Below, piece by piece: positions 1 to 64,000 of a stretch of DNA of 64,000 nucleotides. The DNA lies in assembly GCA_028277725.1 (NCBI GenBank), contig JANQFX010000118.1:241-64240 (forward strand), in the 5' to 3' direction. Within the stretch, counting starts at the first letter, position 1. The number at the start of each line of letters is the position of its first letter. The notes under the pieces were generated by a model. The model was not told the DNA's origin and did no database searches. It saw only the letters and a list, made by a program, of their open reading frames with translations. Origin of the DNA: Thiohalocapsa sp. Lineage in GTDB: Bacteria > Pseudomonadota > Gammaproteobacteria > Chromatiales > Chromatiaceae. The position numbers and the translations under genes were made by a program.

Positions 1-920
1 TCCAACTCGCGCTGAATCAGATCGGAGCGGTAGCAGGCGGAGCCGCGCAGGCGCTGCAACACGGCCCGGTCGAGGGGCATTCGCCGACGCCAAAGCGCGC
101 CGAGCAGGCTACCTGCCGCCGCCCCCGTGGCCAGGAAGATCGGCGGGATCGACCAACTCGGCGGTTTGCGCCCCAGTGCCCGGTGCATGGCATCGGACAT
201 GGCGCGCGTGGAATAGGGCTCGGCATCGCCGACGATAAAGGTCTTGGCCTGCGCCCGGGGGCTGTGCAAGGCCCGCCATGCGGCCTCGATGAGATCAAGC
301 TGGCTCACCATGGAGCGGCGGTTGTGGAACTCCGGCAGCGGCGGGAAACGGCCGCGGTCGATGGCCGCCAGCATGCGGGCGAGGTTACCCTTCACGCCCG
401 GTCCGTAGACCAGGCAGGGGCGCAGGTTGCAGGCATGCATGCCGTGTTCGCGCGCGGTTTGCAGCACCAGGGCCTCGGCCTCGCGCTTGGAGCGTCCGTA
501 GGCGTCGGCCGGCCAGGTGTCCCAGGTTTCATCGACGCAGCGCTCGCCGGGGTCGGCGACGGCCTTGATGCTGCTGAAGTAGACGAAGCCGCGCAGGCCC
601 GCATCCACCGCAGCGTCCAACAGTGCTCTGGTCGCATCGACATTGACGCGCTGATAGAGCGCATCGGGGATGCCCGCGATGTCCTGCACATGGGCGATGC
701 CGGCGAGGTGGAAAACGCCGTCGATGCCGCGCATCAGACCCTCGGGCAGGGGCTCCTTCGCGAGGTCGCAGCGTAAGCACTCATCCCAGGGTCCGCTCGT
801 GGGCCGGCGGGCGAGCGCACGCACGGAGGCGCCGCGGGCCTTCAGCGCGGTGCACAGGGCTTGGCCGATGAAGCCGGTCGCGCCCGTGACCAGGTAGCGC
901 CTCGACGGTGTATCACTCAT
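1..920 (-). CDS. NAD-dependent epimerase/dehydratase (extended SDR); 3' end runs off the window
   Basis: Manual translation from ATG 920 gives MSDTPSRRYLVTGATGFIG (TGxxGxxG), VFHLAG and YGRSK (YxxxK). The frame is open to position 1. ATGA overlap with the stop of the upstream gene. Confidence 0.85.
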   Translation of the reverse strand, partial: MSDTPSRRYLVTGATGFIGQALCTALKARGASVRALARRPTSGPWDECLRCDLAKEPLPEGLMRGIDGVFHLAGIAHVQDIAGIPDALYQRVNVDATRALLDAAVDAGLRGFVYFSSIKAVADPGERCVDETWDTWPADAYGRSKREAEALVLQTAREHGMHACNLRPCLVYGPGVKGNLARMLAAIDRGRFPPLPEFHNRRSMVSQLDLIEAAWRALHSPRAQAKTFIVGDAEPYSTRAMSDAMHRALGRKPPSWSIPPIFLATGAAAGSLLGALWRRRMPLDRAVLQRLRGSACYRSDLIQREL

Positions 921-2332
921 GTCGCGGTCGACCTGTCTGGGCGACGGCCCATGACGATCCATCCGGTGAGGTCGAGCAGGCAGCGCAGGCCGAGCCAGGC
1001 CTGCGTGAACAGGAACCCCTCGGCGGCGAATCGCAGACGGGTCAGCCCCATGGGCCCCGGTATGAACACGGTGTAGGCGCTGAAGAACATGATGCTCCAT
1101 AGGAACGGATTGCCCGAGCGCATCACCACCACGGCCCCTGCCAACGCCAGGACCAACAGGGCGCTGCGCAGCATCACTTCCGCGAGCACCAGTAGGTCCT
1201 GACCCGCCAGAAACAGCTGGACCTTGCGCGTGAAGGACGCCTCCTCGATGGCCGAGAACCGCACCCGTTCGGTCTGGTGCCCGAAGGCCGCAAAGGCGTC
1301 CAGCAGTCCTGGCCCGTTCAGTGTCTTGAGCATGCCGATGACCCAGCGTTGGGCATAGACCGCCGGGTGCTCCAGCAGCATGGCGAGCGCTTGCTCCTGG
1401 CGCAGATCGAGCTGCTCGACCGCGTCCAGTGAGCGCCCGAGTTCGACCTCGGCCGTTGTGATGGCTGCATCGCCCAAGGCTAGGGCCTCGCGCTGGCCCT
1501 CCGAGAACGGCAGGCCGCGGGTCACCTCCCAGACATAGGGCAGGTGGTAGTTCGCGAACATATTGCTCGCCTGCCCGGACAGGTAGGGCTTGCCGAACTC
1601 GGCCTGATTGCGCAGCAGCCAGGGGCTCAACACCAGGGCCGTCACGAGGGCAAGCGCTGCCGCGCGGGCGAATGCCTCGGCGCGGAAGCGGCCGGAGACG
1701 ATGATGACCAGCGCGAATACCAGCGGCAGTAGGAAGGCGGCGGGACGCACCCAGGCCGCGGCGCCGAGCAGCACGCCGGCCATGATCAGCCAGCTCCAAC
1801 GCGGGACAATGCGTCGGCTGCCGAAGTGCCAGCCAAGGGCGAACAGCGCCGGCACGATGAGCAGGAGGTTCAGCGTGTCGCTGGCGATGAGCTTCGGGTA
1901 GGCGATGCCGCCGGGCTCGATGAGCAGGAAGATCACCACTGCCCGCGCCAGCCCGCCGTCGAGCAGCGAGCGCGTGCCCAGGTAGAAGATCGCGACCACG
2001 ACCAGGTATAGAGCTTCCTGCAGCAACAGTGGCCAGAGCGTGCCCTCCAGCCCGAGCAGCAACAACCCGGCGAGAAGACCCGGGTAGCCGGGCGTGCGGA
2101 ACACCTCTGGATGATAGCGTTCCAGGCTGGAGGAGAACCAACCCTGTTCCGCCAGTGCCTGGGCCAGGGTGAGGTACAGCGGCGAGTCCGGTTGCAAGGG
2201 CTCGCCGCCGACGGCCCAGAGCAACAGCAGCAGCGCGAGCCGAAGTGTCAGGAGCACCGCGACGGCAAAGAGGAAGGCACGGGATCGCCCGGCGTCGAGC
2301 CGCGGTGGGAGGCCGCGACAGGCCCCGGTCAC
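917..2332 (-). CDS. Polytopic membrane glycosyltransferase (GT-C, ArnT/PMT-like)
   Basis: Motifs QPDSPLY, FRTPGYP, 'AAWVRP' and 'PWLLRN' with many TM helices. Start moved to GTG 2332, which overlaps the upstream stop (GTGA). Confidence 0.7.
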   Translation of the reverse strand: MTGACRGLPPRLDAGRSRAFLFAVAVLLTLRLALLLLLWAVGGEPLQPDSPLYLTLAQALAEQGWFSSSLERYHPEVFRTPGYPGLLAGLLLLGLEGTLWPLLLQEALYLVVVAIFYLGTRSLLDGGLARAVVIFLLIEPGGIAYPKLIASDTLNLLLIVPALFALGWHFGSRRIVPRWSWLIMAGVLLGAAAWVRPAAFLLPLVFALVIIVSGRFRAEAFARAAALALVTALVLSPWLLRNQAEFGKPYLSGQASNMFANYHLPYVWEVTRGLPFSEGQREALALGDAAITTAEVELGRSLDAVEQLDLRQEQALAMLLEHPAVYAQRWVIGMLKTLNGPGLLDAFAAFGHQTERVRFSAIEEASFTRKVQLFLAGQDLLVLAEVMLRSALLVLALAGAVVVMRSGNPFLWSIMFFSAYTVFIPGPMGLTRLRFAAEGFLFTQAWLGLRCLLDLTGWIVMGRRPDRSTAT

Positions 2333-3318
2333 TGTTCGGCCTCGGCACGCGCCGCCAACTGCTGGAAAGACAGGTGCCGGCGCGCGAGCAGCAGGGCGCC
2401 GGCGGCGGTGACTGGCACCCAGTGGCCGAACAGGAACATGACGCTCGCCGCGAGCGCCGCCTCCCGGTCGATACCGAAGGGCGTTAGCGCGAAGACGAAG
2501 GCTGCCTGCATGGGCCCGACGAAGCCGGGGGCGCTCGGCAGCGCCACGGCGAAGGCGGTGATGCCGATGGTCACCATCGCGACGGGCAGGCTCACGGCAC
2601 CGGCATAGGCATAGATGCACAGCCAGGCCAGCACCACCGCGAGCATCCATCGGCCGATGGAGTAAACCACCAATAGAGCCGCGGTGCCGGGGTTGCGCAT
2701 GGCGGACAGGCCCTTCTCGAACTGGGCCAGATAGATGCTGCCGCGCGCGCCGAGCCCCTCCGGCAGCCGGCTCGACAGCCAGCGCCAGAGTCCATCGACG
2801 GTCCGTGGAAACAACACGAAGGCCGCCAGCACCGCGGCGAGCCCGGCCACCGCGGCTGCGGCCAGCCAGGCGCTGGTGTGGAAGCCGGCCGGCGCATCGC
2901 GCAGCAGGGCCAGGGCGATTGTGTAGAGACAGAGGATGCCGATGAGGTCGAGCAGGCGCTCCAGCGCCAGGTTCATCAGCACGCCGCTCTTGGACAGGCC
3001 CTCGTCCTTGGCCAACAGGTAGGCGCGGATCAGCTCTCCGACACGCAGCGGTAGCAGGTTGTTGGCCGCGAAGCCGATTATCATCGACGGCATGAGGCGC
3101 CGCGCCGGGAAGTGACCGAAGGGCCGCAACATCCAGCTCCAGCGCTGGGCGTTGCTGGCGAAGAAGACGGCCAGCAACGCCATGAAGGGCGGCAGTACCC
3201 AGAGCCTACCGTCGAGCAGCGTCTGCCAAAGCACCCCGAGGTCGGTGCCCCAGAGGGCGTAGGTCAGGGTCGCGAGCGTCACCGCCGCTGCCAGACCCAG
3301 GCTCGCCCCGCGCTTCAT
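2329..3318 (-). CDS. Lysylphosphatidylglycerol-synthase TM domain / putative flippase (YbhN/AglD2-like)
   Basis: Motifs 'RWSWML', 'NNLLPLRVGELIRAY', 'LERLLD' and 'PSAPGFVG'. ATG 3318 overlaps the upstream stop (ATGA). Confidence 0.8.
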   Translation of the reverse strand: MKRGASLGLAAAVTLATLTYALWGTDLGVLWQTLLDGRLWVLPPFMALLAVFFASNAQRWSWMLRPFGHFPARRLMPSMIIGFAANNLLPLRVGELIRAYLLAKDEGLSKSGVLMNLALERLLDLIGILCLYTIALALLRDAPAGFHTSAWLAAAAVAGLAAVLAAFVLFPRTVDGLWRWLSSRLPEGLGARGSIYLAQFEKGLSAMRNPGTAALLVVYSIGRWMLAVVLAWLCIYAYAGAVSLPVAMVTIGITAFAVALPSAPGFVGPMQAAFVFALTPFGIDREAALAASVMFLFGHWVPVTAAGALLLARRHLSFQQLAARAEAEQ

Positions 3319-4604
3319 GCACCCAGGGAGATGCTGTCGGTGCCGTAGATGCCGCGCAGGCAATCGGCGGCGGAGGCGATGTCCTCGTCCGTCTCGATAT
3401 GGCGAAACTCGGCATTGCGACCGACGCAGTGCAGATTGCCGAAGCGCCCAAACAGCGCCTCGGCGCGCTCACGGGCGTCCTCGAAGCCCTTGTCGTAGAC
3501 CGGATAGCCGAACTTCTCGTCCAGCACCAGGCTGTCGCGGATCTCCTCGGGGCGGATCAGCTCATAGCGGGTCAGGGCCTGGATTACATCCGACTCCGCG
3601 TGGTCCGAGTCCATGGTCACCTCGGCACAGAGCACGCTGTGGTCGGTCGGCGGCAGGTCCGGGTGGAAGTGCTTGAACTCGGCCATACGGTTGATGGCCA
3701 CGTCGCCGTCGCCGAAGTAGACCCACTGATAGGGCATGACCTCGGGCTTCGCAATGTCCAGATACACAAGCTGTATGCGTTTGAAGCGCAGCGCGAGGTC
3801 CTCGCCGAACATGCGCGCCAGGTATGTGGCCGGGATGGTCGAGAAGACGCGATCGCAGGCAAAGGTGCGCTCCTCGCCGCCCTGCCGATAGCGGACCGCG
3901 CCGATGCGTCCGGCGTGGTCGAGGTCGAATCCGGATACCGGCGCATTCAGCAGCACCTCGCCGCGGATGCGCGCCTGCATGGCGTCCAGGATGGCCTGAT
4001 AACCGCCCTGCTGCGGATACCAAAAGGTGTGGAAGAAGGTCTTGGACTGCCGCTTCAGCACATCCAGCAGGCCCGAGGAGCGCAGCTTCTCGCGCCCCCA
4101 GGTGACCGAGATCTCCGCTGGCGTGACGCCGAACATCTTCTTGGTGTAAGGCTCGAAGAAGAAGTCGTAGAGCCCGCGGCCGTAGCGGTTCAGCGCCAGG
4201 GCCTCGAAGGATGTCTCCGGCAGCTTCGGCCGATTCAGGAAACCCCAGACCAGTTTGAACCCCGTGGCCGGTGGGAAGCGCATCAGCAGCTCGATGGGGT
4301 TGATCGGGTCTTGGATCTGCTTGTCGCGCATCAGGATGCGGCTGTGACGCCGGTGCTCGCGCAGCGGCACCAGGGCGCGGACCGCGTTGAGCACGTCCAC
4401 GTCGTTGGTGTGCAGCCGGTGCGGGGCGATGTCGCAGGGGATGCCGTGCCAGTCGAAGGTGCGCGCGAGACCGCCGATGCGCGGAGCCGCTTCGAACACC
4501 GTCACTTGCTTGCCCGCGCGCGACAGCAGCCAGCCGAGGGCGAGGCCGGAGGCGCCGGCGCCGATGATGGCGATGCGCTCCTGGCCAGCTGTGGCTTGGT
4601 TCAT
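3315..4604 (-). CDS. FAD-dependent oxidoreductase (protoporphyrinogen-oxidase / UDP-galactopyranose-mutase-like)
   Basis: N-terminal IIGAGASG dinucleotide fold, 'GGLART', 'WYPQQGG' and C-terminal 'GRNAEFRH'. Confidence 0.75.
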   Translation of the reverse strand: MNQATAGQERIAIIGAGASGLALGWLLSRAGKQVTVFEAAPRIGGLARTFDWHGIPCDIAPHRLHTNDVDVLNAVRALVPLREHRRHSRILMRDKQIQDPINPIELLMRFPPATGFKLVWGFLNRPKLPETSFEALALNRYGRGLYDFFFEPYTKKMFGVTPAEISVTWGREKLRSSGLLDVLKRQSKTFFHTFWYPQQGGYQAILDAMQARIRGEVLLNAPVSGFDLDHAGRIGAVRYRQGGEERTFACDRVFSTIPATYLARMFGEDLALRFKRIQLVYLDIAKPEVMPYQWVYFGDGDVAINRMAEFKHFHPDLPPTDHSVLCAEVTMDSDHAESDVIQALTRYELIRPEEIRDSLVLDEKFGYPVYDKGFEDARERAEALFGRFGNLHCVGRNAEFRHIETDEDIASAADCLRGIYGTDSISLGA

Positions 4605-4657
4605 GTCTTGTTCCCGGTCCTGGGTTGTTGTTGTGTTGGGCGATGGTCTCGCCGGGC

Positions 4658-5506
4658 TCAGGTCATCGGGTCCTGTGCCTTGCGTGTCCGGTCCAGGGCC
4701 CTCAGTGCCTTAAGCAGGCCGCGCAGCGCGTCCAGCCGCACGGAGTTGGGGCCGTCGCTCGCCGCGTTGTCCGGATCCTCGTGGACCTCCATGAACAGGC
4801 CGCCGACGCCGACGCCGATGGCCGCACTGGCGATCACAGGCACGTATTCTCGTTTGCCGCCGGAGGCGTTGCCGAGTGCACCGGGCATCTGCACGGCGTG
4901 GGTCGCGTCCATGATCACCGGATAGCCGGTCTTGGCCATTTCGTAGAGGCTGCGCGGGTCGACAACCAGGTTGCCATAGCCGAAGGTCGCACCACGCTCC
5001 ACCAGGGCCATCCTCTTGCAGCCCGTGGACTCGATCTTGCTCACCACGTTCGCCATGTCCCAGGGCGCGAGGAACTGCCCCTTCTTGACGTTGACGGTGC
5101 GGCCATACTCCGCCGCTGCCTCGCCCACCGCCAGCACGAAGTCCGTCTGCCGACACAGGAAGGCCGGGATCTGGAGCATGTCGACGACCTCGGCGACGGG
5201 GCGGCACTGGGCCTCGGTGTGTACGTCGGTGAGCACCGGGCAGCCGACCGTCTCGCGGACCTCCGCGAGGACGGCCAAGCCCTGCTCCAGCCCGACGCCG
5301 CGGCGGCCGGACAGGCTCGAGCGGTTGGCCTTGTCGAAGGACGCCTTGAAGACGTAGGGGATGCCGAGGTCCGAGCAGATGGCCGACACCTCGCCCGCGA
5401 GCATCATCGCGTGCTCGCGCGATTCGATTTGACAGGGGCCGGATTGCAGCACGAAGGGCAGATCGTTGCCGAGCGTGACGCCATCGAAAACTCGTATCTG
5501 TTGCAT
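4658..5506 (-). CDS. kdsA: 3-deoxy-8-phosphooctulonate (KDO8P) synthase
   Basis: Motifs GPCQIES, FKASFDKANRSS, QIPAFLCRQTD, KKGQF, DATHAVQ and SDGPN. Confidence 0.95.
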   Translation of the reverse strand: MQQIRVFDGVTLGNDLPFVLQSGPCQIESREHAMMLAGEVSAICSDLGIPYVFKASFDKANRSSLSGRRGVGLEQGLAVLAEVRETVGCPVLTDVHTEAQCRPVAEVVDMLQIPAFLCRQTDFVLAVGEAAAEYGRTVNVKKGQFLAPWDMANVVSKIESTGCKRMALVERGATFGYGNLVVDPRSLYEMAKTGYPVIMDATHAVQMPGALGNASGGKREYVPVIASAAIGVGVGGLFMEVHEDPDNAASDGPNSVRLDALRGLLKALRALDRTRKAQDPMT

Positions 5507-5879
5507 CGGGACTTCCCCGCGGCGGCGGCTTGGCTGGGATTGACTTCGCGTCGACGCCGAACTGTCGAAAACCGGTAGCTTACCGGACTCCGGCGCTGCA
5601 TGGGGTTGATGGCGGCGCGGGTTGCCGGGAGACTGAGCCTAGGTGGGCCTGCGTCTCTGCCAGTTCCGGGCTCCATTGGCCGGCGTTGCCCGTGTTCGTG
5701 TAGATGGCTCGGTGCCGTTGCCGTCGGTGTAGGGCGGCTATTGCCCGGTGCTTCGGCGCTCATTACCCTCATGTCGAAGCTGCCTCGAACCGGGGGATGC
5801 GTGTCTACCCGCAGGTGACCATGATCGAATCCGTTGCTGCCGAAGTGTCGTCGGCTCCGCTTGCGCTCAGGGAGACGAC

Positions 5880-6974
5880 ATGACCCTGCTGCGCGCCATG
5901 ACGCCCGACGACTATGGCCCCGTCGCCGCGCTGCTTCGCCGCAACGGGCTCGCCGCCGCGCCGGCCGCGGACTGGCGGGAACTGCTCGTTTCCAACCCGT
6001 TCCGTGACCCCGACGCGGACATGGGCTGGGTGCTGGAGGACGACGCCGGCGCCGTCGTCGGCACCTTCGGAAATCTGCGGCTGGGTTATGAATGGAATCG
6101 GCGCCCGCTGCGCACTGCGGCAGCCTATGCCTGGGCCGTCGACCCCGCCTATAGGGACGACTCCATCCGGCTGCTGCGCCGGTACATGCGCCAACCACGG
6201 ACCGATGTTCTGCTCACCAGCACCGCTAGCGCTCGGGTGGGCGAGATCTTCACGGCCGTGCGCTTCGAGCCCGTTCCACATCCGGACTATGACCAGGCGC
6301 TGTTCTGGGTCACCAACGCGTCGGGCTTCGTCGGTGCTGCGCTGCGGCAGAAGGGGGTTCCGCTGGCGGCGCTCCTGCGTTACCCGGCGGGCTTCTTGCT
6401 GTCAACGCTGGACCGCGGGTTCCGGCGCACGAGCCCCCCAGCGCCTGCAAGGGGCGGCTGGGGCGTCCATCGGCTGGATGCCTTCGACGCCCGCTTCGAC
6501 GACTTCTGGGAGCGCCTGCGCAGCACCCCTGATCGGCTGCTCGCGGTCCGCTCTGCCGCGGTGCTGTCCTGGCACTTCGCGCGGCTTGCGCGGCGCGGCC
6601 AGCTGGCGATCTTCGCGCTGGAGAGCGATACCGGACTCGATGGCTATCTCGTCATGTTCCGCCACGACCATGAGGCCATCGGCCTGACCCGCCATCGGGT
6701 CGCGGATCTGCAAGTGCTTGGCGACGTCGCGACCGGCACGCGGATGCTGCTTCAGGCTGCCCTGGCGCAGGCGGCAGAGGAGGGCGTGCATGCCCTCGAG
6801 GTCATCGGACTCAGTACAGAAAAGCGCGCGGCACTGCGCCGGCTCGTGCCCCGCCGGCGGCAACTCCCGAGCCGCCTGTTCTACTATCGGCCGCTGGACA
6901 AGGCCCTGGCGGCGCCCCTCGGCGACCCCAACGCCTGGGACCCGGGCCCCTACGACGGCGATGCCAGCCTGTAA
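5880..6974 (+). CDS. GNAT-fold acyltransferase (tandem GNAT-like, EPS-associated)
   Basis: GGAG RBS at 5871 then ATG 5880. 'WAVDPAYR' GNAT-like motif and C-terminal 'GD' motif. Adjacent to a deacetylase gene. Confidence 0.55.
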   Translation: MTLLRAMTPDDYGPVAALLRRNGLAAAPAADWRELLVSNPFRDPDADMGWVLEDDAGAVVGTFGNLRLGYEWNRRPLRTAAAYAWAVDPAYRDDSIRLLRRYMRQPRTDVLLTSTASARVGEIFTAVRFEPVPHPDYDQALFWVTNASGFVGAALRQKGVPLAALLRYPAGFLLSTLDRGFRRTSPPAPARGGWGVHRLDAFDARFDDFWERLRSTPDRLLAVRSAAVLSWHFARLARRGQLAIFALESDTGLDGYLVMFRHDHEAIGLTRHRVADLQVLGDVATGTRMLLQAALAQAAEEGVHALEVIGLSTEKRAALRRLVPRRRQLPSRLFYYRPLDKALAAPLGDPNAWDPGPYDGDASL

Positions 6975-6995
6975 GCCGCATCCGGGCAGCCGACG

Positions 6996-7934
6996 ATGAC
7001 CAATCCGACCTTCATCTTCTCGCTGGACTGCGAGGGCTACTGGGGCATGGCGGATGCGGTCGCCGACGGCTGGTCGCCGGGCTGGACCTCGGCGGCCCTC
7101 GTAGACACCTACCAGCGCCTGCTCGCGCTGTTCGATCGCTTCGAGGTGCCCGCCACCTGGGCCTTCGTCGCCGCCTTCGTCCATACCCCGGAGGAGATGC
7201 ACGAGCGCGGCGACCTCACCGAACAGCCGCTCAGCTATCGCGGCCGCGACTGGACCGCCGCCTTCAAGCGTGCCTGGGCGGCCGGCGACACCGACGGCTG
7301 GCTCTGCCCCGAGGCCCTGGGGGCGGTTCGACGGGCCGGCGGGCATGAGGTCGCCGCCCACGGCTACAGCCACCTGCCGCTGGCCGAGGTCGATACCGAT
7401 GCTGCCGTAGCGCGTCGAGAGCTGGATCTGCAGGCGGCCTTCTGGGCCACGCGCGGCATCAGGCCGGACACCGTCGTCTTCCCCCGCAACCAGCCGGGGC
7501 ACCTGACAATGCTCGGCGAGCACTTCGTTGCTTACCGTCCGCCGCATCCGCTGGAGGTCCGTCGCGATGCCGCGGCCCGGTTGCTGCGGCTCGTGGACGA
7601 GGTGAATCCCTTCTGCCAGCCCGCCGCACAGAGCATCGCCGGTCCCTTACCCATCCCCCTCCCGCCGGCCATGCTGCTCAATCACCGCGCCGGCGGCCGC
7701 CGTCTGGTGCCGCCGGCCATCACCCTGTTGCGCATCCGCCGGCTGCTCCAGCGCGCCATGGACAGCGGCCGGGTCGTCCACCTCTACAGCCACCCGCACA
7801 ATTTTCTTACCGGCCAGGGCCAGTTCGAACTGCTGGAGGGCGTGCTGTCGCTGGTGCGCACGCACAGTTCCGCTGGCGAGCTTGCGGTCATGACCCAGTC
7901 CGGCTACGCGGCGTCGGTGCGAGCCCCCAACTAG
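6996..7934 (+). CDS. Polysaccharide deacetylase family protein
   Basis: Motifs 'FSLDCEGYWG', 'PATWAFV', 'HEVAAHGYSH', 'VFPRN' and 'HLYSHPHN'. Confidence 0.8.
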   Translation: MTNPTFIFSLDCEGYWGMADAVADGWSPGWTSAALVDTYQRLLALFDRFEVPATWAFVAAFVHTPEEMHERGDLTEQPLSYRGRDWTAAFKRAWAAGDTDGWLCPEALGAVRRAGGHEVAAHGYSHLPLAEVDTDAAVARRELDLQAAFWATRGIRPDTVVFPRNQPGHLTMLGEHFVAYRPPHPLEVRRDAAARLLRLVDEVNPFCQPAAQSIAGPLPIPLPPAMLLNHRAGGRRLVPPAITLLRIRRLLQRAMDSGRVVHLYSHPHNFLTGQGQFELLEGVLSLVRTHSSAGELAVMTQSGYAASVRAPN

Positions 7935-9079
7935 GCGTCGCCGGGCCGTATCAACTCGTCGTAGAGCGCCTGATAGCGAGCGGCGATGACAGGTAGCGAA
8001 AAGCGAGTCTCGATCCGCTCGCGCGCGGCAGCGCCGAGTGCTGCGCGCTCGGTCGGTGAAAGCGACAGGATGCCTGACATGGCCTCCGCCAGCGCGGCCG
8101 GATCACGCGGCGGTGCGGCCCGGCCGGTGTCGCCGACGATCAACGCCGAGTCGCCGACGTCGGTGACCGCGCAGGGCACGCCGGCGCTCATGGCCTCCAG
8201 CAGCACCAGCGGGAAGGCCTCGCCGTAGGCAGAGGACATGACCGCGAGGTCCAGCGCAGCGGCGACCCTGGGCATATCGTGCCGCTTGCCGAGCAGGTGG
8301 AAGCGCCGGGCAATTCCGGTGGACTCGATCCAGCCCATCAGCTCCGCGTTGGCCGGCTCGCAGTCGGCGCCGACGAGGGCGAACTGCACCCGCGGGTGGC
8401 GCGCGCCGAGCATACCGGCGGCCTGCACGAAGTTGCGGTGGTCCTTCTGCGGATGGAAGCGGGCCAGCACGCCGGCGATCAGCGTATCCTGCGGTAGCCC
8501 GAGCTCCCGGCGGAGCGCGGCGTGTGCCTTCGCGTCAGGCCGGAAGGTGCCGGTGTCGATGCCGTTGGGGATGACGACGAACTTGTCCCTGTCGTAGCCG
8601 AGCTGGCCGTGCAGATGCGCGGCGACCTCCGAGCAGGAGATGATCCGCGTCGGCACCCGATGCGATAACCGGGCGCAGGCCCTGGCGATCAGGCGCGTGG
8701 CGCGTCGGGCTCGGGACTTGTCGAGGTCGCTATTGTGCAGGCCCCAGACCACCGGGGCGGAGGTCAGGGCGCGTGCGGCCAAGCCGCCGAACAGATCCGC
8801 GTGGTACATCCAGGTCTGGATGAGGTCCGGGCGCAGGCGTCGGATGTGGCGGGCGAGCTTGGTCAGGGCCAGCGGCGATCCAATCCCGCCGAAGTCGAGG
8901 CTCAGGACCTCGATGCCCTGTGCTTCGATGCTCGGCACTAGCTCCGTGAACACGCCGCCCGCCTTCAGCGACATCACCACCGGCTCCACCCGCGAGCGAT
9001 CCGTCTCGAACAGCAGCCGCATCAGCATGATCTCGGCGCCACCGACGCCGAGGTCGTTGATGATGTGGAGGACGCGCAA
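7931..9079 (-). CDS. Glycosyltransferase family 4
   Basis: Motifs 'GGAE', 'QTWMYHAD', 'IPNG', 'RFHPQKD' and 'EAFPLVLLEAM'. Confidence 0.9.
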   Translation of the reverse strand: MRVLHIINDLGVGGAEIMLMRLLFETDRSRVEPVVMSLKAGGVFTELVPSIEAQGIEVLSLDFGGIGSPLALTKLARHIRRLRPDLIQTWMYHADLFGGLAARALTSAPVVWGLHNSDLDKSRARRATRLIARACARLSHRVPTRIISCSEVAAHLHGQLGYDRDKFVVIPNGIDTGTFRPDAKAHAALRRELGLPQDTLIAGVLARFHPQKDHRNFVQAAGMLGARHPRVQFALVGADCEPANAELMGWIESTGIARRFHLLGKRHDMPRVAAALDLAVMSSAYGEAFPLVLLEAMSAGVPCAVTDVGDSALIVGDTGRAAPPRDPAALAEAMSGILSLSPTERAALGAAARERIETRFSLPVIAARYQALYDELIRPGDA

Positions 9080-9113
9080 CTGGGCAGAGTCCGGACGGAA
9101 CGGCCGCGCGTGA

Positions 9114-9371
9114 TCAGTCGTCGTTGAGTTCCAGGCGGCGCTCGATGCGCTGGAGCCGCTCGACGATCCGGTCGATGGATGCCTGCTGGCGGGCGATGTC
9201 CTCTGCCTGGCCAGCTTCGTCGCGGCGGATACCGGCGACGGCCGACTCCAGACGGTTGATCCGGTGTTTCACATCGGCGAACTCGGCGCGCATCTCTGTT
9301 TGCAGGCCCGCGACTTGATTGCGCATGGCCCGGAACTGCTCAAGGATCAGGTGTTCGATGTTGTCCGCCAA
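9114..9371 (-). CDS. Small coiled-coil hypothetical protein
   Basis: AAGGAG RBS then TTG 9371. Heptad-rich sequence ending RIERRLELNDD. Confidence 0.65.
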   Translation of the reverse strand: MADNIEHLILEQFRAMRNQVAGLQTEMRAEFADVKHRINRLESAVAGIRRDEAGQAEDIARQQASIDRIVERLQRIERRLELNDD

Positions 9372-9431
9372 GGCCGTTTCTCCTTGCTGTTTCCGGCAGC
9401 CTAGCACGTGTCCCGCATTACCGCAGGGCGG

Positions 9432-11105
9432 TCACGCGTCGCCCGCAAACAACGCCCGCCACAGCAACGCCAGGCTCATCAGCAGCATGGCGCCGGCCAT
9501 GATGGGCAGCAGCAGCGGGTAGTCGGACCGGGGTTCGCCGAAGAGCAGGACGGCTGTGGCCAGTCCAGCGAGCCCGAGCCCGCCGAAGGTCGCGAGCAGC
9601 CGGCGGTTGTTGTCGCCGATGTGGTTGCGGATGGCCTTGAGGTCGCCGGTGGCGCCGTCGGGATTGACGGTCGCCTGGCGCTCCAGCTGGTCGAGGATAC
9701 GCAGCAGCGCGACGGGCACATCGGGCACCTGCTCGGCGATGCTGGGCCAGTGGTGCAGGGTGCGCTGTACCAGCCGCTTGACGCCGACCTGCTCGCGCAT
9801 CCAGCGTTCCATGAAGGGCTTGGCAGTCGTCCAGAGATCGAGCTGCGGGTAGAGCTGGCGGCCGAGCCCCTCGATGTGGATCAGCGTCTTCTCCAGCAGC
9901 ACCAGCTGCGGTTGGATCTCCATGTCGAAGCGGCGCGCGGTCTGGAACAGATTCACCAGGAAGCTGCCGAAGCCGATCTCGGCGATGGGCTTCTCGAAAA
10001 TGGGCTCGCAGACCGTTCGAATGGCGGACTCGAACTCCTCCACCCGCGTCTCATGTGGCACCCAGCCGGACTCCAGGTGCAGCTCCGCGACGCGGCGGTA
10101 GTCGCGGCGGAAGAAGGCGAGCAGGTTTTCGGCCAGATAGCGCTGGTCTTCCTTGGTAAGGGTGCCGACGATGCCGAAGTCCACCGAGATATAGCGGCCG
10201 GACGGCTCGACGAAGATGTTGCCCGGGTGCATGTCGGCGTGGAAGAAGTTGTCCCGGAAGACCTGGGTGAAGAAGATCTCCACGCCGCGGGTGCCGAGCT
10301 GGCGCATGCTCACGCCCTGTGCCTTCAGCTCCTCCACCTTGGACACCGGCGTGCCGTAGATGCGCTCCATCACCATGACGTTGGTGCGCGTCCAGTCCCA
10401 GTACACCTCCGGGATGTAGAGCATTTCGCTGTCGCGGAAGTTGCGCCGCAGCTGCGAAGCGTTGGCGGCCTCACGCTGCAGGTTCAGCTCGTCGAGGATG
10501 GTCTTCTCGTACTCGCGTACCACCTCCACCGGGCGCAGCCGGCGGCCGTCCGGCCAGTAGCGCTGGGCGAGGCCGGCGAAGACGTACATGAGTTGCACGT
10601 CGCGGCGGATGGTCTTCTCGATGCCGGGGCGCAATACCTTGACGATGACCTGCTTGGTCTCGCCGCGCTCCAGCTTGAGCTCGGCGGTGTGGACCTGGGC
10701 GATGGACGCGGAGGCGAGCGGCGTCTCGTCGAAGGCCTCCAGCACCGACTCGATGGGCCGGCCCCATGCCGCCTCGATCAGGGCTCGCGCCTCGGGACCG
10801 GGGAAGGGCGGCACCCGGTCCTGGAGCTTGGCCAATTCCTCGGCCATGTCCTCGGGCAGCAGGTCGACGCGCGTCGAGAGGAGCTGCCCGAATTTGATGA
10901 AGATCGGCCCCAGCTCCTCCAGCGCGAGCCGGATTCGCACGGGGTAGGGCGGCAGGTCGCGCTTGATCCAGTTCCAAGGGGCCAGATAGACGACGAACCG
11001 CAGGGGGCTCAGCACGGGGATGGACGCGATGGCCTCGTCGAGCCCGTGCTTCAACAGCACGAAGTTGATGTGCAGCAGACGCAGGGTCTGCGGAATGCGA
11101 AGCAT
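9432..11105 (-). CDS. ubiB: Ubiquinone biosynthesis regulatory kinase UbiB
   Basis: Motifs [25 protein letters not shown] and HADMHPGN. Lies in the ubiEJB operon. Confidence 0.95.
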
Positions 11106-11254
11106 GGCGGCGTTGTGGTCCTTGTGCGGGGCTGGCGCGGTAGGCTGGCGGGTTGTCGTGTGCAGGCGGTGCGGCCGGTGTGATGGGCGACCGGGTCAGC
11201 CGGGTCGAGCGTGTTTGTCGTGCTTCGGCGCCGCTGCAATAGAACCCCGGCTGG

Positions 11255-11926
11255 TCAGCCCCGACGCTGCGTCGCCAGCCGCTCGATGCGGGCGGCCAGG
11301 CGTTCGACGTCGTCGCGCGCGGTGTCGACCGCGGCGTAGAATGCCTGGAGTTCTGCACGGCTGGGCAGCACGGCAGCCTCCTGCTGGAGGTAGTCGCGCA
11401 GATTCTCGCGCGCGACGTCGCCGCTGCGATCGGCCCAGTCGCCGCCGGCGCGGGCGCGGGTCATGAGCCGGTGTGCCAGGGTGTCGCCCAGGAGCTTGGA
11501 AAGCAGCTCCTCCCAATCGATGTCGAGCGCGCGGAAGACCTCGCCGATGGCCTGGGCCACGCTGTTATCGCCGTCGATCTGGATGCCGCCCTCGAACACC
11601 GCGTCTTCGCGGTGTTCGGCCGTGACCATGGATAAGAGCGCGACCGGGCTGCCACGCACGATGCAATCCGGCTCGGCCTCGTAGTCGCCGTAGAGGAACA
11701 GCCTGGATTCGCCGGGCACCACGTAGACGCGGGTGCCGAATCCGGTGAGCTCCACCAGCAGCACCCGACCCTGCACGGCCTGAAGGCGGGCGGCGCCCTC
11801 GCGGTCCAACTCAAGCAGGGCGTTCACGGCGCCCTCGGCGGCCGCTAGCAGGGGATTGGGTACCGGGATGCCGGTGCCCTCCGAGGCGGTGCCGGCAGGG
11901 GCGTCGTCGTCGAATGCGTCGCTCAC
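11255..11926 (-). CDS. ubiJ: Ubiquinone biosynthesis accessory factor UbiJ (SCP2 domain)
   Basis: '[16 protein letters not shown]' and a C-terminal coiled coil. Lies between ubiE and ubiB. Confidence 0.9.
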
Positions 11927-12669
11927 AGCTTGTATCCACGGTGGATGGCGACGATGCCGCCGGTGTGGTTCTCGTAGCTGGCGCGCTCGAACCCGGCCTG
12001 CTCCATCATGCCGAGCAGGGTTTCCTGGTCCGGGTGCATGCGGATGGACTCGGCCAGGTAGCGATAGCTCGCGGAGTCCCCGGCGACGAGGCGCCCGAGC
12101 GTCGGCAGCACGGCGAAGGAGTAGGCGTCATAGGCCTTTTCCAGGGGCTTGGTGGTGGGGTGCGAGAACTCCAGCACCAGCGCCCGCCCGCCCGGGCGCA
12201 ACACGCGGTACATCTCGTTCAGCGCCAGCTGCTTGTGCGTGACGTTGCGCAGCCCGAAGGCGATGGTGACGCAATCGAAGCTGTTGCTGGCGAACGGCAG
12301 CTGTTCGGCGTTGGCCAGCGCATAGTCGAGGTTGCCGACCACGCCGGCGTCGACCAGTCGTTCGCGTCCCTGGCTGAGCATGGCCCGGTTGATGTCCGAC
12401 ATCACCACCAGCCCCTCGGCGCCGACGATGCGCGCGAAGCGTTCGGCCAGGTCGCCGGTGCCGGCAGCCAGGTCCAGCACCCGCTGGCCGCGGCGCACAC
12501 CGGCCATCTCGATGGCGCGGCGCTTCCAGAGGCGGTGGATGCCGAGCGACATCAGGTCGTTCATGAGGTCGTAGCGGGATGCGACGGAGTCGAACACGGC
12601 GCGGACGCGGTCCTGTTTCTCCTCGACCGGGACTTCCTCGTAGCCGAAATGGGTCTTCTCGTCGGTCAT
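11923..12669 (-). CDS. ubiE: Demethylmenaquinone/ubiquinone C-methyltransferase UbiE
   Basis: Motifs [31 protein letters not shown] and FGLRNVT. Confidence 0.97.
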
Positions 12670-12910
12670 GGGCTGGGGTGCTGGCGAATGGAATGGGTCA
12701 TTGTAACCGCGTCCGCGTCAGGGTCGAATGCGGAGCATCAGTCGGCGGCGGTGCCTCAGGGAGACGCCGACAACCGGCCGTTCATGGCCGACATCGCCAG
12801 GGAAGCACAAGGCGTGGTTTTCGCTTCCGTCCATCTTCAGCGACGCGCGTCGCCAAAGAACCTTGGGACATCCTGGCGCACACGGAAAATGCCGATAACA
12901 CAGGGCTCTT

Positions 12911-13273
12911 TCAGGACGGGCGCTGTCTGCGCGTGTAGCCGGCCTTCTCCAACTCGTTGAGGTAGTCCGACCAGAGCCCCTCCTGGTTCTTGCCAAGGCT
13001 GTAGAGGTACTCCCAGGAGTAGATGCCGGTGTTGTGCTCGTCATCGAAGTGCAGGCAGACGGCATAGTTGCCCACCGGTTCGATCTTGTCGATGTTCACC
13101 TCTTCCTTACCCGTCTGCAGCACGCGTTGGCCGGGGCCGTGGCCCTGGACCTCGGCGGATGGCGAGTAGACCCGCAGCAGCTCGACCGGCAGCGAAAAAT
13201 GGGCGCCATCGTCGAATGTGACTTCCAGCACCCGCGAGGCGCGGTGCAGGTTGAACTCGGTCGGGGTGGGCAT
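12911..13273 (-). CDS. DUF971 / gamma-butyrobetaine hydroxylase-like N-terminal domain protein
   Basis: Motifs 'ELLRVYSPSAEVQGH', 'PVGNYAV' and 'FDDEHNTGIYSWEYL'. Confidence 0.9.
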   Translation of the reverse strand: MPTPTEFNLHRASRVLEVTFDDGAHFSLPVELLRVYSPSAEVQGHGPGQRVLQTGKEEVNIDKIEPVGNYAVCLHFDDEHNTGIYSWEYLYSLGKNQEGLWSDYLNELEKAGYTRRQRPS

Positions 13274-13470
13274 GGACTGACTCCTGAATCGTTATCTCGA
13301 ACAGCCGATCAAATGGGTCGAGCCGGCATCGCTGTCAATGACGGCGAAGTGCCAGCTACCTCTAGGGTGGACAAGCGTCGAGACTGTGAAGGTATTCCTG
13401 AACTCGGTGGTTTCGCGCTTCCAGAGTAGGATGGGCAAGGCGTAGCGTGCCCGATCTTTCAATGCTCGCT

Positions 13471-14700
13471 CTAGCCGAGGCGCGCACGCAGGTCGCGCCG
13501 CGCGAAACCGCACCATTCATCGGCCGGCGGCTCCAGCTCCCGACTCAGCGCCAACACCTGGAAGCGCTCGCCCATGGCCGAGGGCAGCACCAGCTGCTTG
13601 GCCGCGGCGGCCAGGCCGAGCATGTCCTCAGGTCGAGTGCAGGCGATCTGCAGGTGCCGGTCGAGCCCGCAGCCGAGCAGGAAGTTGGCCTGGGTGGTGT
13701 AGCCCGCCAGCTCAAGGCCCGCGGCCGTGCCGGCCTCCGCCACCGCCGTGAAGTCGACGTGCGCGGTGATGTCCTGCAGACCGAGGTTGGCGTAGGGGTC
13801 GGCGTGGGCGCGATGGCGGTGGTAGCACATCAGGGTGCCGCCGCGGCGCTCCGGCAAATAGTACTCCCGGCGCGGGTAACCGTAATCGATCATGAGCACC
13901 ATGCCGGCGCTTAGGTGGTCGGACAGCATCCGGAACCAGGGGCCGAGCCGCAGGTTGACCTCGGAGCAGTAGCCATCGCCCGACCGTGCATCGGTATCGG
14001 CACCGGACTCGCGATCAGTCCCGAGCATCGCCGGTAGCCCCAATGCCGCGACGGCCTCCGTCAGGCCGGCCGAGACCGGCGCAGCGCGCAGCTCGCGAGG
14101 GCCCTGGTCGGTCCACTGGACCAGGACCTCGTCGATCTGCCGTCCCCGCAGACAGAAGCGGTGCACGGGCATGGCATCCAGCACCTCGTTGGCGAGGATC
14201 AGGCCGCGCAGGTCCGTCGGCGGCTCGGCGACCCAGTGCACACGGGCGAGCTGCTCCGGTGCCCGCTCGGCGAGCAGGCGCCGCTGCCGTTCGGCCAGGT
14301 CCGGGCTCGGCTCCAGGATCAGATAACGCCCCGGCGACTGTCCCAGGTCCGCTAATGTGTTCAGCAACTCCGCGGCCAGGGCGCCGGTACCAGCACCGAA
14401 CTCGAGGATGTCGCCGCCGCTCAGGGCGCTCAGGACCTCGGCACACTGGGTCGCGACGCAGCGTCCGAACAATGGGGACAGCTCGGGGGCCGTGACAAAG
14501 TCGCCCTGCGCCCCCAGCTTCGCGGCTCCGGCGGCGTAGTAGCCGAGCCCTGGCGCATAGAGGGCGAGGTCCATGAAACGGTCGAAGGGCAACGCGCCGC
14601 CCGCCGCCTCGATCTGTTCGCGGATCAGGGCGCCCAGGCGCTCGCTGTGCTGCTCTCCAGGGTCGGGGGCGTCGTCCGATAAGGCTGCGTGATCGATCAT
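13471..14700 (-). CDS. SAM-dependent methyltransferase, MidA/NDUFAF7 (DUF185) family
   Basis: Motifs 'FMDLALY', 'GDFVTAPE', 'EFGAGTG', 'ANEVLDAMP', 'IDYG' and 'QDITAHVDF'. Confidence 0.9.
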   Translation of the reverse strand: MIDHAALSDDAPDPGEQHSERLGALIREQIEAAGGALPFDRFMDLALYAPGLGYYAAGAAKLGAQGDFVTAPELSPLFGRCVATQCAEVLSALSGGDILEFGAGTGALAAELLNTLADLGQSPGRYLILEPSPDLAERQRRLLAERAPEQLARVHWVAEPPTDLRGLILANEVLDAMPVHRFCLRGRQIDEVLVQWTDQGPRELRAAPVSAGLTEAVAALGLPAMLGTDRESGADTDARSGDGYCSEVNLRLGPWFRMLSDHLSAGMVLMIDYGYPRREYYLPERRGGTLMCYHRHRAHADPYANLGLQDITAHVDFTAVAEAGTAAGLELAGYTTQANFLLGCGLDRHLQIACTRPEDMLGLAAAAKQLVLPSAMGERFQVLALSRELEPPADEWCGFARRDLRARLG

Positions 14701-14897
14701 GGCTGCACGTCGCTGCGGTGGGAGGTCGCCGAGCCTGTGGTGCGGCAGGGCTGCATCGGCAGTGTAGAACAACGGACACGCCGCCCGAGGCGCCGAATCG
14801 GCCCGACCGGCCCGAGGTCGACGCCCGTACAATCCCTCTCGAGTCGCGCGGCACCGCCGATGGCGGGCGCGCGGTCAAATGTCAGACCAGGTGAGTC

Positions 14898-15398
14898 ATG
14901 AGCAACGACGACAAGGCCCTGCTGCACCCCGGCGGCGCCCGCAGCTCCCCGTATCCCACCAGCCGACTGGCGCCGGCCTTCGAGGCACCGGAGCTGGCGG
15001 AGGAGATCGCCCGCGCCGAGTCCATGCTCAGCGCCCGCACCGGCGCCAAGCTGCGCGTGATCGCGGATCAGATCAAGGCACTGCAGGCGGAGGCGCGCAA
15101 GGTCCTGACCGAGGCCCGAGAGGAGCAGTCCCTGACCCACGCCGAATGCACCTTCAAGCGCATTCCGGGCAAGGTCTATCACCTGTACCGCAAGGGCACC
15201 GGCGGCACCTTCTTCTCGATGCTGTCGCCGGAGGACTGGCGCGGCGTGCCGCCGCATGAGCACCTGGGCGCCTATCGCCTGGAGACCGACTACTCCTGGA
15301 CCGCCGCGGAGCGGCTCCACGAGCACGACGACACCGGCGAGGTGGTGCAGCAGTTGTTGCGCATCGGCGGCATCCGCGGGGCCGAGGGCCCAGGCTGA
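14898..15398 (+). CDS. DUF2452-like protein
   Basis: 'SPYPTSRL', a coiled coil, 'FKRIPGKVYHLY' and 'SMLSPEDW'. Confidence 0.7.
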   Translation: MSNDDKALLHPGGARSSPYPTSRLAPAFEAPELAEEIARAESMLSARTGAKLRVIADQIKALQAEARKVLTEAREEQSLTHAECTFKRIPGKVYHLYRKGTGGTFFSMLSPEDWRGVPPHEHLGAYRLETDYSWTAAERLHEHDDTGEVVQQLLRIGGIRGAEGPG

Positions 15399-15546
15399 AC
15401 GTCCGAAGCAAAGTCGATCTCGCCTCGCCGCCCCCTCGCTGTCTCGTCACCCCTCACTGTCTCCCTCGTGGCGCCTCGCGGCATGACCGCCTGAGGTCGC
15501 CCGAGCCCGGGTTGGATGCAGGGGGCTGCCCGAACCAGGAGCCGTC

Positions 15547-16311
15547 ATGACCAACGCCAGTCTCGATGTCCCCATGGCCCCCGCGCTGACACACGGGCGG
15601 CGGTTCCAATACTACGACTTGATCATGGTCGGGTTCGTGACCGTGCTCTTGTGTTCCAACCTCATCGGCCCCGCCAAGGTATGCCTGATCCCGCTGCCGT
15701 TCTCGGTGCCGGGCATCGGCGAGAGCCTGTCCTTCGGTGCGGGCAACCTGTTCTTCCCCATCAGCTACATCTTCGGCGACATCCTCACCGAGGTGTACGG
15801 CTACGCCCGTGCGCGGCGGGTCATCTGGGCCGGGTTCTTCGCGCTGCTGTTCGCGTCGTTGATGTCGGCCATCATCATCGGCCTGCCGGCGGACCCGAAC
15901 GAGCCCTTCAACGCGGCGTTGCAGCCGGCGCTGGAGACCGTGTTCGGCAACACCTGGCGCATCGTGCTCGCATCCATCGTCGCCTTCTGGGTCGGCGATT
16001 TCGTCAATTCGTACGTCATGGCGAAGATGAAGGTCTGGACCCGCGGCAAGTACCTCTGGACCCGCACCATCGGCTCCACCGTGGCGGGGCAGGGCGCCGA
16101 CAGCCTGCTGTTCTACCCCATCGCCTTCCTCGGCATCTGGTCGGCGGAGAGCATCTTCGCCGTGATCCTGTTCAACTTCGGCTTCAAGGTGCTGCTGGAG
16201 GCACTGATGACGCCGGTGACCTACCGTGTGGTCGGTTTCCTGAAGCGCGCCGAGGGCGTTGACATCTACGACCGCGGCACCGACTTCACCCCCTTCTCGT
16301 TAAGGGATTGA
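15547..16311 (+). CDS. Queuosine precursor transporter (VUT/YhhQ family)
   Basis: Motifs 'FFPISYIFGDILTEVYG' and 'RTIGSTVAGQGADS'; multi-TM; AGGAG RBS. Confidence 0.88.
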   Translation: MTNASLDVPMAPALTHGRRFQYYDLIMVGFVTVLLCSNLIGPAKVCLIPLPFSVPGIGESLSFGAGNLFFPISYIFGDILTEVYGYARARRVIWAGFFALLFASLMSAIIIGLPADPNEPFNAALQPALETVFGNTWRIVLASIVAFWVGDFVNSYVMAKMKVWTRGKYLWTRTIGSTVAGQGADSLLFYPIAFLGIWSAESIFAVILFNFGFKVLLEALMTPVTYRVVGFLKRAEGVDIYDRGTDFTPFSLRD

Positions 16312-16317
16312 TTCCGC

Positions 16318-17085
16318 ATGTCCAACAGTCAATATCGCCCCGCCGCCCTGGTCACGGGTGCGGCCCATCGGCTCGGGCGTGAGTTCGCGCTCGCGCTCGC
16401 CGACATGGGGCACGACATCGCCCTGCATTACCACAGCTCCCTCGAGTCCGCCGAGTCCACCGCGGGGGAATTGCGCGAACGAGGCGCCGAGGTCGACCTG
16501 CTGCCCTGCGACCTGTCGCGGCATGCCGACCTGCCGGGGCTCGTCGAGCGGGCCAGGGCGCGTTTTCCGCACCTGTCGGTGCTGGTCAACAGCGCCTCGC
16601 GCTATGCCGCCGGTAACCTGGCCAGCACCCGGCCGGAGACGGTCTTCGATCAGTTCGCCGTCAACCTGGTCGCGCCCATGGAGCTGATGCGCGCCTTCGC
16701 GGCCGATTCGGAGAGCGGCTGCATCATCAATATCATCGACAACAAGGTCGCCTACGCCCAGTACGATTACGCGGCCTACCTGTTGTCGAAGAAGAGCCTG
16801 GCCGAGGCGACGCGCATGGCGGCCCTGGAATACGCCCCGCGTGTGCGCGTGAATGGGATCTCGCCCGGTGTGGTCATGCCCATGTCCAGCCGCACCGAGG
16901 ACTACCTGCGCTGGCGCCTGGACGGCATCCCGTTGAAGCGCCAGGGGGAGCCGGCCAACCTATGCCGTGCGCTGCGCTATCTGGTCGAGAACGACTTCGT
17001 TACCGGCCAGATCCTTACGGTGGACGGCGGCGAGGGCATGTTTCAGGTCGGACGCCACTCCGAGAACTACCCGGGGGACGCATGA
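16318..17085 (+). CDS. Pteridine reductase / FolM-like SDR
   Basis: Motifs TGAAHRLG, HYHSS, LVNSAS, YLLSK (YxxxK) and 'RVNGISPG'. Coupled to folK. Confidence 0.8.
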   Translation: MSNSQYRPAALVTGAAHRLGREFALALADMGHDIALHYHSSLESAESTAGELRERGAEVDLLPCDLSRHADLPGLVERARARFPHLSVLVNSASRYAAGNLASTRPETVFDQFAVNLVAPMELMRAFAADSESGCIINIIDNKVAYAQYDYAAYLLSKKSLAEATRMAALEYAPRVRVNGISPGVVMPMSSRTEDYLRWRLDGIPLKRQGEPANLCRALRYLVENDFVTGQILTVDGGEGMFQVGRHSENYPGDA

Positions 17086-17537
17086 TCGCGGGATCAATGA
17101 CCGGGCCTATTACGGCCCCGACGATGAAGACGGGCAGCGCGGCCCACACGGCGCTGATCTCGGTGGGGTCCAACATCGAGCCCGTCCGGCACATCGAGCG
17201 CGCGCGCGCCATCGTCGCCGTCGAGCAGAGGCTGTTGGACGAGGCGCGGGTGATCCAAACGCGTCCGCAGGGTTACCTGGACCAGCCGGACTTCCTCAAC
17301 GGGGCCTGGCTGCTGGAGACCAGGATGAGGCGCGAGGAGTTCATGGCCTACCTCAAGGGGGTCGAGGCCAGGCTCGGGCGCAAGCGCGGCGCCATCAAGG
17401 CGGGCCCGCGGGTCATCGACCTGGATCTGATCGGCTGGGATGGCCGGGTCGTGCACGACGACTACCCGTCCAAGTCCTACGTGGTCGGCCCCATCGACGA
17501 GCTGCTGGACCGCCAGGGTCTGACTTTGGAGGGCTGA
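17082..17537 (+). CDS. folK: 2-amino-4-hydroxy-6-hydroxymethyldihydropteridine diphosphokinase
   Basis: Motifs 'SVGSNI', 'QPDFLN' and 'GPRVIDLD'. ATGA overlap with the upstream gene; exact start uncertain. Confidence 0.88.
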   Translation: MIAGSMTGPITAPTMKTGSAAHTALISVGSNIEPVRHIERARAIVAVEQRLLDEARVIQTRPQGYLDQPDFLNGAWLLETRMRREEFMAYLKGVEARLGRKRGAIKAGPRVIDLDLIGWDGRVVHDDYPSKSYVVGPIDELLDRQGLTLEG

Positions 17538-17577
17538 GTGGCGTCGCAGCGGAGTCCCGCAATCAACGCCTGCCGCT

Positions 17578-17644
17578 GTCTGTTGCCGAATCGTTGTCGT
17601 CATCGCAGTCGGACGTTCGATGGCGACTACGACAACGAACAGAC
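17578..17644. repeat. Inverted-repeat element of the GTTGTCG family (copy 1)
   Basis: TCGTTGTCGTCATCGC (17591-17606) pairs with GCGACTACGACAACGA (17623-17638). Lies between convergent folK and folB. Confidence 0.6.
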
Positions 17645-17705
17645 GCTGACGACAAAGGCATGCCGCGCAGACGGTGGATCCTTCGGCCTGTTCGCGAACT
17701 CTCCG

Positions 17706-18065
17706 TCAGTCCGGTCTGCGGCCCCGCTCGATGACCACGCCGACGCCGGCCGCGTGCTCGATGGCGTCGACCTTGTTCAGCCGGATGCGTACCCAGGGCA
17801 CACCGAACTCGCCGAGCACGATGCCGGCGCAACCCTCGGCCAGGGTCTCGACCAGGCGGAAGCTGGCGGTGCCGACGAACTCGCGCAGGCGCTCCGAGAC
17901 GGCGTGGTAGTCCAAGGCGTCCTCGATGCGGTCCGTCGCGGCGGCGCGGGCGGTGTCGGCGGCCATTTCGATGTCCAGCACCACCGGCTGCCGGATCTCG
18001 CGCTCCCAGTCGTAGACGCCGACGATGGTCTCGATGCGCAGTTCGCGCAGGAACACGATGTCCAT
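17706..18065 (-). CDS. folB: Dihydroneopterin aldolase
   Basis: MDIVFLRELRIETIVGVYDWER...ALDY...LVETLAE...VGVVIER. Confidence 0.95.
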   Translation of the reverse strand: MDIVFLRELRIETIVGVYDWEREIRQPVVLDIEMAADTARAAATDRIEDALDYHAVSERLREFVGTASFRLVETLAEGCAGIVLGEFGVPWVRIRLNKVDAIEHAAGVGVVIERGRRPD

Positions 18066-18194
18066 GGGATCTCCTTCGGGGGCTTCATGTCTGGATAGGC
18101 GGTGATGGCTTGGGGCTCGGGTACTACCCCCGATTGCGGGCGACGGGCAGCTCGGCCTTGACCGGACGCCCCGCAGACAGTCCAATGCGGCGCC

Positions 18195-18842
18195 ATGAAC
18201 AGCATACCCATTCTCGCCGGCGCCCTGGTCATCGGGGCCTATCTGCTCGGCTCCGTCTCCAGCGCCATCATCGTCTGCCGCGCCATGGGCCTTCCGGACC
18301 CCCGGACCCAGGGCTCCAACAACCCCGGCGCCACCAATGTGCTGCGCATCGGCGGCGCCAGGGCCAAGCCCGCCGCCGCCATCACGCTGGCCGGCGACAT
18401 GCTCAAGGGCCTGCTGCCGATGCTCGTGGCGCACGCCGTCGGGGCCGAGCCGCTTACCCTGGCGCTGGTGGGCATCGCCGCCTTCGTCGGGCACCTGTTC
18501 CCCGTATTCTTCGGCTTCCGCGGCGGCAAGGGCGTCGCCACGGCGATGGGCGTACAGTTCGGGCTCTACTGGCCCATCGGCGCCGCCACCGCGGCGGTGT
18601 GGCTGTTCGTCGCCAAGGTACTCAAGATCTCCTCCATCTCGGCGCTGCTGTCCATGGCACTGGCGCCGGTCTTCGTCTGGTTCTTCTGGCCTGACCCCAA
18701 GCTGATCGGCATGCAGATCGTCATCACGGGCCTGTTGTTCCTCCGCCACCGCGAGAACATCCGCCGCCTGATCCGCGGCGACGAGGCGGCAATCGGCACC
18801 GCTGAAGAACCGGGCACCGAGGCGCAGGCGGCGCGGGACTAG
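18195..18842 (+). CDS. plsY: Glycerol-3-phosphate acyltransferase PlsY
   Basis: Motifs [33 protein letters not shown] and HRENI. Confidence 0.96.
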
Positions 18843-19885
18843 CCCGTCTGGGCTTCCACGCCGATGCCGGGCAGGCTGTCCAGCGGCCAGCGCGGTCGGG
18901 CGGTGAAGGTCAGCGGTTCTTGCTCACCGGCCGCGAGCCGCTGATAGCCGGCAAAGGCAATCATCGCGCCGTTGTCGGTGCAGAGTTCCGGCCGAGGATA
19001 GAAGGCGCGCCCGCCGCGGCCCGCCATCATCTCGTCCATGCGCGCGCGCAGCCGCCGGTTGGCGCTGACACCGCCGGCCAGGATCAGGCGCTCGACGCCG
19101 GCCGCCTGCACGGCGCGTCGGCACTTGATGACCAGCGTCTCCACCACCGCGTCCTCGAAGGCGCGGGCGATGTCGGCCTTGGCCTGCTCGGTGTCCGTGC
19201 GGCTGGCGAGCTCGTCGCGCACCGCGTTGAGCGCGAAGGTCTTGAGCCCGCTGAAGCTGAAGTCGAGCCCTGGGCGGTCGGTCATGGGACGCGGGAAGAC
19301 ATAGCGCCCGGGCTCGCCCAGTTCGGCCAGCTTTGCCAGGGCCGGTCCACCGGGGTAGGGCAGGCCGAGGATCTTCGCGGTCTTGTCGAAGGCCTCGCCG
19401 GCGGCGTCGTCCACCGACTCGCCGAGCAGCCGATAGCGCCCGACGCCCTCCACCTGCACCAGCTGTGTGTGGCCGCCGGAAACCAGCAGCGCCAAGAACG
19501 GAAACGCCGGCGTCGGCTCTTCCAGTAGTGGCGCGAGCAGGTGACCCTCCATGTGGTGGACGCCGATGGAGGGTACGCCCCAGCCCCAGGCGAGGCTGCG
19601 CCCGAGGCCCGCGCCCACGAGCAGGGCGCCCACCAGGCCGGGCCCGGCGGTGTAGGCGACGCCGTCGATGTCCGCCGGTGCCGAGTCGGCCCGGGCCATG
19701 ACCAACCGGATCAGCGGCGTCAGCCTTCGGATGTGGTCGCGTGAGGCCAGCTCCGGTACCACGCCGCCGTAGGCCGCATGCAGATCCACCTGGCTATGGA
19801 CCTCGTGCGCGAGCAACCCCGCGTCGCCGTCGTAGATCGCGACGCCGGTCTCGTCGCAGGAGGTTTCGATGCCGAGTACGCGCAT
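18839..19885 (-). CDS. tsaD: tRNA threonylcarbamoyltransferase TsaD
   Basis: Motifs [30 protein letters not shown] and DNGAMIA. Confidence 0.97.
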
Positions 19886-20165
19886 GCGCTTAAACCTGGA
19901 TGGAGTAGTTGGACGGCCTTCACCGAGTGGGTGAGTTGTCGATCAGCGACCGAGATCCGGGCAGCGCAAGTGCTTACAAATGGCGTGGAGCGGTCAACTG
20001 CTCTATCTAGGTTAACGCCCTTCGCCGAGTCGAGTATCATCTCGTGTTGGCAAACACTTGCCAGCGCGACGCTGCAGAGGCGATAATGCGAGATTACGCA
20101 CGCGTAATCCACGCCAAATCGACGTCAACAACGCGCCCGAACGGGCCATCTGTTAAGGATTGTTC

Positions 20166-20381
20166 ATGCCCAGCGTCCGCATCAAAGATAACGAGCCGTT
20201 CGAGGTCGCCCTGCGACGCTTCAAGCGCTCCTGCGAAAAGGCCGGTGTCCTCGCCGAGGTTCGTCGCCGCGAGTTCTACGAAAAGCCCACCGCCGAGCGC
20301 AAGCGCAAGAAGGCGGCCGCGGTGAAGCGCCACCACAAGAAGCTCTCCCGCGAGTCCCGGCGCTGGGAACGGCCGTACTAA
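20166..20381 (+). CDS. rpsU: 30S ribosomal protein S21
   Basis: [41 protein letters not shown]. Confidence 0.97.
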
Positions 20382-20655
20382 CGCCGACCCGGAGCATCCT
20401 GTCCGGGTTGGCACGTGTCAATCGATACAGGCTGCCGTAGGTCGGGCTGAGGCACGAAGCCCGACGGCCCGCGCCGACATCAAGCCAAATCTGCCCACCC
20501 TTGAGCGTTTCGGCGCTCGTCGCCCCGGATTGGTCCCTCTCGTCGGGCCTCTTGCGTCGGCCCGACCTATGGCGTGCGACCGGCGCTGGGGTATCGCCGC
20601 GATGAACGCCCTCACCGATCATCGGCCGAGCCCGTCTCCGGCCGTGGAGATTGCT

Positions 20656-21108
20656 ATGGCAGAGACCCTGAAACAGCGCCTCCAGGCCGACATGAAGGCG
20701 GCGATGAAGTCCGGCGACAAGGCGCGTCTCGGCGTCATTCGCCTCATCAACGCGGCCATCAAGCAGCGTGAGGTCGACGAGCGCATCGAACTCGACGATA
20801 CCCAGGTGCTTGCTGTGCTTGACAAAATGGTCAAGCAGCGGCGCGACTCCATCGACCAATACGAGTCGGCCGGGCGCGAAGACTTGGCCGCCACCGAGCG
20901 CGACGAGGTCGAGGTGATCCAGGTCTACCTGCCGGCGGCCCTGTCCGATGCGGAGGTGGATGCCCTCATCGAGGAGGCCGTCGCGGCCACCGGTGCGCAG
21001 TCCATGCGCGACATGGGCAAGCTGATGGGCGTGCTGAGGCCTAAGCTCCAGGGTCGAGCCGATATGGGCGGCGTGAGCCAGCGCGTGAAGGCCCGGCTCG
21101 GCAGTTAG
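20656..21108 (+). CDS. GatB/YqeY domain protein
   Basis: Motifs 'DMKAAMK', 'KQRRDSIDQY' and 'DMGKLMG'. Lies between rpsU and dnaG. Confidence 0.92.
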   Translation: MAETLKQRLQADMKAAMKSGDKARLGVIRLINAAIKQREVDERIELDDTQVLAVLDKMVKQRRDSIDQYESAGREDLAATERDEVEVIQVYLPAALSDAEVDALIEEAVAATGAQSMRDMGKLMGVLRPKLQGRADMGGVSQRVKARLGS

Positions 21109-21252
21109 TTCGCCTTCTCGGCGCGCGTCGGCGGCTCCGTCAGTCCCGAGTCGCGCGCCCCAGGGCCGGAGCCCGACTCCGACCAGCCCCGCGGTGGGCG
21201 TGCATTATCCCGCCGCTGTCCCGGTCCGCCAACGCTCAGCGAGGTCGTGCGG

Positions 21253-22956
21253 ATGGTTGGTGACATCACGCCCGAGCTACGGGAACAGCTGCTCGATCGC
21301 ACCGACATCGTCGAGGTCATCGGCCGGCGCGTGCAGCTCAAGAAGGCCGGCGGCGAGTACAAGGCCTGTTGCCCCTTCCACGCCGAGAAAACGCCGTCGT
21401 TCACGGTCAGCCCGAGCAAGCAGTTCTACCACTGCTTCGGCTGTGGCGCCCACGGGAACGCCATCGACTTTCTGATCGAGTACGACCGACTCAGCTTCCC
21501 TGAGGCAGTGGAAGAGCTGGCGCAGCGCGCCGGCATGCCCCTGCCGGAGGCCGGCGACCGACCGCGAGGGCCGGACCCCAGGCCGCTCTACGCGGTGCTC
21601 GAGCAGGCCGCCGCGCTCTACCAGCAGGCCCTGCGCGAGCACCCGCAACGCGATGCGGCGGTGGCATACCTCAAGCGGCGGGGCTTGAGCGGAGAGGTGG
21701 TGCAGCGCTTTGGCGTCGGTCTCGCGCCCGCTGGCTGGGGCTTCCTGCTCGACGCCCTGGGGCAGTCGCCCGAGCAGCGCGAACGGCTGCTCGCGGCGGG
21801 CCTGCTGTCCGAGCGCGACGAGCGTCGCTACGACCGCTTTCGCGAACGAATCATGTTCCCGATCCGCGACCGGCGCGGCCGCGTGGTCGCTTTCGGCGGG
21901 CGGGTGCTGGGCGACGGGGAGCCGAAGTATCTGAACTCGCCGGAGACGCCGGTCTTCGTCAAGGGCCGGGAGCTCTACGGGCTCTACGAGAGCCAGCAGG
22001 CCCTGCGCAGTCCGCCGCGGCTCCTGGTCGTCGAGGGATACATGGACGTCATTGCGCTGGCCCAGTTCGGCATCGACTACGCCGTCGCCGCGCTCGGCAC
22101 CGCCACCACGCCGGAGCACGTCAAGCGGCTGCTGCGCAACGCGCCGGAACTGGTGTTCTGCTTCGATGGTGATCGCGCCGGTCGCGACGCGGCCTGGAAG
22201 GCGCTCAAGGTCGCGCTGCCCCTGGCCACGGGTCAGCAGCCGATCCGATTTCTGTTCCTGCCCGACGGGGAGGACCCGGACTCGCTGGTTCGCCGGGAGG
22301 GCAGGGAGGGCTTCGAGGCGCGGCTCGCCGAGGCCAGGCTGCTGTCGGCCTTCCTGTTCGAACAGGTCGGCGGTCGACATGACGCCGACACCCCCGAGGG
22401 GCGGGCGGGTCTGGCGGACGAGGTTCAGGGTTTGCTCGCCGGCATGCCCGCGGGCAGCTTCCGTGCGCAATTGGAGGCGGAGCTCGCCCGGCGGACCGGG
22501 CAGACGCCGACTCGACTGCAGCGCCCGTCCCGGCCGCCGGTTGCCCGTCGCCCGCGCGGCACGCCGCCGCTGGCGCTGACGCCCCTGCGACGGGCGGTGG
22601 CGCTGTTGCTTGATGATCCCGCCCGCGCCGCGGTTGCCGAGCAAGTCCCGGCGGACTGGCGCCAAATGGATGGCCCCGGCGTGCGGCTGCTGGCGGAGAT
22701 CATCGACATCGTGTGTGCTGGCCCGGGCATCAGCAGTGCTGCGCTGATCGAGCGCTGGCGCGGTACCGAGGGCGAGCGCGCCGTGCGCCGGCTCGCCGAT
22801 GCGCGGCTCGTCGAGACCATCCCCGAGGACGGACGCGCGGCGGAGCTGGTCGGCATTCTCGAGCGCCTGAATCGCGACGTCGCGGCGGAGCGCAGGGCCG
22901 CGGATATCCGCCAACGGTTACGCGAGCGCGCCGGACAGGGCGATGAAGGCCATTGA
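21253..22956 (+). CDS. dnaG: DNA primase
   Basis: Zn finger CPFH...HCFGC, KYLNSPET, EGYMDV, FDGD and Toprim domain. Confidence 0.96.
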   Translation: MVGDITPELREQLLDRTDIVEVIGRRVQLKKAGGEYKACCPFHAEKTPSFTVSPSKQFYHCFGCGAHGNAIDFLIEYDRLSFPEAVEELAQRAGMPLPEAGDRPRGPDPRPLYAVLEQAAALYQQALREHPQRDAAVAYLKRRGLSGEVVQRFGVGLAPAGWGFLLDALGQSPEQRERLLAAGLLSERDERRYDRFRERIMFPIRDRRGRVVAFGGRVLGDGEPKYLNSPETPVFVKGRELYGLYESQQALRSPPRLLVVEGYMDVIALAQFGIDYAVAALGTATTPEHVKRLLRNAPELVFCFDGDRAGRDAAWKALKVALPLATGQQPIRFLFLPDGEDPDSLVRREGREGFEARLAEARLLSAFLFEQVGGRHDADTPEGRAGLADEVQGLLAGMPAGSFRAQLEAELARRTGQTPTRLQRPSRPPVARRPRGTPPLALTPLRRAVALLLDDPARAAVAEQVPADWRQMDGPGVRLLAEIIDIVCAGPGISSAALIERWRGTEGERAVRRLADARLVETIPEDGRAAELVGILERLNRDVAAERRAADIRQRLRERAGQGDEGH

Positions 22957-23241
22957 GCCGGGTGGCCGGGGACGTCACCGGCGTCCGCTTGCGTTTCTGA
23001 GGGTTGGTCCTGTGTGGCACGCGCGACGTCCGGTCCGTCGTCGCTGCCGACGCCAAGCCGCCGGCGCCGGGGCTTCGGCGAGCGTCGAGCCTGGGCACCA
23101 AGCATTTGTGTGTGCTGCTCTTGGCAACCCTTGGAATGGCAGAAATCACGCAGATCTGCTATGTTGGAGAGTTTAGTCTCAGCGTCTAGACTCGCTCGCA
23201 GTTGACCGACGCAATCGCTTCACCGTCGAACAGGTATCCGC

Positions 23242-25062
<1,821 letters not shown>

Positions 25063-25182
25063 CGCGGCTGTCGCCGCGTCAGACGTGGCGGGCTGTCGCC
25101 CGCCACCGCCGCAAAGGGCGATCGCGCGGCGCATCGGATCTTCCTCTCTCCGCGTCCCGCTGCCGCGCGACGCACCTCTCTT

Positions 25183-25255
<73 letters not shown>

Positions 25256-25377
25256 TCAAACGAAACACCTGCCGCATCGCCGCCACCAACACCAGCGATT
25301 CGGTGCCGCCGTGCTGATTGGCGCGTGTCGCGCGATGCGGCGCGGGCGGATATCATGAGCCTGAGTCGGGTCCGGAC

Positions 25378-25394
25378 TGTCAGGTTTCTTTACA
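25378..25394 (+). promoter_or_regulatory. Putative enhancer (TGT-N11-ACA) for a sigma54 activator
   Basis: TGTCAGGTTTCTTTACA lies about 77 bp upstream of a -24/-12 element, in front of a PEP-CTERM-type gene. Confidence 0.55.
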
Positions 25395-25469
25395 GTTTGG
25401 CCGTTAGTTTGGGTTGCAGTCTTGGCGCATTGGCGTTAGGGCGCTGTCCAAGCAGCGTTTTTTGAGTTC

Positions 25470-25485
25470 GGGCGCAGATCTTGCT
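25470..25485 (+). promoter_or_regulatory. Putative sigma54 (-24/-12) promoter
   Basis: GGGCGCAGATCTTGCT has exact GG-N10-GC spacing with TTGCT. Confidence 0.55.
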
Positions 25486-25585
25486 TATAAAGCAAAAATT
25501 GTTGCCAGCAAGGGTCTGGTGGAAAAACCGGGCCGCCGCCGTGGGCGAAGGGCTGGTTTCGCCGTCGTTTGGAGCTTCTCCCCAC

Positions 25586-27469
25586 ATGCCAAGACAACGT
25601 TTGCTTTCTCTGGCCATGGCCGCTGCGCTTGCGGGTGCTGTCGTGCCGGCAGTGGCTGTGAACATCGACCCCAGCACCTACAACGTCCTCGCGGAATCGG
25701 ATGTTGGAGCCTACAACGACTGGCTTGCGACTTGCACAAACGTGACAGCCGGGGTTGGCACTTGTGGCAGCGCTAGTGCCCCACTGGATAGCGATACCAC
25801 CCTATTCTTCTGGGACAGCGCCGGAGACTCCGACAATAGCGTCATCCAAGCCCAGTGGACCGATCCGGCCAAGAGCGTCCCCATCACGCAGGTGCGAATC
25901 TCGACGCCCCTGAGCGCAACCGAACTCATCGGCGTTCCAGGTGGCCCGTCGGATCTTCAGACAACGACAGGAACCAACGTCAGTTTTGCAGCAGGTGAAG
26001 CCTCTCAGGGGCAGGGCGTGTTCCTAGCCTATGGGCGAAATGTGTACGATGGCACTTTGGATCCTGGCGACTTGATCGGGCCGAACGACTTTCTCGCGAC
26101 GAACGCGGCGGTTCAGCCGGCGTTCATTTCATTCCAGTTCGGTGTCACCATGCCGGGCAGGGCCCAGCAGTCCCGACTTCATCAGACGAATCCCTTCCAG
26201 TACTACAACCCCTTGGGGGCAGATACGGCAGTCCCCGACGCTTTGAAACCGGACAATGTCGACCTGACCATCGGTATAGGGGACGCGGTTCAGCTGCAGC
26301 AGGGTCAGTCGGTCGAGGTCGAGTTGTTTGCCGTTGGCGGTTTTGACCCGAACGGTCAACCCCAAATCCCGGGAGACGTACCCGTCGGCATTTCCGACGA
26401 CCTCGCGATCGAGTTCCTGACCGAGGTGTTGGACGTCACCCAAGGCGTCGGTGACCTCACCTTCTCGCCCACCCGTGCGGGCACCGTCAATGGGGATAAG
26501 GTCAGCCTGACGGCCACCAGCGACGGTACGGCTTCCACGGAGCTGGACGGGCAGTTCGATGCATTTGCGGAGAGCGCGATCAAGGTCCAGGGTAGCCCCG
26601 CTGCCACCCCCTTCACGCTTGCCGCCCCCGGAACATCCGGGGATAGCACGGACCGGGTCTACGAGTTGGACGCGAGCGGCATTGCACTAACGCTCGATGA
26701 CGCCGGCAAGACCGGCGACGATTTCAAGTCTAGCGGGGCGCAGGCGGTGCGGCATACGGGTCTCGCAGCCGCTGATGTTGTGTACAATCGAACCATCCAG
26801 GGTGAGGTGGTCGGCCCCGTCTTGGGCGTTGAGGGCAAGATGAACCCGGATGATCCGGCCGCGACGCTGGAGTACGGCAGTACCATCAATCTCAGCACCA
26901 TCACTGACCCGGTCGATGCCAAGGCCTGCAACCAAGGCTCCGTTGGTGGTTGCCCGACGCTTGAGTTGGCGATCGGCAATCTGTTCGGCGAGGCCCTCGG
27001 CGATCTGACCAGCCTTAGCATTCGCAATATCGCGTTGGGCGGCCCCGGAGCCGCTTTCTTCAATCTCTTCGCCGATGACTGCTCGTCGGGGACCGACTAC
27101 ACCGAGAGCGGGGTCTTGACCCAAGGCGACGCAACCGGCGGCTTCGACTTTCCGGGGCTCTGCGTCACCTTCACGCCGCCGGCCTCGGATCCGGGCACGG
27201 GGACGGCCGATCTGAGCGGCGTCGCTGCAACCGTCGACCGCCAGTTCACCGCAACCCTGACCCTGTTCTCCGACATGAACCGCGAGTTTGAGACCTTCAA
27301 CGACGGGGAGTCGACGACGCTGTACAACCTGTCCGCTTGGGCGCGTTATTCGTCTCCGTCCACGGCCCCGCTGCCGGCGCCGCTGGCGCTCCTGGCCGCG
27401 GGCCTCGTCGGCCTGGCCGGGGTCCGCGCACGGCTGGGACAGCGCTCGCATACCCGCGCCGACAACTGA
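25586..27469 (+). CDS. Secreted surface protein with a PEP-CTERM-type (PLPA variant) sorting tail
   Basis: Signal peptide MPRQRLLSLAMAAALAGAVVPAVA; acidic T/G/D-rich beta body; C-terminal APLPAP + TM helix + Arg cluster. Confidence 0.8.
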   Translation: MPRQRLLSLAMAAALAGAVVPAVAVNIDPSTYNVLAESDVGAYNDWLATCTNVTAGVGTCGSASAPLDSDTTLFFWDSAGDSDNSVIQAQWTDPAKSVPITQVRISTPLSATELIGVPGGPSDLQTTTGTNVSFAAGEASQGQGVFLAYGRNVYDGTLDPGDLIGPNDFLATNAAVQPAFISFQFGVTMPGRAQQSRLHQTNPFQYYNPLGADTAVPDALKPDNVDLTIGIGDAVQLQQGQSVEVELFAVGGFDPNGQPQIPGDVPVGISDDLAIEFLTEVLDVTQGVGDLTFSPTRAGTVNGDKVSLTATSDGTASTELDGQFDAFAESAIKVQGSPAATPFTLAAPGTSGDSTDRVYELDASGIALTLDDAGKTGDDFKSSGAQAVRHTGLAAADVVYNRTIQGEVVGPVLGVEGKMNPDDPAATLEYGSTINLSTITDPVDAKACNQGSVGGCPTLELAIGNLFGEALGDLTSLSIRNIALGGPGAAFFNLFADDCSSGTDYTESGVLTQGDATGGFDFPGLCVTFTPPASDPGTGTADLSGVAATVDRQFTATLTLFSDMNREFETFNDGESTTLYNLSAWARYSSPSTAPLPAPLALLAAGLVGLAGVRARLGQRSHTRADN

Positions 27470-27870
27470 CCTTGGCCCGCGTCTCGCTCTAGCACGGATG
27501 TCGAACGGGTCTCGGTGCAACGGCCCGCTATGTCGCAATGAGGCGGCCCCGGATTGTCGGCCGGTCGGCTGTCCGTGTTCGGATCTGCGCCGGAGTGCAT
27601 CGACCAAGGGGTGAATCGTCCAAGCCGCTTCGTGGCGAGATTGCTGTCTAGATCGTTCCGCCCATTCATCGGAACAAGCAAGCCAAGCGCTGAAACCCCT
27701 GATCCCGGCGGCATTAGCCGATGCCGCCCGTGCCACTATCGCCCCGCCACTGTCACAGGCGCACCCAGCCTCTCCGGGTAGTTCGTCGGTCCCCTCGCAC
27801 CCTTGAACGGCTGGAGCCACGCGGCGACAGATGCCGGGGCCCCTGCCCAAAAGACCCTCGATCCCACCCC

Positions 27871-28803
27871 ATGTCCGCCATCACCGCCTTTCCCCTGCTG
27901 GCGCTGTTGTGCTCGGCACTCGCCTTCTGGCAGCCCGGCTGGTTCACGCCGCTGAGGCCCGCCATCGTGCCCCTGCTCGGGCTGATCATGTTCGGCATGG
28001 GCGCCACGCTGACCTGGCGGCAGTTCAGCGAGGTGGCGCGACGGCCGAGGCGCGTGGGCCTGGGGCTGTTGCTGCAGTTCGGTGTCATGCCGCTGGCGGC
28101 CTGGTGCATCGGCCTCTGGCTCGGGCTGTCGCCGGAGCTGCTGGCCGGGCTCGTGCTGGTGGGGGCGAGCCCCGGTGGCACGGCGTCCAATGTGGTCTGC
28201 TACCTGGCGCGCGGGGATGTCGCCCTGTCCATTACGCTGACCGCGGTCTCGACCCTGGTCGCCGTTGCGGCGACGCCAGTGCTGACCTGGCTCTATGTCG
28301 GGCGCGAGGTGCCCGTGCCGGTCTGGGACATGCTGCGCTCCATCCTGCAGATCGTCCTGCTGCCCGTCGGTCTGGGGGTGCTGGTGAACACCTGGCTCCT
28401 GCGCGGGCGCGACGGTGCCGCGGTGCGCCGCGTGCGTGCTGCCCTGCCCCTGCTGTCCATGGCGTCGATCGTGCTGATCATCGGCATCATCGTTGCGCTC
28501 AACGTCGACAACATCGCCGCCGGCGGCGCGCTCATCGCCTTGGCCGTCGTCCTGCACAACGCCATCGGCCTCGGTGCCGGTTACGGCCTGGGCTGGCTGG
28601 CCACACGCGATGCGCGCGCCGCGCGGACCCTGGCCATCGAGGTCGGCATGCAGAACTCGGGGCTCGCGGTGGCACTCGCGGTCAAGTACTTCACGCCGGC
28701 CGCAGCCATCCCGGGTGCCCTGTTCTCCATCTGGCACAACCTGTCGGGTTCGGCGTTGGCGGCGGTGTGGGCCGGTCGCCAGCCCAGGGAGACCGCGCCT
28801 TAG
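27871..28803 (+). CDS. Bile acid:sodium symporter family transporter (BASS/PanS-like)
   Basis: Motifs 'MFGMG', 'QFGVMP', 'PGGTASNV', 'IEVGMQNSG' and 'FSIWHN'. Confidence 0.92.
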   Translation: MSAITAFPLLALLCSALAFWQPGWFTPLRPAIVPLLGLIMFGMGATLTWRQFSEVARRPRRVGLGLLLQFGVMPLAAWCIGLWLGLSPELLAGLVLVGASPGGTASNVVCYLARGDVALSITLTAVSTLVAVAATPVLTWLYVGREVPVPVWDMLRSILQIVLLPVGLGVLVNTWLLRGRDGAAVRRVRAALPLLSMASIVLIIGIIVALNVDNIAAGGALIALAVVLHNAIGLGAGYGLGWLATRDARAARTLAIEVGMQNSGLAVALAVKYFTPAAAIPGALFSIWHNLSGSALAAVWAGRQPRETAP

Positions 28804-28838
28804 TGACCACGTCGCATAAGATGATAACCATGCTCGAT

Positions 28839-28871
28839 TCGTTGTCGTTGTCGTTGTCGTTGTCGAAATCG
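28839..28871. repeat. (TCGTTG)n tandem repeat; half copy of the GTTGTCG element family
   Basis: TCGTTGTCGTTGTCGTTGTCGTTGTCGAAATCG resembles the left arm of the 59552 element. Confidence 0.6.
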
Positions 28872-29054
28872 TAAGCGCCAACATCGCGGACGTCTTGACG
28901 AATACTTGATCACAAACGCGCTAACGGACACGATCCGGAATCGATCCGCGGTCGGCGTTGTTTGCGGAGCGCGAGCGCAGCAGGTCTGGGCGCGGAGTCT
29001 TGACACCCGGGCCAGGCAGATCAGCCTGCAAACAAGAAAGAGTTGCATCCGCAT

Positions 29055-29069
29055 TGATAATTGTGGACA
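29055..29069 (+). promoter_or_regulatory. Possible Fur box
   Basis: TGATAATTGTGGACA versus TGATAATnATTATCA: perfect left half, about 50 bp before the HMA2 gene. Confidence 0.35.
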
Positions 29070-29118
29070 CTCTCCAGCAGACGACATCAACAGTCCTTCG
29101 CGTGAGCCCCGACAAGCC

Positions 29119-29472
29119 ATGAGCCAGTACATCCATCACGTACCCGGTCGACTCCGGATCCGCTCCCAGTCCCTGCGTTGCCGTTCGGACAAGGCGCTCG
29201 CCGCCCAGAACCGGCTCGTCTCCATGGACGGGGTGCAGTCGGTGCGCATCAACCCGCGCGCCGGCAGCATCACCATCCTCTATGATGCCGATGTGCTGGG
29301 GCAGGCCGACCTGCTGGGCACCCTGCACGAGGTCGGCTGCATGTCCGGCACCGTTCGCTCCGACGAGCATGTCCGCAAGATGGCCGATACTTTCGGTAAG
29401 GCATTGGTCGGTGCGGTCATGCAGAAGGCCATGGAGCAGTCGGCGCGCACCCTGGTGGGCGCCCTGATCTGA
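29119..29472 (+). CDS. HMA2-type domain protein (FezC-like)
   Basis: 'YIHHVPGRLRIRS...GVQSVRINPRAGSITILYD': ferredoxin-like fold without CxxC, plus an amphipathic C-terminal tail. Confidence 0.75.
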   Translation: MSQYIHHVPGRLRIRSQSLRCRSDKALAAQNRLVSMDGVQSVRINPRAGSITILYDADVLGQADLLGTLHEVGCMSGTVRSDEHVRKMADTFGKALVGAVMQKAMEQSARTLVGALI

Positions 29473-29947
29473 TGCCGCCCAGGACTGCGCAACCCCACCG
29501 GCGCTTATCCGAGCACGATGCGCGGCAGCGTAAGGCATGACCGGCCGCCCAGCCGGTCCTTCCACACTTGAGCCGGACCGGTACTGAACTCGCAGGGTCG
29601 GCCCGCGCCGGTCGGTCCGTGCCGACCCCTTCATCCTCTCCTCCCCGGCCGGGCTACTGCGAGCCGAAACAAGGGCCGCGGGCATCAGTGCTCGCTCGCT
29701 GTACCGCCCCGTGCGTCCTTGCACGGCGGTGTGGGCCGCCTTACAGTCCTTCTGCTGAGTTGCGTTATTTTCCTTGCGGAATCGAGTCGCCCCCCTACTC
29801 GGTTCTGCGGGGCCGTGCAAGAGAGTAGACTTGCGCGACCGGTACGCGCCCGGTCCGGGCGCCGGGATCGTGCGTCGGGTCCTCAGGCGGACCGGGCGGC
29901 GCCAACGCGATGATATAGCCGCCATTTGCGACAGGAGAGCAGACAAC

Positions 29948-30931
29948 ATGAGCGAACACGAGCAGGGTGGGCGAGCCCAGACGGGGGCGCAGGGAGGGAT
30001 GCCGCAGGGCATCTCCGGCGCCCAAGGCCAGGCTGCGGCCGGCTCGAATGTTGGAGAAGGCCAGGCGATCTATGGCGCCATGGGATCGGTGCAAGGTCAG
30101 GCGCCAGCGCAGGGCGCTGGCAAGGACACACAGCCGAGCGCTGGGCAGGCCGCTGGACCCGCCATGGCCGACGTACAGCAGGGTGGACCGGCCATGCAGC
30201 CACCCGCACAGGAGGCCGGGCAGCAAGCCGGGATGGCCGCGATGCAGGGCTATTCCGCGAATGGCGCCGCGGGCTATCCGGCTGGACCTGCCGCGCAGGG
30301 CTATGGCGTGGCTGCCTATGCGCAGTACGCCGCACCGATGATGGGCGCGGGCCCAGCCGGTTATGCGCAAAGCGACCAGATGCAGGGCGGACAGATGCAC
30401 GGCGCGATGTCGGGCGCTACCTACGCCTCGCCGCAGATGACGCCTGCGCAGACGGCCCAATCCCAGACCGCTCAGGCGCAGGTGCCGCCCGGTGCTTACC
30501 CCCAATACGCGCCGCAGTACGCCATGCAGTACCCGGCCCAGCCCGCGCCCCAGTATCTGCCCCAATACCCTTACGCCTATGCGCCGGTTGCCCCGGCAGC
30601 GATGGGTGCCGGGCCCCAGCAGCCGCCGGCCGGCACCCCCGGGGCCGCCGGCGGCCAAGCCGGCCGCGGCCAGGCCGGCATCGCCTCCCTGATGGAGGAG
30701 ATCAACAACGGCGGCACCGGCCTCAATAGCCTGAGCCAGATGCTCAACCTCGACGACACGGAGTTCTGGAAGGGCGCCCTGGTGGGTGCCGCCGCGGTGG
30801 TGCTGTTCACCAACGAGTCGGTCCAGAACGCCCTGTTCAAGACCGGCGCCAAGACGTCCGAGGCCATGCGCAGCGGTGTCGACAAACTCAAGTCGGCGGC
30901 GGGCGATGCCGCGGGCGAGGCGAAGGAGTAG
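29948..30931 (+). CDS. Q/G/A/Y/P-rich low-complexity protein with a C-terminal GxxxG membrane helix and amphipathic helix (YtxH/FezA-like)
   Basis: AGGAG upstream of ATG 29948. About 260 aa disordered region, then 'FWKGALVGAAAVVLFTNESVQ'. Confidence 0.7.
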   Translation: MSEHEQGGRAQTGAQGGMPQGISGAQGQAAAGSNVGEGQAIYGAMGSVQGQAPAQGAGKDTQPSAGQAAGPAMADVQQGGPAMQPPAQEAGQQAGMAAMQGYSANGAAGYPAGPAAQGYGVAAYAQYAAPMMGAGPAGYAQSDQMQGGQMHGAMSGATYASPQMTPAQTAQSQTAQAQVPPGAYPQYAPQYAMQYPAQPAPQYLPQYPYAYAPVAPAAMGAGPQQPPAGTPGAAGGQAGRGQAGIASLMEEINNGGTGLNSLSQMLNLDDTEFWKGALVGAAAVVLFTNESVQNALFKTGAKTSEAMRSGVDKLKSAAGDAAGEAKE

Positions 30932-30937
30932 CGACCC

Positions 30938-31315
30938 ATGAGCGAGACCTACCCAGTCCACTACCTGCCGTCGTCCATGGTGCAACAGAGCCCGGCGCCC
31001 GCCCCCGCGGCTACCGACTGCTCGGCACTGATCGGATACGCCACCCTCGGCGCCGTTGTGGGTGCGTCCGCGGCGGGTGGTGCCAACATCCTGCGGGTGC
31101 AGCGCGAGGAGCTCACCGCCACCGAGGCCCTGGCCGATACGGGCAAGGCTGCCCTGGCCGGCGCTGCTGCAACCGCCGTGGCTGGGGCCGCCGCGGGTCT
31201 CGTGGCCAAAGAGGGGGTCACCCGCCTGGCCGTGCTGCTCGCCGCCGGCACCGCCGTGATGTACGGTATCCAGCGCCGCTGGGGCGCCGAAGCGCTGGTG
31301 GAGGATCAACCATGA
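30938..31315 (+). CDS. MamC-like membrane protein (copy 1)
   Basis: 'LGAVVGASAAGGANILRVQREELTATEALADTGKAALAG' closely parallels the MamC/Mms13 TM-loop-TM as recalled. AAGGAG RBS. Confidence 0.75.
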   Translation: MSETYPVHYLPSSMVQQSPAPAPAATDCSALIGYATLGAVVGASAAGGANILRVQREELTATEALADTGKAALAGAAATAVAGAAAGLVAKEGVTRLAVLLAAGTAVMYGIQRRWGAEALVEDQP

Positions 31316-31497
31316 GTTCCCATATGCAGCGCCAGCGCCATGGCGTCGCGAAGAACATCGCCGAGGGCGTCGGTGGGCTCGTGGTCGGCGCCGCCGCCGT
31401 GGTGTTGTTGCGGAGCCTGTTCAAGAAGAAATCCTCGACAACGACGCCGGCGGCGCCGAACCAGTTGGCTGAACCCACGAAGGAGGTCGAGGCATGA
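31312..31497 (+). CDS. Small single-TM GxxxG protein
   Basis: GGAGG RBS; ATGA overlaps at both ends; 'GVGGLVVGAAAVVLLRSLFKKK'. Confidence 0.65.
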   Translation: MSSHMQRQRHGVAKNIAEGVGGLVVGAAAVVLLRSLFKKKSSTTTPAAPNQLAEPTKEVEA

Positions 31498-31895
31498 GTC
31501 ACTACGAATCCAACCCCGGCCTGCCCTTGGCCTATCACGACCAGGCCCTCAGGCACGATGCCTATCCGAACGCCCACCAGCGCTCCGCTTATCCGGCGGG
31601 CGCCGGCAGCAGCTATCTGGAGCTCGGCAAACTCGGGGCCACGGTCGGGCTTTGCGGCGCGGCCGCGGCCAACCTGCACAAGCTGCGGAACGAGCAAGTG
31701 ACCGGCGGCGAGGCGATCATCGACAGCCTGCGCACGGGCGCCGCCGCGGGGCTCGCTACGGCGGCGGCCGGCTACATCGCCAACCAATTCAGGAGCCCCA
31801 CCACCTCGCTTGCGGCGACGCTGATCGCGGGCACCGCCTTTATGTATTTGCTGAACAGCGATGGCCCAGTGGAGGCCGAAGGAGACAAGTCATGA
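31494..31895 (+). CDS. MamC-like membrane protein (copy 2)
   Basis: 'LGATVGLCGAAAANLHKLRNEQVTGGEAIIDSLRTGAAAGLATAAA'; AGGAGG RBS. Confidence 0.75.
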   Translation: MSHYESNPGLPLAYHDQALRHDAYPNAHQRSAYPAGAGSSYLELGKLGATVGLCGAAAANLHKLRNEQVTGGEAIIDSLRTGAAAGLATAAAGYIANQFRSPTTSLAATLIAGTAFMYLLNSDGPVEAEGDKS

Positions 31896-32344
31896 GCTAT
31901 GGCCAGAACCAACAGGGCCAGATGATGGGTTACCCGGCCGGTCAGATGCCAACGGGCCAGATGGGCGCCGGCCAGATGGGCGTTGGCATGCAGCAGGCGA
32001 TGGGCGGCACCCCGATTGGTGCGAATATGGCTGCGCAGATCCAGTATCCGCAGTCCGGGTATGTGCAGCCGGGCTACTATGTCGCGACCTATCAGCCCTA
32101 TCCGCAGCAGCAGCCCAGCCTGCTGTCTGGGCTCACCACCGACCGCTTCCTGAAGGGCCTGCTGGTGGGCGCCGCGGCGGCCTACATCCTCACCAACGAG
32201 TCCGTTCAGCGCACGGCCATCAAGGGTGCGGTCAAGGCGTGGACGACCGTGCAGGGCGGTCTGGAGGAGGTCAAGGAGCGCTTCCAGGACGCCGAGGCCG
32301 AATTGCACGCGGCCGAGGCCGCGAAGCCCTCGAACGCCGGTTAG
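31892..32344 (+). CDS. Q/G/M/Y-rich N-terminus plus GxxxG helix and coiled coil (YtxH/FezA-like)
   Basis: AAGGAG RBS; ATGA overlap; 'FLKGLLVGAAAAYILTNESVQ...EEVKERFQDAEAE'. Immediately precedes the ATPase. Confidence 0.75.
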   Translation: MSYGQNQQGQMMGYPAGQMPTGQMGAGQMGVGMQQAMGGTPIGANMAAQIQYPQSGYVQPGYYVATYQPYPQQQPSLLSGLTTDRFLKGLLVGAAAAYILTNESVQRTAIKGAVKAWTTVQGGLEEVKERFQDAEAELHAAEAAKPSNAG

Positions 32345-32393
32345 GGACGCGCCTCAACCCAGACAGAGCAGTTGACCGCGCTGGCTCCTTACG

Positions 32394-34538
32394 ATGTCGA
32401 GCATGGATTATCACATCGTACACGAGTTGCCGGGCCGGTTGCGGCTGCGCATCCCGTCCATGGGCGAGCCCGGTTACGAGGCGTCCTATCTCGAGTCCTG
32501 GATGGACGTGGCGGCGCCCGTGCAGGAGGTCCGCTGTAATCGCGCCTCCAGGTCGCTGGTGATCATCTTCGAGCAGCGTGATGGGGCCAGGGACGCGATT
32601 CTGCGCCGGCTGGACGCCTTTTCCCCGGAGCAGATCCCCGGCTTCAGTGAGGACGGCGTCCGCGACGCCGAGGTCGCGCCGATGATCACCACGGCCGCGA
32701 CGATCGCCCTGCTTCCCTTCCTCCCTCCGGTCATGCAGCGGCTGCTGACCTTCGTCAACGTCAGCTCCACCCTCGCCAAGGGGGCCGATACCCTGGTGAA
32801 CGAAGGGGTCAAGATGGAGGTGCTCGACGCCCTGGCCGTCGGGCTGGCGGCGGGCAAGGGGGAGGTCTACACCGCCAACATCACCGACTTCCTGCTGAGC
32901 CTGGGCGAGTTCCTGGAGCGGCGCACGGAGCGCCAGTCCGACCGCCTGCTGCGGCGCCTGTTGCGCCCGGAGCCGGCCATGGCCTGGGTGGAGCGCGACG
33001 GCGAGCTGGTGCAGGTGGCCGGGGACGAGGTGCTGGCGGGCGAGATCGTCAGCGTTGGCGTCGGAGAGACCATCCCGGCGGATGGGCGCGTGGTGGAAGG
33101 TGCCGCGCTGGTCAATCAGGCGGCGGTCACGGGTGAGGATGTGCCTGTGCGTCGCGAGGCGCCGAAGCGGGTCATCGCCGGCTCGACGCTGGTGGAAGGC
33201 CGCATCCGCGTGGAGGCGACCCATGTCGGCGACGACACCACCACGGCGCGGGTCTCGCGCTTCATCCAAGACTCCCTGAGCAAGCAATCGGATACGCAGC
33301 GGCTCGCCGAACGCCTTGCCGACAAGCGGGTCTATCTGACGCTGGGCACGGGTGGCCTGGTCTATGCCCTGACCCGCGACCTGACCCGGCTGCAGGCGGT
33401 CTTTTTGGTGGACTACTCCTGCGCGCTCAAGCTCGGCACACCGGTGGCGTTCAAGTCCGGCATGTACCGGGCCGCGGCACACGGCGTGCTGATGAAGGGT
33501 GGCGATGCCATCGAGCACCTGGCCGCGGTGGACACCGTCGTCTTCGACAAGACCGGTACCCTGACCCATAGCGACCTCATCGTCACGGACGTGGTCGTGC
33601 TCGGCAACGGCGAGACCTGTTCCGAACAGGACCTGCTTGCGCTGGTGGCCTCCGTGGAGGAGCATGCAAGCCACCCGGTCGCCAAGGCCGTGGTGGAGGC
33701 CGCCCGCGAGCGCGATCTGCAGCACATCTCCCACGGCGAGGTGGACTACATGGTCGCCCACGGCATGGCCGCGGATATCAAGAAGGGCGGGCGCATTTTC
33801 GTCGGTAGCCGGCACTACCTCGAGGAACACCTCGACATCCACTTCGGCCGCTTCGAGCAGCGCATCGAAGCATTCCAGGAGGAGGGCAAGACGCTGCTGT
33901 TCGTCGGCAACCAGGACGGGCCCGTGGGCCTGGTCGCCCTGCGCGACACCCTGCGAGAGGACGCATCTACCGCGCTGCAGCGGCTGCGCACCCTCGGCAT
34001 CGAGCGACTGGTCATGATCACCGGTGACCGCCGCAACAAGGCCGAGGCCCTGGCGCGCGAGGTGGGCATCGACGAGGTGTATGCCGACATGCGCCCCGAG
34101 GAGAAGGCCGGCGTCATCCAGCGACTCCAGCAGGAGGGGCGCAAGGTCGCCTTCGTCGGCGACGGTGTCAACGATGGGCCCGCCCTCGCCACCGCGGAGG
34201 TGGGCATTGCCATGCCGCGTGGCGCAGACATCGCCCGGGCCACCGCCGATATCGTGCTGATGGACGATCGCTTGGACGTGGTCGCGGACGCTCGCGAGAT
34301 TGCGACTAAGACCATGCGCATGATCCGCGGGAACTTCAACGCCGCCGTCGGCATCAATACCGGCGTACTGGCCGGTGCCATCATGGGCTGGCTGTCCCCG
34401 GTGGCTAGCGCGGTGCTGCACAATGGCACCACCATCGGTATCCTGCTCAATGCCCTGCGCGGCGTGCAGCTATCCAGCGACGCCGAGCAGCCGTTGGGCC
34501 GGCGGGTAACCGCATTTCGGGATTCGCTGGCCGAGTAA
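32394..34538 (+). CDS. fezB: Heavy-metal P-type ATPase, P1B-6 / FezB type
   Basis: N-terminal 'HELPGRLRLR', TGE, DYSCALKL in place of CPC, DKTGT, HP, TGD, GDGVND and HNGTT. Start may be 32403. Confidence 0.85.
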   Translation: MSSMDYHIVHELPGRLRLRIPSMGEPGYEASYLESWMDVAAPVQEVRCNRASRSLVIIFEQRDGARDAILRRLDAFSPEQIPGFSEDGVRDAEVAPMITTAATIALLPFLPPVMQRLLTFVNVSSTLAKGADTLVNEGVKMEVLDALAVGLAAGKGEVYTANITDFLLSLGEFLERRTERQSDRLLRRLLRPEPAMAWVERDGELVQVAGDEVLAGEIVSVGVGETIPADGRVVEGAALVNQAAVTGEDVPVRREAPKRVIAGSTLVEGRIRVEATHVGDDTTTARVSRFIQDSLSKQSDTQRLAERLADKRVYLTLGTGGLVYALTRDLTRLQAVFLVDYSCALKLGTPVAFKSGMYRAAAHGVLMKGGDAIEHLAAVDTVVFDKTGTLTHSDLIVTDVVVLGNGETCSEQDLLALVASVEEHASHPVAKAVVEAARERDLQHISHGEVDYMVAHGMAADIKKGGRIFVGSRHYLEEHLDIHFGRFEQRIEAFQEEGKTLLFVGNQDGPVGLVALRDTLREDASTALQRLRTLGIERLVMITGDRRNKAEALAREVGIDEVYADMRPEEKAGVIQRLQQEGRKVAFVGDGVNDGPALATAEVGIAMPRGADIARATADIVLMDDRLDVVADAREIATKTMRMIRGNFNAAVGINTGVLAGAIMGWLSPVASAVLHNGTTIGILLNALRGVQLSSDAEQPLGRRVTAFRDSLAE

Positions 34539-34649
34539 CAGCCATCCACAAGGGCCGCCGCTCCAGGGACGGTTGATCGCGAGACCCGTGTCGGCGTGAC
34601 CGGCCGCGGTCTGAGCCTTGTGGCCCTAGTCATTCGAGGACACCAATCG

Positions 34650-34811
34650 ATGCCTTTCCCACTCATCCCCTTCCTGTCGGGTGCGGCCTTCGGTTCCGCG
34701 CTTACCTATCTGTTGACGCGCAGGTCCGAGGTCATCGAACTCAGGCCGCCGCAAACGACCGCCGGCACGGAAAGCGCTGCCGACAAGGGCAGCTCGGCCG
34801 GCCCTGCTTGA
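34650..34811 (+). CDS. Small GxxxG membrane protein
   Basis: GAGGA RBS; MPFPLIPFLSGAAFGSALTYLLTRR. Confidence 0.55.
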   Translation: MPFPLIPFLSGAAFGSALTYLLTRRSEVIELRPPQTTAGTESAADKGSSAGPA

Positions 34812-34901
34812 GCCCGGCCGGCCGGGCTCCGCGTGAGGAGATCTGGGTTCGAGACCTGGGTTCAGGAAAGCTCGTCCTGGCAATCGGCGCAGGCAGTGGC
34901 T

Positions 34902-35693
34902 TCAGGCGATGGGCTCCGGCGCCAGGGCATGGGCCGCGAGACCTCCACCGAAGCGCTCGCGCATCCTCGTCAGCAGAGGCGCTCGATCAGCGTTTGGCGA
35001 GCGCAATAGCCGCTGTGTGGCCGGCCCCCAGGCGTCGGGTCGGCCTGCGGGTAGGGTCCTGACCCTGGCGCTGCCGGATGCCTGGCCTTTATCGGTCGCG
35101 GACCGAGTCTGGCGCCCCGTCCTAGCGCCTTGTGCGGGCATGTGCCGAGTCCATTCCTGCCACCAGCAGCGCACCGTCGAACGCAGGAGCCAGACCGTGA
35201 GGCGGCGCTGCACCGCGCACCAGGGGCAACTCGTGGCCTTGCGAGGGCCGCAGCGGTCGCGTGGGCGGATCATGGCCGGGGGATGTGTCCGCGCCTTGCC
35301 CCGTTGCCGCGCTGGGCCTGGTCGAGGGGCGCGTCGCCATTGGTGCCCGCTCCAGAATGCGTTCCCGCTGCCTTTGCCCTTACGACGATCGAGCGGCGCT
35401 TCATCGCGCTCTGATGCGTTGCTTTGACATGGGGTGCTGCGCAGGCGCTCCGGGGTCAAGGTTACCGGGTCGTAGCGCACCACCAGGCTCGCGCAGCGCA
35501 TATTGAGGCGTACGGAGTGCACCCCCGGCTGGCGTGCCATGGTGGCGGCGATGTCCTGCATCCAGGCCGCCTCGAGGCTGGCCTTGTCGCGTGTGCCCGC
35601 AGTCCGCCCTGCGGCGTTCGGCGGCCGTTGTTGCGGCGGCGACTGGATACGGAAGCGGACCCTTCCCGGTACCTGATGGCGTATTTGGAGCAT
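34902..35693 (-). CDS. HMA2-type domain protein with an Arg-rich CPWC-containing extension
   Basis: 'IRHQVPGRVRFRI...GVHSVRLNMRCASLVVRYDP' is paralogous to 29119 and to the ATPase N-terminus. Confidence 0.6.
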   Translation of the reverse strand: MLQIRHQVPGRVRFRIQSPPQQRPPNAAGRTAGTRDKASLEAAWMQDIAATMARQPGVHSVRLNMRCASLVVRYDPVTLTPERLRSTPCQSNASERDEAPLDRRKGKGSGNAFWSGHQWRRAPRPGPARQRGKARTHPPAMIRPRDRCGPRKATSCPWCAVQRRLTVWLLRSTVRCWWQEWTRHMPAQGARTGRQTRSATDKGQASGSARVRTLPAGRPDAWGPATQRLLRSPNADRAPLLTRMRERFGGGLAAHALAPEPIA

Positions 35694-35735
35694 GGCTGAC
35701 TCGAGAAAAACACATTGATCCTGTCCGCGTACTCT

Positions 35736-35754
35736 ATTGCGAATCGCTTGCATT
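35736..35754 (-). promoter_or_regulatory. Putative Fur box
   Basis: ATTGCGAATCGCTTGCATT, an AT-rich 19-mer about 43 bp upstream of the 35693 start. Confidence 0.5.
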
Positions 35755-36110
35755 AGCAATGATGCGTCGGATGTCCTATGCTCGAGGTGTCCGAGTCTAA
35801 CCGGGAGTCCGTGTAGCTGATGCGAAGCGATTCTGACAAGACATGCAAGCGTCGCGCGCCGTCGGGCGCGGGGGGCGTTTGCGAGGGTTCCAGCCCTGAG
35901 GGCGGCCCGGTTGCACCGGCTTCGCAGTTTCGCCGCCGTGCCTGGCGCTGGTTTGCCCAGACGGTCCGGGCGATGCCTTTGACGGGACGCGGACGCCGCT
36001 GGGCACTGCTGAGAGCCCTGGCGGCGGAGCGGGCGACGACCGGGCCGCGTGGCCGGTGAGTCGAGCCTGAACGGCGACCGTAGGACCGGACGCCCTGTCT
36101 TGAGGTCCGG

Positions 36111-37090
36111 CTATTTCGTCGCTCCGCCTGCTGAGGTCGCGCCATACCATCGCTCCACGGTGTCGAGCAGGGACTCGCGGGAGAGCGGTTTGGTGACGAA
36201 GTCGTCCATGCCTGCGTCCAGGCAGCGCTGTCGCTCCTCCTCCAGGGCCTGGGCGGTCAAGGCGATGATGGGAACGCGTCCGGCGGGGCTTGCGAGCCTG
36301 CGCACGCGGCGGGCCGTCTCCACACCGTCCATCACGGGCATGTCCACGTCCATGAGCACGCAGCCGAGGGGGCCAGAGCAGATCGTTTCCAACGCCTTGG
36401 CGCCGTCGTCAGTACGGCATAGCCTGCCTTCTTCAGCATCGCCTTGGCGATGGCCGTATTCGTCGGCACGTCGTCCATCACCAACACCGGCAGCGCCGCC
36501 TTGTCGTCCGTTCCCTTGTCGAAACTTGGGGTGCGGCAGGGAGGGATAGGGTCCGGTTTCCGGTCGGCGCGCCGGTGTCGACGGCATGGCCAAGCAGATT
36601 GACCAACACCTGGCGCAGGCGCAGCGGGTCCAATAGCGCGACCCTGGGCAAGGTCTTCGTCCAAGGCCGCCCGCACGTCGTAGCCCTTGGCCTGCGCGAT
36701 GGGGTGTACAACGTCCGCGGCGGCGCGCACCGCATGCAGGATGATGCGTAGGTACGCCAGGTCCTCGTTGGCCAGGACGCCATCGGCAAAGCTGTCCAGG
36801 GAGGCCAAATCCTCGGACAGCACGGCGTCGCGGGCGAGCACGGCGAAGTTGGTCGTGACGTCGTTTGCCCGTGCGGCGAGGCCGTCCTGATGTGCCTGGG
36901 CCAGGAAGTTGAGGCTGGAGCCCACCAGGAGGCCGAGCAGCAGGAACTCGATCAGGGCAATGCCGAGGACGGTCTTTGCCCGGAAGAACAAGTGCCAAGA
37001 GCGTCGCCGCGGTGCGGGCGAGCCGTCGGGGCGGGGTTGCGCCCGAGACCGCTCCGATGCAGGTGCCGGGCCTGGATCAGGTCTGGTCAT
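36111..37090 (-). pseudogene. Decayed hybrid sensor histidine kinase / response regulator
   Basis: TM and sensor start (KTVLGIALIE...DAVLSEDLASL), HATPase N-box (DPLRLRQVLVNLLG) and receiver (VLVMDD...VLMDVDMPVMDG...TKP) lie in three different frames. HisKA and G-boxes are missing. Confidence 0.8.
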
Positions 37091-37602
37091 TCGACCGTCG
37101 CGTTCTTGCCGTCCAGCAGATCGATCTGAAGGGCGCGGACGTCGTCCCAGTCCGTGTCGGTTGCTTGCTCGATGCCAGCGAAGCCGATGCCGTCGAGCAG
37201 CGCCTGCCCCGCGTGGTCGTCGGCCATGGCGACCATGGCATCCCGCAGCCGCGCGATGGCCTGGGGGGCGATGCGGGGGTGCGCGGCGAAGGCGAGGTAG
37301 CCGGGCTCCTCATGGAAGACCGTGTAGTGGTAGGGGTTCATGTACGCGAGATCGTACTGACCCGCCGCCAGCCGTTGCTCGAAGGTCGGGATGTCAGGCG
37401 CCGTGCGAAAACCGACGGCGATGCTCGAGCGCTCACTGAGGGCCCGAAAGATCGGCGACCAAACCGCCGCGAGCTCGGCCGCGGCCTGCTGCGGCACGAC
37501 GCCGAAGGAGAGCGGCTCGTCGGCATCGGCCGCGTTGGCCGTCGAGAGCGAGCACAGGAGCACCGGCAGCAGCGCCAGCGAGCGGACGGCAGAAATGGGC
37601 AT
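37087..37602 (-). pseudogene. Phosphate/phosphonate-binding (PhnD-like) protein with an in-frame internal deletion
   Basis: Signal peptide, 'FGVVPQQ' and 'DLAYMNPYHY', then a direct jump to 'AFAAHPR'. Only 171 aa, lacking the central lobe. Confidence 0.65.
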
Positions 37603-37874
37603 AGTTTGGGATCCTACTGGAGACGCTGATGATTCTGGGATTGTTGGCCATCCATCACCAGAGTCCGCAAGAAATCGGCCGCCGTGGTGTTGTGTCCGCT
37701 CGTTGTCAGTGACTTGTGTCACTCAAGAATCCGGAGCATCCCCCCCCGCAACGGAAACGGCGACCCATCAGCGGTTCCCCGGGGTGTTCACGCGCAGCGT
37801 TCGCCCCGACCAGATTGTCATCGGCCCCAACTTGCTATCATCGCGGTTCCACCACGCGATACCCGGAAGTCGAC

Positions 37875-38267
37875 ATGGCGTTGGCGCAGGAAGACATCCA
37901 GTTCATCAAAGACCATCTCGGCGAGTGGCTGGCGGAGCAATCCCTCGGCAAGCCGCCGGCCGTCTACGAGATCGAGCTGCGTGAGCGCATGGTGCGTGTC
38001 GAGGAAGAGCTCAAGCACCAGCGCGAGCTGATGCGCGAGGGGTTTGCCCAGATGGACCAGCGCCACCAGGAGCTGCGCCAGGACATGGCGGCGCGCTTCG
38101 AGCAAGTCGACAAGCGCTTCGAGCAAGTCGACAAGCGCTTCGAGAGCGTGCAGCAGGACATTCGAGAGCTGCAGCGGCGAATGGACCGGTTCATGATCTG
38201 GTCCTTCGGCACCACGCTCGGCGCTGCTGGCCTGGTTGTCACCTTGGTCAAGTTCTGGAACCCCTGA
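37875..38267 (+). CDS. Coiled-coil heptad-repeat protein with a C-terminal TM
   Basis: RFEQVDK repeats (21-bp tandem at about 38093-38144) and C-terminal 'FMIWSFGTTLGAAGLVV'. Confidence 0.8.
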   Translation: MALAQEDIQFIKDHLGEWLAEQSLGKPPAVYEIELRERMVRVEEELKHQRELMREGFAQMDQRHQELRQDMAARFEQVDKRFEQVDKRFESVQQDIRELQRRMDRFMIWSFGTTLGAAGLVVTLVKFWNP

Positions 38268-38860
38268 GCGTCAAAGCCGGGGCTGACTCCAGGACCTGAA
38301 GACGCACTCCATGAGCGCGAGTAGCCGTCCGAATCGACCGAGACACCGTCCGCGCTCTTGGCATCGTCGACACAAAGAGATCGACCGGTCACGGGCGTTC
38401 AGGATATGCGCTTCCAGCGCGCGGATGATGTTCGCCCCGGTGGCTTTGTGGCGACGCTGAAGCGGTTGCGTTCCGAGGGCCCTGATGCGTTCTCTATTGA
38501 GCCCGTCAGTCACTGCGGCAGCTATGGCTGCCGCGTCTGGGTGTTGACGCGCAGGGCGGCGGCGCGTGCGCCCGGGCCCCCGCTGGCGGAGGGACAGGTG
38601 GCGCTTCAGCAACTGGCCTTTTCGGACTTGCCCCCGCTGAACCACCGGCACAAACCCCGCCTGGCCGACACCGCGTCCTAGCTGCAGCACGCGGACGCGC
38701 CGGACCCGGCCTATGGCGGCGACATCGAGGCTTTCTTCATCGACGTGCTGATGCGTAGGACCTGACCACGAAACGACCGACGCCGAGCACGCATGGAGAC
38801 ATCGGTTGCAAGCGCCTGCCCAGTGTCCGAGCCGCGCCTAACCCAACGGCCAGAGCCCAC

Positions 38861-39877
38861 TCAGGCCTCCAGCGCATTCATCAGCGAGCACCAGAAATGT
38901 GGCTCGTCACCGTTGTTGGCGTCCGCGGCGATGACGGCCAAGGCGCGACCGTCGCCGTCGTAGAGCCGGAGCTGTCGGCCGGCCCTGCCACAGGCGCCGG
39001 TGCCGAGCACCCAGGCGCTGTCGATGGCCTCTGGGTCGATCTCGATGGCGGTATCGTCGCTGGCCAGGCGCAGGCTGCGCGCCGAGAGGTCGAAGCGGTG
39101 GAAGATCGCTCTTCGCCGCAGCGCCAGCGCATCGGAGCCCGTGGTCACGACCAGTGGCAGCAGCTCGTCGCTCATGGCACGCAGCGCATGGGGGATCAGC
39201 GCGGGATCGACTGCGACGACCTTGCGGCCGAGTTGGGCCCGTTCTCGGCGCAGCCGGGCGAGCTGCAGGGCGACCTGGCCGGTCAGTTCGGCGGTGTCCT
39301 GGAAGTCCGGCGCACCGTCGTCTCCGATTCCGTCTAGAGCGTCGGTCGCATGCACCGCTTGGGCAGTTTCGGGACTGGAGGTGGGGCGCTGGGCGGATGC
39401 GGACGATCCCGTCGTCGCGCTGGCCGGCGTGACCCGCAGGGCACGACCGCAGGTGGCGCCGACGACGATTTGCCAGAGCCTGGTGTCCCTCGCGTTCACT
39501 GGCAGCAGGCGGAGCACCGGCTGGCCCAGGTTGTCCTCCAGTATCAGGCAATCGCGGGCGGTTGTGGTGGCGATGGCGTGACAACGATCCAACAGCAGGC
39601 GCAGGGACCGAGCCTCACCCGGAAGGGTGGCGACGCGCCCGACGATGCGCAGCGCCGACAGATCCACTCGGTCCTCGATGCGCAGGCTCTCCGTCGCGCT
39701 CTCGAGACGGACCTCCCCTAGTAGGGCCAGGTCGAACAGGAACTCGAGCCAATGGCCGTTCAGGCGTGACGCCGGTGTGGACGCGCTTCGGCCGTGGCGC
39801 GCAGACGGCGCGTTGGATGCGGGTCGGGTTGCGGCGGCAGCGCCGCGGTCGTACGCGTGCAACGCAGTCACGGACAT
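38861..39877 (-). CDS. Divergent HemS/PhuS/ChuS-like protein
   Basis: Two-repeat architecture: 'LFDLALLGEV', 'LRLLL', 'IDSAWVL', 'LRLYDGDGRALAVI' and 'WCSLMNAL'. AAGGAGG RBS. Confidence 0.6.
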   Translation of the reverse strand: MSVTALHAYDRGAAAATRPASNAPSARHGRSASTPASRLNGHWLEFLFDLALLGEVRLESATESLRIEDRVDLSALRIVGRVATLPGEARSLRLLLDRCHAIATTTARDCLILEDNLGQPVLRLLPVNARDTRLWQIVVGATCGRALRVTPASATTGSSASAQRPTSSPETAQAVHATDALDGIGDDGAPDFQDTAELTGQVALQLARLRRERAQLGRKVVAVDPALIPHALRAMSDELLPLVVTTGSDALALRRRAIFHRFDLSARSLRLASDDTAIEIDPEAIDSAWVLGTGACGRAGRQLRLYDGDGRALAVIAADANNGDEPHFWCSLMNALEA

Positions 39878-39974
39878 ACCAGTGTGCCTCCTTAGATCTT
39901 GGTCGAGACCGAGAGTGAGCGGGGAACCCTGGCTGGCCGCCGACGACGGGTCGGGAGGCTGGCGGATGATACTT

Positions 39975-39993
39975 AACGAGAACTATTCGCGTT
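39975..39993 (-). promoter_or_regulatory. Putative Fur box
   Basis: AACGAGAACTATTCGCGTT, adjacent to TTGATAATC, about 100 bp upstream of the HemS-like gene. Confidence 0.55.
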
Positions 39994-40210
39994 GATAATC
40001 TAGGCGGCAAACCGCGCCACGTCAATTGATATGGAGCAAACGGATAGGCGCGACCGCCCAGCAGCAGGCGAGCATAGGTCGAGGCCGTGGCCGGCGTCCG
40101 AGGTCGAAGGGCAGAGGAGGGCCTCGCGTGAAGTCGCCGGGCGTATGCCGTCGGGTGGCGACCAGCGGGGAGCGGTTGGGCGTCCGTTTGGCTACCCAGC
40201 GTTCGGACAC

Positions 40211-40234
40211 AAAAAAGCCCGCGCGAGGCAGGCT
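40211..40234 (-). terminator. Rho-independent terminator after tRNA-Leu
   Basis: Minus strand: AGCCTGC-CTCGC-GCGGGCT hairpin followed by a T run. Confidence 0.7.
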
Positions 40235-40299
40235 CTTCTGCGGTGTCGCGCGTCAGATCGCGTTCGATCTACCGCTGAGCAACGAGACCTTCCGGAGTA

Positions 40300-40386
40300 T
40301 GGTGCCGAGGAGAGGACTTGAACCTCCACCTGGTTTCCCAGACATGGACCTGAACCATGCGCGTCTACCAATTCCGCCACCTCGGC
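40300..40386 (-). tRNA. tRNA-Leu (CAG)
   Basis: GCCGAGG/CCTCGGC acceptor stem, CATGG-TTCAGGT-CCATG anticodon arm, long variable arm, GGTTCAAGTCC and 3' ACCA. Confidence 0.95.
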
Positions 40387-40648
40387 AAAGGGGGCATGCG
40401 ACGGGCGATGTGTACCACCATCCGCCAAGCCTTGGCATGATAGTGAGACAGGAGGTCCCTGTCAACGCTACACTAGCGCGGATTCCGAGTCGGTCAGCCA
40501 TGCCCGGCATCGGCGGGCCCGCGAGTGTCCAGGTCATGGGCAGCCGCAGGGCCCGGGCGTTTCCGTCGCCCGGCTCCCTTTCGCCGGCGCGCCGGAACTG
40601 CCCGGGCCCCGAGCCCGGCACTTGTTCCAGGACATCCGCGGAGATCAC

Positions 40649-42943
40649 GTGGCACGACGCAAATCCGCCCAAAGGGCCAAAGCGCAGGACCCGCACCGTC
40701 AGCGCGAGGCGAAGAAGTACGCCAACCCCATCCCAAGCCGGGAGTTCATTCTCGACACACTCACCGAGTACGGCGCTCCCATGGGCTTCCAGGAGGTCGC
40801 CGACGCCCTACAGCTCCACAGCGACGAGGACAAGGTGGCCCTCGAGCGCCGGCTGGGCGCGATGGTCCGCGACGGCCAGTTGGTGCGGAACCGCCGCGAC
40901 GCCTTCTGTCTGGTCAACAAGCGCGATCTCGTCGCCGGGCGCATCATCGCCCACCCGGATGGCTTCGGCTTCGTCAAACCGGACGAGGGCGGCGACGACC
41001 TCTATCTGTATCCCAAGGAGATGCGCACCGTTTTCCACGGCGACCGGGTGGTCGCCCGCGTAACGGGCCGCGACCGCCGTGGGCGCCTGGAGGGCTCGGT
41101 GGTGGAGATCCTGGAGCGCAGCACGCGTAGCGTCGTCGGTCGGCTCTACTCCGAGAGCGGCGTGGGACTCGTGGTGCCCGACAACAAGCGCATGACCCAC
41201 GAGGTCATCATCCCCAGCGACCGACTCATGGAAGCCGGGCAGGGCCAGATCGTGGTCGCGGAGATCACGGATCAGCCCACCAAGCGCACACCACCCATCG
41301 GTCGCATCGTCGAGGTGGTCGGCGACCACATGGGCCCGGGCATGGAGACGGACATCGCCATCCGCGCCCACGATCTGCCGGTGGACTGGCCCGAGGCGGT
41401 CGACGCCGAGATCGCCAACCTCGCCGAAGAAGTCCCCGAGCAGGCCAAGGCCGGGCGCACCGACCTGCGTGAGCTGCCGCTGGTCACCATCGATGGCGCC
41501 GACGCCCGCGATTTCGACGACGCGGTCTACTGCGAGCGTAAGCCCAAGGGCTGGAAGCTGCTGGTGTGCATCGCCGATGTCTCCGCCTATGTGGCGCCCG
41601 GCAGCGCACTGGATCAGGAGGCCATCAAGCGCGGCAACTCGGTCTACTTCCCGGACCGTGTGGTTCCGATGCTGCCGGAGGTACTCTCCAATGGCCTCTG
41701 CTCCATCAACCCGCACGTCGACCGGCTATGCATGACCTGCGAGCTGTACGTCAACCGCGAAGGCAGGGTCACGCGCTCGCGCTTCTTCGAGGGCGTCATG
41801 CGCTCCCATGCCCGGTTCACCTACGAGCAAGTCGCGGCGATGCTCGACGAGACCGACGCCGATCTGGCCGAGCAGCACGAGGCACTGCTGCCGCACCTGC
41901 ACGAGCTGAACGCGCTGTTCGAAGCCCTGCACGCGGCGCGTGCCACCCGCGGAGCCATCGAGTTCGACACCACCGAGGCCGAGTTCGTGTTCAACGATGC
42001 GCGGCGCATCGAGCGCATCGAGCCGTTGGTCCGGAACGACGCCCACCGCATCATCGAGGAGTGCATGCTCGCCGCTAACGTGGCCGCGGCCAGGCTCTTC
42101 GAGCGCAAGAAGATGCCCGCGCTCTACCGCATCCATGAGACGCCGAAGGAAGAGAAGCTCTCGGACCTGCGCGAGTTCCTCGGCGAAATGGGCCTGGCGC
42201 TGCCCGGCGGCAACAAGCCCACGGCGCAGGATTACGCGACGCTGCTCGCCTCGGTGAAGGGCCGCGCGGACGCGCACCTGATCCAGACCGTGCTGCTGCG
42301 CTCCATGCAGCAGGCCATGTACAGCTCGGATAACGCCGGCCACTTCGGCCTGGCCTACGACGCCTACACCCACTTCACCTCGCCCATCCGCCGCTATCCG
42401 GACCTCATCGTCCACCGCGTCATCAAACACATCCTCGCCGGCGGTACCGCGGCCAATCTGGACTACTCCAAGGCGGAGCTGCAGCAGATCGCCGAGGTCT
42501 GCTCCGGCACCGAGCGGCGCGCCGACGACGCCACCCGCGACGCCGAGAGTTGGCTCAAGTGCGAGTACATGCGCGACAAGCTGGGCGAGGAGTTCGACGG
42601 CACCATCACCAGCGTGCAGGGCTTCGGCCTGTTCGTGGAGCTGGACGAGATCTACATCGACGGGCTGGTGCATATCACCGCGCTGGACAACGACTACTAC
42701 CATTTCGATCCCGTCGGCCACCGCCTCTCGGGCGAGCGCACGGGCCAGGTCTATCGCCTCGGCGACCGGCTGCGGGTCAAGGTGGCCGCGGTGAACCTGG
42801 ACGAGCGCAAGATCGACTTCGTGCTGGCCCCGTCGGCACAGAAGTCTGCCGAAAAGGGTGCGAAGGCGCCGCCGAAGAAGCGCTCCCGCTCGTCTCGGCG
42901 CAAGCGCAAGGCCGCTGCGCCCGGCGCAGAACAGGAGTCCTGA
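40649..42943 (+). CDS. rnr: Ribonuclease R
   Basis: HPDGFGF, TIDGADARDFDDA, HFTSPIRRYPD, S1 domain and basic tail. GTG start with GGAG RBS. Confidence 0.97.
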   Translation: MARRKSAQRAKAQDPHRQREAKKYANPIPSREFILDTLTEYGAPMGFQEVADALQLHSDEDKVALERRLGAMVRDGQLVRNRRDAFCLVNKRDLVAGRIIAHPDGFGFVKPDEGGDDLYLYPKEMRTVFHGDRVVARVTGRDRRGRLEGSVVEILERSTRSVVGRLYSESGVGLVVPDNKRMTHEVIIPSDRLMEAGQGQIVVAEITDQPTKRTPPIGRIVEVVGDHMGPGMETDIAIRAHDLPVDWPEAVDAEIANLAEEVPEQAKAGRTDLRELPLVTIDGADARDFDDAVYCERKPKGWKLLVCIADVSAYVAPGSALDQEAIKRGNSVYFPDRVVPMLPEVLSNGLCSINPHVDRLCMTCELYVNREGRVTRSRFFEGVMRSHARFTYEQVAAMLDETDADLAEQHEALLPHLHELNALFEALHAARATRGAIEFDTTEAEFVFNDARRIERIEPLVRNDAHRIIEECMLAANVAAARLFERKKMPALYRIHETPKEEKLSDLREFLGEMGLALPGGNKPTAQDYATLLASVKGRADAHLIQTVLLRSMQQAMYSSDNAGHFGLAYDAYTHFTSPIRRYPDLIVHRVIKHILAGGTAANLDYSKAELQQIAEVCSGTERRADDATRDAESWLKCEYMRDKLGEEFDGTITSVQGFGLFVELDEIYIDGLVHITALDNDYYHFDPVGHRLSGERTGQVYRLGDRLRVKVAAVNLDERKIDFVLAPSAQKSAEKGAKAPPKKRSRSSRRKRKAAAPGAEQES

Positions 42944-42996
42944 CGAGGGCGTCTCCTTGGCCGCATGTTCGGTCTCCCCATCGACAGCTTGCAGCC

Positions 42997-43755
42997 ATGG
43001 CCGAACCTCGACCCAGCGACACCAGCCCGACCCTCGGCATCAATAGTGCGCGCAGTGCGCTCAAGTTCGGTGCCGAGCGGGTCGCCGAGCTCTGGCTGGA
43101 CCGCCGTCGTCGCGACCGCCGCCTGGCTGAGCTGGCCGCCGCGGCACGCGAGGCCAGTGTTCCGGTGCGGCAGGTGCAGCGTGAGGCCCTGGACCAGGCC
43201 GCCGGCGGTGCCAACCACCAGGGTGCCATCGCCTGGGTCCGCGGTAGCACGGCGCGACCGACCCAGGACCTGGATGGCCTGCTCGCGACGCTCAAGCATC
43301 CGCCGCTGCTGCTGATCCTCGACGGCGTCACCGACCCACACAACCTCGGCGCCTGCCTGCGTAGCGCCGACGGTGCCGGCGCCGATGCCGTCATCGCCCC
43401 CAAGGACAAGGCCGCCGGCTTGACCCCCGTGGCCGTCAAGGTGGCGAGCGGCGCGGCGGAATCCGTCCCCTTCGTGCCGGTCACCAATCTGGCGCGGACC
43501 CTGGCCCGGTTGAAGGACGCCGGTGTCTGGCTGGTGGGCACCGCAGACAACGCCGAGGCGAGCCTGTTCGAGGCCGACCTGCGTGGCCCGATGGGGCTAG
43601 TGCTGGGCGGGGAAGGCAGCGGCATGCGTCGGCTGACCCGCGAGCACTGCGACTTGCTGGTGCGTCTGCCCATGCGCGGCCGGGTCGAGAGCCTGAACGT
43701 GTCCGTCGCCGCCGGCGTTTGTCTCTACGAGGCCCTGCGTCAGAGAGGCGGTTGA
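42997..43755 (+). CDS. rlmB: 23S rRNA (G2251-2'-O)-methyltransferase RlmB
   Basis: Motifs HQG, LDGVTDPHNLGACLRS, GGEGSG and ESLNVS. Follows rnr. Confidence 0.95.
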   Translation: MAEPRPSDTSPTLGINSARSALKFGAERVAELWLDRRRRDRRLAELAAAAREASVPVRQVQREALDQAAGGANHQGAIAWVRGSTARPTQDLDGLLATLKHPPLLLILDGVTDPHNLGACLRSADGAGADAVIAPKDKAAGLTPVAVKVASGAAESVPFVPVTNLARTLARLKDAGVWLVGTADNAEASLFEADLRGPMGLVLGGEGSGMRRLTREHCDLLVRLPMRGRVESLNVSVAAGVCLYEALRQRGG

Positions 43756-43862
43756 TGGGGCGTCCGATGTGATTTGATGCTCGGTGTCGGGCTCGATCAC
43801 CCAGCCCTACCGTTGTTCGACCCAGCGCAGCGCCGCACCCGGTGGAGGCCCGAGGTCTCTGG

Positions 43863-44711
43863 TCATCGCCGCGCGGTCTGGGGTTCATCTCGCGGCCATG
43901 CCGCCCGATTGCCGCCGTCGAACAGCAGCGCCTGCGCCGCACGGCTCGCGCTGTCGATGATGCGCAGTCGTCGCGCGCCGCCCCGTTCGCCGTCCGGGTC
44001 GGTGCAGACGAGTTCGCAGAGCCGGTCGGTCGGCGACTCGAAGTCGCAGTGGCTGGCACCCCTGACTCGCTGCACGCGCGCGCCGGCGGCCGCGACGTAG
44101 ACCGCCGCGCCGTTGCCGTCGGCGTTGCAGTTGGCGGGCTCACCGGCGATGGCGAACAGCGGCTTGTCCAGCGCCCGCGCCGCGCCGAGGCCGAGGTCGC
44201 CGGCATCCACCAGGTCCAGGGTCAGTACGCCGACCGTGTCTCGATCCTCGCGCGCCGCGAGCAGGGCTGCCAGTCCACCGGCGGAAAAGCCGGCATAGAC
44301 CACGCGCTCCGCCCCCAGGTGCCGCGCCAGCGCCAGCATGTCCCGGCTGTTCTGCACGTGGCGGCCGGCCCAGGGTTTTTGGTTGCAGAAGTCGAGCGTA
44401 GCGACGCGCAGCCCTTCCCCTGCCATGCGCGCCGCGAGGTCTTGCATCCGCGCCTGGCCGCGCAGGAAGCCGTGCGCCAGGAGCACCCAGTCGGTTGTGG
44501 CACCGAGAGGCTCGGTTGGCACGAAGGTGCTGTAGTCCAGCACGCAGCCGGTGCTGGAGGCGATGCGCCCGCGCGTCAGCTCGACCCCGTCGGACAGCAT
44601 CACGGTGTCGTCCCCCGGCGAGGCGTCGCCACGCAGCAGCAGGCCGCCGCACCCCGCCAGCAGCAGGATGGTCAGAACAGCCGGGACGAGTCGTTGCAGG
44701 GGACAGGGCAT
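43863..44711 (-). CDS. Alpha/beta hydrolase lipoprotein
   Basis: Lipobox LAGC, HGF, GFSAGG nucleophile elbow and 'SHCDFE'. Confidence 0.75.
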   Translation of the reverse strand: MPCPLQRLVPAVLTILLLAGCGGLLLRGDASPGDDTVMLSDGVELTRGRIASSTGCVLDYSTFVPTEPLGATTDWVLLAHGFLRGQARMQDLAARMAGEGLRVATLDFCNQKPWAGRHVQNSRDMLALARHLGAERVVYAGFSAGGLAALLAAREDRDTVGVLTLDLVDAGDLGLGAARALDKPLFAIAGEPANCNADGNGAAVYVAAAGARVQRVRGASHCDFESPTDRLCELVCTDPDGERGGARRLRIIDSASRAAQALLFDGGNRAAWPRDEPQTARR

Positions 44712-44807
44712 GGCGGTTAGGTGATTGCAGGCCGGCTAGACTGCAACCTGCCCCGGTGCCCGGACGTCTCTGCTGCGCGGCCCATCGCAGGCGGGTAAGC
44801 TTGCCCA

Positions 44808-46556
44808 ATGCCCGCCAACCCATCGCCACATCGACCCCCTGCGACCGATGCGGCACCCGTGCGCATCCGCCGACGCGCGGAGCACGCGACGGCTCCGGCC
44901 AACCTCTATGCATTGCTGACCCGCCTGTACGAGCATCGCGGCGATGGCGCGCCCGCCACCAGCCTTGCCGAGCTGTTGCCGGTTGGCGGCTTTCTCGGAA
45001 TGGACGCGGCGGCCTGCCTGCTCGCGGACCAGATCCAGCGCGGCGGCGGCATCCTGATCGTCGGCGACTACGACGCGGACGGCGCCACCGGGAGTGCCGT
45101 GGCCCTGCTCGGGCTGCGGGCGCTGGGTGCAACGTGGATGGACCACCTGACGCCGAGCCGCTTCCGGCACGGCTACGGGTTGAGCCCGGCCGTCGCCGAT
45201 GCCGCGGCGGAGCGCCGGCCGGACCTGATCGTCACCGTCGACAACGGCATTGCCAGCCTCGCCGGCGTGGCACGCGCCGCCGAGCACGGCATCCCGGTGT
45301 TGGTCACGGACCACCACCTGCCGGGCGCCGAGCTGCCGGCCGCCGCCGCCATCGTCAACCCGAACCAGCCCGGTTGTGCCTTCCCGAGCAAACACATCGC
45401 GGGCTGCGGCGTCATGTTCTATCTCCTGGCGGCGACCCGCGCCGAGCTCAACCGGCGCGGCTGGTTCGCCACCCGGCCGTCGCCGAATCTCGCCACGCTG
45501 CTCGATCTGGTCGCGCTGGGTACCGTCGCCGACGTCGTCTCGCTCGATCGCAACAACCGCATCCTGGTGGAGCAGGGCCTGCGGCGCATTCGCGCCGGTG
45601 CCTGCCGTCCGGGACTGCGGGCGCTGCTCGAGATCGCCGGTGGACGGGTCGAGGGCGTCACCGCCCGTGACCTCGGCTTTGCCGCGGGTCCCCGGCTCAA
45701 CGCCGCCGGCCGGCTCGACGACATGGGCGTCGGCGTCGAGTGTTTGACCACCGACGACCCGATCAGGGCCATGCGACTGGCCCAACGGCTGAACGGCCTG
45801 AACGGGGAGCGGCGGGAACTGGAGCACCGTATCCTGGACGAGGCGGTGGCCCTGGTGGAGCGCGATGCCGCAAACCAGGGCACCCCACCGCCGGCGCTCT
45901 GTGTGCATGGTGCGCAGTGGCACGAGGGCGTCATCGGTATCGTCGCGGCCCGTCTGCGTGAGCGTTGGCACCGGCCGACCATCGTCTTCGCGGACGGCGG
46001 GGACGGGCTGTTGCGCGGCTCGGCGCGCTCCATCGACCAGCTGCACATCCGCGACGCCATCGACGCGGTGGACAAGCGCCACCCGGGGCTCATCGTCCGC
46101 TTCGGTGGCCACGCCATGGCGGCCGGGCTCAGCCTGCCTCGGGACGGGCTCCAGGACTTCCGCGCCGCCTTCTCGACAGAGGTGGCTCGCCAGCTCGGTG
46201 CCGAGCTGGCGGCGCGCGAGATCCTGTCCGACGGAGAGCTGCCGGCGCCGTTGATGACCCTGCACACGGCCGATGCCCTGCGGCGCTCAGGCCCCTGGGG
46301 CAAGGGCTTCGCGGAGCCCATGTTCGACGGCGTTTTTGCCGTGACCCAGACCCGCATCGCAGCCGACCGGCACCTGAAGCTGCGCGTGCAGCTCGCCGAC
46401 GTGCCGCCGCTGGAGGCCATCGGTTTCCACCTGGCCGAACGGCGAGACCTGGTGGCCGGGCGGGTGCGCCTCGCCTACCGGCTGGAGATCAACGACTACC
46501 GCGGTCTGAGATCGCCGCAGCTGGTGTTCGAGCACCTGGAGCCGGTTCTGGACTGA
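44808..46556 (+). CDS. recJ: ssDNA exonuclease RecJ
   Basis: Motifs GDYDADG, TVDNG, TDHH, GTVAD, PRLNAAGR and GGHAMAAG. Confidence 0.96.
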   Translation: MPANPSPHRPPATDAAPVRIRRRAEHATAPANLYALLTRLYEHRGDGAPATSLAELLPVGGFLGMDAAACLLADQIQRGGGILIVGDYDADGATGSAVALLGLRALGATWMDHLTPSRFRHGYGLSPAVADAAAERRPDLIVTVDNGIASLAGVARAAEHGIPVLVTDHHLPGAELPAAAAIVNPNQPGCAFPSKHIAGCGVMFYLLAATRAELNRRGWFATRPSPNLATLLDLVALGTVADVVSLDRNNRILVEQGLRRIRAGACRPGLRALLEIAGGRVEGVTARDLGFAAGPRLNAAGRLDDMGVGVECLTTDDPIRAMRLAQRLNGLNGERRELEHRILDEAVALVERDAANQGTPPPALCVHGAQWHEGVIGIVAARLRERWHRPTIVFADGGDGLLRGSARSIDQLHIRDAIDAVDKRHPGLIVRFGGHAMAAGLSLPRDGLQDFRAAFSTEVARQLGAELAAREILSDGELPAPLMTLHTADALRRSGPWGKGFAEPMFDGVFAVTQTRIAADRHLKLRVQLADVPPLEAIGFHLAERRDLVAGRVRLAYRLEINDYRGLRSPQLVFEHLEPVLD

Positions 46557-46708
46557 GATTGGCAAGCCATTGGTTCGCACTGCCGCGCCCAAGGTGCGCA
46601 AACAACAGCCACCGCTGTTGGCTTCCGAATGGTGTTCGTCGTGCGTCGGCGCCGTGCTGCGAGCAGACGCCGCCCGTGGGCGGTTCGTCGCAGGCAACCG
46701 CGCGGGGC

Positions 46709-47130
46709 TCAACCCCGCCCGAGCTGGCGGAGCGCCCAGGCGAGCACCCGCCGCAATCTGGGGTTGAACAAGCGCTCCGCCTCCTCGGCGCCCACCCAGC
46801 GGAACTCGTGGTGTTCCGGCTCACCCAGTTCCGGGCTCACGGGCAGGTGCACCTCGCCCGGCGTTGCCTCCGCCAGGTAGTAGCGGGCGATTTTGCCGCG
46901 GCCGTAGCGCTCGGTCTCGATGAAGTCCTGACCCCAGCGCAGTTGGAAACCGTCGAGCCCCGTTTCTTCCCGTGCCTCGCGCAGTGCCGCGGCGAGTGGG
47001 GCCTCGCCGGGGTCCAGCTCGCCCTTGGGGAAGTCCCAGTATCGACTATCTCAGCGGGCGCGAGGGTGATTCGGGCGCGATGTCGACGATGGGAACGCCC
47101 AAGCCGAATCGTCTCCCGCGGGAGTCAGTG
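46709..47130 (-). pseudogene. Frameshifted NUDIX hydrolase (Ap4A-hydrolase-like)
   Basis: 47050-46709 translates RYWDFPKGELDPGEAPLAAALREAREETG (Nudix box)...EHHEFRW with no start codon and an in-frame TGA just upstream. A degenerate N-terminal strand lies in another frame. Confidence 0.75.
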
Positions 47131-47353
47131 CGGGCCCGCGGCTTCGGAGGGGTGAGTCGCTCGGGGACGACTGGAGGCGCGTCCGGGGCAATGGGAGGGG
47201 GCCGGATGGCGCGGGATACTCGCGTGAGGCGATGGAGGTCGGCCGTCCCTGGCCTGAGCAAGCGCAGGCATCCAGCCCGGCCCGACGGTCCCTGTCAGGA
47301 GAGCATCAGGGCATCTCGAAAAATGCCACGGAAGGCATTCTTCGAGTTCCACA

Positions 47354-48625
47354 TCAGAACTCGACGGCGAGCTGGGCCAGGATGCTGTCGGCGCTCTTGC
47401 CGGTTCCGCCGATATTCTCGAACTCGCCGTCCGCGTTGAGTTCGAGCTTCTCGTCGTAGTCGTTGTCGTGGCGGTACTGCAACGAGAAGGTGGTGTTATC
47501 GAAGACACCGATAGACCAACCCACCAGCAGGCTGTCCTTCGGCAGATCCAGGCCCAGGGCCTCGTCCGTGCCCTGATAGGCGATGGCGACGACGTTCTCG
47601 TAGCCACGCACCTCGAAGGTGTAGCCGGCTTCCAGGTTCCAGGCCGAGGGCTGGGCGCCCTTGTCGTGGTAGGACAGGCTGTCCGGGTCGAAGCGGTCGG
47701 CGGCGGACAGATACTCGCCGATCAGGTCGAAGCCGCGGTACGTGACCAGGAGGTTGGCGGTCCAGCCAGCGGTGCGGTCCAGCGGGTCGGTGCTGAAGGT
47801 ATCGGCCCGGGTGTCCTCGTCCTCGATCAGCTCCTCCAGGGTCGCGTTGCGGTTGTCGTTGACCGTGTCCTGGAGCGAGTCGGAATCGCCCAGGTCGTTG
47901 ATGTAACCGGCGCCGACACCGATGCCCCAGTCGTCATTCTCCCAGGCGTAGTTGAGGTTGGCACCCCAGCTGTCGATGCGGCTCTTGCCCTTGACCTTGT
48001 TGTCGCCGTTGAACGCGTACACGCTGCCGCCGAAGCCCTCGTAGACGAAGCCGAGCTGCGCGGCGGTCTCGCGGGTCTCGCCGATTTCGAGCGTCAGCGG
48101 GTCATCGATCAGGTTGGTCTCGTAGGCGCCGAAGGGCACGTAGAACTGGCCGGCGGTGAGGAACACCGGCGCGACGTCCGGGTTGTAGATGGTGATGAAA
48201 GCGAGGTCGACTTCCAGATCGGTGTCGTCTTCTTCATACAGCAGGGAGGCGCCGACCTCGACCCAATCCGTGACCTGGGAGGCGATGCCAAGCTCGAAGG
48301 TGGCCAGGACGATGTCGGACTCGGAGGGGCCATCGTAGGGCTCGAAGTAGCCCGCCTCCACCTCGATGAGGCCCGCGATCTCGATGCCCTCGAACCAGCC
48401 CGCGGCTTCGCCACGCTTCTTTTCGATGGCTTCGCCGAGCTTCTTGACGCGGCCGGGTGCACCTTCCAAGGCTTGCTTCTGTTCCGCCAGCTGGGTCGCC
48501 TGGCGGGCGTTCTCACGCTCCAATTGCTCGACGCGCTGTTCCAGGGTCATCTGAGCAACGGCCTGGGAGGAGGCCGCGCCGGCGATGGCGAGGGCGACGG
48601 CACCGGCGAGATGCTTGAGTTTCAT
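47354..48625 (-). CDS. LbtU-family outer-membrane (siderophore/iron) porin
   Basis: Signal peptide, N-terminal coiled coil, 'GLIEVEA', 'LLYEED', 'GQFYVPFGAYETNLIDDPLTLEIGETRE' and terminal Phe. Confidence 0.75.
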   Translation of the reverse strand: MKLKHLAGAVALAIAGAASSQAVAQMTLEQRVEQLERENARQATQLAEQKQALEGAPGRVKKLGEAIEKKRGEAAGWFEGIEIAGLIEVEAGYFEPYDGPSESDIVLATFELGIASQVTDWVEVGASLLYEEDDTDLEVDLAFITIYNPDVAPVFLTAGQFYVPFGAYETNLIDDPLTLEIGETRETAAQLGFVYEGFGGSVYAFNGDNKVKGKSRIDSWGANLNYAWENDDWGIGVGAGYINDLGDSDSLQDTVNDNRNATLEELIEDEDTRADTFSTDPLDRTAGWTANLLVTYRGFDLIGEYLSAADRFDPDSLSYHDKGAQPSAWNLEAGYTFEVRGYENVVAIAYQGTDEALGLDLPKDSLLVGWSIGVFDNTTFSLQYRHDNDYDEKLELNADGEFENIGGTGKSADSILAQLAVEF

Positions 48626-48664
48626 GTGCGTTCTCCAAGGATACAAGCGTTGTAAAAAAGCGTC

Positions 48665-48683
48665 ATAGGACAAATTGTCCTAT
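48665..48683. promoter_or_regulatory. Perfect 9-1-9 palindrome, putative operator
   Basis: ATAGGACAA-A-TTGTCCTAT lies 40 bp upstream of the porin start. Confidence 0.55.
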
Positions 48684-48761
48684 TAAAAGCACTAATGATA
48701 GTACGGACGTGTCGCATTTGCACGATGATTAAGGAGAAAACAACACAAAGACGCGGGGTGT

Positions 48762-48775
48762 TTGATCTTCGTCAA
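48762..48775. promoter_or_regulatory. Putative FNR/CRP-family box
   Basis: TTGATCTTCGTCAA has one mismatch to TTGAT-N4-ATCAA. Confidence 0.5.
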
Positions 48776-49172
48776 GGTTGGCCGTGGTGCCAAGTTGCGC
48801 TGTTGTGAAATGGCAACTCGAAAGCCTATCCCTTGTTCGCTTGCGCAGATCGCGCGAGCGGCTTGATTACGGCGGAGCCGTGTTCTCAAGTGTCGCTTTC
48901 AGGCAACTGATGAAGGGCCCGCATGCCCGTGCCGACGCGCGCGCGGGCGGGATGACAGAGCCAGTGCTTGCCGGCGTCCTGCTGTGTCTGATGTGGCACA
49001 GGCGGCCTTGATGGCACGCTCGCCGGTGCTGCGGCCGAGCGTCGGTGGCAGGGGCGCGGGGCGTTGAGGCCAAGCCAGGCGGGAACGCGCTGTCGAGTCG
49101 CGCCCAGGGCCGTCGTTGATGGGGCGCGCCGGCCGCCGAGAGGCGGCGGCCGCCGGCCCACGGTCGCGTGAC

Positions 49173-49961
49173 TTACAGATCGGCGGCGTTGATCCAGAGC
49201 ACCGCGTCCTGGGACAGCTCCTTGCCCTCATGCTCCGTCGCCGGGCCGGAGCCCAGGCAGGCGAATCCCCAGACGCCCGCGCGCGGGATGCCGAAGGTGA
49301 ACATGCCGTTGTCGTCGGTGATGGCCGAGACGGCGGTGGCCGGCGGATCGATTTGGGTGTCCTTGCCGAAGGCGTTGGCCTCCAGGTCGACGGCCGTGTT
49401 GATCCACTCGACCTCGCACTCGACGCCGCCGGCGGGTTTGCCATCGGAGAGCAGCTGACCGGTGAAGGTGCCGCCGGCGAAGACCTGGTAGGGCTTGTTC
49501 ATGGGCACGATCTCGGTGGCCAGCCCGAGGGGCTCGTTCCAGCCGGTGGGCATGGCGCCCTTGTTGACCATGGCCTTGGTGATCTGCTGGATGTAGATGT
49601 CTTCGGCGGATTCCATATAGGGTGCGGGCACGACGCCGAAGATATAGTCGCCGTTGCGGACGACCTTGTAGGCGGCGGTGTAGGCGTCGGCGGCCTCCTC
49701 GCCGGTGCCCTGCCATTTCACGGCCTGGAGGCTGTCCTTGAGGTCCGTCTTCTCGCCCTTGAAGACGACGAAGAACTCCTCCGGTTCGCCCATGTCCATG
49801 ACGTGGCCATTGTCCATCGGGTGGCCGAAGACCAGGGCGAGCGGGATCTCGCCCGGCTTCTCCAGCATGACCTCCGGCGTGTAGAGGAGCTGGAAGTGCG
49901 CCTGGGCGCCGCCGGCGATGGTGGTGGCCGCCGCCGCGGCGAGCAGGGTAGAGGTTTTCAT
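49173..49961 (-). CDS. DUF4198 domain periplasmic metal-binding protein
   Basis: Signal peptide AQA|HFQ, 'FGHP', 'PAPY.E..ED.YIQQITK', 'EIVP..KPY', 'G.WGFA' and 'QDAVLW'. Confidence 0.8.
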   Translation of the reverse strand: MKTSTLLAAAAATTIAGGAQAHFQLLYTPEVMLEKPGEIPLALVFGHPMDNGHVMDMGEPEEFFVVFKGEKTDLKDSLQAVKWQGTGEEAADAYTAAYKVVRNGDYIFGVVPAPYMESAEDIYIQQITKAMVNKGAMPTGWNEPLGLATEIVPMNKPYQVFAGGTFTGQLLSDGKPAGGVECEVEWINTAVDLEANAFGKDTQIDPPATAVSAITDDNGMFTFGIPRAGVWGFACLGSGPATEHEGKELSQDAVLWINAADL

Positions 49962-50194
49962 GTCGCGTGGTTCTCCGTGATGGGTGTGGTTGGCGGCCGG
50001 TCTGGCCTATCGGTGTTGAGTGGTCGGGTCGATGCGAACGGGTACCTGTCGGCCACGGTTGCAGACGGCCCAGGGGCAGATGGCACCTGAGTTGCCGTGT
50101 CCGACGTCGGGGAGCGGGGCTGGCGGCGGCTGGCCCCGCCGGGCGGCGCGATCGGGTGGGCCGATCGCGTGACCGGGATGGACGGTGCAGGGTG

Positions 50195-50509
50195 CTACTC
50201 GACGATGTCCTCGCCGGCGATCTCGACCTCATGGCCGGGGCCGGCGTCGAAGACCACCTTGTAGTCGCCATCGGGCTTGTCGAACTCGAACTCGCTCTGT
50301 TCGCTCATTTCGCCTTCGAGGATCGGGTTGCCACTGTCGTCCAGCACCCGAATGGCGACCCCGGCGGCGGACGAGCCATCGGAGAATCCGCCCTCGCACA
50401 GCACGGTACCGTCTCCCAGGTCGTAACAGGAACAGAGCGGCGTGTGGGCGAAGGCCACAGGGCAAAATAGCGCGGTGACGGCTAGGGCGCTGCGGAGTCG
50501 GTGTCTCAA
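50195..50509 (-). CDS. Small periplasmic protein, FpvJ/NikL-like
   Basis: AAGGAG RBS and TTG start; AFA|HTPLCSC...CEGGFSDGS...FDAGPGH. Confidence 0.7.
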   Translation of the reverse strand: MRHRLRSALAVTALFCPVAFAHTPLCSCYDLGDGTVLCEGGFSDGSSAAGVAIRVLDDSGNPILEGEMSEQSEFEFDKPDGDYKVVFDAGPGHEVEIAGEDIVE

Positions 50510-50609
50510 GGCGGTCTCCTTAGGAGGTGGGCTGAGGTCTGCTGTCGGCGCGGATGGGCCGACAGGCCGACGATCACCCCAGAGCTTACATGGCGATTGC
50601 TTGAGTGTA

Positions 50610-50628
50610 AATAGCAGTTATTCGCATT
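50610..50628. promoter_or_regulatory. Putative Fur box in the divergent promoter region
   Basis: AATAGCAGTTATTCGCATT (reverse AATGCGAATAACTGCTATT), flanked by TA...TA, between the two arms. Confidence 0.6.
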
Positions 50629-50868
50629 TACTTGATTGCCTTGTTCAGGTACAGTGTTTGCTGCACTGCATCCAACGCACTGAATGTCTGCCGTGGGCGC
50701 CAGCGGGCGCATCAGGTCGCGCGGACACGCATGCGCCATCCCACCGAACACGGGTAGCCACCGAATGTCCCACCCCGCCCACGCCACCTCGGATCGAGCC
50801 GACCCAGCCCTGGCACCGTCGCGCACGCGCGTTGACGCTTGCGCGATGGACTCCGGAGGTCTCGCGCC

Positions 50869-51126
50869 TTGAAGACGCTGAACGACATTGCACCAGGCGG
50901 GCGGGTTCGCATCCGCCGGCATCGATCCGACGGCGCCGTGCGTCAGCGGCTGCTGGACCTTGGCCTGATGCCGAACGTGGTCGTGACCGTCGTGCGCAGC
51001 GCGCCGCTCAACGATCCCATCGAACTCAAGCTCGATGCGTCCAATGTGTCCCTGAGGCGCCAGGAGGCGCGCACCATCGAGATCTCGCCGGTCGAGGCCG
51101 ACCCCGCGGAGTCCGGGCATGGCTGA
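50869..51126 (+). CDS. feoA: Ferrous iron transport protein A
   Basis: GGAGG RBS and TTG; 'RQRLLDLGL', 'APLNDPIE' and 'LRRQEA'. Confidence 0.9.
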   Translation: MKTLNDIAPGGRVRIRRHRSDGAVRQRLLDLGLMPNVVVTVVRSAPLNDPIELKLDASNVSLRRQEARTIEISPVEADPAESGHG

Positions 51127-53689
51127 GCAGCGATCCGACCAGCAGAAGGGACAATCCCAGGTGCTGGTGGCCCTGGCCGGGCAGCAGAACGCCGGCAAGT
51201 CCACCCTATTCAATGTCCTCACCGGCGCGCGGCAGCACGTCGCGAACTACCCGGGTGTGACCGTCGACAAGAAGTACGGGCTCTACACCGACGACGCGCT
51301 CAGGGTGCAGACGGTGGATCTGCCGGGCACCTATAGCCTGACCTCTTTCTCACTCGAGGAGCGGGTCGCGCGCGAGTTCCTGCTCGGCGAGCGTCCGGAC
51401 GTGACCGTCAACGTCGTCGACGCCTCCAACCTGCGCCGCTCGCTGCATCTGACCCTGCAGTTGCTGGAGTTGGAACTGCCCCTGGTGCTGGCGCTCAACA
51501 TGATGGATGTCGCCGCGGCCCAGGGCATCCGCGTGGACAAGGAGCAGATCGCCCGCAGGGTCGGTCTTCCGGTGGTGGCCACCGTCGGCCGCAAGGGCGA
51601 GGGGCGCGAGGCGCTGCGCGCCGCCATCCGCGCCGAGGCCGAGCGTCCTGCGCCGTCGCTGAACCAGGCGCCATCCCGGCAGGCCGAGGCCGCGCGGGCA
51701 GCCGTGGACTATGGTCCGTTGGAACCTGCGCTGGAACAGCTCACGACGGCTATCGCCGCGGAGCCGAGGCTGAACGACCTGCCGCGGCGCTGGCTCGCGT
51801 TGCAGCTATTGCAGGGAGACACCGCGGCTGTGCAGATGCTGGTGGGCCGCTTGGGCGACGACGACGCCCGGCCGCTGCGGGAGCAGGCGGGGCAATTGAT
51901 CCAGGCCTTCGAGCGGGAGCAGTCCATCGAGGTCTCCGACCACGTCGTGGCCCGCCGGGATCAGGCCGTGGAGCGGCTGCTGGACGGCGCGGTGGAGGGC
52001 GCGAGCGACGGCCGGCCGTCGATCACCGATCGCATCGATCGCTTCGTGCTGAACCGCTGGGTGGCGCCCTTCTTTTTGGTGGCGACGGTGTTCGCCATCT
52101 ATCAGGTGTCCATCGTCTGGGGCTACGAGATCACCAACTACACCTGGCCGTTGCTGGCCAAGTTCCGGGAGCTGGTCGCCGGCCTGCTGCCGACCGCGAA
52201 CTTCCTCGTCGACCCCTACGTCCGCTCCCTGGGGCTCTGGCTGGTGGATTCGGCCAATACCTTGCTCAACTATGTGCCGATCTTCCTGATCCTGTTCGCG
52301 TCCATCGCCATCATCGAGGACTCGGGTTACATGGCCCGGATCGCGTTCATCCTGGACAAGATCCTGCATCGCTTCGGCCTGCACGGACAGAGCACGCTGC
52401 CGTTGATCCTGGGCGGTGTCTTCGCCGGCGGCTGCGCCGTGCCCGGCGTCATGGCCACCAAGGGCATCCCGGATACCCGCGCGCGCATGGCGACCATCTT
52501 CACCGTGCCCTTCATGAACTGCCTCGCCAAGGTACCGCTCTATACGCTGCTGCTCGGCATCTTCTTCGTCGAGCACAAGTCGCTGATGATGTTCTATATT
52601 TCGACCATGACCATCATCTTCGCGCTCTTGGTGGCCAAGCTGCTGACGAAGACGGTGCTGCGCGGGCAGGAGACCTCGCCCTTCGTGATGGAGTTGCCGC
52701 ACTACCACCTGCCGACGGTCAGCGGCGTGCTGCGGCGCTCCTTCGAGCGCACCTGGCAGTACATCAAGAAGGTCGGCACCGTGGTGCTGGCCGTCGCCGT
52801 GGTGGTGTTCGCGCTGCTGCACCTGCCCGGTCTGTCGGCCGAGCGCAAGGCCGCCTACGAGGCGCAGGCGCAGGAGGCCGTGGAGCGTTTCGAGGCCGGT
52901 CTCGAGGGCAATGCCTATCGCGACATCGCCCTGGGCGCCAACCTGGTTCCGCTGGTGAATTACTTCACCGACTACAAACGCGCCAAGCTCAATGCCTCGG
53001 GCGCCGAGGCCTCGGCGCGGGTCGCCGAGCGCTTCGAGGCCCGCAACCCGGACTTCTACCCCTTGGTGAAGCCACCCAAGGGCGATCGCGACGCACGTGC
53101 CGCCTGGCGCGAGCTGCGCAAGCTGTCCCAGGCGCGGCAGGTGCTTCGCTCTGAGATGCGCAACGAGCGCATCACCACCTCCATCCTCGGCACCATCGGC
53201 CGCGCCATGGAACCGGTCACCCAGTTCGCGGGCTTCGACTGGAAGATCAACGTCGCGCTGCTGTCCTCCTTCGCCGCCCGCGAGAGCAGCGTCGCCACCC
53301 TGGGCGTGCTCTTCCAGCAGGACGACGATCAGAACGCGACCCTCGAGGAGCGAATGGGCGCCGAGGCACGCGCCGGCGGTGCCACCGCGCTCCTGGCGGT
53401 GTCCATGATCCTGTTCTTCGCGCTCTACCCGCCCTGTCTGGCCACGACCATCATGGTCAAGGTGCAGACCAACTCCTACAAATGGATGGTCTTCTCCATC
53501 GTCTTCCCGACCATCCTCGGGCTCGCGGTCGCCAGCGCTGTCTTCACCATCGGAACCGCCGTGGGTGCCACGGGCATCGAGGCCATGTCGGCGGTCTATT
53601 GGGGGGCCGCAGCGCTGCTGCTGATCGTCGGGTTGCTGAGCGACCGCAGCGCCAATCGGCAGATGCGCGAGCGCCTCGCCGAAACCTGA
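51119..53689 (+). CDS. feoB: Ferrous iron transport protein B (with a large soluble insertion)
   Basis: G1 GQQNAGKS, NYPGVT, DLPG, NMMD, EDSGYMAR, gate Cys motifs (GCAVP, FMNC, YPPC) and FAARE. Confidence 0.95.
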   Translation: MAEQRSDQQKGQSQVLVALAGQQNAGKSTLFNVLTGARQHVANYPGVTVDKKYGLYTDDALRVQTVDLPGTYSLTSFSLEERVAREFLLGERPDVTVNVVDASNLRRSLHLTLQLLELELPLVLALNMMDVAAAQGIRVDKEQIARRVGLPVVATVGRKGEGREALRAAIRAEAERPAPSLNQAPSRQAEAARAAVDYGPLEPALEQLTTAIAAEPRLNDLPRRWLALQLLQGDTAAVQMLVGRLGDDDARPLREQAGQLIQAFEREQSIEVSDHVVARRDQAVERLLDGAVEGASDGRPSITDRIDRFVLNRWVAPFFLVATVFAIYQVSIVWGYEITNYTWPLLAKFRELVAGLLPTANFLVDPYVRSLGLWLVDSANTLLNYVPIFLILFASIAIIEDSGYMARIAFILDKILHRFGLHGQSTLPLILGGVFAGGCAVPGVMATKGIPDTRARMATIFTVPFMNCLAKVPLYTLLLGIFFVEHKSLMMFYISTMTIIFALLVAKLLTKTVLRGQETSPFVMELPHYHLPTVSGVLRRSFERTWQYIKKVGTVVLAVAVVVFALLHLPGLSAERKAAYEAQAQEAVERFEAGLEGNAYRDIALGANLVPLVNYFTDYKRAKLNASGAEASARVAERFEARNPDFYPLVKPPKGDRDARAAWRELRKLSQARQVLRSEMRNERITTSILGTIGRAMEPVTQFAGFDWKINVALLSSFAARESSVATLGVLFQQDDDQNATLEERMGAEARAGGATALLAVSMILFFALYPPCLATTIMVKVQTNSYKWMVFSIVFPTILGLAVASAVFTIGTAVGATGIEAMSAVYWGAAALLLIVGLLSDRSANRQMRERLAET

Positions 53690-53710
53690 CCCACCACCGG
53701 AGCGCCGACC

Positions 53711-54025
53711 ATGACCGACAACGACATCCAAGCGGACGAGGTTCTGTTCCAGACCGAGGCCCAAGTCGCGCCGAGCGCGCCGGTCATCAGCGCCGAGGCC
53801 GGCATGGGCTGGGTCGACTGGGCCGTCATGGCCGCCGTGCTGGCAGCCGCCCTCTGGTACCTCTACAGGAGCTTCTGGGCCAATCGTGGGGCCTGTGGCG
53901 GCTGCTCCAAGGGCAAGGGCAAGGGCGGTTGCGCCGCGCAGCGCTCGGCCCGCGGTGACCAGCAAGCATCTGGGCAGGAGCCCGTACAGGTGGCCATCGA
54001 TCGCATTAGGCCAAGGGAGCGATGA
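53711..54025 (+). CDS. FeoB-associated Cys-rich membrane protein
   Basis: Single TM followed by CGGC...GGC; directly after feoB. Confidence 0.75.
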   Translation: MTDNDIQADEVLFQTEAQVAPSAPVISAEAGMGWVDWAVMAAVLAAALWYLYRSFWANRGACGGCSKGKGKGGCAAQRSARGDQQASGQEPVQVAIDRIRPRER

Positions 54026-54960
54026 TGGATCGAGCCGTCACGCTCGAGGCGGCCCGGGTCCGCCCGGAGGCGGATGGGACGCCCGCCATCGAAGTCCGGC
54101 ACCTGGCTCACCGCTACGGCAGCCGGTCGATCTACTCGGACCTGAGCTTCAGCGTGCCGGAGGGCCGGGTCGTTGCCCTGCTCGGCAAGAACGGCGTCGG
54201 CAAGACCACCCTGATCCGTCTGCTGATGGGGTATCTCAGGCCGGTGGGCGGGGCTTGCCGCGTGCTGGGTGAGCCGTCCCACAACCTCTCTCCGGCCACC
54301 CGGGCGCGCATCGGGCTGTTGTTCGAAGGCCACCTGGCCTACGACTTCATGAGCATCGCCGAGATCGAGCGCTTCTACCGACCCTTCTACCCGCGTTGGC
54401 GCCGGGAACTCTATTACGATCTGGTGGACCGGCTGCAACTGCCCTACGACCACAAGATCGGCAACATGTCCTGCGGCCAGCGTTCGCAGGTGGTGCTGGG
54501 GCTCATCTTCGCCCAAGACCCGGATCTGATGATCCTGGACGACTACTCGATGGGGCTGGATGCGGGTTATCGCCGCCTGTTCCTGGACTACCTGAAGCGC
54601 TATCTGGACCAGGGGGACAAAACCGTATTCGTGACCTCCCATGTGGTCCAGGACATGGAGTCGCTGGTGGACGACGTCATCTTTCTGCAGCGCGGCGGCG
54701 CCCTGATGCAGATGCCCCTGGCGGAGTTCCGTGCGCGCTTTCGCAGCTTTGGCTTTAGGTCGGAGGGTGGCGAGCCGCCACGACCCGACGGCGTCATCGA
54801 GGGCGTGGACCTGCACGGGCGCGAGCACCTGCTCTACAGCTTCGCGACCCCTGAGCGGCTCGCCGAGCACCTGGCACGTGCGTGGCCGGGAGTGCGTCTC
54901 GGAGAAGAGCGGCCCATGACCCTGGAGGACGCGTTCATTGGTCTGACGGGGAAGTACTGA
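54022..54960 (+). CDS. ABC transporter ATP-binding protein (exporter-type, non-canonical motifs)
   Basis: GKNGVGKT, signature MSCGQ, Walker B LMILDD, TSH and C-terminal TLEDAF. Confidence 0.88.
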   Translation: MMDRAVTLEAARVRPEADGTPAIEVRHLAHRYGSRSIYSDLSFSVPEGRVVALLGKNGVGKTTLIRLLMGYLRPVGGACRVLGEPSHNLSPATRARIGLLFEGHLAYDFMSIAEIERFYRPFYPRWRRELYYDLVDRLQLPYDHKIGNMSCGQRSQVVLGLIFAQDPDLMILDDYSMGLDAGYRRLFLDYLKRYLDQGDKTVFVTSHVVQDMESLVDDVIFLQRGGALMQMPLAEFRARFRSFGFRSEGGEPPRPDGVIEGVDLHGREHLLYSFATPERLAEHLARAWPGVRLGEERPMTLEDAFIGLTGKY

Positions 54961-54963
54961 TCC

Positions 54964-55629
54964 ATGCTGCGCGCGATGTTCCTCAAGGAATGGCTCAAGC
55001 TGCGGTGGGCGCTGCTCGGCCTGTTGCTGGTGCACGTCGCCATGCTGGCCTATCTGTTCCTGAGCGTCCGACACCAGTTCCAGGTCGAGCACTCGGAGAT
55101 GATCTGGTATTGGTCGTTCGAACTGCGCCGACTGCTCTACGATCAGGTGATGCTCTTGCCGGCCCTGACGGGCGCCGTCACTGCCGTGGCCCAATTCGGC
55201 CCTGAGATGGTCGGCGGGCGGTTTCGCTTGTCGTTGCATCTGCCTGTCCGCGGCGACCTGCTGGTCTGGTCCTGGGTCGCTGTCGGCGCCGGCGTGGGCG
55301 CGGTGCTGGCGGTACTGGACGCTGCCGGCCTGTACGGGATCATTGCGCTGTTCTTTCCCCGCGAGGCCGCGGCCAGCGCGGTGCTGACGGCACTGCCCTG
55401 GCTCCTCGGTGGCTGGGTCGCCTACTTCGGCACCACGCTGGTGCTGCTGGAGCCGGCGATGCGGCAGCGGGTCGTCTATCTGATGCTTGGGCTCGCCTTC
55501 CTGGGGCTGCTGTATCTGCAGCGTGGTTACCAGGAGTACGACCGGATACTGCCCGCCCTTGCCGCCCTGTCGCTGTTGTTCGTGCCGGCGGTGATCCTGC
55601 CCGCCCATCGCTATCGCCACCGGAGCTGA
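54964..55629 (+). CDS. Six-TM membrane protein, probable ABC permease
   Basis: 'FLKEWLKLRW' and 'QFGPE...RLSLHLP' with hydrophobic helices. Confidence 0.7.
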   Translation: MLRAMFLKEWLKLRWALLGLLLVHVAMLAYLFLSVRHQFQVEHSEMIWYWSFELRRLLYDQVMLLPALTGAVTAVAQFGPEMVGGRFRLSLHLPVRGDLLVWSWVAVGAGVGAVLAVLDAAGLYGIIALFFPREAAASAVLTALPWLLGGWVAYFGTTLVLLEPAMRQRVVYLMLGLAFLGLLYLQRGYQEYDRILPALAALSLLFVPAVILPAHRYRHRS

Positions 55630-55635
55630 GCCGAC

Positions 55636-56955
55636 ATGACCGCCCGCATCGCCCGCTGGTCCTTGTTGCTGCTCACCGTATTCCTGCTGGCGGTCTGGCT
55701 GCCCAGGGCCAAAGACCTGTTGTTCGAATACCGATTCGGCAAGACCGATCTGTTCTACAGCCCGGTCCTGGAGCGCTTCGTCTACAAGGAGCTACTCGGG
55801 GAGGGGCACCAGTTCGTCTATCGTGACCAGGATGGTCAGGACTACGGGCGCGAGGCCTTCGAGGCCCTGATCCCCTTCATCTATTACAAGAACATGGAGC
55901 TCTGGGGCAAGCTGCCGCTGGAGCTGGCCGGGCAACGCTTCGACAAGGCCGCCATTCAGGGCGAGCGCCTGGTGCTGCAGCTGGACCCGGACGAGCTGCC
56001 CGACCACAGACCGCGCATCCAGTTGTTCCCGCTGCTGGAGGCCAACCCCGGCCGGGCACGGCTGCGGTTCCCGGAGGACATCATGCGCCCGGGGGAGCGG
56101 CTCGGCTTCATCGGCTCGGACGCGAATCGCCTCGACCCCGAGCTGACCCGCAGCTTCTCGGAGGCCATGACCGAGGCCGGTTTCCGGTTTCCGGTGCGTA
56201 CGACCTTCGGCCGAGTCTCCATCTTGAAGCCCTTCGACGCCGGGTATTTCCTGGTCGACGACGACGGCAGACTGTTCCATCTCAAGCGCGTGGACAGCGA
56301 GCCCGTGGTGACACCCGTGCCGCTGCCCGAGGGGCTGGTCGTCCGCCATGTGAAGGTCACGGAGAACAAGCGGGGTGAGTTCCTGGGCCTGTTGCTCGCG
56401 CGGGACGGGCGACTGTTTCTGCTCGGCCAAGAGGACTACGCCCTGACCCCACTGCCGCTGCCGGACTACGATCCGGACCGGATGGCGCTCAAGATCCTGT
56501 TCAACCCCCTCAATCGCACCGCCATCTACTCAGACCGGACCGACGTCTTCGCGGTGGCCATGGACCGGGACTTTCGCCCCATCGACCGCTACCAGCGGGA
56601 GATGGCCATGGCCCGGCCGCGCCTCGTGGATCGGACTTGGGACGCCCTCCTGCCCTTCAGCCTGACGCTGCAGGACCCGAACAGCCGCTACCTGGCCCTG
56701 GACTTGCGCCTGCACGGACCGAGCGCTTTGGTGGGCCTGCTGCTCGCCCTGCTGCCGGCGTACTGGCTGTTGCGGCGCCGCGGCCTGCATGGCCTGGCCC
56801 CGATTCCCTCCCTGCTGTTTGTGGCGGTGACCGGCTTCTATGGACTGATCGCTCTGCTCCTGTTCCCGCCCGAGCGCAACCTTCAGCCGCAGAGGGCCAC
56901 GCATAGGACCGCCGGCGCTCCGCCCTTGGGTTCGGTCGTCGACGGCGGGCACTGA
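55636..56955 (+). CDS. DUF4857-like membrane-anchored protein with a large extracytoplasmic domain
   Basis: N-terminal TM, 'FYSPV', 'PLLE..P.R..L', 'KPFDAGYF' and two C-terminal TMs. Confidence 0.65.
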   Translation: MTARIARWSLLLLTVFLLAVWLPRAKDLLFEYRFGKTDLFYSPVLERFVYKELLGEGHQFVYRDQDGQDYGREAFEALIPFIYYKNMELWGKLPLELAGQRFDKAAIQGERLVLQLDPDELPDHRPRIQLFPLLEANPGRARLRFPEDIMRPGERLGFIGSDANRLDPELTRSFSEAMTEAGFRFPVRTTFGRVSILKPFDAGYFLVDDDGRLFHLKRVDSEPVVTPVPLPEGLVVRHVKVTENKRGEFLGLLLARDGRLFLLGQEDYALTPLPLPDYDPDRMALKILFNPLNRTAIYSDRTDVFAVAMDRDFRPIDRYQREMAMARPRLVDRTWDALLPFSLTLQDPNSRYLALDLRLHGPSALVGLLLALLPAYWLLRRRGLHGLAPIPSLLFVAVTGFYGLIALLLFPPERNLQPQRATHRTAGAPPLGSVVDGGH

Positions 56956-56974
56956 GCGGCGCGGGCGCGGCACC

Positions 56975-57661
56975 ATGCTCAGCCTATTCGGCAGCGGGCG
57001 GGAATCGAACAGCCCCTCGGTGCTGGTGGTGGTCGGCGTGCATCGTGAAGAGCGGGCATTCGGTGAGGCCGTTGCAGAGCGTCTGCCGAGGGATCGATTC
57101 GATCTGTTGCGCATCGAGCAGGGGCTTTGCAACCGGCGCCCCGGGCCGCACGAGCACGATGCCTACCGAGCGCGGCACCGCGCGCTCTACGCGCAGATCC
57201 TCGAACACATCCAGCCCGGTCATCGCGTGGTGCTCGACCTGCACACCGGCCTCGACGAGGCGGGTCCCAGCGCGGACGTGCTCTGTGCAGACCCTGGCCT
57301 GCTGCGCTGCGTCGAGCCTGGCGGCGGTGACGGGTCGGGGCAAGCCGGGTCCGTCGGCCTTCCCGTCGGCAAGGTCAGGGGGGTGCAGCTGGTGGGGGAT
57401 GAGCCCGCATCGTGCGGGATACAGGCGGCCGAGGTGTCGACCGATCCCGCATGCTCCGGCCGCTGGCCCCGGCTCAGGCCGGACATCCCGCGAGCCGTGT
57501 GGTGCGCTGGACCCCACCTCTATGCCGGCATCGAAGTCTATCTCTCGACGGCGGGCGACGCGCTCGACACCGATGTCGCCTTCGGTGCCGCCGTGGTCCT
57601 GACCGCTGCGGCCTGTGGACTTCGGCGCGCGGCAACGATCGAGCGAACCATCGACCGATAG
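56975..57661 (+). CDS. Hypothetical protein with M14/AstE-like Zn-hydrolase motifs
   Basis: 'VGVHREE' (HxxE), 'CNRR' and 'VLDLHTG'. Confidence 0.45.
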   Translation: MLSLFGSGRESNSPSVLVVVGVHREERAFGEAVAERLPRDRFDLLRIEQGLCNRRPGPHEHDAYRARHRALYAQILEHIQPGHRVVLDLHTGLDEAGPSADVLCADPGLLRCVEPGGGDGSGQAGSVGLPVGKVRGVQLVGDEPASCGIQAAEVSTDPACSGRWPRLRPDIPRAVWCAGPHLYAGIEVYLSTAGDALDTDVAFGAAVVLTAAACGLRRAATIERTIDR

Positions 57662-57829
57662 CGCCTCGGCGCCACGCGCGGGTGCACCCCGCTGGTCTCC
57701 ATCGGGTGTCTTGTGCACTCTGCGCGGGGGCCTTCCTTCGGTTGCAGAGTGCAGCTCCGCGATCTCAGATCCGGGCCGGCGCGGGCGCCGGCGGGCGAGC
57801 ATCGTGCCCGCCGGCGTTGGACGAGACGG

Positions 57830-58027
57830 TTACTCGCCGGCCTTTTTGGTATTGATCTTGAACGGGATATAGGCCAGGCAGGTGCCCATGTAGGCCGTGC
57901 CGATGGCGATGACGCCGATCAGGCCGAGCCACCAGAAGCTGGACCAGTTCAGCAGGGCCGCCAGGATCAGCAGCGCGCCCGCGGCGTAGCGGATATTACG
58001 GTCCTGGGTGCCGATGTTCTTTTCCAC
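57830..58027 (-). CDS. DUF2892 / YgaP-like membrane protein
   Basis: 'KNIGTQDRNIR...GTCLAYIPFKINT'; GGAG RBS and GTG start. Confidence 0.8.
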   Translation of the reverse strand: MEKNIGTQDRNIRYAAGALLILAALLNWSSFWWLGLIGVIAIGTAYMGTCLAYIPFKINTKKAGE

Positions 58028-58341
58028 GGTGGAGACTCCGGTTGTGCTGGGGTACAGGGGTTCGACGGCGGGCAGCCGCGCTCCATTGTGCCACGATGGA
58101 TGTCCGTCGTTAACGGGGAAAGTGGGTCCGGCGCGCGGGATTTCGCGTCGGAATCCGATCTCCGACGGATTCAGCATAGGTGGCGCCCGCCAGCAGCGTC
58201 ATTGCGATCACACAATCGCCGTGCGGCGGGACCGGGATGGCCTGTAGGCTTGCGTTTTCGGCGACCATTCCGGCGACAGACCGTTCTGCGTGTCGCGCCC
58301 GCCCCCGACCGTCCAACCTCGGCCGACACTCGGCCCACGCC

Positions 58342-59469
58342 ATGCACGGATTCCAACTCTCGCGGCTCCTATTCTGGGCGGCCATCCTATTCCTCGCGTC
58401 CCTGGCGCTCAAGCCCTGGCTTGAAGACCTGTTCGTGCAGATGCGCGCGGAGCCACGCCCGGTGGAGGCGCGCGGCGAGCTGGCCGCGGACGAGCTGGCG
58501 ACCATCCGCATCTTCGAGACCGCGAGCCCCTCGGTGGTCTACATCGCCACCACCGGAGAGCTGTTGAGCCCCTGGGCACGGAACCTCATGGAGGTCCGCC
58601 AGGGGACCGGGTCCGGCATCGTTTGGGATCGGCAGGGCCACATCGTCACCAACTGGCACCTGTTGCAGGAGGCGCGCAGCGCCCGCGTCGCCCTCGCCGA
58701 CGGGCGCGCGTACAACGCCCAGTTCGTCGGCGCGAGCCCGGAGCACGACCTGGCCGTCTTGCGCATCGGTGCCTCGCCGGCCGGGCTTTCCCCGGTCATG
58801 CTCGGCACCAGCGCGGACCTGCGCGTCGGCCAGCGGGTGTTCGCCATCGGCAACCCCTTCGGCTTCGACTACAGCCTCACCACCGGCGTGGTCTCGGCCC
58901 TGGATCGCACCATACAGTCCGATCTCGCCGGTGAGATTCGCGGCCTGATCCAGACCGACGCGGCCATTAATCCGGGCAACTCCGGCGGCCCGCTGCTGGA
59001 CAGCGCGGCGCGCCTCATCGGCATTAACACCGCCATCTACAGCCCGTCCGGCAGCTTCACCGGCATCGGGTTCGCGGTGCCGGTGGATACGGTGAACCGG
59101 GTCGTGCCGCAGCTCCTTGCCCATGGCGAGTACGTGCGCCCGCGCATCGGCTTCCACGGCAACGACGCGGCCTCGGCGCGGCTGCTGGAAGAACTCGGCG
59201 TGCAGGGTGTGCTGGTGCTGCAGGTGGAACCGCGCTCGCCGGCGGACCGGGCCGGGCTGCGCGGGACCCGGGTGACGGGTTCCGGCGACATCATCCCCGG
59301 CGACATCGTCCAGCGGATCGACGACCGACCCGTCGTCTCCATGACGGAGCTGGTCGATCTGCTGGAGGGTTATCAGGTGGGCGACAAGGTGACGCTCCGC
59401 ATCCTGCGCGACGGCACGGTCCTGGACCTGGACCTGGTTCTGGGTGGGCGTTACGGTGAGTTGGATTGA
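58342..59469 (+). CDS. HtrA/DegP-family serine protease with one PDZ domain
   Basis: GTGSG, TNWH, DLAVL, IQTDAAINPGNSGG and a PDZ domain. Confidence 0.92.
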   Translation: MHGFQLSRLLFWAAILFLASLALKPWLEDLFVQMRAEPRPVEARGELAADELATIRIFETASPSVVYIATTGELLSPWARNLMEVRQGTGSGIVWDRQGHIVTNWHLLQEARSARVALADGRAYNAQFVGASPEHDLAVLRIGASPAGLSPVMLGTSADLRVGQRVFAIGNPFGFDYSLTTGVVSALDRTIQSDLAGEIRGLIQTDAAINPGNSGGPLLDSAARLIGINTAIYSPSGSFTGIGFAVPVDTVNRVVPQLLAHGEYVRPRIGFHGNDAASARLLEELGVQGVLVLQVEPRSPADRAGLRGTRVTGSGDIIPGDIVQRIDDRPVVSMTELVDLLEGYQVGDKVTLRILRDGTVLDLDLVLGGRYGELD

Positions 59470-59551
59470 TGGGCTGCGGGCGCTGGACGAGTCCTGCCGC
59501 GCCAAAGCTACGCAACCGACGCCCGCCTCCGGCTACTTGCGGACACTATTG

Positions 59552-59650
59552 GTTGTCGTTGTCGTAATCGAGTACCGGTCAACCTAGATCCGGTATTCGA
59601 ACTGCTCCTTCTGGGATCACGTTCACGATCGCGATTACGACAACGACAAC
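59552..59650. repeat. 99-bp element with perfect 19-bp terminal inverted repeats (GTTGTCG family)
   Basis: GTTGTCGTTGTCGTAATCG (59552-59570) / CGATTACGACAACGACAAC (59632-59650), with an inner hairpin; between convergent genes. Confidence 0.75.
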
Positions 59651-59699
59651 GAGCCTCTGAGTCTTACCTTGGCAGTGCCGTGCTGGGACGGTACGGGTC

Positions 59700-61370
59700 T
59701 TAACCCAGCATCGGGAAACTCACCGCAATGGCCACCGCGAACGCCAGTGCATTGGTGATGGCGGCCACCAGTGGCTGGCCGGTGCGGCGGAAGATCCAGC
59801 CGCTGAACAGCCCGTAGACCAGGAACAGCACCAGGATGGCCGGGATGATGATGACCAGGAAGAACAAGTCCCGCGCGGCGAGGTCCATGCCGAATCGGCT
59901 CGACAGCCACATGGTCACGAAGTCCAACAGGATCGCGATCACGAGCGAAAGCAGGAACATGACCTTGGTCAGCCCATAACCGGCCCGGGGCGCACGCCGG
60001 CCGCGGGTCAGCCATTCATCGGCCGTGAACCAGAGCAGGGTACCGGCGAAGAGCGCCGCCACGCCGACGAGCCGGTGCGGTGCCGGCAGGAAGCTCGCGA
60101 CGAACCAGTCCGTCGGCAGCGACAGCGCAAGCGTCTCGAACGCGGCGACCGCAGCAACGGCACCCAGCAGCGCCGCCGCGCTCGTGCCGGTGAGTTTGAG
60201 CGGTGCTCCCGCACGCCACAGCATGATCCAGGTGAGCAGTCCGTAGAGCCCGAAGTGCAGTGCGATGTAGTCGCCGATGGCGAGCGCCAGGAAATCCGAG
60301 GGCACCGGCCACAGCAGCAGCGGCGTCAGCATTGCCGGCAGCGCGGCAATGGGCCAGAATCGCCGCCAGCCCCAGCCGTCCACGGAGCCGGCGCCCTGGG
60401 GGTGTTCCGACACCCGCGGCAGGCGCAGCGCCAGCGGCCAGGCGAGCAGCAGCACGCCGAGGAAGTAGAGCCCGAGCCAAGGGCCGCGCTGATCGATGCC
60501 GGATCCAGGTGCCTGACCATCCGCCGCGGGCCCGTCGAAGGTCGCGTCCAGCCAACGCAGCGCCGCATGCAGCGAGACACTGCTGAAGAGCACGCCGATG
60601 TGCTCGACGTTCTCCGCGACCACCAGTTCGCGCGCCGTACCGTCTTCGATGCTGCCGTAAATGGTCTCGAGCTGCACCGCGGCGGGCTCGATGCCGCCGG
60701 TATCCGCCACCGCCGCGCGCCCCTGGTCCTGCACCATCCGGGGCTCCCAGGCGCCGAAGATGAAGAGCAGGTTGGTGGTGGGCAGTCGGTCCAGTGGCAG
60801 GGACAGATAGGGTGAGACGGCGACGATGGCCGCCACCTCGGGGCCGCCCCCGGCGTCGGGCCCGGCATCTGCCTGGCCCGCGACATAGCGGGTAGCGATG
60901 TCCCCGGCCATGGAGTGTCCGAGCAACGCCAGGCGCCCGTCCGATCCAGGCAATGCCCGCGCGAAGTCCACGACGACAGACTGCGCTCGCAGCAGGGCTG
61001 CCGCGCGCGCCTCTTCACCGATCTGCCCGGCCAGCAGTTGCGCATTGCGGCCATGGCCCGGAAAGTCGAACAGCACCGCCCGGTAGCCGTTGCGTGCCAG
61101 GCTCACACCGAAGGGATGCATGAGTTGCCGGGAGCCGGCGAAACCGTGTGCCACGATGACCACCGGGCCGGGCGGCGCGCCCTTGGGCTCCATCACCGTC
61201 ACCGGGACCCCGCCGACCGTGGTGCTCTCCACCGCCAGGCCCGAATAGGCGCCGAACAGTCCGACCAGCCCGGCCAGCATCAGCGCCAGGCCTGCGGCCG
61301 CCGCGAGCCCATGTGCCAGATGCCGGCGTGCAGACCGGGTCGCGGGTGCTCGGGTGGCGGTCTCGGTCAC
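59700..61370 (-). CDS. Alpha/beta hydrolase fused to a multi-TM C-terminal domain
   Basis: HGFAGS, FDFPGHG, GHSMAG and 'EHIGVL', then about 8 TM helices. Start uncertain. Confidence 0.8.
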   Translation of the reverse strand: MTETATRAPATRSARRHLAHGLAAAAGLALMLAGLVGLFGAYSGLAVESTTVGGVPVTVMEPKGAPPGPVVIVAHGFAGSRQLMHPFGVSLARNGYRAVLFDFPGHGRNAQLLAGQIGEEARAAALLRAQSVVVDFARALPGSDGRLALLGHSMAGDIATRYVAGQADAGPDAGGGPEVAAIVAVSPYLSLPLDRLPTTNLLFIFGAWEPRMVQDQGRAAVADTGGIEPAAVQLETIYGSIEDGTARELVVAENVEHIGVLFSSVSLHAALRWLDATFDGPAADGQAPGSGIDQRGPWLGLYFLGVLLLAWPLALRLPRVSEHPQGAGSVDGWGWRRFWPIAALPAMLTPLLLWPVPSDFLALAIGDYIALHFGLYGLLTWIMLWRAGAPLKLTGTSAAALLGAVAAVAAFETLALSLPTDWFVASFLPAPHRLVGVAALFAGTLLWFTADEWLTRGRRAPRAGYGLTKVMFLLSLVIAILLDFVTMWLSSRFGMDLAARDLFFLVIIIPAILVLFLVYGLFSGWIFRRTGQPLVAAITNALAFAVAIAVSFPMLG

Positions 61371-61402
61371 GGGCGTCGGATACGCTCGGTTGGGCGGCGG
61401 GA

Positions 61403-61918
61403 TCAGAAGCCGTCTGTGGACGTGAACAGGCCCACGCGCAGATCCTTGGCGGTGTAGATCTCGCGGCCGTCCACGTCCATCACGCCGTCGCCGATACCGA
61501 GCACCAGCTTGCGGGCGATGACACGCTTGATGTTGACGCGGTAAGTGACCTTCTTCGCCGTCGGCAACACCTGGCCGGTGAACTTGACCTCGCCGACGCC
61601 GAGCGCGCGGCCGTGGCCCGGGTTGCCGATCCAGGCCAGATAGAAGCCGACGATCTGCCACATGGCGTCCAGGCCGAGGCAGCCCGGCATGACCGGGTCG
61701 CCCGGGAAGTGGCAGTCGAAGAACCAGAGGTCCGGCTTGATGTCCAGCTCGGCGACGATCTCGCCCTTGCCGAAGTCACCGCCGTGGTCGGCGATGCGGA
61801 TCACGCGGTCCATCATCAGCATGTTGGGCACCGGCAACTGGGCGTTGCCGGGGCCGAACATCTCGCCATAGCCGCAGGCGAGCAGCTGGTCGCGCTCGAA
61901 GGATTCGGTCTTGCTCAT
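61403..61918 (-). CDS. fabA: 3-hydroxyacyl-ACP dehydratase/isomerase FabA
   Basis: Motifs [33 protein letters not shown] and GRALG. Confidence 0.96.
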
Positions 61919-61986
61919 GCAGAAGGGTCCAGGTTGTTGGCGGGCGCCGCTGGTGGCGCTCACCGGTGAGCGGGGCGGTCGACCGA

Positions 61987-63714
61987 TCAGACGGTCAGCC
62001 GGCGCTCCAGGAAGGAGACGATGTCGTCGAGGTCGATGAGCTGCATGTCCGCATCGGCGCGGCCCTTGTACTCGACCTTGCCGTCGTCCAGGTGCTTGTC
62101 GCCGACGACGACGCGGTGCGGTATGCCGATCAGCTCCATGTCCGCGAACATGAAGCCCGGGCGCACGTCGCGGTCGTCCAGCAGCACCTCGATGCCGACG
62201 GCGGTGAGGCGTTCGTAGAGGTCGTCCACCGCGTCGCGCACGCGGAAGGACTTGGCGTATTTCATCGGCAGCAAAGCCACCTGGAAGGGCGCGATGGCCG
62301 TCGGCCAGAGGATGCCGCGGTCGTCGTGGTGCTGCTCGATGGCGGCTGCGACGACACGCGACACGCCGATGCCGTAACAGCCCATGGTCATGGTTACGGC
62401 CTTGCCGGCGTCGTCCAGCACCGTCGCCTTCATGGCCTCGGAGTACTTGGTGCCGAGCTGGAAGATGTGGCCCACTTCGATGCCGCGGGCGATGGTGATC
62501 CTGCCGCGGCCGTCGGGGCTCGGGTCGCCCTCGACGACGTTGCGCAGGTCCGCCACTTCGGGTTCCGGCAGGTCGCGGCCCCAGTTGAGACCGAACCAGT
62601 GCTTGCCGTCGACATTGGCGCCGGCGCTGAAGTCCGCGACCACGGCGGCCGCGCGGTCGACTACGCAGGGGATGGGCAGCGCCTTCGGGCCCAGCGATCC
62701 GGGGCCGGCGCCGATCGCGGCGCGGATCTCATCCTCGGTGGCCATGCGCAGCGGGGCGGCGACGCCCGGTAGCTTCTCGGCCTTGACCGCGTTCAGCTCA
62801 TGATCGCCGCGTACCAGCAGCGCCACCAGACCCCGCTCCTCGCCCGTGTCCGGGTCGGCCCCGGCCGCCACCAGGGTCTTGACCGTGCGCTCGATGGGCT
62901 GGTCGTAACCCTGCACCAGGTCGGCGATGGTCTTGGCGTCGGGCGTGTCGACGATGCGCGCCTCCTCGCTCGGCGCCGCGGGTGCCTCGGCCGGTGCGAC
63001 GGCCTCGGCCAGCTCGACGTTGGCGGCATAGTCGCCGTCGGTGGAGAAGGCGATGGCGTCTTCGCCGGAGTCCGCCAGCACGTGGAACTCGTGCGATGCG
63101 TTGCCGCCGATGCTGCCGGTGTCCGCCTGCACGGCGCGGAAGTCGAGCCCGCAGCGGCGGAAGATGCGGCTGTAGGCCTCGTACATGACGTCGTAGGTCT
63201 CGGCCAGCGAGTCCTGATCCACATGGAAGGAATAGGCGTCCTTCATCAGGAACTCGCGCGCGCGCATGACGCCGAAGCGCGGCCGCACCTCGTCGCGGAA
63301 CTTGGTCTGGACCTGATAGAAGTTGACCGGCAGCTGCTTGTAGCTCTTGATCTCACCGCGCGCCAGATCGGTGATGATCTCCTCGTGTGTCGGGCCGAAG
63401 CAGAAGTCGCGCTGGTGGCGGTCCGACAGACGCAGCAGCTCGGGCCCGTACTGCTCCCAGCGGCCCGACTCCTGCCACAGCTCCGCCGGCTGCACCGCCG
63501 GCATGGAGACCTCCAGCGCGCCGGCGCGATTCATCTCCTCGCGCACGATGCGCTCCACCTTGCGCAGCACCCGCAGACCGAGCGGCAGCCAGGTGTAGAG
63601 ACCGGCGGCGAGCTTGCGGATCATGCCCGCACGGAGCATGAGCTGGTGGCTCGCGATCTCCGCGTCGGCAGGGGTCTCTTTGACGGTCTGGAGCGGGAAG
63701 CGGGAGGTACGCAT
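61987..63714 (-). CDS. proS: Proline--tRNA ligase
   Basis: [28 protein letters not shown] editing domain, [11 protein letters not shown] and GCYGIG. Confidence 0.97.
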
Positions 63715-64000
63715 CGGGAGGGTTGCCAGGCAAATCGCGAAAGGATAGCGAGCCGCATCGCGTGAAACAAGGCGCGGTGGGGGGCGCGTCGGCATCGACG
63801 GTGTTCGCGCTGGCGCGTGCGGCGGGACATCGACGAGGATGAGGACCGGCCTGCCTCTGCTAGACTAACGGCGCAGCCTTAGGTCGCACGTTCGACAACA
63901 TGAGCTTCGAGCTCATCCCCCCTCTCGCTGGCGCCACCGTCATCGCCAGTGGCTCCGGCGTACGGATCAGGCAACATCTCAATCGCAGCTACGGCAGCGG

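Follow-up and report, generated by a model that had tools for sequence, protein, structure and literature searches.

The region at positions 29119–35693 of the window (the whole 64,000-nucleotide stretch of DNA analysed here) is probably a Chromatiaceae-type fez (ferrosome-type) operon that corresponds by orthology to Alvin_1677–1681 of Allochromatium vinosum and carries extra genes. A sequence-only reading had proposed a ferrosome-like cluster here, and the comparisons bear this out: the pump is a P1B-6 ATPase by motif and by tree, and the small open reading frames are orthologous to proteins in the fez-cluster groups of Grant et al. The host is a purple phototroph with adjacent pufL and pufM in its genome; among its named relatives, a Chromatiaceae MAG is the closest. 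The cluster does not call for a new category: for this lineage, the ferrosome paper already tabulates pump, GxxxG partners, and group-4 protein in its supplement.

Layout of the nine-gene cluster

All nine genes are real, and the inventory given by the sequence-only reading, eight genes in one orientation followed by a convergent second HMA_2 gene, holds. From g1 to g8, the order is HMA_2, IDR+GxxxG, MamC-like, small GxxxG, MamC-like, IDR+GxxxG, P-type ATPase, and small GxxxG. The features are:

28817–28835, no strand assigned: weak Fur-box-like site, 13/19 to GATAATGATAATCATTATC, ~284 bp upstream of g1
29056–29074, no strand assigned: weak Fur-box-like site, 12/19, 45 bp upstream of g1
g1, 29119–29472, + strand: 117-aa HMA_2-domain protein with the R-rich N-terminal motif PGRLRIR and without CxxC
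g2, 29948–30931, + strand: 327-aa low-complexity (A/G/Q/P/M/Y) protein with a C-terminal hydrophobic GxxxG segment, EFWKGALVGAAAVV
g3, 30938–31315, + strand: 125-aa MamC-family membrane protein, g3 type, loop LTATEALAD
g4, 31312–31497, + strand: 61-aa protein, single hydrophobic segment with GLVVG
g5, 31494–31895, + strand: 133-aa MamC-family membrane protein, g5 type, second paralogue, loop VTGGEAIID
g6, 31892–32344, + strand: 150-aa Q/G/M/Y-rich protein with RFLKGLLVGAAAAY and a C-terminal amphipathic helix
g7, 32394–34538, + strand: 714-aa FezB-type P1B-6 ATPase
g8, 34650–34811, + strand: 53-aa peptide beginning MPFPLIPFLSGAAFGSALTYLL, minimal GxxxG hydrophobic segment; alternative GTG start at 34596
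g9, 34902–35693, − strand: HMA_2 protein (PGRVRFR) with a basic Cys/Trp-containing extension; exact end uncertain

The spacing is tight: g2 and g3 are separated by 6 bases, and the 4-base overlaps at g3/g4, g4/g5, and g5/g6 suggest co-translation. Between g1 and g2, a gap of 475 bp contains no open reading frame conserved with locus L006, an Rfam scan of 28000–36500 returned no RNA family, and a promoter and terminator scan performed no better than shuffled sequence. The immediate flanks, an SBF transporter and a broken-looking sensor, are not iron genes; a putative Feo region lies ~12 kb downstream of the cluster.

Fur-like boxes had been placed at both outer ends of the cluster, which proved too generous. 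Exact and 3-mismatch searches for the Fur 19-mer gave no match, and a looser scan yielded weak sites only, the two upstream of g1 listed above; upstream of g9, no site reaches 12/19 against the 19-mer consensus. Across the 64-kb window, 14 sites score at least 12/19, most of them inside genes. Relatives often have better Fur-like sites at the same position: a site of at least 13/19 lies within ~400 bp upstream of a cluster gene in ~10 of 21 related loci, where ~2 would be expected from the overall match density, a hand count in which the AT-rich bias of intergenic DNA is uncontrolled.

The P1B-6 pump and its partner proteins

Grant et al. define P1B-6 pumps by D[Y/F]SCA, HNxxT, and an R-rich N-terminus. 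The sequence-only reading had listed DYSCALKL, HNGTT, and an N-terminal PGRLRLR, and g7 carries every published FezB (P1B-6) signature: DYSCALK (340–346) stands ahead of DKTGT (385) in a metal-binding TM helix, HNGTT (676–680) in the last such helix, and GRLRLR at 14–19 (RLRLR at 15) in an HMA_2-like N-terminus without CxxC. TGE (246) and GDGVND (589) are also present. TM4 reads SCA rather than CPx; g7 has none of the CPC-, CPH-, or SPC-type motifs of P1B-1 to P1B-4 (CopA, ZntA, CopB, and CoaT/PfeT types), nor their classical CxxC-HMA or His-rich N-terminus. In a tree of the fetched pump sequences, among which named P1B-3, -4, and -5 references do not figure, all DYSCA/HNxxT pumps, g7 included, form one clade apart from CPC, SCPC, and FezH-like pumps. 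The copper model TIGR01511 scores g7 at 337 bits, below its cut-off of 397; TIGR01512 is passed (379 versus 313.5), a broad model that is not specific. The solved structures of CopA, ZntA, and sCoaT are equally distant from g7 (226–274 bits), and we know of no P1B-6 structure. Related pumps can differ at this site: in L058, a similar cluster contains a pump with an altered TM4 site, DYGTG. The host genome encodes a second P1B-6 paralogue, an orphan on contig C25 without GxxxG or MamC partners, next to FeoA, FeoB, ZrgA, and HMA genes, which indicates that P1B-6 pumps can work outside a fez cluster.

The R-rich N-terminal motif is shared by the pump and its HMA_2 partners, with GRLRLR in g7, GRLRIR in g1, and GRVRFR in g9, in each case in an HMA_2-like N-terminus. 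g1 matches Pfam HMA_2 at E 1.9e-10 (41.4 bits, above the cut-off of 30), has orthologues in many loci (75% identity in L006), and is assigned as a soluble R-rich partner of the FezD/FezC type. g9 scores below the cut-off (E 2.8e-5, 24.6 bits). In a composition-corrected search, it is conserved over residues 1–255 in L006 and over ~1–180 in L041 and L045; that g9 is a spurious open reading frame was rejected, as conservation to residue 255 survives the correction. Its codon-position GC was also examined.

Four further proteins, g2, g4, g6, and g8, have GxxxG within a hydrophobic region of the hydropathy profile, and none finds a Pfam match even at E 0.1. In g2, ~270 aa rich in A/G/Q/P/M/Y with 5% charged residues precede the hydrophobic EFWKGALVGAAAVVLF; in g6, the Q/G/M/Y-rich part ahead of its GxxxG segment has 0% charged residues. 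The g2 motif agrees at 12/14 with the string given for Alvin_1681 (group 2-3), and the g6 motif at 10/14 with that for Alvin_1678 (group 2-1). Locus L062, which aligns gene for gene with the window cluster, carries the exact strings HELSGRLRLRVP, RFLKGLMIGAAVTY, and DFWKGALVGAAAVL listed by Grant et al. for Alvin_1677, 1678, and 1681, and on this sequence link g2 is identified as a group 2-3 protein, orthologous to Alvin_1681, and g6 as a group 2-1 protein, orthologous to Alvin_1678. A g6-type gene lies directly upstream of the pump in nearly every fetched P1B-6 locus, and g4, whose place between the MamC-like and IDR2 genes is conserved, has tblastn matches at 39–69% identity in 16 of 21 loci. 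The motif of g8 is GAAFG; a peptide of the form M-x-x-PLIP-x-x-x-GA...G directly follows the ATPase in three other genera (L035, L036, and L037).

The two remaining genes, g3 and g5, are the only MamC-family open reading frames in the genome. Against the NCBIfam MamC model (NF038051), g3 scores 28.3 bits (E 1.6e-6) and g5 35.9 bits (E 7.1e-9), both short of the equivalog cut-off of 100 bits, while g3 reaches 110 bits on a family HMM built in this analysis. For g5, a precomputed match to Pfam PF26373 is available, from which the family name 'MamC' is taken; this Pfam family already covers proteins of the g3/g5 type. An hhalign comparison with high-scoring MamC sequences (98.8%, E 1.1e-16) gives 35% identity over 85 columns, and a profile of Chromatiaceae MamC-like proteins, run against 1.8 billion proteins, retrieves proteins that score 115–135 bits on the MamC model. 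Over the two-helix core, both proteins are thus solidly homologous to MamC. Intermediate MamC-family matches lie mostly on contigs too short to show a pump. g3 and g5 both keep the E-x3-D pair of the connecting helix; only 73 of 190 members of the family have this pair, which is therefore not a defining feature. An AlphaFold2 model of g5 from 15 sequences places three helices at 40–65, 71–96, and 102–121 at a low confidence (pLDDT 60), so its topology is a prediction. g3 is assigned as the orthologue of Alvin_1680, a member of Grant group 4-5.

Distribution in the Chromatiaceae and relation to known fez operons

How widespread is this arrangement? Our survey sample comprised 201 Chromatiaceae genomes from 83 genera. 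FezB orthologues occur in 41 of these genomes, representing 24 genera, and MamC-like genes stand beside FezB in 37. Nearly all fetched loci of the 24 genera share the core order IDR1, MamC-like, small protein, IDR2, and ATPase. The g2/g3/g6/g7 order is found in 20 of 21 fetched Chromatiaceae loci, the exception being a second locus of the same genome without pump and g6, and it recurs in two loci of other gammaproteobacterial families. At least seven other fetched loci, from four genera, also have two MamC-family genes.

The closest described counterpart is the A. vinosum locus, whose order of IDR1 (2-3), MamC-like (4-5), small protein, IDR2 (2-1), and FezB is that of the window. Identity amounts to 66% for the pump, 57–66% for the GxxxG domains, and 42% for the MamC-like protein, and both pumps have DYSCALK, HNGTT, and GRLRLR. 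The g5-type MamC, the separate HMA_2 genes g1 and g9, and the g8 peptide set the window apart from this locus: none of them was found within ~6 kb of the pump in A. vinosum. The expression of all five A. vinosum orthologues shifts in concert, 0.46–0.61-fold, on pyrite versus sulfide (PMC11267869 Table S2). Grant group 4-5 consists of Alvin_1680 and five other purple-sulfur proteins, and Sputcn32_3195 and RPA2335, which come from the two fez operons proven by experiment, belong to other subgroups of group 4; orthology of g3 and g5 to the FezF-type proteins of group 4-2 would follow from the network grouping of Grant et al.

The same parts recur in operons for which experiments have demonstrated ferrosome formation. 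In the six-gene fez operons of Shewanella putrefaciens CN-32 and Rhodopseudomonas palustris CGA009, FezB is identical to g7 in DYSCALK and HNGTT, and a group-4 protein of ~90–120 aa (Sputcn32_3195 and RPA2335, respectively) is present as in the window. These two operons and fezABC of Desulfovibrio magneticus RS-1 also share with it the R-rich N-terminus, the GxxxG proteins, and the R-rich HMA-type partners. However, these three operons are not described as having long Q/G/Y-rich tails or a doubled group-4 gene like those of the window, and the window cluster in turn contains no DUF4405, DUF2202 ferritin-like, or FeoA gene.

These comparisons leave little of the earlier description of the gene set as unusually large and duplicated. 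Nine genes fall within the published range of 2–10, and in the two IDR+GxxxG proteins we see the old pairing of groups 2-3 and 2-1, which is spread across phyla; Grant et al. report it also from clusters of Desulfovibrio, Denitrovibrio, and Desulfarculus. The one extra copy restricted to the lineage is the second MamC-family gene; the extra HMA_2 genes and the small GxxxG tail gene are likewise limited to the lineage. The statement that the lineage has no characterised example stands for bench work, as we found no paper on a ferrosome in purple sulfur bacteria, but not for the catalogue: the supplement of the ferrosome paper lists FezB homologues and their partners from six genera, namely Allochromatium, Thiocystis, Thiocapsa, Marichromatium, Thiorhodococcus, and Thioflavicoccus.

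Proposed function and competing explanations

The mechanism we propose follows the published ferrosome model, and cargo, organelle formation, protein topology, and iron regulation of the cluster are assigned by analogy with it. Driven by ATP, g7 would move cytoplasmic Fe(II) into a small membrane-bound vesicle, and the iron would be stored there as an iron-phosphate mineral. g2, g4, g6, and g8 would sit in the vesicle membrane via short glycine-zipper segments and help to shape or populate it, while the uncharged Q/G/Y/M-rich tails of g2 and g6 could form a flexible coat or matrix. g3 and g5 may span the membrane as helical hairpins, with the [E]-A-x-x-D connecting helix probably facing the lumen and touching the mineral, like the MamC loop in magnetosomes. 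g1 and g9, which share the R-rich N-terminal module with the pump, are probably cytoplasmic partners.

The same genes could also encode a simple module for metal efflux or homeostasis, located in the cytoplasmic or intracytoplasmic (chromatophore) membrane and moving Fe(II) or another metal to the periplasm with the small proteins as accessories and without an organelle. The cytoplasmic domains of g7 are those of an ordinary P1B ATPase, the second P1B-6 paralogue manages without GxxxG or MamC partners, and no organelle has been seen in the lineage. Yet D. magneticus, S. putrefaciens, and R. palustris all require orthologous clusters, made up of the same protein families, to form ferrosomes, and in E. 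coli the S. putrefaciens cluster suffices for this (Grant et al.); moreover, five to six membrane or low-complexity partners in a fixed order over 24 genera are atypical of efflux pumps. We consider a simple efflux module unlikely. A ferrosome-like vesicle filled with another cargo (Mn, Zn, or Co) or a non-phosphate mineral appears more unlikely still. To our knowledge, the metal specificity of P1B-6 pumps has never been measured biochemically; it is inferred from genomic context and from granule composition in other species, and both the DYGTG pump in a similar cluster and the second paralogue beside a gene of the ZrgA zinc-uptake family leave room for other metals. Against this, g7 has exactly the TM4 and TM6 residues found in FezB of S. 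putrefaciens and R. palustris, whose organelles hold iron, and relatives repeatedly have Fur-like sites upstream of the cluster.

And what of the MamC-like genes? That they belong to a magnetosome system or are what is left of one, in an organism that makes or once made magnetite, is very improbable. g3 and g5 are true MamC relatives: they share with MamC/Mms13 of magnetotactic bacteria the helix-loop-helix membrane core and the [E/D]-A-x-x-D helix after the first hydrophobic segment. However, their N-terminus is longer, their scores stay far under the MamC equivalog cut-off, the genome has no further member of the family, and the same gene stands beside FezB in the 37 family genomes. They lie in a fez cluster rather than a magnetosome island, every neighbour belonging to a fez-cluster family, and it is on this context that the magnetosome remnant was rejected. 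By analogy, the mineral expected for the fez operon would be amorphous iron phosphate, not magnetite. A broader view of the family is more tentative, and we hold it to be possible, if somewhat short of probable: ferrosomes and magnetosomes may share a lumen-facing, mineral-contacting MamC/FezF-type family, of which magnetosome MamC would be a specialised branch within a wider ferrosome-cluster family, and the purple sulfur ferrosome would combine two such proteins with an uncharged Q/G/Y-rich matrix. We found no paper linking MamC to fez clusters.

A fez operon in this genome would extend a recently discovered bacterial organelle system to anoxygenic phototrophs of iron- and sulfide-rich interfaces. 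The fez-type cluster is stably present in about a fifth of the family genomes sampled, and A. vinosum, with Alvin_1677–1681, offers a cultured, genetically tractable relative for ferrosome work. The MamC-family pair provides candidates for a mineral-contacting part shared with magnetosomes; if the two organelles do share a MamC/FezF-type family, purple sulfur bacteria would be a tractable non-magnetotactic system in which to study how a protein loop controls iron mineral formation.

Gene layout and genomic background

All nine genes proposed by the sequence-only reading were found between 29119 and 35693: on the forward strand g1 (HMA_2), g2 (IDR1, an IDR+GxxxG protein), g3 (MamC-like), g4 (small GxxxG), g5 (second MamC-like), g6 (IDR2, again IDR+GxxxG), g7 (the pump) and g8 (small GxxxG), followed by the convergent g9 (HMA_2). 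Pfam places g1 in HMA_2 and gives sub-threshold HMA_2 matches for g9 and the pump N terminus. By hydropathy and motif counts, g2, g4, g6 and g8 each carry one short glycine-zipper hydrophobic segment, while g3 and g5 have two GxxxG motifs within hydrophobic stretches. N-terminally, g2 and g6 are rich in A, G, Q, P, M and Y, with 5% and 0% charged residues in these parts, respectively. Because each of the pairs g3/g4, g4/g5 and g5/g6 shares four bases and the g2/g3 gap is six bases, g2 to g7 look like a single translationally coupled unit.

A (GTCGTT)x4 hexamer repeat lies at 28840-28866, between an SBF-family transporter gene and g1. Adjoining the cluster, at 36111-37722 (-), pieces of Phosphonate-bd and Response_reg domains overlap in separate frames and no kinase domain was detected; the stretch resembles a hybrid sensor gene that has decayed or been frameshifted.

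The window forms part of contig C36 of a 4.35 Mb genome that is 84% complete. The proposed purple-sulfur-bacterium background is correct, as pufL and pufM are adjacent to each other in this genome and the closest named relative of the pump is a Chromatiaceae MAG protein (80% identity).

The pump and the case for a ferrosome operon

Grant et al. take D[Y/F]SCA and HNxxT as the defining motifs of the FezB/P1B-6 group, and also remark on an R-rich N terminus. The motifs of g7 are:

RLRLR, residue 15
DYSCALK, residue 340
DKTGT, residue 385
HNGTT, residue 676

When all P1B pumps fetched for the analysis were placed in one tree, a single clade took in every DYSCA/HNxxT protein, g7 included, apart from the CPC pumps and the FezH-like SCPC pump, bearing out the predicted subclass. 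Solved structures of CopA, ZntA and sCoaT are equally far from g7, and none of the solved structures is of a P1B-6 pump. The genome also encodes the following P1B ATPases:

G000:C110:61251-62897 (-), locus L003: FezH-like, with SCPCSTI, HIVHT and N-terminal PGRLRVY
G000:C25:47825-49858 (-), L005:9721-11907: second P1B-6 ATPase, with DYSCAIK, HNGST and RRLRLR, 44% identical to g7

The former is unlinked to the fez cluster, and its motif strings match those given by Grant et al. for Thiocystis, Thiorhodococcus and Marichromatium. The latter is basal in the P1B-6 clade and is also present in sampled genomes G183, G109, G150 and G199; its neighbours encode FeoB, a ZrgA-family protein, an HMA protein with CxxC and a protein with a FeoA domain, and no GxxxG or MamC-family partner accompanies it.

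The supplement of Grant et al. lists FezB homologues with the same motif strings in Allochromatium, Thiocystis, Thiocapsa, Marichromatium, Thiorhodococcus and Thioflavicoccus. It assigns Alvin_1678 of Allochromatium vinosum to GxxxG group 2-1, Alvin_1681 to group 2-3, together with Desulfovibrio, Denitrovibrio and Desulfarculus proteins, and Alvin_1680 to group 4-5; group 4 includes Sputcn32_3195 and RPA2335, from both proven six-gene operons. One fetched locus, L062, has the exact strings given for Alvin_1677, 1678 and 1681 and aligns in order with g7, g6, g3 and g2, and the small ORFs therefore have Fez homology, as had been supposed; the lack of it, named at the outset as grounds for refutation, was not borne out. 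The description of the set as unusually large and duplicated did not hold: published clusters have two to ten genes, which takes in the nine here, and the pair of IDR+GxxxG proteins is old and shared by many fez clusters rather than a local duplication.

The best reading of the cluster is a ferrosome operon. Such clusters are necessary in three species, and the S. putrefaciens operon is sufficient in E. coli (Grant et al.); it is from these three species and from E. coli that we infer cargo, topology and the formation of an organelle. The chief rival reading is a metal pump module that forms no organelle, and it stays alive because, in this very genome, the second P1B-6 paralogue lies among Feo, ZrgA and HMA genes without Fez partners.

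Regulation and conservation among relatives

The Fur-like sites, previously placed at both outer ends of the cluster, are weak within the window. Among relatives, a hand count gives about 10 of 21 loci with a site scoring 13/19 or better in the 400 bp or so upstream of a cluster gene, a recurrence that is suggestive only. The best site seen (16/19, GATATTAGTTATCATTATC) lies about 160 bp upstream in locus L042. In published transcriptomes of A. vinosum, every gene of Alvin_1677-1681 is lower on pyrite than on sulfide, at 0.46-0.61-fold (PMC11267869 Table S2), which shows expression and co-variation, nothing more.

A search of 201 family genomes turned up 41 with the pump (24 of 83 genera) and 37 with the MamC-like gene. 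Of 21 fetched family loci, 20 keep the order IDR1, MamC-like, small protein, (second MamC-like), IDR2, pump, the sole departure being L042, the second locus of one genome, with IDR1 and MamC-like genes and no pump. This locus (G038:C1:2537000-2553000) comes from a complete genome and has no pump within 8 kb. The same order recurs in two loci of other gammaproteobacterial families; more distant loci retain just the IDR2-type GxxxG gene and HMA_2 genes. A g8-type peptide directly follows the pump on its 3' side in three genera, and the conservation of g9 extends past the HMA_2 domain. Interrupted FezB copies were also seen in the family:

G098:C1:2164025-2166106, G006:C2:13877-15985 and G021:C82:173-2239: FezB orthologues, each with one in-frame stop
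L034:9247-11010, same-genus genome: FezB split and diverged, two pieces at 55% and 45% identity

These may reflect cluster decay in some lineages, or assembly errors.

The MamC-family pair

Matches of g3 (1.6e-6) and g5 (7.1e-9) to NCBIfam MamC are significant though sub-threshold. Searching 1.8 billion representatives with a profile built from 15 Chromatiaceae proteins retrieved 219 relatives, some of which reach 115-135 bits with NCBIfam's equivalog model for MamC. Profile-profile comparison with MamC aligned 85 columns at 98.8% probability (E 1.1e-16), taking in the two hydrophobic segments and the helix that connects them, and Pfam PF26373, named MamC, is the precomputed assignment of these proteins, g5 among them. 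Both paralogues carry the E-x3-D pair, which just 73 of 190 family members have, whereas the alanine following the Glu is near-invariant (177/190).

At 31% identity to each other, g3 and g5 stand for two old types: some genera retain the g3 type, others the g5 type, and both occur together in at least eight loci, counting the window. The genome search found no MamC-family member besides these two in the window's genome. Family members elsewhere include:

L058:1-3933 (JGI metagenome contig): P0177, MamC-family protein that passes the equivalog cut-off of NCBIfam MamC with 117 bits; neighbours are an HMA_2-ATPase with DYGTG in place of DYSCA in TM4, a GxxxG protein resembling DUF5132 and an HMA_2 protein that carries a His7 tail
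L048:534-4748 (Logan contig): MamC-family gene between 159-aa and 130-aa unknown proteins, then a Peptidase_M75 (imelysin/EfeO-like) gene

Given the neighbours of P0177, high MamC scores do not imply a magnetosome, and the equivalog model thus names non-magnetosome proteins as MamC; L048 is a further iron-related, non-magnetosome context. Our literature search found no paper joining MamC and ferrosomes. The cluster is real and was well read at the outset, but it is of a known and already catalogued kind, and the doubled MamC-family gene lends it a modest extra interest.

Follow-up and report, generated by a model that had tools for sequence, protein, structure and literature searches.

Two paralogous proteins of a Thiohalocapsa ferrosome operon combine a prion-like, predicted disordered low-complexity domain with a conserved hydrophobic GxxxG module

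The fez (ferrosome) operon of Thiohalocapsa sp. encodes two paralogous proteins, hereafter QGlong and QGshort, in which a prion-like low-complexity N-terminal domain, predicted to be disordered, is joined to a conserved module with a hydrophobic GxxxG helix. Judging from sequence comparison, this design (low-complexity head and hydrophobic tail) is kept in hundreds of bacteria and is apparently new for ferrosomes: as a preliminary description of this DNA had supposed, a literature search gave no text describing it for these organelles, and the words "disordered", "low complexity", "tyrosine" and "repeat" are absent from the text of the preprint on the GxxxG-motif Fez proteins (10.1101/2020.01.10.902569). 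Both genes lie in the window, the whole stretch of 64,000 nucleotides analysed here, which comes from a draft assembly (121 contigs, 83.66% complete); the sequencing runs containing it are metagenome DNA only.

QGlong (P0001, 327 aa; 29948..30931, + strand) consists of a G/A/Q/P/M/Y-rich low-complexity region with about 4% charged residues (residues 1-239, 29948..30664) and a conserved module (residues 240-327, 30665..30928) with helices at 243-253, 259-265, 271-287, 290-298 and 303-326. QGshort (P0002, 150 aa; 31892..32344, + strand) has a Q/G/M/Y/P/A-rich region with zero charged residues (residues 1-76, 31892..32119) followed by its own conserved module (residues 77-150, 32120..32341), formed by helix 77-100 (FLKGLLVGAAAAYILT), a T-N break and helix 103-143. 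The C-terminal modules of the two proteins are paralogous (hhalign probability 99%, E 7.9e-18, 68 columns), and both reading frames, together with the peptides first quoted from them, are present letter for letter. An AGGAG Shine-Dalgarno sequence lies 8-9 nt 5' of the QGlong start (ATG 29948), and GAAGGAGA lies 7 nt 5' of the QGshort start (ATG 31892), which overlaps the stop of the preceding gene as ATGA (4 nt). Moreover, the Met start and open frame of both genes are conserved in same-genus and same-family orthologues. It had been conceded beforehand that the true starts might lie downstream of the low-complexity segments, but these sites and conserved starts place them upstream. It is therefore extremely improbable that the segments are untranslated, whether through downstream starts or as spurious high-GC ORF extensions. 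Long spurious ORFs do arise in high-GC genomes, and the in-frame GC3 of the low-complexity parts (0.78 in QGlong, 0.80 in QGshort) is below the 0.92-0.94 of the C-modules; nevertheless, the Shine-Dalgarno sites are strong, the ATGA overlap couples QGshort to the preceding gene, Met start, frame and composition are kept in more than 100 gene-called homologues from GC-diverse taxa, and the enrichment in Q, Y and M, which have AT-rich codons, runs against the GC bias of the genome.

The genomic context is that of a ferrosome operon, as first proposed. Upstream of QGlong is a gene for a small HMA_2 protein with an R-rich motif (29119..29472, + strand; Pfam HMA_2 E 1.9e-10, 41.4 bits, cut-off 30), which by its sequence is FezD-like, of a soluble chaperone type, and whose C-terminus bears GKALVGAV, resembling the QGlong and QGshort anchors. 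Three further + strand genes separate QGlong from QGshort, coding for a MamC-like two-helix membrane protein of FezF type with Y and P in its N-tail (30938..31315; hydropathy and NCBIfam), a small single-helix protein with GLVVGAAAVVLL, an anchor-type Gly/Ala motif (31312..31497), and a second MamC-like two-helix membrane protein with a Y/P/H-rich N-tail (31494..31895; NCBIfam MamC E 7.1e-9, 35.9 bits). The helix of the small protein is strongly hydrophobic (Kyte-Doolittle 19-residue maximum 1.97), and homologues of it occur in many loci. QGshort is followed by FezB, a P1B-6-type ATPase whose N-terminal part includes an R-rich segment resembling HMA_2 (32394..34538, + strand; TIGR01525 E 3.1e-152), and an ORF on the opposite strand (34902..35690, - strand) encodes a divergent HMA_2-like protein with the R-rich motif PGRVRFRI. 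The latter is possibly FezC-like, and its homologues are found near the cluster in several loci (for example L017, 1e-38, and L040, 4e-33).

The P1B-6 signature of FezB in fez operons consists of the transmembrane metal-site motifs D[Y/F]SCA and HNxxT (10.1101/2020.01.10.902569). The FezB of the window has DYSCA and HNGTT, with D340, Y341, C343, A344, H676, N677 and T680 invariant (n=18), and its N-terminal R-rich motif (RxR / RxRxR), HELPGRLRLRIP at residues 10-21, includes the invariant R15 and R17 (n=18). The gene order of the window (HMA / GxxxG / 2-TM / GxxxG / FezB) is that of the six-gene operon of Shewanella putrefaciens, in which two GxxxG genes are likewise interleaved with a gene for a two-TM protein (10.1101/2020.01.10.902569). 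QGshort lies directly upstream of fezB (at most 800 nt) in 79 of 80 named loci; in the one remaining locus a contig end interrupts the sequence. The gap is at most 150 nt in 64 of the 79. Among the 66 loci with at least 2.5 kb 5' of the short paralogue, QGlong is found upstream of QGshort in 63 and a MamC-like gene in 62. The FezB metal-site motifs, the R-rich motifs in FezB and the HMA_2 protein, and the gene order together identify a true ferrosome operon, of which QGlong and QGshort are, on this sequence evidence, two translated paralogous members.

GxxxG-motif Fez proteins have been described as FezA in Desulfovibrio magneticus and as FezE and FezG in S. putrefaciens (Grant et al., 10.1101/2020.01.10.902569). 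From gene order and features, rather than from sequence homology, QGlong matches the FezE type and QGshort the FezG type; the 54 matches obtained with the Rhodobium orthologue include no sequence under the name Rhodopseudomonas or Shewanella, and the homologue searches reached none named Desulfovibrio either. In FezA of D. magneticus the hydrophobic region is described as N-terminal (10.1101/2020.01.10.902569), whereas in QGlong and QGshort it lies near the C-terminus behind the low-complexity domain.

The N-terminus of QGlong was said to be dominated by Q, G, A, P and M and poor in charge, and the counts agree. Residues 1-232 of P0001 contain A55 G40 Q39 P28 Y16 M15 and only nine D/E/K/R, with a charge-free run of 96 residues, while residues 1-76 of P0002 contain Q17 G14 M9 Y8 P8 A7, and its first 83 residues include no charged one. 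The coding-like background of the genome is Q 3.6%, Y 2.1%, M 2.3%, R 8.4% and L 11.1%. By Q+Y content in a 60-residue window, P0001 ranks second among 2966 coding-like ORFs; P0002, which is outside the ranked set, reaches 0.317, between the listed third (0.333) and fourth (0.30). This composition extends across the homologues (557 representative clusters at E<=1e-3). Pooled over 120 low-complexity regions (P0001, P0002 and 118 listed homologues of P0002), it is Q.158, G.149, A.146, P.135, Y.117 and M.069, with D+E+K+R at about.033 (K.002, R.012), and the QGlong family (n=25) is similarly G.211, A.170, P.151, Q.132, M.069 and Y.054. In addition, Q/G/A/P/M/Y/S/H/N make up at least 70% of the region in 84 of 92 diverse representatives, where its length ranges from 12 to 210 residues and the median aromatic content is 17%. 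The orthologue comparison, proposed beforehand as a test, thus bears out a deep conservation of composition and architecture: in the 120 close homologues and in these 84 of 92 representatives the composition is conserved, and the sequence itself is not.

The most oxidisable residues are among those enriched (M about 7%, Y 5-12%, H 3-5% across family sets), and the Fe(II) of ferrosomes is very oxygen-sensitive (10.64898/2026.06.16.732667). One could imagine, purely speculatively, Met/Tyr/His/Trp-rich chains around the Fe(II) store acting as a sacrificial redox shield that scavenges oxidants. We consider this very unlikely, since it leaves the Q/G/P/A richness and the exclusion of charge unexplained and ferrosomes form under anaerobic conditions (10.1101/2020.01.10.902569).

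AlphaFold2 predicts both N-terminal domains to be disordered, with pLDDT below 50 for QGshort 1-75 and block-mean pLDDT of 42-56 for QGlong 1-240, in both cases without secondary structure. They are thus prion-like in the usual sense (long, disordered, Q/N/G/S/Y-rich segments poor in charged and aliphatic residues), but poor in Asn and Ser and rich in Ala, Pro and Met. The prion-like low-complexity domains of FUS type are also G/Q/Y-rich, nearly uncharged and disordered, and GGYGQGGYGQGGYGQ in some homologues (P0034) adds to the likeness; the QG domains differ by their Ala/Pro/Met richness, their scarcity of Ser and Asn, their non-uniform aromatic spacing and their tethering to a membrane module. 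In well-studied phase-separating prion-like domains, even aromatic spacing is a hallmark. The preliminary description had pointed to a Tyr-spaced, sticker-like block, but the aromatic gap-CV in 181 proteins shows no extra regularity against 300 shuffles (mean z +0.29; 23 proteins at z<-1, 45 at z>1). The GQM repeats claimed for QGshort did not hold up either: TRF lists only brief arrays of low score in the region (53 or less, no more than 2.5 copies), and a GQM-type array is not among them. The high Pro and Gly content speaks against amyloid. Among bacterial organelle-associated proteins, McdB, involved in carboxysome positioning, is comparable in that its sequence is variable while a disordered region and the capacity for phase separation are conserved; unlike the QG proteins, it is soluble, has a charged IDR and a partner ATPase (McdA), and serves a protein-shelled organelle (PMC13052382).

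The motif KG-x-LVGAAA-x4-TNESVQ, described as a shared C-terminal anchor, is found in both proteins, but it is not terminal, 40-50 further helical residues lying beyond it. In QGlong, helix 271-287 is the hydrophobic helix GALVGAAAVVLF and helix 303-326 forms a basic tail (AlphaFold2). The GxxxG motif is G276-ALV-G280 in QGlong and G89-LLV-G93 in QGshort, both Gly being invariant in the family alignments. All 27 invariant columns of QGshort fall inside residues 85-137, and they include the polar N102, E103 and Q106, immediately after the hydrophobic helix. The proposed hydrophobic anchor therefore stands as a conserved GxxxG module, but not as a canonical transmembrane helix (about 19-21 residues), which was rejected for a core of only 13-15 residues and Kyte-Doolittle 19-residue maxima of 1.17 (P0001) and 1.09 (P0002) against the usual threshold of 1.6. 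YtxH-like proteins (PF12732) similarly have a Gly/Ala-rich hydrophobic helix followed by a long amphipathic helix, and several homologues are labelled "YtxH domain-containing" in UniRef/NCBI, as are the nearest ESM Atlas clusters. Membership of YtxH was rejected: P0001 and P0002 have no Pfam match at E<=1, let alone one at the gathering threshold, and only 10 of 25 relatives match PF12732 (best E 0.021). We know of no low-complexity domain in YtxH proteins.

Other P-type ATPases have single-helix partners such as phospholamban, FXYD and KdpF. By analogy, the invariant C-module might bind FezB, or a complex of FezB and the MamC-like protein, and tune transport or assembly. The adjacency of QGshort to fezB in nearly every locus, the density of invariant residues (27 in about 55 module positions, polar ones included) and a helix too short for an independent membrane span all favour such accessory subunits. 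However, the role would be needed for both paralogues despite their different tails, and the wide conservation of low-complexity composition would be left unexplained. We judge this reading improbable, also where it gives the low-complexity domain a secondary role, for example in recruiting iron donors or HMA_2 proteins.

The two-helix neighbours bear on the side of the membrane at which the QG proteins act. They are distant homologues of the magnetosome protein MamC, as indicated by sequence comparison with NCBIfam NF038051 (E 1.6e-6 and 28.3 bits for the product of 30938..31315, under the cut-off of 100). MamC proper was rejected, the scores of 31 proteins (26-47 bits) lying below the equivalog cut-off of 100. 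All 31 proteins of the MamC-like family align with the greater part of NF038051 (E 2.4e-12 to 8.8e-6). Their N-tails are rich in Y (8.4%) and P (12.8%), with at least three Tyr in 47 of 75, and in one database protein, P0118, a MamC-like protein is fused directly to a QGshort. The inter-helix loop of MamC is predicted to lie in the organelle lumen (PMC6206293), so that its termini would be cytoplasmic. The Y/P-rich tails and the P0118 fusion are accordingly counted for a cytoplasmic low-complexity domain, as are N-termini unlike signal peptides and a helix too short for a transmembrane span.

The charges flanking the hydrophobic helix point the other way. The preceding flank is acidic or neutral in both families, and the 20 residues after it carry a net charge of about +3 in QGshort (213 proteins) and +2 in QGlong (26 proteins); the tail is net positive in 24 of 26 QGlong members, while in QGshort the first 20 residues are basic and the distal part acidic. 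If the helix spans the membrane, these flanks would imply an N-out, lumenal low-complexity domain, and the near absence of Lys and Arg from that domain would ease translocation of the N-tail. Amelogenin, a disordered protein rich in Pro, Gln, His, Met and Tyr, keeps calcium phosphate amorphous and sets granule size. A lumenal mineral matrix that does likewise for iron phosphate is the main rival to a cytoplasmic scaffold, although we find it fairly unlikely. The mineral inside ferrosomes consists of ferrous phosphate with a disordered structure (10.64898/2026.06.16.732667), and the adjoining genes are homologues of MamC, whose loop faces the magnetosome mineral (PMC6206293). However, the membrane would have to be crossed by N-tails 75-260 residues long, the hydrophobic helix has only 13-15 residues, the N-termini of both families, inspected by eye, do not look like signal peptides, acidic residues for Fe(II) binding are very scarce, and the P0118 fusion and the MamC topology (PMC6206293) point to the cytoplasm.

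We tentatively favour QGlong and QGshort as cytoplasmic-face ferrosome scaffolds with cohesive disordered domains, which is quite possible if a little short of probable. The C-module (a 13-15-residue Gly/Ala-rich GxxxG helix, a T-N-E break and a helix net positive over its first 20 residues) would most likely keep the protein on the ferrosome membrane at its cytoplasmic side, either inserted shallowly (monotopic) or packed against FezB, the MamC-like proteins or the small protein with the GxxxG helix. The uncharged, aromatic-rich disordered domain would extend into the cytoplasm, where the low-complexity domains and the Tyr/Pro-rich MamC-like N-tails could make many weak Tyr/Gln/Pro contacts. 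The resulting cohesive layer might gather the Fez proteins in a membrane patch and organise the vesicles or keep them together; through membrane association and self-association at this face, the proteins may influence vesicle number, curvature and clustering. The preliminary description had them form condensates or amyloids that could cluster, curve or chain the vesicles, which is conjecture. The non-uniform aromatic spacing counts against a cohesive scaffold, as does the finding that, over 27 loci, the aromatic content of one paralogue does not follow that of the other (rho -0.05 for Y). Moreover, work on membrane bending by tethered IDRs suggests that a disordered layer with mutual attraction, if placed at the cytoplasmic side, would curve the membrane opposite to the direction needed to bud into the cytoplasm.

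A non-cohesive entropic brush would avoid this difficulty, steric crowding on the cytoplasmic face bending the membrane toward the cytoplasm during budding, a direction that suits IDP-crowding work; after budding, the same brush could keep vesicles from fusing or from invasion by ribosomes or nucleoid. The high Pro and Gly content, the absence of predicted structure, the freely varying domain length and the uneven aromatics would all fit. Still, a pure spacer needs neither 8-17% Tyr throughout nor near-total charge exclusion, and steric repulsion is stronger with charged brushes, so we hold this to be unlikely. The cohesive scaffold can also be put in a more specific form, which we regard as rather doubtful: a deeply conserved bacterial prion-like family that forms a membrane-tethered, Tyr/Gln/Pro-driven cohesive ferrosome coat of QGlong, QGshort and the Tyr/Pro tails of MamC-like proteins, a coat that seeds the Fez membrane patch and governs how vesicles bud and cluster.

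Two other systems invite comparison. MamD is Mms7 and MamG is Mms5, and these magnetosome proteins have Leu-Gly repeats. The Mms proteins differ from the QG proteins by these repeats and by full-length transmembrane helices, as opposed to Q/G/P/Y-rich domains and a short helix, while the distal tail of QGshort is acidic like the C-terminus of Mms6. P0001 and P0002 match no NCBIfam family at E<=1 and hence not Mms6, MamD or MamG, assuming that the library covers these. Nevertheless, Mms6 and Mms7 resemble the QG proteins in being small, in being assigned to an organelle membrane and in pairing a single hydrophobic helix with a low-complexity segment rich in Gly, and their genes adjoin MamC-type two-helix genes in an iron-biomineral organelle, as the QG genes do (PMC6206293). 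As to the second system, the genome also encodes two small G/Y-rich ORFs that resemble sulfur globule envelope proteins, with hydrophobic N-termini like signal peptides. In purple sulfur bacteria these envelope proteins are Gly/Tyr-rich, of low complexity and secreted, and coat periplasmic sulfur. They provide, in the same bacterial lineage, a low-complexity coat on an inorganic inclusion, but unlike the QG proteins they are secreted, lack the GxxxG module and lie outside the fez operon.

The formation, shape and arrangement of ferrosome vesicles are an open question, a clear function being so far available only for FezB, and a 2026 review asks what bends the ferrosome membrane, given that the fez operon has no dynamin-like protein (PMC13463818). 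The proteobacterial-type operon nearly always encodes two proteins of the same plan, a large aromatic-rich disordered domain and a small hydrophobic module, which makes QGlong and QGshort concrete candidates for the structural or organising factor still to be found in ferrosomes. They would also offer a natural bacterial system for the study of membrane-tethered low-complexity domains. The MamC homology of their neighbours, as read from sequence, points to ancestry or components that ferrosomes and magnetosomes have in common. Should the domain prove lumenal, the QG proteins would represent biomineral matrix proteins of a new, non-acidic type, serving amorphous iron phosphate. If, instead, the cohesive coat is real, it would provide the first natural example of a bacterial organelle with a lipid boundary that is organised by a condensate of low-complexity domains, and its partner proteins would tie ferrosomes evolutionarily to the MamC/Mms module of magnetosomes.

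QGlong (P0001, 327 aa, window positions 29948-30931, plus strand) and QGshort (P0002, 150 aa, 31892-32344, plus strand) are two paralogues that each join a low-complexity N-terminal head to a conserved C-terminal module. They are very probably translated and conserved structural components of a ferrosome operon, the head being disordered and prion-like and the module a GxxxG helical one. Both lie in a tightly packed operon of seven genes on the plus strand (29.1-34.6 kb of the window), which begins with an HMA_2 protein (29119-29472, Pfam HMA_2 E 1.9e-10) followed by QGlong, a first two-helix protein matching NCBIfam MamC (30938-31315), a 61-aa single-helix protein (31312-31497), a second two-helix MamC-like protein (31494-31895), QGshort and a P1B-type ATPase (32394-34538, TIGR01525 E 3.1e-152), with 4-nt ATGA overlaps at three junctions. 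The motifs DYSCA, HNGTT and GRLRLRIP are all found in this ATPase, and their key positions are invariant among 18 aligned orthologues; it is therefore FezB, and the operon a genuine fez (ferrosome) cluster. The gene order agrees with that described for the six-gene operon of S. putrefaciens, FezD, FezE, FezF, FezG, FezB and FezC, that is, a soluble HMA protein, a GxxxG protein, a two-TM protein, a second GxxxG protein, FezB and an HMA protein, and the R. palustris operon is said to be similar (10.1101/2020.01.10.902569, in the parts of this preprint covered). This likeness is one of order and description, and no Shewanella, Rhodopseudomonas or Desulfovibrio name was found among the matches listed in a search with the Rhodobium orthologue or among the clusters looked up for 10 diverse representatives. 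Just downstream of fezB lies a divergently oriented HMA_2-like gene whose product has an R-rich motif (34902-35690, minus strand); several loci have a homologue of it close to the cluster, and it may belong to the ferrosome system. A search for the HMA_2 family matched none of 14 control genomes. The S. putrefaciens operon is reported to have been expressed whole in E. coli.

A gap of 475 nt (29473-29947) separates the HMA_2 gene from QGlong in the otherwise tight operon, and harbors no Rfam match, promoter-like or terminator-like site, or Fur-box match. More widely, no Rfam match was obtained in window positions 27000-37000, a promoter and terminator scan around the operon gave nothing convincing, and the Fur-box consensus had no match in the window with up to three mismatches allowed. 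The runs listed as containing the stretch are four DNA sequencing runs from one study, with no RNA run among them.

The same arrangement recurs in other genomes. With each species represented by one genome, a scan confirmed 257 relatives, and the best 80 loci of these 257 are found in Chromatiaceae (Thiocapsa, Thiohalocapsa, Halochromatium, Allochromatium, Marichromatium and others), in Thiobacillus, Thiothrix, Wenzhouxiangella, Competibacteraceae, Thioalkalivibrio and Woeseiaceae, and also in some Alphaproteobacteria (Rhodobium, Methyloligella) and one Magnetococcales MAG. In 79 of the 80 loci, QGshort is followed on its own strand by a FezB ORF at a distance of at most 800 nt, the exception (L092) stopping at a contig edge. 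Where at least 2.5 kb of upstream sequence is available (n=66), QGlong is present in 63 loci and a MamC-like gene in 62.

The QGlong head was initially described as dominated by Q, G, A, P and M and poor in charge, and that of QGshort as starting with GQM repeats; the peptides quoted in support are indeed present. Residues 1-232 of P0001 comprise 55 A, 40 G, 39 Q, 28 P, 16 Y and 15 M, and just nine of them are charged, while the first 83 positions of P0002 include no charged residue; the coding-like background of the genome has 3.6% Q, 2.1% Y, 2.3% M, 8.4% R and 11.1% L. For Q+Y content in a 60-residue window, P0001 ranks second of 2966 crude coding-like ORFs, and P0002, which was outside the ranked set, would fall at 0.317 between the third (0.333) and fourth (0.30) listed. 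Since Q, Y and M have AT-rich codons, this enrichment opposes the 68% GC bias. All rows that tandem repeat analysis of the DNA (TRF) gave here are short and score low, and the low complexity thus reflects composition rather than a recent repeat expansion. True peptide tandem repeats, with units containing HQDRYMGG, form the head in a Candidatus Parabeggiatoa MAG (L083:403-1368) and in P0192 and P0195; in this lineage the repeat heads reach about 200-260 aa on a QGshort-type module, far longer than elsewhere.

The true starts lie upstream of the low-complexity segments: the ATG at 29948 is preceded by AGGAG and that at 31892 by GAAGGAGA, and relatives keep the Met start and the open frame. The in-frame GC3 of the low-complexity parts is 0.78-0.80. 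That these segments are untranslated is thus extremely improbable.

Composition is also conserved across orthologues, the heads sharing a Q/G/A/P/M/Y bias although they cannot be aligned. Among 41 genomes, ten match, including that of the window, with 8 of 15 others of the same genus and 1 of 9 other genera of the family; in matching genomes the Met start, the open frame and the two-part design are all retained. The genome of the window itself has just two copies, a third match having an E-value of 0.45. A word-indexed search with QGshort gave 189 homologues at E<=1e-3, and the pattern used for the anchor, the hydrophobic segment of the C-terminal module, is present in 120 of 121 collected proteins, a pool drawn from the 120 of these 189 that were listed and including P0001. 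The pooled heads from this search (120 proteins, 8166 residues) have frequencies of Q.158, G.149, A.146, P.135, Y.117, M.069 and S.060, with D+E+K+R about.033. For QGlong, 28 homologues were found; 25 proteins including P0001 fit the anchor pattern, the other four being visibly of the same design, and the 25 heads (3815 residues) have G.211, A.170, P.151, Q.132, M.069 and Y.054, with D+E+K+R about.043. Finally, when 1.84 billion cluster representatives were searched with a profile, 557 matched at E<=1e-3; E-values of <=1e-10 were reached by 373 and of <=1e-30 by 43. The anchor pattern occurs in 94 of 142 further listed representatives, and 10 inspected misses show the design as well; in 84 of the 92 whose N-terminal part reaches 25 residues, Q/G/A/P/M/Y/S/H/N account for 70% or more of it, and the median charged and aromatic contents are 5% and 17%. 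Neither P0001 nor P0002 was matched by Pfam, NCBIfam or PADLOC, and a PDB sequence search with the family profile gave nothing at E<=1. Some members, like the nearest ESM Atlas clusters, bear the UniRef/NCBI name "YtxH domain-containing", but Pfam YtxH matches only 10 of 25 family members (best E 0.021). Pfam matches to SARAF (18 of 25 relatives, best E 0.0017) and EIF_2_alpha (8 of 25, best E 0.0041) were taken as compositional noise.

Tyrosine is a consistent feature of these heads. In 184 non-redundant N-termini it makes up 8-17% of each 10-residue bin except the 10 residues beside the anchor, with a peak 11-40 residues before the anchor, and at least two Tyr occur in the first 15 residues in 107 of 186 QGshort-type proteins, versus 59 of 2966 crude ORF N-termini of the genome. 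QGshort-type proteins have a semi-conserved, M-S-x-x-Y-Y-P-Y-P-like start, weaker in the window copy (MSYGQ...GYP), which may be a short linear motif. The preliminary description had seen a Tyr-spaced block in the QGlong head; however, aromatic gaps in 181 proteins are no more uniform than after shuffling (300 times for each protein; mean z +0.29; z<-1 in 23, z>1 in 45), and the impression of regular spacing is therefore without statistical support. In the 27 of 80 loci passing the motif filters, the content of Q, A and N co-varies between the two paralogues (rho about 0.6) and that of Tyr and total aromatics does not; as these loci are mutually related, this is weak evidence either way and nothing is concluded from it.

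The C-terminal modules of the two proteins are paralogous (hhalign probability 99%, E 7.9e-18, 68 columns), and an alignment of 25 QGshort proteins has 27 invariant columns, all between R85 and E137, the N-terminal half being unalignable. The motif KG-x-LVGAAA-x4-TNESVQ is present in both, as first noted, but they do not end in it, since 40-50 residues follow. AlphaFold2 runs with family alignments gave low-confidence, two-helix models. In QGshort, residues 1-75 have a pLDDT below 50 and no secondary structure, and helices span 77-100 and 103-143 (pLDDT 63-76); in QGlong, residues 1-240 have block-mean pLDDT of 42-56 and no secondary structure, with five helices between 243 and 326. In the segment first described as a putative membrane anchor, the hydrophobic core is only 13-15 residues long (GALVGAAAVVLFT; FLKGLLVGAAAAYIL) and the 19-residue Kyte-Doolittle maxima of 1.17 and 1.09 fall below the usual 1.6 and well below the 1.97 of the small helix protein, which means that the segment does not qualify as a canonical membrane span. 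Its Gly/Ala motif reappears as GLVVGAAAVVLL in the small helix protein and as GKALVGAV at the C-terminal end of the HMA_2 protein, and is thus shared by four operon products, which fits the idea of a common GxxxG interaction motif put forward in the part of the preprint covered (10.1101/2020.01.10.902569). The conserved module might serve as an accessory subunit of FezB, which would be compatible with the other readings; we consider this quite unlikely. A complex prediction for FezB with QGshort residues 70-150 scored 0.19, the mark being 0.32, a value that speaks neither for nor against such a role.

Directly behind the helix, a stretch of 20 residues carries a net positive charge, with a median of +3 among 213 tails of the QGshort type and of +2 among 26 of the QGlong type. 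Further on, the QGshort tail turns acidic (median -5); taken as a whole, 24 of 26 QGlong tails are basic. Such charges beside the helix, and heads almost free of Lys and Arg, would suit an N-out insertion, as the main alternative would have it, namely that the head is a lumenal matrix for the mineral. Amelogenin, a regulator of amorphous calcium phosphate, resembles the heads in composition. The ferrosome mineral is given as amorphous ferrous phosphate in one abstract (10.64898/2026.06.16.732667). We nevertheless regard a lumenal matrix as unlikely.

Additional evidence on sidedness comes from the two-helix neighbours. All 31 tested, the two of the window and 29 chosen from 75 extracted from loci (L017-L089), match most of the NCBIfam MamC model (NF038051) with E-values of 2.4e-12 to 8.8e-6, at 26-47 bits for a cut-off of 100. 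Judging by this similarity, the two-helix Fez proteins are distantly homologous to MamC, a protein of magnetosomes. A ferrosome-MamC link is unmentioned in the preprint text, and neither term occurs in the titles and abstracts, the parts covered, of literature matching both. The N-tails of the 75 MamC-like proteins (30938-31030 and 31494-31620, plus strand, in the window) have a median of 31 residues, with 8.4% Y and 12.8% P and at least three Tyr in 47 of 75, so aromatic-rich tails are common to several operon proteins. The inter-helix loop of MamC is predicted to lie in the magnetosome lumen (PMC6206293, in the part covered), which would place its termini in the cytoplasm. An apparent fusion of a MamC-like and a QGshort-type protein is present on one 1.7-kb metagenome contig (P0118, 252 aa) and could be a real fusion, a missed stop or a frameshift; if real, it would imply that the low-complexity domain and the C-terminus of MamC share one side of the membrane.

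The preliminary description was unaware of such a mechanism in ferrosomes, and in the titles and abstracts of the matches listed we likewise found no disordered or low-complexity domain in Fez proteins; in the passages covered, "disordered" concerns the mineral or other systems, and ferrosome with "low-complexity" had no literature match. For FezG, FezE, FezF and FezD, the preprint 10.1101/2020.01.10.902569 was the only relevant source among the matches listed, and its text lacks the terms "disordered", "low complexity", "tyrosine", "repeat", "MamC" and "YtxH". The gene class is known, but the conserved prion-like domain appears undescribed. Outside the window, contigs C63 and C57 of the same genome carry two small ORFs of 136 and 121 aa with Gly/Tyr-rich repeats (GYGYGRGYGHGYG...) and hydrophobic N-termini resembling signal peptides. 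In this they resemble the sulfur-globule envelope proteins of purple sulfur bacteria.

Strong aromatic enrichment with charge exclusion is typical of self-associating low-complexity domains, and its conservation in the heads favours cohesion; a non-cohesive steric brush seems rather improbable to us, and a redox shield very much so. Because the N-termini are unlike signal peptides, the helix is short and the similar MamC-like tails are on the presumed cytoplasmic side, we tentatively favour a reading in which QGlong and QGshort may form a cohesive, disordered layer on the cytoplasmic face of the ferrosome.

Follow-up and report, generated by a model that had tools for sequence, protein, structure and literature searches.

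Two MamC-family paralogues in a predicted ferrosome (fez) operon of Thiohalocapsa sp.

MamC is the most abundant magnetosome membrane protein. The window considered here, which is the whole 64,000-nucleotide stretch of DNA that was analysed, encodes two small proteins that resemble MamC. It comes from a Thiohalocapsa sp. that is known only from coral metagenome assemblies. This locus raises three questions: whether the two proteins are true relatives of MamC, to which kind of iron organelle they belong, and whether they carry a conserved site that templates mineral, as a preliminary description of the window had proposed. The available text of the ferrosome preprint treats ferrosomes, with reference to D. 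magneticus, as iron organelles that are genetically separate from magnetosomes (10.1101/2020.01.10.902569). A small membrane-protein family shared by both is a concrete and testable link between them. It raises in turn the questions of whether FezF-type proteins are located and act like MamC, whether they are able to replace MamC, and which of the two came first.

Gene layout of the locus and its two paralogues

The genes of the cluster follow one another in the order HMA_2, GxxxG, MamC-like A, a 61-residue GxxxG peptide, MamC-like B, GxxxG, and FezB. The first gene (29104-29472, forward strand) encodes a soluble, chaperone-like, R-rich protein with an HMA_2 domain (Pfam HMA_2 E 1.9e-10), which is FezD-like by description. 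It carries an RLRIR motif at residue 16 and has no hydrophobic segment, and its homologues flank the cluster in most related loci. The second gene (29948-30931, forward strand) encodes a Q/A/P/G/M-rich, FezE-like protein, for which the start ATG at 29948 was chosen inside the open reading frame 29774-30931. This protein has no match in Pfam or NCBIfam and ends in a single C-terminal hydrophobic segment, EFWKGALVGAAAVVLFTNESV, which contains GxxxG/A. The C-terminal region is kept in 25 of 25 genome loci, immediately 5′ of a MamC-like gene.

Paralogue A (30938-31315, forward strand) is 125 amino acids long and is preceded by AAGGAG 8 nucleotides upstream of its ATG. It is followed by the 61-residue peptide (31312-31497, forward strand), a single helix with the GxxxG motif GLVVG whose start and stop both overlap the neighbouring genes (ATGA). 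Next come paralogue B (31494-31895, forward strand), which is 133 amino acids long, and a GxxxG protein (31892-32344, forward strand), whose start overlaps the stop of B (ATGA) and whose hydrophobic segment, RFLKGLLVGAAAAYILT, contains GLLVG. There are thus three successive ATGA overlaps (A with the 61-residue frame, that frame with B, and B with the next gene), and a Shine-Dalgarno sequence lies at every start. This means that A, the 61-residue frame, B, and the next gene are almost certainly translated as one operon.

The cluster closes with a FezB-type P1B-6 P-type ATPase of 714 amino acids (32394-34538, forward strand; TIGR01525 E 3.1e-152). Its motifs are RLRLR at residue 15 near the N-terminus, DYSCA at 340, DKTGT at 385, and HNGTT at 676. 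Beyond it, on the reverse strand and divergent from the operon, lies a gene for an R-rich protein with an RVRFR motif and a weak HMA_2 match (34902-35759; E 1.4e-5, 25.5 bits compared to a cut-off of 30), the start of which is likely further in, near 35690. Homologues of this gene adjoin the cluster in loci L003 and L020, and partly in L024, and its membership in the cluster is uncertain.

The reading frames of A and B and both of their loops were found where the preliminary description had placed them. The sequence LTATEALADTGK corresponds to residues 59-70 of A (nucleotides 31112-31147), and VTGGEAIIDSLR begins at residue 69 of B (nucleotide 31698). The two proteins are 38% identical over 94 residues. 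Each begins with a Pro/Gln/Tyr/His-rich N-terminal tail, followed by a Gly/Ala-rich hydrophobic segment termed H1. A polar connector of about 20 residues, which bears ExxxD, separates H1 from H2, and a hydropathy scan places a few polar residues, which form a short turn, between H2 and H3 (KEGVTR in A and NQFRSPTT in B). The layout had been described as TM-loop-TM, which is a simplification, given that this simple scan detects a third hydrophobic segment besides the expected two. The three segments are compatible with both 2-TM and 3-TM layouts.

At the family level, the NCBIfam model for MamC, NF038051, matches A with an E-value of 1.6e-6 (28.3 bits, profile positions 9-91 of 97) and B with an E-value of 7.1e-9 (35.9 bits, profile positions 11-88 of 97). 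A and B are the sole matches to this model in the source genome. Both scores fall far below the equivalog cut-off of 100 bits, while the true MamC members that were retrieved score 134.8, 117.4, and 114.7 bits. In the other direction, a search of 1.84 billion proteins with a profile built from B and 32 relatives (A1) yields 221 cluster representatives with E ≤ 1e-3, true MamC sequences among them at E-values of 2.9e-9 to 1.7e-7. Comparison of this B-type alignment with six MamC-type sequences by hhalign gives a probability of 98.5% and an E-value of 2e-15 over 80 columns. Profile similarity is reciprocal across the whole core, which places A and B in the MamC superfamily.

On these comparisons, A and B are true remote homologues of MamC. 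The MamC likeness claimed in the preliminary description is borne out by the profile comparison that it had proposed, with near-full-length matches to NF038051 and an hhalign probability of 98.5%, at scores of 28 and 36 bits compared to the cut-off of 100. The MamC loop that it had quoted is similar to the loops of the retrieved true MamC proteins but is not identical to them. As for existing annotation, all of the 50 homologues found for B carry the precomputed Pfam domain PF26373.1, and PF26373 already groups homologues of B in one Pfam family. A Pfam search with a model set that lacks PF26373 gave no family for A or B, and no mention of PF26373 was found in the literature searched. The names of cluster members for 10 family proteins were uninformative, and the search for a relative of A or B with a solved structure found none (best E-value 0.37).

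Conservation of the fez cluster

According to the available text of the ferrosome preprint, DYSCA, HNGTT, and N-terminal R-rich motifs are the defining marks of FezB, and a hydrophobic region with GxxxG is the other hallmark of fez clusters (10.1101/2020.01.10.902569). [quoted passage not shown] It is accompanied by three hydrophobic GxxxG proteins or peptides and by two further R-rich proteins of the HMA_2 type. A fez cluster of the Chromatiaceae, Thimo_2900, is already catalogued in the same preprint (10.1101/2020.01.10.902569).

The order of the operon recurs in 24 of 25 genome loci with a FezB homologue directly downstream, and the contig of the 25th ends before FezB. These loci belong to Halochromatium, Lamprobacter, Thiohalocapsa, Candidatus Thiosymbion, other Chromatiales, one Rhodospirillaceae bacterium, and one Motiliproteus. 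It has been observed by tblastn that the 61-residue peptide has a match between both paralogues in 14 of the 25 loci. For the GxxxG protein at 31892-32344, tblastn finds a match in 24 of the 25 loci, each time after the MamC-like gene and before FezB, and the contig of the remaining one, L017, stops earlier. Moreover, FezB is adjacent in both of the two other genomes that have a sub-threshold MamC match in a sample of 401 genomes of the phylum. The subgroup nearest to true MamC in the tree described below also shows FezB adjacency and the same order, in each of the metagenome loci found for it (6 of 6). These six were found with a narrower alignment, A5; a search with the single protein P0097 as query found no related loci.

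The number of paralogues differs among related loci, with two in 12 of 27 and one in 14 of 27. In this count L025 gave no called reading frame, though tblastn detects the gene there, and the labels A and B are nominal for the very divergent proteins of L050 and L051. Locus L051 has a clean six-gene layout, which matches the S. putrefaciens operon described in the available text of the preprint (10.1101/2020.01.10.902569).

Judged by its gene content and order, the locus is an ordinary fez (ferrosome) operon and not an intermediate between ferrosome and magnetosome. As such, it adds little beyond one more example of MamC-family proteins in a fez cluster. Its own contribution is a clear negative result on ExxxD conservation, together with two ancient paralogue types.

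Proposed role of A and B and the acidic pair

Homology, operon membership, and synteny all suggest that A and B are probably FezF-type proteins of the MamC family, which would be integral to the ferrosome membrane. In the best reading of the sequences, they would be ancient paralogues of a small hydrophobic protein encoded between the two genes for GxxxG proteins, upstream of fezB, which is where FezF is placed in published operons of six genes. Their likely equivalence to FezF is drawn from synteny and from a one-line description of FezF in the available text of the preprint (10.1101/2020.01.10.902569), and not from sequence comparison.

In the proposed scheme, A and B would span the ferrosome membrane as integral proteins, and their Gly/Ala/Thr-rich helices would pack with each other, with the GxxxG proteins, and with FezB. 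This packing would help to build or size the vesicle, which FezB would load with iron. By analogy with MamC, the polar helix that joins H1 to H2 would be exposed to the lumen, where it could come into contact with the iron-phosphate granule. Such a scheme would work without a fixed Glu-x3-Asp template.

The preliminary description had gone further and proposed that A and B retain a conserved mineral-templating site. In that reading the loop would be luminal, and its Glu-x3-Asp pair would bind iron and template or shape the mineral, as has been claimed for the action of the MamC loop on magnetite. The available text of one study of MamC invokes Glu66 and Asp70 for iron binding and for a template effect in vitro (PMC6584501). 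The template idea put forward there is that the distance between Glu66 and Asp70 matches iron spacings on magnetite faces in vitro (PMC6584501).

This role of the MamC pair in vitro speaks for a template, and so do two features of the sequences. An acidic pair (E/D-x3-D) is present in the connector of both A and B, and it aligns column by column with the ExxxD or DxxxD of true MamC. The hhalign comparison, for example, places GEAIIDSLR on QEAIIDTGK, so that the ExxxD of B falls on the ExxxD of MamC with the polar connector included. Among the six MamC-type sequences, four have ExxxD and two have DxxxD. In addition, most of the closest metagenomic relatives of B, which are of B-type, keep ExxxD.

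Against the template stands the conservation of the pair across the family. Of the syntenic orthologues, ExxxD is found in only 1 of the 13 that are A-type and 5 of the 25 that are B-type; GxxxD, ExxxN, DxxxN, QxxxN, and other variants are common at the site. In the Halochromatium roseum locus (L007), neither paralogue has it. Among 138 non-redundant representatives of the family, ExxxD occurs in 26, and 42 have an acidic pair in one form or another; taken singly, E73 is present in 61 of the 138 and D77 in 54. The conserved positions in the same set are G48 (137 of 138), Y118 (129), A74 (127), A88 (123), A56 (117), and G52 (116), which amounts to 84-99% conservation for the Gly, Ala, and Tyr positions nearby. 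These counts, as well as the tree, leave out the fused protein P0051 and 13 fragmentary or frameshifted rows (P0069, P0078, P0084, P0106, P0110, P0136, P0149, P0152, P0163, P0181, P0188, P0189, and P0192).

The Ala that adjoins the Glu is kept in 127 of 138 representatives, which argues that the helix is conserved and the charges are not. Such a pattern is better explained by a conserved helix whose polar positions are often taken by acids or amides than by a fixed pair that binds metal, and it would favour a role in helix packing. The acidic pair may reflect local selection in the sublineage of A and B. Moreover, the ferrosome mineral of C. difficile is reported, in the available text of a recent study, to be a disordered, vivianite-like ferrous phosphate without long-range order (10.64898/2026.06.16.732667). 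A mineral of this kind would offer no lattice spacing for an acidic pair to match.

Mineral templating by the pair is therefore a weak proposal, and an unlikely one for A and B. Poor conservation of ExxxD among orthologues had been named beforehand as a finding that would count against it, and this is largely what the orthologues show. The accompanying view of A and B as subunits of a non-magnetosome iron organelle fares better in one part: they do lie in an iron-organelle locus outside any magnetosome gene set, but the idea of a conserved templating pair is not supported.

Alternatively, A and B could be small subunits that regulate or assemble the FezB pump rather than structural proteins of an organelle, comparable to KdpF or phospholamban-type peptides in other P-type ATPases. 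The tight and conserved adjacency to FezB (24/25, 2/2, and 6/6 loci) and the translational coupling of the genes in the operon are what would be expected of such subunits. However, true MamC works in 15 genomes in which no FezB-type pump was found. The source genome itself contains a second FezB-like ATPase that has no MamC-like neighbour, which means that MamC-like proteins are not obligatory for every P1B-6 pump. A role confined to the pump is improbable on this evidence, and the reading of A and B as integral proteins of the ferrosome membrane is preferred.

Relationship to magnetosomes and to MamC

It is also conceivable that the source organism is cryptically magnetotactic, with A and B as its MamC and the remainder of a magnetosome island hidden in the 16% of the genome that is not assembled. 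The assembly is indeed only 83.66% complete, and some magnetotactic Gammaproteobacteria are placed near Chromatiales. However, A and B score 28-36 bits compared to the MamC cut-off of 100, and no magnetosome gene reaches its cut-off in the 83.66% complete source genome among the families tested. Neither CDF protein of this genome reaches the cut-off for MamM or MamB (199 and 180 compared to 350), and its best match to MamN scores 218 compared to a cut-off of 500. Searches of the source genome for LemA (the MamQ family), MamU, MamW, MamJ, and MamL gave no match. The negative for MamL carries little weight, as the MamL model is a poor control: of 3 genomes tested that are positive for MamC and MamB, none exceeds its cut-off. 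For the MreB family, used as a proxy for MamK in a search that ran without a magnetotactic positive control, there are only three weak partial matches.

The claim that no mam genes accompany A and B, which the preliminary description had made for the window, holds genome-wide for every family tested in this assembly of 83.66% completeness. An equivalog of MamC would be expected in a genome or locus with mam genes, and A and B have none among the families tested. In addition, the fez operon is common to cultured Halochromatium, Lamprobacter, and Thiohalocapsa, none of which is known to be magnetotactic. The genomes that do contain true MamC look different. In the 401-genome sample of the phylum, 15 genomes have MamC above its cut-off, and MamB is over its cut-off in 14 of these 15 compared to 0 of 3 sub-threshold genomes (in the source genome, G000, it scores 180.8 bits compared to 350). 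In three of the 15 (G006, G014, and G022), MamC and MamB share a contig and are 18-32 kb apart. None of the 15 MamC-positive genomes has a full-length FezB-type match, the best being at most 298 bits and covering residues ~150 to 689 only, and homologues of FezB, the GxxxG proteins, or HMA_2 are found in 0 of 8 true-MamC loci of 20 kb. A hidden magnetosome system in the source organism is thus highly improbable.

The strength of the MamC match can be judged with an HMM built from the six MamC-type sequences, which gives A 43.8 bits and B 45.6 bits. On the same HMM, the maxima are 8.7 and 9.7 bits for 1000 full shuffles of each protein and 20.2 bits for 1000 12-residue block shuffles of each, and the reversed sequences of A and B score -3.3 and 1.4 bits. 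Although GAST residues make up 44-48% of both proteins and Ala/Gly richness inflates profile scores somewhat, the idea that their MamC likeness is a compositional artefact of Ala/Gly-rich hydrophobic helices is ruled out by these shuffle controls as far as sequence statistics reach, since 0 of 1000 block shuffles attain the real score for either protein, detection by profile works both ways, and the polar connector lies inside the alignment.

The relationship between the two families was placed in a quick, unrooted IQ-TREE phylogeny of 138 rows and 113 columns. A falls in a clade of 24 rows and B in a clade of 13 rows, each with an SH-aLRT of 98. This separation marks the duplication as old. 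MamC is represented by five sequences that group together (SH-aLRT 92) within a larger group of 33 rows (SH-aLRT 88), on branches that are not strongly supported. Within the larger group, the closest neighbours of MamC reach ~70 bits with the MamC model, and the sampled non-MamC members are fez-linked in 6 of 6 metagenome loci.

The tree is compatible with MamC arising inside a ferrosome-associated family. A tentative extension of this view, possible but speculative, is that MamC descends from a FezF-type ancestor in the ferrosome, and that magnetosomes recruited membrane proteins from the more widespread ferrosome. In this scenario FezF-type proteins would face the lumen and set granule size, and the Chromatiaceae A and B would form a hetero-oligomer. 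A and B had earlier been called a possible evolutionary bridge between ferrosomes and magnetosomes. This term is fair only in a weak sense: the two gene sets have one small membrane-protein family in common, with descent possible in either direction, but the locus is not intermediate. No link between MamC and ferrosomes was found in the literature searched, and it may stand in the Nature 2022 ferrosome paper or in supplementary tables. In the available text of the ferrosome preprint, MamC has 0 occurrences (10.1101/2020.01.10.902569).

Two known proteins are the natural points of comparison for A and B. FezF, from the six-gene fez operons of Shewanella putrefaciens CN-32 and Rhodopseudomonas palustris CGA009, is described in the available text of the preprint as a small protein with predicted transmembrane helices (10.1101/2020.01.10.902569). 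In those operons, as in the window, two GxxxG proteins, an R-rich chaperone-like protein, and FezB are encoded together (10.1101/2020.01.10.902569). The gene order in the window and in L051 fits this account of the FezF operons, a likeness by description only (10.1101/2020.01.10.902569). Unlike the FezF operons, the cluster in the window has two divergent paralogues (38% identity) with the 61-residue GxxxG peptide between them.

The second is MamC (Mms13), a magnetosome membrane protein of magnetotactic Pseudomonadota, which has its superfamily and its helix-connector-helix core in common with A and B. Conserved G, N, EA..D-type connector, ATA, and Y positions are found in all three. The C-terminal motif is KY[LA]WD in MamC compared to MYLLN or MYGIQ in A and B, and the latter have Pro/Gln/Tyr/His-rich N-terminal tails, unlike MamC. 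The genomic context is mam for MamC and fez for A and B, and the mineral is magnetite for MamC, whereas iron phosphate would be expected for A and B.

The peptide between the paralogues and the flanks of the cluster

Between the MamC-like paralogues A and B lies a 61-aa peptide (31312-31497) that contains a single helix with a GxxxG motif and overlaps its neighbor on each side through an ATGA. In tblastn searches, this peptide finds a match in 14 of 25 related loci, and these matches are confined to loci that carry two MamC-like paralogues or remnants of them.

Just upstream of the fez cluster are two long open reading frames, one of 651 aa on the minus strand (23179-25134) and one of 662 aa on the plus strand (25481-27469), neither of which has a Pfam match at E<=0.01. 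On the other flank, an arginine-rich frame (34902-35759, minus strand) diverges from the fez operon and is kept beside the cluster in two related loci, L003 and L020. It has a weak match to HMA_2, contains Cys in its C-terminal part, and lacks a hydrophobic segment; it is not an obvious fit to FezC.

The host genome and its second FezB-like ATPase

The same assembly, G000, encodes a second FezB-like P1B-6 ATPase (locus L060, G000:C25:39000-54714; 8721-10907 of the locus, minus strand), which is 44% identical to the FezB of the window and contains DYSCA-type, HNGST-type and RRLRLR motifs. Its neighbors are a frame that is possibly FeoA-like, as named by eye, a small HMA-like protein and one resembling FeoB. 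This ATPase has no MamC-like or GxxxG genes near it.

A clear MreB was not found in the whole of G000, where the MreB_Mbl family gives only three weak, partial matches. It is possible that the organism is coccoid, or that the gene falls in the missing 16% of the assembly. Positions 29100-34540 of the window are present in four runs from a single study that carry the label coral metagenome; the assembly may derive from two of these runs.

Related fez clusters

In Thiohalocapsa halophila (L024, 8891-10654), the FezB match is split into two pieces, with identity down to 60% in one and 45% in the other. The MamC-like match is limited to residues 42-80. The cluster is perhaps decaying in this species.

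Metagenome loci from the subgroup nearest to MamC, namely L063 (5172-6734 and 12229-14415), L064 and L066 (both at their upstream ends), have one or two extra P1B ATPase genes flanking the fez cluster. The encoded proteins are 30-38% identical to FezB and are possibly of the FezH type named in the ferrosome preprint (10.1101/2020.01.10.902569).

What the first reader, a model, noticed from the sequence alone, without database searches (positions are those of the whole stretch)
47354..57661. Uncharacterised envelope-spanning iron acquisition system: porin, periplasmic proteins, enlarged FeoAB and an ABC-type complex
Seen: two divergent arms share a Fur-like box at 50610. The left arm encodes an FpvJ/NikL-like protein, DUF4198 and an LbtU-like porin. 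The right arm encodes FeoA, FeoB, a Cys-rich protein, an ABC ATPase, a permease, a DUF4857-like protein and an M14-like hydrolase, with overlaps or gaps of about 22 bp or less. No TonB-dependent receptor, siderophore synthetase, classical solute-binding protein or CbiMQO/NikMQO core is present. Known: LbtU is the Legionella outer-membrane ferric-siderophore uptake protein that works without TonB, and FeoB imports Fe2+. Inference: a ten-gene TonB-independent pathway in which iron enters through the porin, is handled or released in the periplasm and is passed to FeoB, with the ABC/DUF4857 unit acting as an energiser or chelator exporter. It would feed the ferrosome-like cluster 12 kb away.
Basis: partly seen in the sequence, partly recalled or inferred. 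Interest (0 to 1): 0.8.

Follow-up and report, generated by a model that had tools for sequence, protein, structure and literature searches.

The report
Feo iron importer with periplasmic partners
A special long form of the ferrous-iron importer FeoB always travels with a small secreted histidine/cysteine protein and usually a second metal-binding protein, and often with an unstudied ATP-driven membrane machine, which suggests that iron is handed to FeoB by helpers outside the cell membrane.

Summary
All ten genes exist at the stated coordinates, and most labels hold by HMM. They are nested modules, not one fixed ten-gene system.

- **Core:** FeoA, a long FeoB with a 112-124 residue insert, and an 83-residue secreted protein with invariant His1, Cys7, Cys17 and His72. 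DUF4198 usually accompanies them. The small protein is 42% identical to the protein at the FpvJ position of a pyoverdine-type operon.
- **Co-occurrence:** in three genome samples (151 Chromatiaceae, 151 Desulfobacterales, 401 Pseudomonadota), every genome with the long FeoB has the small protein: 14 of 14, 21 of 21 and 3 of 3.
- **Optional module:** ABC ATPase, 6-TM permease and DUF4857. It sits beside the core in many lineages and has left deletion remnants in two genomes. Elsewhere it occurs fused, or with TonB-dependent receptors instead of Feo.
- **Lineage-specific extras:** the LbtU-family porin, the Cys-rich peptide and the 228-aa protein.

"Fur-like" and "M14-like" are weak labels. No transport step has been shown. 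I found no paper describing the cluster. This scan met it before on other DNA (e1-5256556).

Verdict: a real, conserved and unstudied variant of Feo iron uptake.

The parts
47354..48673 (-). LbtU-family outer-membrane porin with an N-terminal coiled coil. The likely true start is the ATG at 48625. It is a lineage-specific accessory.
   Evidence: NF033652 scores 373.6 bits against a cut-off of 90. A homologue lies near the cluster in 10 of 80 genome loci. In a same-genus genome it is contiguous with DUF4198 and the small protein.
48762..48775 (-). FNR/CRP-type palindrome TTGACGAAGATCAA upstream of the porin gene.
   Evidence: It is the only match to TTGAYN4ATCAA on either strand of the window. 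Function was not tested.
49173..49961 (-). DUF4198 periplasmic metal-binding protein, predicted to mature with an N-terminal His (AQA|HFQ).
   Evidence: PF10670 scores 186.8 bits. The AHF junction and the HPxExxH motif are each conserved in at least 90% of 53 orthologues. DUF4198 proteins bind Ni or Zn through His sites (PMC12537917, PMC12663993).
50195..50509 (-). Small secreted FpvJ/NikL-like protein, 83 residues when mature (HTPLCSC...). It is the component shared by both inner-membrane modules.
   Evidence: NF058648 scores 51 bits, below its cut-off. It is 42% identical (E 2e-27) to the FpvJ-position protein of an fpvGHJK-CDE-like operon. H22, C28, C38 and H93 are invariant in 63 of 63 sequences.
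50607..50631 (.). Conserved AT-rich operator (GTAAATAGCAGTTATTCGCATTTAC) in the divergent promoter region, a possible Fur-type box.
   Evidence: It matches the E. coli Fur consensus at 10 of 19 positions. The same block is conserved in Thiohalocapsa and Halochromatium loci, and sister genera carry 15 of 19 boxes at the same promoter. It shares a TTCGCATT core with a 14 of 19 box between two flavodoxin-like genes (named from their N-terminal sequences, not HMM-tested) of the same genome.
50839..51126 (+). FeoA.
   Evidence: PF04023 scores 71.8 bits.
51119..53689 (+). Long FeoB (856 aa) with G1 motif GQQNAGKS.
   Evidence: TIGR00437 scores 463.5 bits against a cut-off of 315.65. FeoB_N, Gate, FeoB_C and FeoB_Cyto domains are all found.
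52844..53188 (+). FeoB insert (residues 576-690) between the FeoB_C region and the second Gate half. It is diagnostic of the cluster-linked FeoB subfamily.
   Evidence: The segment is 112-124 residues long in all 52 aligned sequences, the window's own FeoB and 51 cluster-linked ones. Genomes holding it are exactly, or a subset of, those holding the small protein. Its membrane side is not determined.
53711..54025 (+). FeoB-associated Cys-rich membrane peptide: one TM helix plus a CxxC...C motif.
   Evidence: PF12669 scores 23.2 bits, below its cut-off of 27. It is present in 14 of 80 loci.
54022..54960 (+). ABC ATPase of the ABC-2/ABCA/NosF type, with Walker B ILDDY (Asp in place of the catalytic Glu) and signature MSCGQ.
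   Evidence: Closest solved relatives are ABCA3 (111 bits), EttA (90.5 bits) and ABCA7 (89 bits); NosF scores 78 bits. The motifs are conserved in at least 90% of 74 orthologues, apart from one Walker B position at 60-90%.
54964..55629 (+). 221-aa permease with about six hydrophobic segments. It has no Pfam family.
   Evidence: Hydropathy profile. It lies immediately upstream of DUF4857 in 77 of 80 loci. Natural fusions to DUF4857 exist. One of 19 orthologues hits ABC2_membrane_4 at E 3.4e-4.
55636..56955 (+). DUF4857 protein: an N-terminal TM helix, a soluble domain of about 330 residues and two C-terminal TM helices.
   Evidence: PF16149 scores 276 bits. Hydropathy profile. The family has 649 50%-identity clusters. 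No solved or other-family structural relative was found.
56975..57661 (+). 228-aa protein in which the hydropathy scan finds no N-terminal hydrophobic segment, so probably cytoplasmic. It carries conserved HxxE and DLH motifs and is a lineage-specific accessory.
   Evidence: No family is significant; AstE_AspA_cat scores E 0.13. The motifs are conserved in 17 orthologues. It is present in 16 of 80 loci.

Best explanation
The locus is a modular ferrous-iron acquisition system built around a distinct FeoB subfamily.

**Core.** FeoA, a long FeoB with a 112-124 residue insert, a small secreted FpvJ/NikL-like protein (mature His1, Cys7, Cys17, His72) and the DUF4198 metal-binding protein.

**Proposed working (inferred).** In anoxic, Fe(II)-rich habitats, Fe2+ reaches the periplasm. 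In this lineage it may enter through the LbtU-family porin. DUF4198 and/or the small protein capture it through their N-terminal His sites. The small protein then acts as an adaptor and hands the metal to the inner-membrane importer, much as FpvJ sits between the Fe2+-binding FpvC and the FpvG/FpvH membrane complex in Pseudomonas.

**Optional module.** The ABC ATPase, 6-TM permease and DUF4857 form one membrane complex with a large extracytoplasmic domain. This complex uses the same small protein. It either imports the metal in parallel with FeoB, or uses ATP to drive a periplasmic release or transfer step.

**Shown here:** gene content, homologies, gene order, co-occurrence, the permease-DUF4857 fusions and module loss.

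**Inferred:** the metal identity, all binding and handover steps, and the direction of transport by the ABC unit.
For: **Synteny**
- Of 80 loci around DUF4857 homologues from Chromatiaceae, Alphaproteobacteria, other Gammaproteobacteria, Desulfobacterota and SAR324, 37 have at least 8 kb on both sides.
- Among those 37: ABC 36, permease 36, small protein 33, FeoB 29, FeoA 28, DUF4198 27. All three of FeoB, DUF4198 and the small protein occur together in 26.
- At least five different gene orders are seen.

**Phyletic profiles**
- Chromatiaceae, 151 genomes: the FeoB insert is found in 14 (E <= 1e-29) and the small protein in 14. They are the same 14 genomes.
- Desulfobacterales, 151 genomes: insert-FeoB in 21 and DUF4857 in 8. 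All lie within the 24 genomes that have a close small-protein homologue.
- Pseudomonadota, 401 genomes: three genomes have the insert, and the same three have a close small-protein homologue next to it.

**Proteins**
- All 52 aligned FeoBs (the window's and 51 cluster-linked) carry the insert.
- The small protein is invariant at His1, Cys7, Cys17 and His72 in 63 of 63 sequences.
- It is 42% identical to the FpvJ-position protein.
- FpvJ is periplasmic and binds FpvC, FpvF, FpvG and FpvH (PMC6954188, passages).
- Permease-DUF4857 fusions exist.

**Iron link**
- B. thetaiotaomicron BT3625-33, which includes DUF4857 and an ABC ATPase, rises 37-128 fold under iron depletion (PMC10434189, passages).
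- Two related loci carry 15 of 19 Fur boxes at the feoA promoter.
- Ferrosome-type P1B-ATPases lie within 10 kb in 18 of 80 loci.
- DtxR-like (named from its sequence, not HMM-tested), flavodoxin-like (likewise) and TonB-dependent receptor-like (likewise) genes recur nearby.
Against: - No experiment or expression data exist for this locus; no RNA run holds it.
- The window's own 'Fur box' is weak, at 10 of 19.
- Characterised DUF4198 proteins bind Ni or Zn, not Fe, and the small protein also resembles NikL.
- NicO-type genes lie near 7 loci.
- The modules can live apart. In two genomes the small protein and DUF4198 are not next to feoAB. Five well-flanked loci have the ABC module without FeoB nearby. 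One locus has DUF4857 alone.
- 61 of 80 metagenome loci have the ABC module with none of the Feo partners.
- The ATPase belongs to families that are mostly exporters. It also lacks the canonical catalytic Glu.
- Genomes within a family are kin, so the co-occurrence counts overstate independence.
The membrane side of the FeoB insert, the fold of DUF4857 and any interfaces are therefore unknown.
Confidence: 0.55

Rival explanations
1. This is a nickel/cobalt system. The NikK-like (DUF4198) and NikL-like proteins feed an unconventional ABC importer (ATPase, permease, DUF4857) that replaces NikMQO. feoAB merely lies beside it.
For: - The NikL model hits the small protein at 51 bits.
- True NikL-length proteins are weak hits of the small protein in Desulfobacterales.
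- IsDUF4198 binds Ni2+ with Kd 18 nM and its family neighbours NikR and TonB receptors (PMC12537917).
- NicO-type genes lie in 7 loci.
- Some loci have only the small protein plus the ABC module.
Against: - The small protein tracks the long FeoB perfectly in three samples, also where no ABC module exists.
- It is much closer to the FpvJ-position protein of an iron pathway (105-111 bits with my family HMM, 42% identity) than to NikL (51 bits against a cut-off of 100).
- The genome has a separate full-length NikK/NikL pair elsewhere.
- DUF4857 operons are iron-starvation induced in B. thetaiotaomicron.
- No NikR-type gene was seen among recurrent neighbours.
Confidence: 0.12
2. The ABC/permease/DUF4857 unit is an exporter or envelope-maintenance machine, for example exporting a chelator, a reductant or excess metal. 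It is co-regulated with Feo but takes no part in metal import.
For: - The best ATPase matches are exporter or mechanotransducer families: PmtA, NodI, DrrA, GldA, ABCA and NosF.
- One of 19 permease orthologues hits ABC2_membrane_4.
- The module is dispensable in many long-FeoB genomes.
Against: - The clusters hold no biosynthetic genes for an exported compound.
- In the Bacteroidota-type loci (TonB-dependent receptor-like, lipoprotein, PepSY-like genes), and in the published list of BT3625-33 products, no other inner-membrane transporter is evident.
- All 8 genomes with the unit in the Desulfobacterales sample also have the secreted small protein.
Confidence: 0.18
3. There is no joint mechanism. 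Several independent iron-regulated operons (porin, periplasmic binders, Feo, ABC) simply cluster in an iron-homeostasis neighbourhood.
For: - Each module occurs without the others somewhere.
- The left arm is loosely spaced, and an FNR-like box upstream of the porin gene suggests it has a promoter of its own.
- fez clusters are already known to sit near assorted iron genes (bioRxiv 10.1101/2020.01.10.902569, passages).
Against: - The nesting is exact: no long FeoB without the small protein in 38 of 38 positive genomes across three samples.
- A FeoB-specific insert and G1 variant define the linked subfamily.
- Linkage is kept through at least five different gene orders and across phyla.
Confidence: 0.15

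Closest known systems
Canonical Feo system (FeoA-FeoB-FeoC of E. coli and Vibrio)
   Same: FeoA and a FeoB with a G-domain, helical domain, two Gate halves and FeoB_C. TIGR00437 scores above its cut-off.
   Different: - It scores below the E. coli-type model (NF007105, 359.8 bits against a cut-off of 683).
- It has a 112-124 residue insert and a GQxNxGKS G1 motif.
- No FeoC was seen among the ten genes.
- It is always accompanied by secreted partner proteins. The current literature states that no Feo protein is periplasmic (PMC11920956, passages).
FpvGHJK-FpvCDEF periplasmic iron-release machinery of Pseudomonas pyoverdine uptake
   Same: The small secreted protein is homologous to the protein at the FpvJ position: 42% identity, with the same His1, Cys, GGFSDGS and DAGPGH motifs. 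FpvJ is periplasmic and contacts an Fe2+-binding protein and membrane proteins (PMC6954188).
   Different: - There is no FpvG-type reductase, ZnuA-like FpvC, siderophore-binding FpvF or TonB-dependent receptor here.
- The partners are FeoB, DUF4198 and a DUF4857 ABC unit.
- The genomes that gave the comparison are unnamed. 'FpvJ' is assigned from the published gene order, fpvGHJKCDEF.
NikK/NikL accessory proteins of NikMQO-type (ECF) nickel/cobalt importers
   Same: A DUF4198 protein paired with a small N-terminal-His secreted protein, encoded next to an ATP-driven transporter.
   Different: - The NikL model scores below its cut-off and covers only its first half (positions 3-90 of 180).
- There is no CbiM/NikM or CbiQ.
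- The ATPase is not of the ECF type (TIGR04521, 82 bits against a cut-off of 330).
- A true NikK/NikL pair exists elsewhere in the genome.
'Anglerase' and DUF4198 N-terminal-His metal-capture proteins (signal-strapping study, PMC12537917) and the zinc-capture protein Zcp (PMC12663993)
   Same: These are secreted proteins that bind a transition metal through the mature N-terminal His and are proposed to feed permeases or buffer periplasmic metal.
   Different: Those proteins were shown to bind Ni, Cu or Zn and are linked to HupE/UreJ, TonB or NikR contexts. Neither paper mentions Feo: the word 'Feo' has 0 occurrences in PMC12537917 and 'FeoB' has 0 in PMC12663993.
ABC-2/type V systems with a periplasmic partner (NosDFY-NosL; GldAFG). 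The NosD, NosL and GldFG anatomy is recalled, not from a call.
   Same: An ATPase related to NosF and GldA, a small permease of about 6 TM segments, a large extracytoplasmic partner and a small secreted metal-type protein in the operon.
   Different: DUF4857 has no detectable similarity to any solved chain or other family. The permease has no family of its own. The function has not been tested.
Bacteroides thetaiotaomicron BT3625-BT3633 iron-starvation locus
   Same: It has the same DUF4857, hypothetical membrane protein and ABC ATPase trio, and is induced 37-128 fold by iron depletion (PMC10434189).
   Different: There it is joined to a TonB-dependent receptor, DUF4876 proteins and PepSY-TM proteins. 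It lacks Feo, DUF4198 and the small protein. The same pattern holds in 61 of 80 metagenome loci.
LbtU of Legionella pneumophila. Its role as a TonB-independent legiobactin receptor is recalled and matches the model's name.
   Same: The porin scores 373.6 bits on the LbtU family model.
   Different: No siderophore synthesis or export genes are present here. An N-terminal coiled coil is present. The porin accompanies only 10 of 80 related loci.

Membership tests
Feo ferrous iron transporter | FeoB with an N-terminal G-domain plus a Gate/FeoB_C membrane domain, scoring above the curated cut-off | tested here: met
   FeoB_N 201.1 bits, Gate 100 bits, FeoB_C 60.6 bits, FeoB_Cyto 42.2 bits. TIGR00437 scores 463.5 bits against a cut-off of 315.65.
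Feo ferrous iron transporter | An adjacent FeoA gene | tested here: met
   PF04023 scores 71.8 bits. FeoA overlaps feoB by 8 bp.
Feo ferrous iron transporter | E. coli-type FeoB (NF007105 equivalog) | tested here: not met
   359.8 bits against a cut-off of 683. The insert lies at residues 576-690.
Feo ferrous iron transporter | Fe2+ import activity | not testable with these tools
LbtU family siderophore porin | Match to NF033652 above its cut-off | tested here: met
   373.6 bits against a cut-off of 90, covering residues 96-439.
LbtU family siderophore porin | Linked siderophore synthesis or export genes | tested here: not met
   None among the ORFs between recJ and the HtrA-type protease gene.
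NikKLMQO nickel/cobalt ECF importer | NikL equivalog score | tested here: not met
   NF058648 scores 51 bits against a cut-off of 100 and covers model positions 3-90 of 180. A true NikL in the same genome scores 170.8 bits.
NikKLMQO nickel/cobalt ECF importer | NikM/CbiM, CbiQ and an ECF-type ATPase in the operon | tested here: not met
   No such Pfam family in any right-arm protein. The ECF ATPase models score 82 and 73 bits against cut-offs of 330 and 315.
NikKLMQO nickel/cobalt ECF importer | DUF4198 (NikK-type) periplasmic protein | tested here: met
   PF10670 scores 186.8 bits.
FpvGHJK iron-release complex | FpvJ-type small periplasmic protein | tested here: met
   42% identity, E 2e-27, to the protein between the FpvH-position and FpvK-position genes of an operon that continues with a ZnuA-like binding protein, an ABC ATPase and a permease. 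The naming follows the published gene order.
FpvGHJK iron-release complex | FpvG-type membrane reductase and an FpvC-type binding protein in the locus | tested here: not met
   Neither is among the ten genes.
ABC-2 / type V ABC transporter | ATPase of the ABC-2/ABCA/NosF group | tested here: met
   PDB best hits are ABCA3 at 111 bits and NosF at 78 bits. NCBIfam best hits are PmtA, NodI, DrrA and GldA, all below their equivalog cut-offs.
ABC-2 / type V ABC transporter | Permease belonging to an ABC-2 membrane family | tested here: inconclusive
   The window protein hits 0 families. One of 19 orthologues hits ABC2_membrane_4 at E 3.4e-4. A profile against PDB gives no hit. Size and hydropathy fit six TM segments.
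ABC-2 / type V ABC transporter | Canonical catalytic Glu after Walker B | tested here: not met
   The motif ILDDY is conserved in 74 orthologues, in at least 90% of them at all but one position.
DUF4857 (PF16149) | Match above the gathering score | tested here: met
   276 bits against a cut-off of 25.
M14 / AstE-AspA zinc hydrolases | Significant family match | tested here: not met
   AstE_AspA_cat scores E 0.13, 12.2 bits against a cut-off of 25.
M14 / AstE-AspA zinc hydrolases | HxxE ... H metal-ligand motifs | tested here: inconclusive
   G.HReE and DLH.G are conserved in 17 orthologues. No fold was available.
Fur regulon | Fur box upstream | tested here: inconclusive
   The window site matches at 10 of 19. 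Orthologous promoters L012 and L016 match at 15 of 19. The operator is conserved. A PWM built from these sites finds no second copy in the genome.

The most novel reading that the evidence does not exclude
The long FeoB is the first Feo transporter that depends on dedicated periplasmic partners. An FpvJ-like His/Cys adaptor and a DUF4198 Fe2+ binder would deliver ferrous iron to it. The permease-DUF4857-ATPase complex is a new class of ATP-driven iron machine. It plugs into either this Feo route (Proteobacteria, Desulfobacterota) or TonB-dependent receptor routes (Bacteroidota type), and in many anaerobes it supplies nearby ferrosome loading.
Probability: 0.33. Interest if true: 0.85.

Novelty: new variant of a known kind. 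Interest (0 to 1): 0.68.

Why it matters
Feo is the main ferrous-iron importer of anaerobic and host-associated bacteria. Its mechanism is still unclear, and it is currently described as having no periplasmic component (PMC11920956).

- **A testable route to FeoB.** A FeoB subfamily that never occurs without a small secreted His/Cys protein, and usually has a DUF4198 protein too, gives a direct way to ask how Fe2+ reaches FeoB.
- **A function for FpvJ.** It suggests a role for FpvJ, whose function in pyoverdine iron release is unknown (PMC6954188).
- **An iron context for two unknown families.** DUF4857 and its partner permease gain an iron context. They are among the most strongly iron-starvation-induced genes of a gut Bacteroides (PMC10434189).
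- **A possible supply route for ferrosomes.** The recurrent closeness to ferrosome genes points to how these iron-storage organelles may be supplied.

Tried and rejected
- As a result there is no fold of DUF4857, the permease, the 228-aa protein or the FeoB insert.
- There are also no complex models and no precomputed neighbour annotation.

**Searches that gave nothing useful**
- Profile of DUF4857 against solved structures: only chance hits, E >= 0.5.
- Permease against solved structures, as a single sequence and as a profile: nothing.
- ESM Atlas with homologue P0026: only DUF4857 clusters, by features and by structure.
- FeoB against PDB: only N-terminal domains, so there is no template for the insert's membrane side. 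I leave that side undetermined. The insert has about equal numbers of basic and acidic residues, and a conserved RKxLRRE lies next to the following hydrophobic segment. This leans towards the cytoplasm.

**Fur box**
- The E. coli consensus gives no site above 13 of 19 in the window and none above 14 of 19 in the genome.
- A PWM of the conserved operator finds only itself in the genome.
- I therefore reject the label 'clear Fur box' and keep 'conserved operator, Fur-like'.

**Promoter, terminator and expression**
- The promoter/terminator scan found 0 promoters. It found 5 terminator-like sites against 5.5 expected, which is not informative.
- No RNA holder is listed for this DNA. The four DNA holders come from one coral-metagenome study.

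**Literature**
- Searches: 'DUF4857' (2 papers), 'DUF4198' (17), 'NikK'+'NikL' (noisy), 'FeoB'+'genomic neighborhood'+'ABC transporter'+'FeoA' (1, unrelated), 'LbtU' (mostly unrelated), 'ferrosome'+'FeoB' (5), FeoB topology terms (3), 'FpvJ'+'FpvG' (11).
- None describes this cluster.
- Supplementary tables of the ferrosome preprint (neighbour lists) and of the DUF4198 papers (neighbourhood networks) were closed. They may list these genes.

**Ideas rejected**
- DUF4857 as a second ABC-2 half-permease: it has only three hydrophobic segments.
- The small protein as a universal partner of DUF4857: 61 of 80 metagenome loci lack it.

**Rows dropped**
- In the alignments, ORFs cut by a locus end were left out.
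- tblastn hits above E 1e-5 were ignored, so divergent DUF4198 paralogues are undercounted.

Full report
**Observation**

The window has 63-72% G+C, and third-position GC separates real genes from shadow ORFs. Ten genes lie between recJ (44808-46556) and an HtrA-type protease gene (58180-59469).

The minus-strand arm holds three genes.
- An LbtU-family porin (NF033652, 373.6 bits against a cut-off of 90).
- A DUF4198 protein (186.8 bits).
- A 104-aa secreted protein. Its only family hit is the NikL model, at 51 bits and below the cut-off of 100.

The plus-strand arm holds seven genes.
- FeoA.
- An 856-aa FeoB (TIGR00437, 463.5 bits).
- A Cys-rich one-helix peptide (PF12669, 23.2 bits, just below its cut-off).
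- An ABC ATPase.
- A 221-aa membrane protein with no family.
- DUF4857 (276 bits).
- A 228-aa protein with no family.

The right arm is packed at -8 to +21 bp. The left arm has gaps of 233 and 499 bp.

Two labels are soft. The 'Fur-like box' matches the E. coli consensus at 10 of 19 positions, which chance gives hundreds of times in this window. 'M14-like' rests on E = 0.13, plus HxxE and DLH motifs conserved in 17 orthologues.

**Is the arrangement conserved?**

I aligned 25 DUF4857 homologues and fetched 80 genome loci with up to 10 kb of flank. They come from Chromatiaceae, Cohaesibacter, Pseudovibrio, Rhodovulum, Roseospira, Marinobacterium, Hahella, many Desulfobacterota and a SAR324 genome.

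tblastn with the window's proteins found these counts.

| Component | All 80 loci | 37 loci with >= 8 kb on both sides |
|---|---|---|
| Permease | 77 | 36 |
| ATPase | 76 | 36 |
| Small protein | 64 | 33 |
| FeoB | 53 | 29 |
| DUF4198 | 53 | 27 |
| FeoA | 51 | 28 |
| 228-aa protein | 16 | 12 |
| Cys-rich peptide | 14 | 12 |
| Porin | 10 | 7 |

All three of FeoB, DUF4198 and the small protein occur together in 26 of the 37 well-flanked loci.

Gene order varies.
- Divergent arms, as in this window.
- One co-linear operon, feoA-feoB-small-DUF4198-ABC-permease-DUF4857, in most Desulfobacterota.
- The reverse block order in a Rhodospirillales genome.
- small-DUF4198-ABC-permease-DUF4857 without Feo in Rhodovulum.
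- small-ABC-permease-DUF4857 in Roseospira.

Linkage that survives this much rearrangement across phyla argues for function, not chance.

**Which parts depend on which?**

*Chromatiaceae, 151 genomes.*
- DUF4857 scores above its cut-off in 9.
- The FeoB insert (residues 576-690 used as query) hits 14 at E <= 1e-29, plus 2 weak hits.
- The mature small protein hits 14. These are the same 14 genomes.

*Desulfobacterales, 151 genomes.*
- Close small-protein homologues (E <= 1e-18) occur in 24.
- Insert-FeoB occurs in 21, all among the 24. In 20 of those 21 it lies within about 1.5 kb of the small gene.
- DUF4857 occurs in 8, all among the 24. Two of the 8 lack insert-FeoB.

*Pseudomonadota, 401 genomes.*
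- Three genomes have the insert.
- The same three have a close small-protein homologue beside it.

Kin are not independent, so these are not probabilities. Even so, no exception was seen in 38 positive genomes.

Fetched regions show the ABC unit decaying.
- One complete genome keeps DUF4198 and the small protein divergent from feoA-feoB-Cys, followed by a 25-residue DUF4857 remnant.
- Another keeps FeoB, a DUF4857 fragment (residues 148-400) and the 228-aa gene.
- Two others have no trace of the unit.
- A same-genus genome has porin-DUF4198-small on one contig and feoA-feoB-Cys on another. Some of its bases are withheld.
- One locus (L013) has DUF4857 alone.

The stable core is therefore FeoA, long FeoB and the small protein, usually with DUF4198. 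The ABC unit is an add-on, and the small protein is the component shared by both.

**The proteins**

*FeoB.* All 52 aligned FeoBs, the window's and 51 cluster-linked ones, have the 112-124 residue segment and the GQxNxGKS G1 motif. The window's genome also has an ordinary 617-aa FeoB elsewhere.

*Small protein.*
- It is the most conserved component, at 43-85% identity across phyla.
- H22 (mature His1), C28, C38, H93 and a DGSSA motif are invariant in 63 of 63 sequences.
- It has no Pfam family, and sources call its relatives 'hypothetical' or 'carboxypeptidase regulatory-like'. This covers the 120 listed of 1,525 homologous clusters.
- Five Pseudomonas-like genomes hold a 39-44% identical homologue.
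- In the two I fetched, it sits between a 400-aa and a 179-aa gene on one side and a 186-aa gene on the other. A ZnuA-like binding protein, an ABC ATPase and a permease follow. This is the published fpvGHJKCDEF order.
- FpvJ is periplasmic and of unknown function. It binds FpvC, FpvF, FpvG and FpvH (PMC6954188, passages read).

*DUF4198.* It keeps the AHF maturation junction and an HPxExxH motif. Characterised members bind Ni2+ or Zn2+ through His sites (PMC12537917 and PMC12663993, passages read).

*ATPase.*
- It is closest to ABCA transporters and NosF among solved chains.
- It is closest to PmtA, NodI, DrrA and GldA among NCBIfam models.
- Across 74 orthologues it carries ILDDY in place of the Walker B Asp-Glu, and MSCGQ as its signature.

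*Permease.* It has about six hydrophobic segments with basic termini.

*DUF4857.* It has one N-terminal and two C-terminal hydrophobic segments around a soluble domain of about 330 residues.

*Fusions.*
- A whole-library profile search found 649 family clusters.
- Among the 150 best-listed hits, six are proteins of 546-663 residues whose first ~230 residues precede the DUF4857 match. In the two I compared, that N-terminal part aligns with the permease, at E 8e-22 and 6e-31.
- A 44% G+C gammaproteobacterial genome has the same fusion in a full cluster.
- The two proteins are therefore one membrane unit.
- If the permease ends in the cytoplasm, as its basic C-terminus suggests, the DUF4857 domain is extracytoplasmic. 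This is an inference.

No solved or other-family structural relative of DUF4857 was found.

**Other contexts of the ABC unit**

A metagenome scan seeded with the fused forms gave 80 loci.
- 13 carry the small protein. The counts for FeoB (13) and DUF4198 (11) mostly fall in the same loci.
- 61 carry only ATPase-permease-DUF4857.
- Recurrent neighbours in those 61 are a TonB-dependent receptor-like protein (named from its N-terminal sequence, not HMM-tested) (28 loci), a 377-aa lipoprotein (23 loci) and PepSY-like proteins.

This matches B. thetaiotaomicron BT3625-33, which is induced 37-128 fold by iron depletion (PMC10434189, passages read).

**Iron or another metal?**

For iron:
- The Feo linkage.
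- The FpvJ relationship.
- The Bacteroides induction.
- 15 of 19 Fur boxes at the feoA promoter of two related genera.
- A conserved operator at the same place in this window. It shares a TTCGCATT core with a 14 of 19 box between two flavodoxin-like genes (named from their N-terminal sequences, not HMM-tested) of the same genome.
- Recurrent DtxR-like (named from its sequence, not HMM-tested), flavodoxin-like (likewise), siderophore-type ABC ATPase (likewise) and TonB-dependent receptor-like (likewise) neighbours.
- Homologues of the window's ferrosome-type P1B-ATPase within 10 kb in 18 of 80 loci, and in 13 of the 37 well-flanked ones. Eleven are at 40% identity or more.

The ferrosome preprint already noted that fez clusters sit near FeoA, FeoB and some ABC transporters (bioRxiv 10.1101/2020.01.10.902569, passages read).

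For nickel or cobalt:
- The NikK/NikL resemblance.
- NicO-type neighbours in 7 loci.
- The measured Ni and Zn preference of DUF4198 proteins.

The genome has a separate full-length NikK/NikL pair next to cydAB-like genes (named from their sequences, not HMM-tested). On balance I judge iron the likelier metal, but this has not been shown.

**Mechanism**

The most economical reading is a periplasmic capture-and-handover step in front of a specialised FeoB. DUF4198 would be the binder and the FpvJ-like protein the adaptor. The permease-DUF4857-ATPase complex would be an optional second acceptor, or an ATP-driven helper that uses the same adaptor.

In this lineage the LbtU-family porin may be the outer-membrane entry. 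An FNR-like box, unique in the window, lies upstream of the porin gene and suggests it has a promoter of its own.

Only the anatomy, homologies and co-occurrence are shown. Every binding, transfer and transport step is inferred.

**Novelty**

I found no paper that describes this cluster; the searches are listed under Tried and rejected. A 2025 paper states that no Feo protein is periplasmic and that FeoB may need no auxiliary periplasmic protein (PMC11920956, passages read).

The scan itself met the same cluster on other DNA. A follow-up (e1-5256556) reached the same reading, and several first-reader notes describe Feo-linked His1 proteins. My profiles, the fusion evidence, the decay remnants, the FpvJ link and the Bacteroidota-type context were derived here independently.

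I class it as a new variant of a known kind, namely Feo. It contains two protein families without known function.

Noticed in passing
window 54022-54960: The ABC ATPase has Asp in place of the catalytic Glu (ILDDY), Cys in the signature motif (MSCGQ) and Glu at the usual Q-loop position (LLFEGH). The first two motifs are conserved in at least 90% of 74 orthologues, apart from one Walker B position at 60-90%. This suggests slow or regulated ATP turnover.
   Followed up: partly
window 48762-48775 and 48665-48683: An FNR-type palindrome, unique in the window, lies upstream of the porin gene. A perfect 8-bp-stem hairpin sits just before its start codon. The porin therefore probably has its own, possibly oxygen-responsive, promoter.
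   Followed up: partly
G000 contig C14:98463-100113: The genome has a second DUF4198 gene followed by a full-length NikL (170.8 bits). This pair lies next to cydAB-like (cytochrome bd) genes (named from their sequences, not HMM-tested), not next to NikMQO.
   Followed up: partly
G000 contig C25:40134-41764 and 52621-54474: Two divergent flavodoxin-like genes (named from their N-terminal sequences, not HMM-tested) share a 14 of 19 Fur-type box. An ordinary 617-aa FeoB lies 11 kb away at the contig end.
   Followed up: partly
L095 (G025) 10877-10951; L102 (G133) 10548-11324: Deletion remnants of DUF4857 lie directly after feoB-Cys in two Chromatiaceae genomes. One is 25 residues long; the other covers residues 148-400 with the ATPase and permease gone.
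   Followed up: yes
P0141, P0171, P0183, P0194, P0230, P0264; L185 5789-7405: Natural single-chain fusions of the 221-aa-type permease with DUF4857.
   Followed up: yes
L074-L081 (Desulfovibrionaceae), L185: Two paralogues of the small His1 protein lie in one cluster, flanking DUF4198. Ten Desulfobacterota loci add a second DUF4198 gene right after DUF4857.
   Followed up: partly
L019 (Rhabdochromatium marinum): Here the ABC unit and the DUF4198/small-protein pair sit next to a ferrosome-type cluster (P1B-ATPase, HMA_2 protein, FeoA-domain gene) and an LbtU-like porin, in the place of feoAB. A DUF1007 gene follows DUF4857.
   Followed up: partly
window 54964-55629: The permease family keeps His, Glu and Met-containing motifs (HxEMxWY in the first loop, QFxPEM...RxRLSLHLP after the second hydrophobic segment) in 77 orthologues. 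These could be metal ligands.
   Followed up: no
window 49962-50194 and 48674-49172: The left arm has unusually long non-coding gaps of 233 and 499 bp, in contrast with the tightly packed right arm. No gene passed the GC3 filter there.
   Followed up: no
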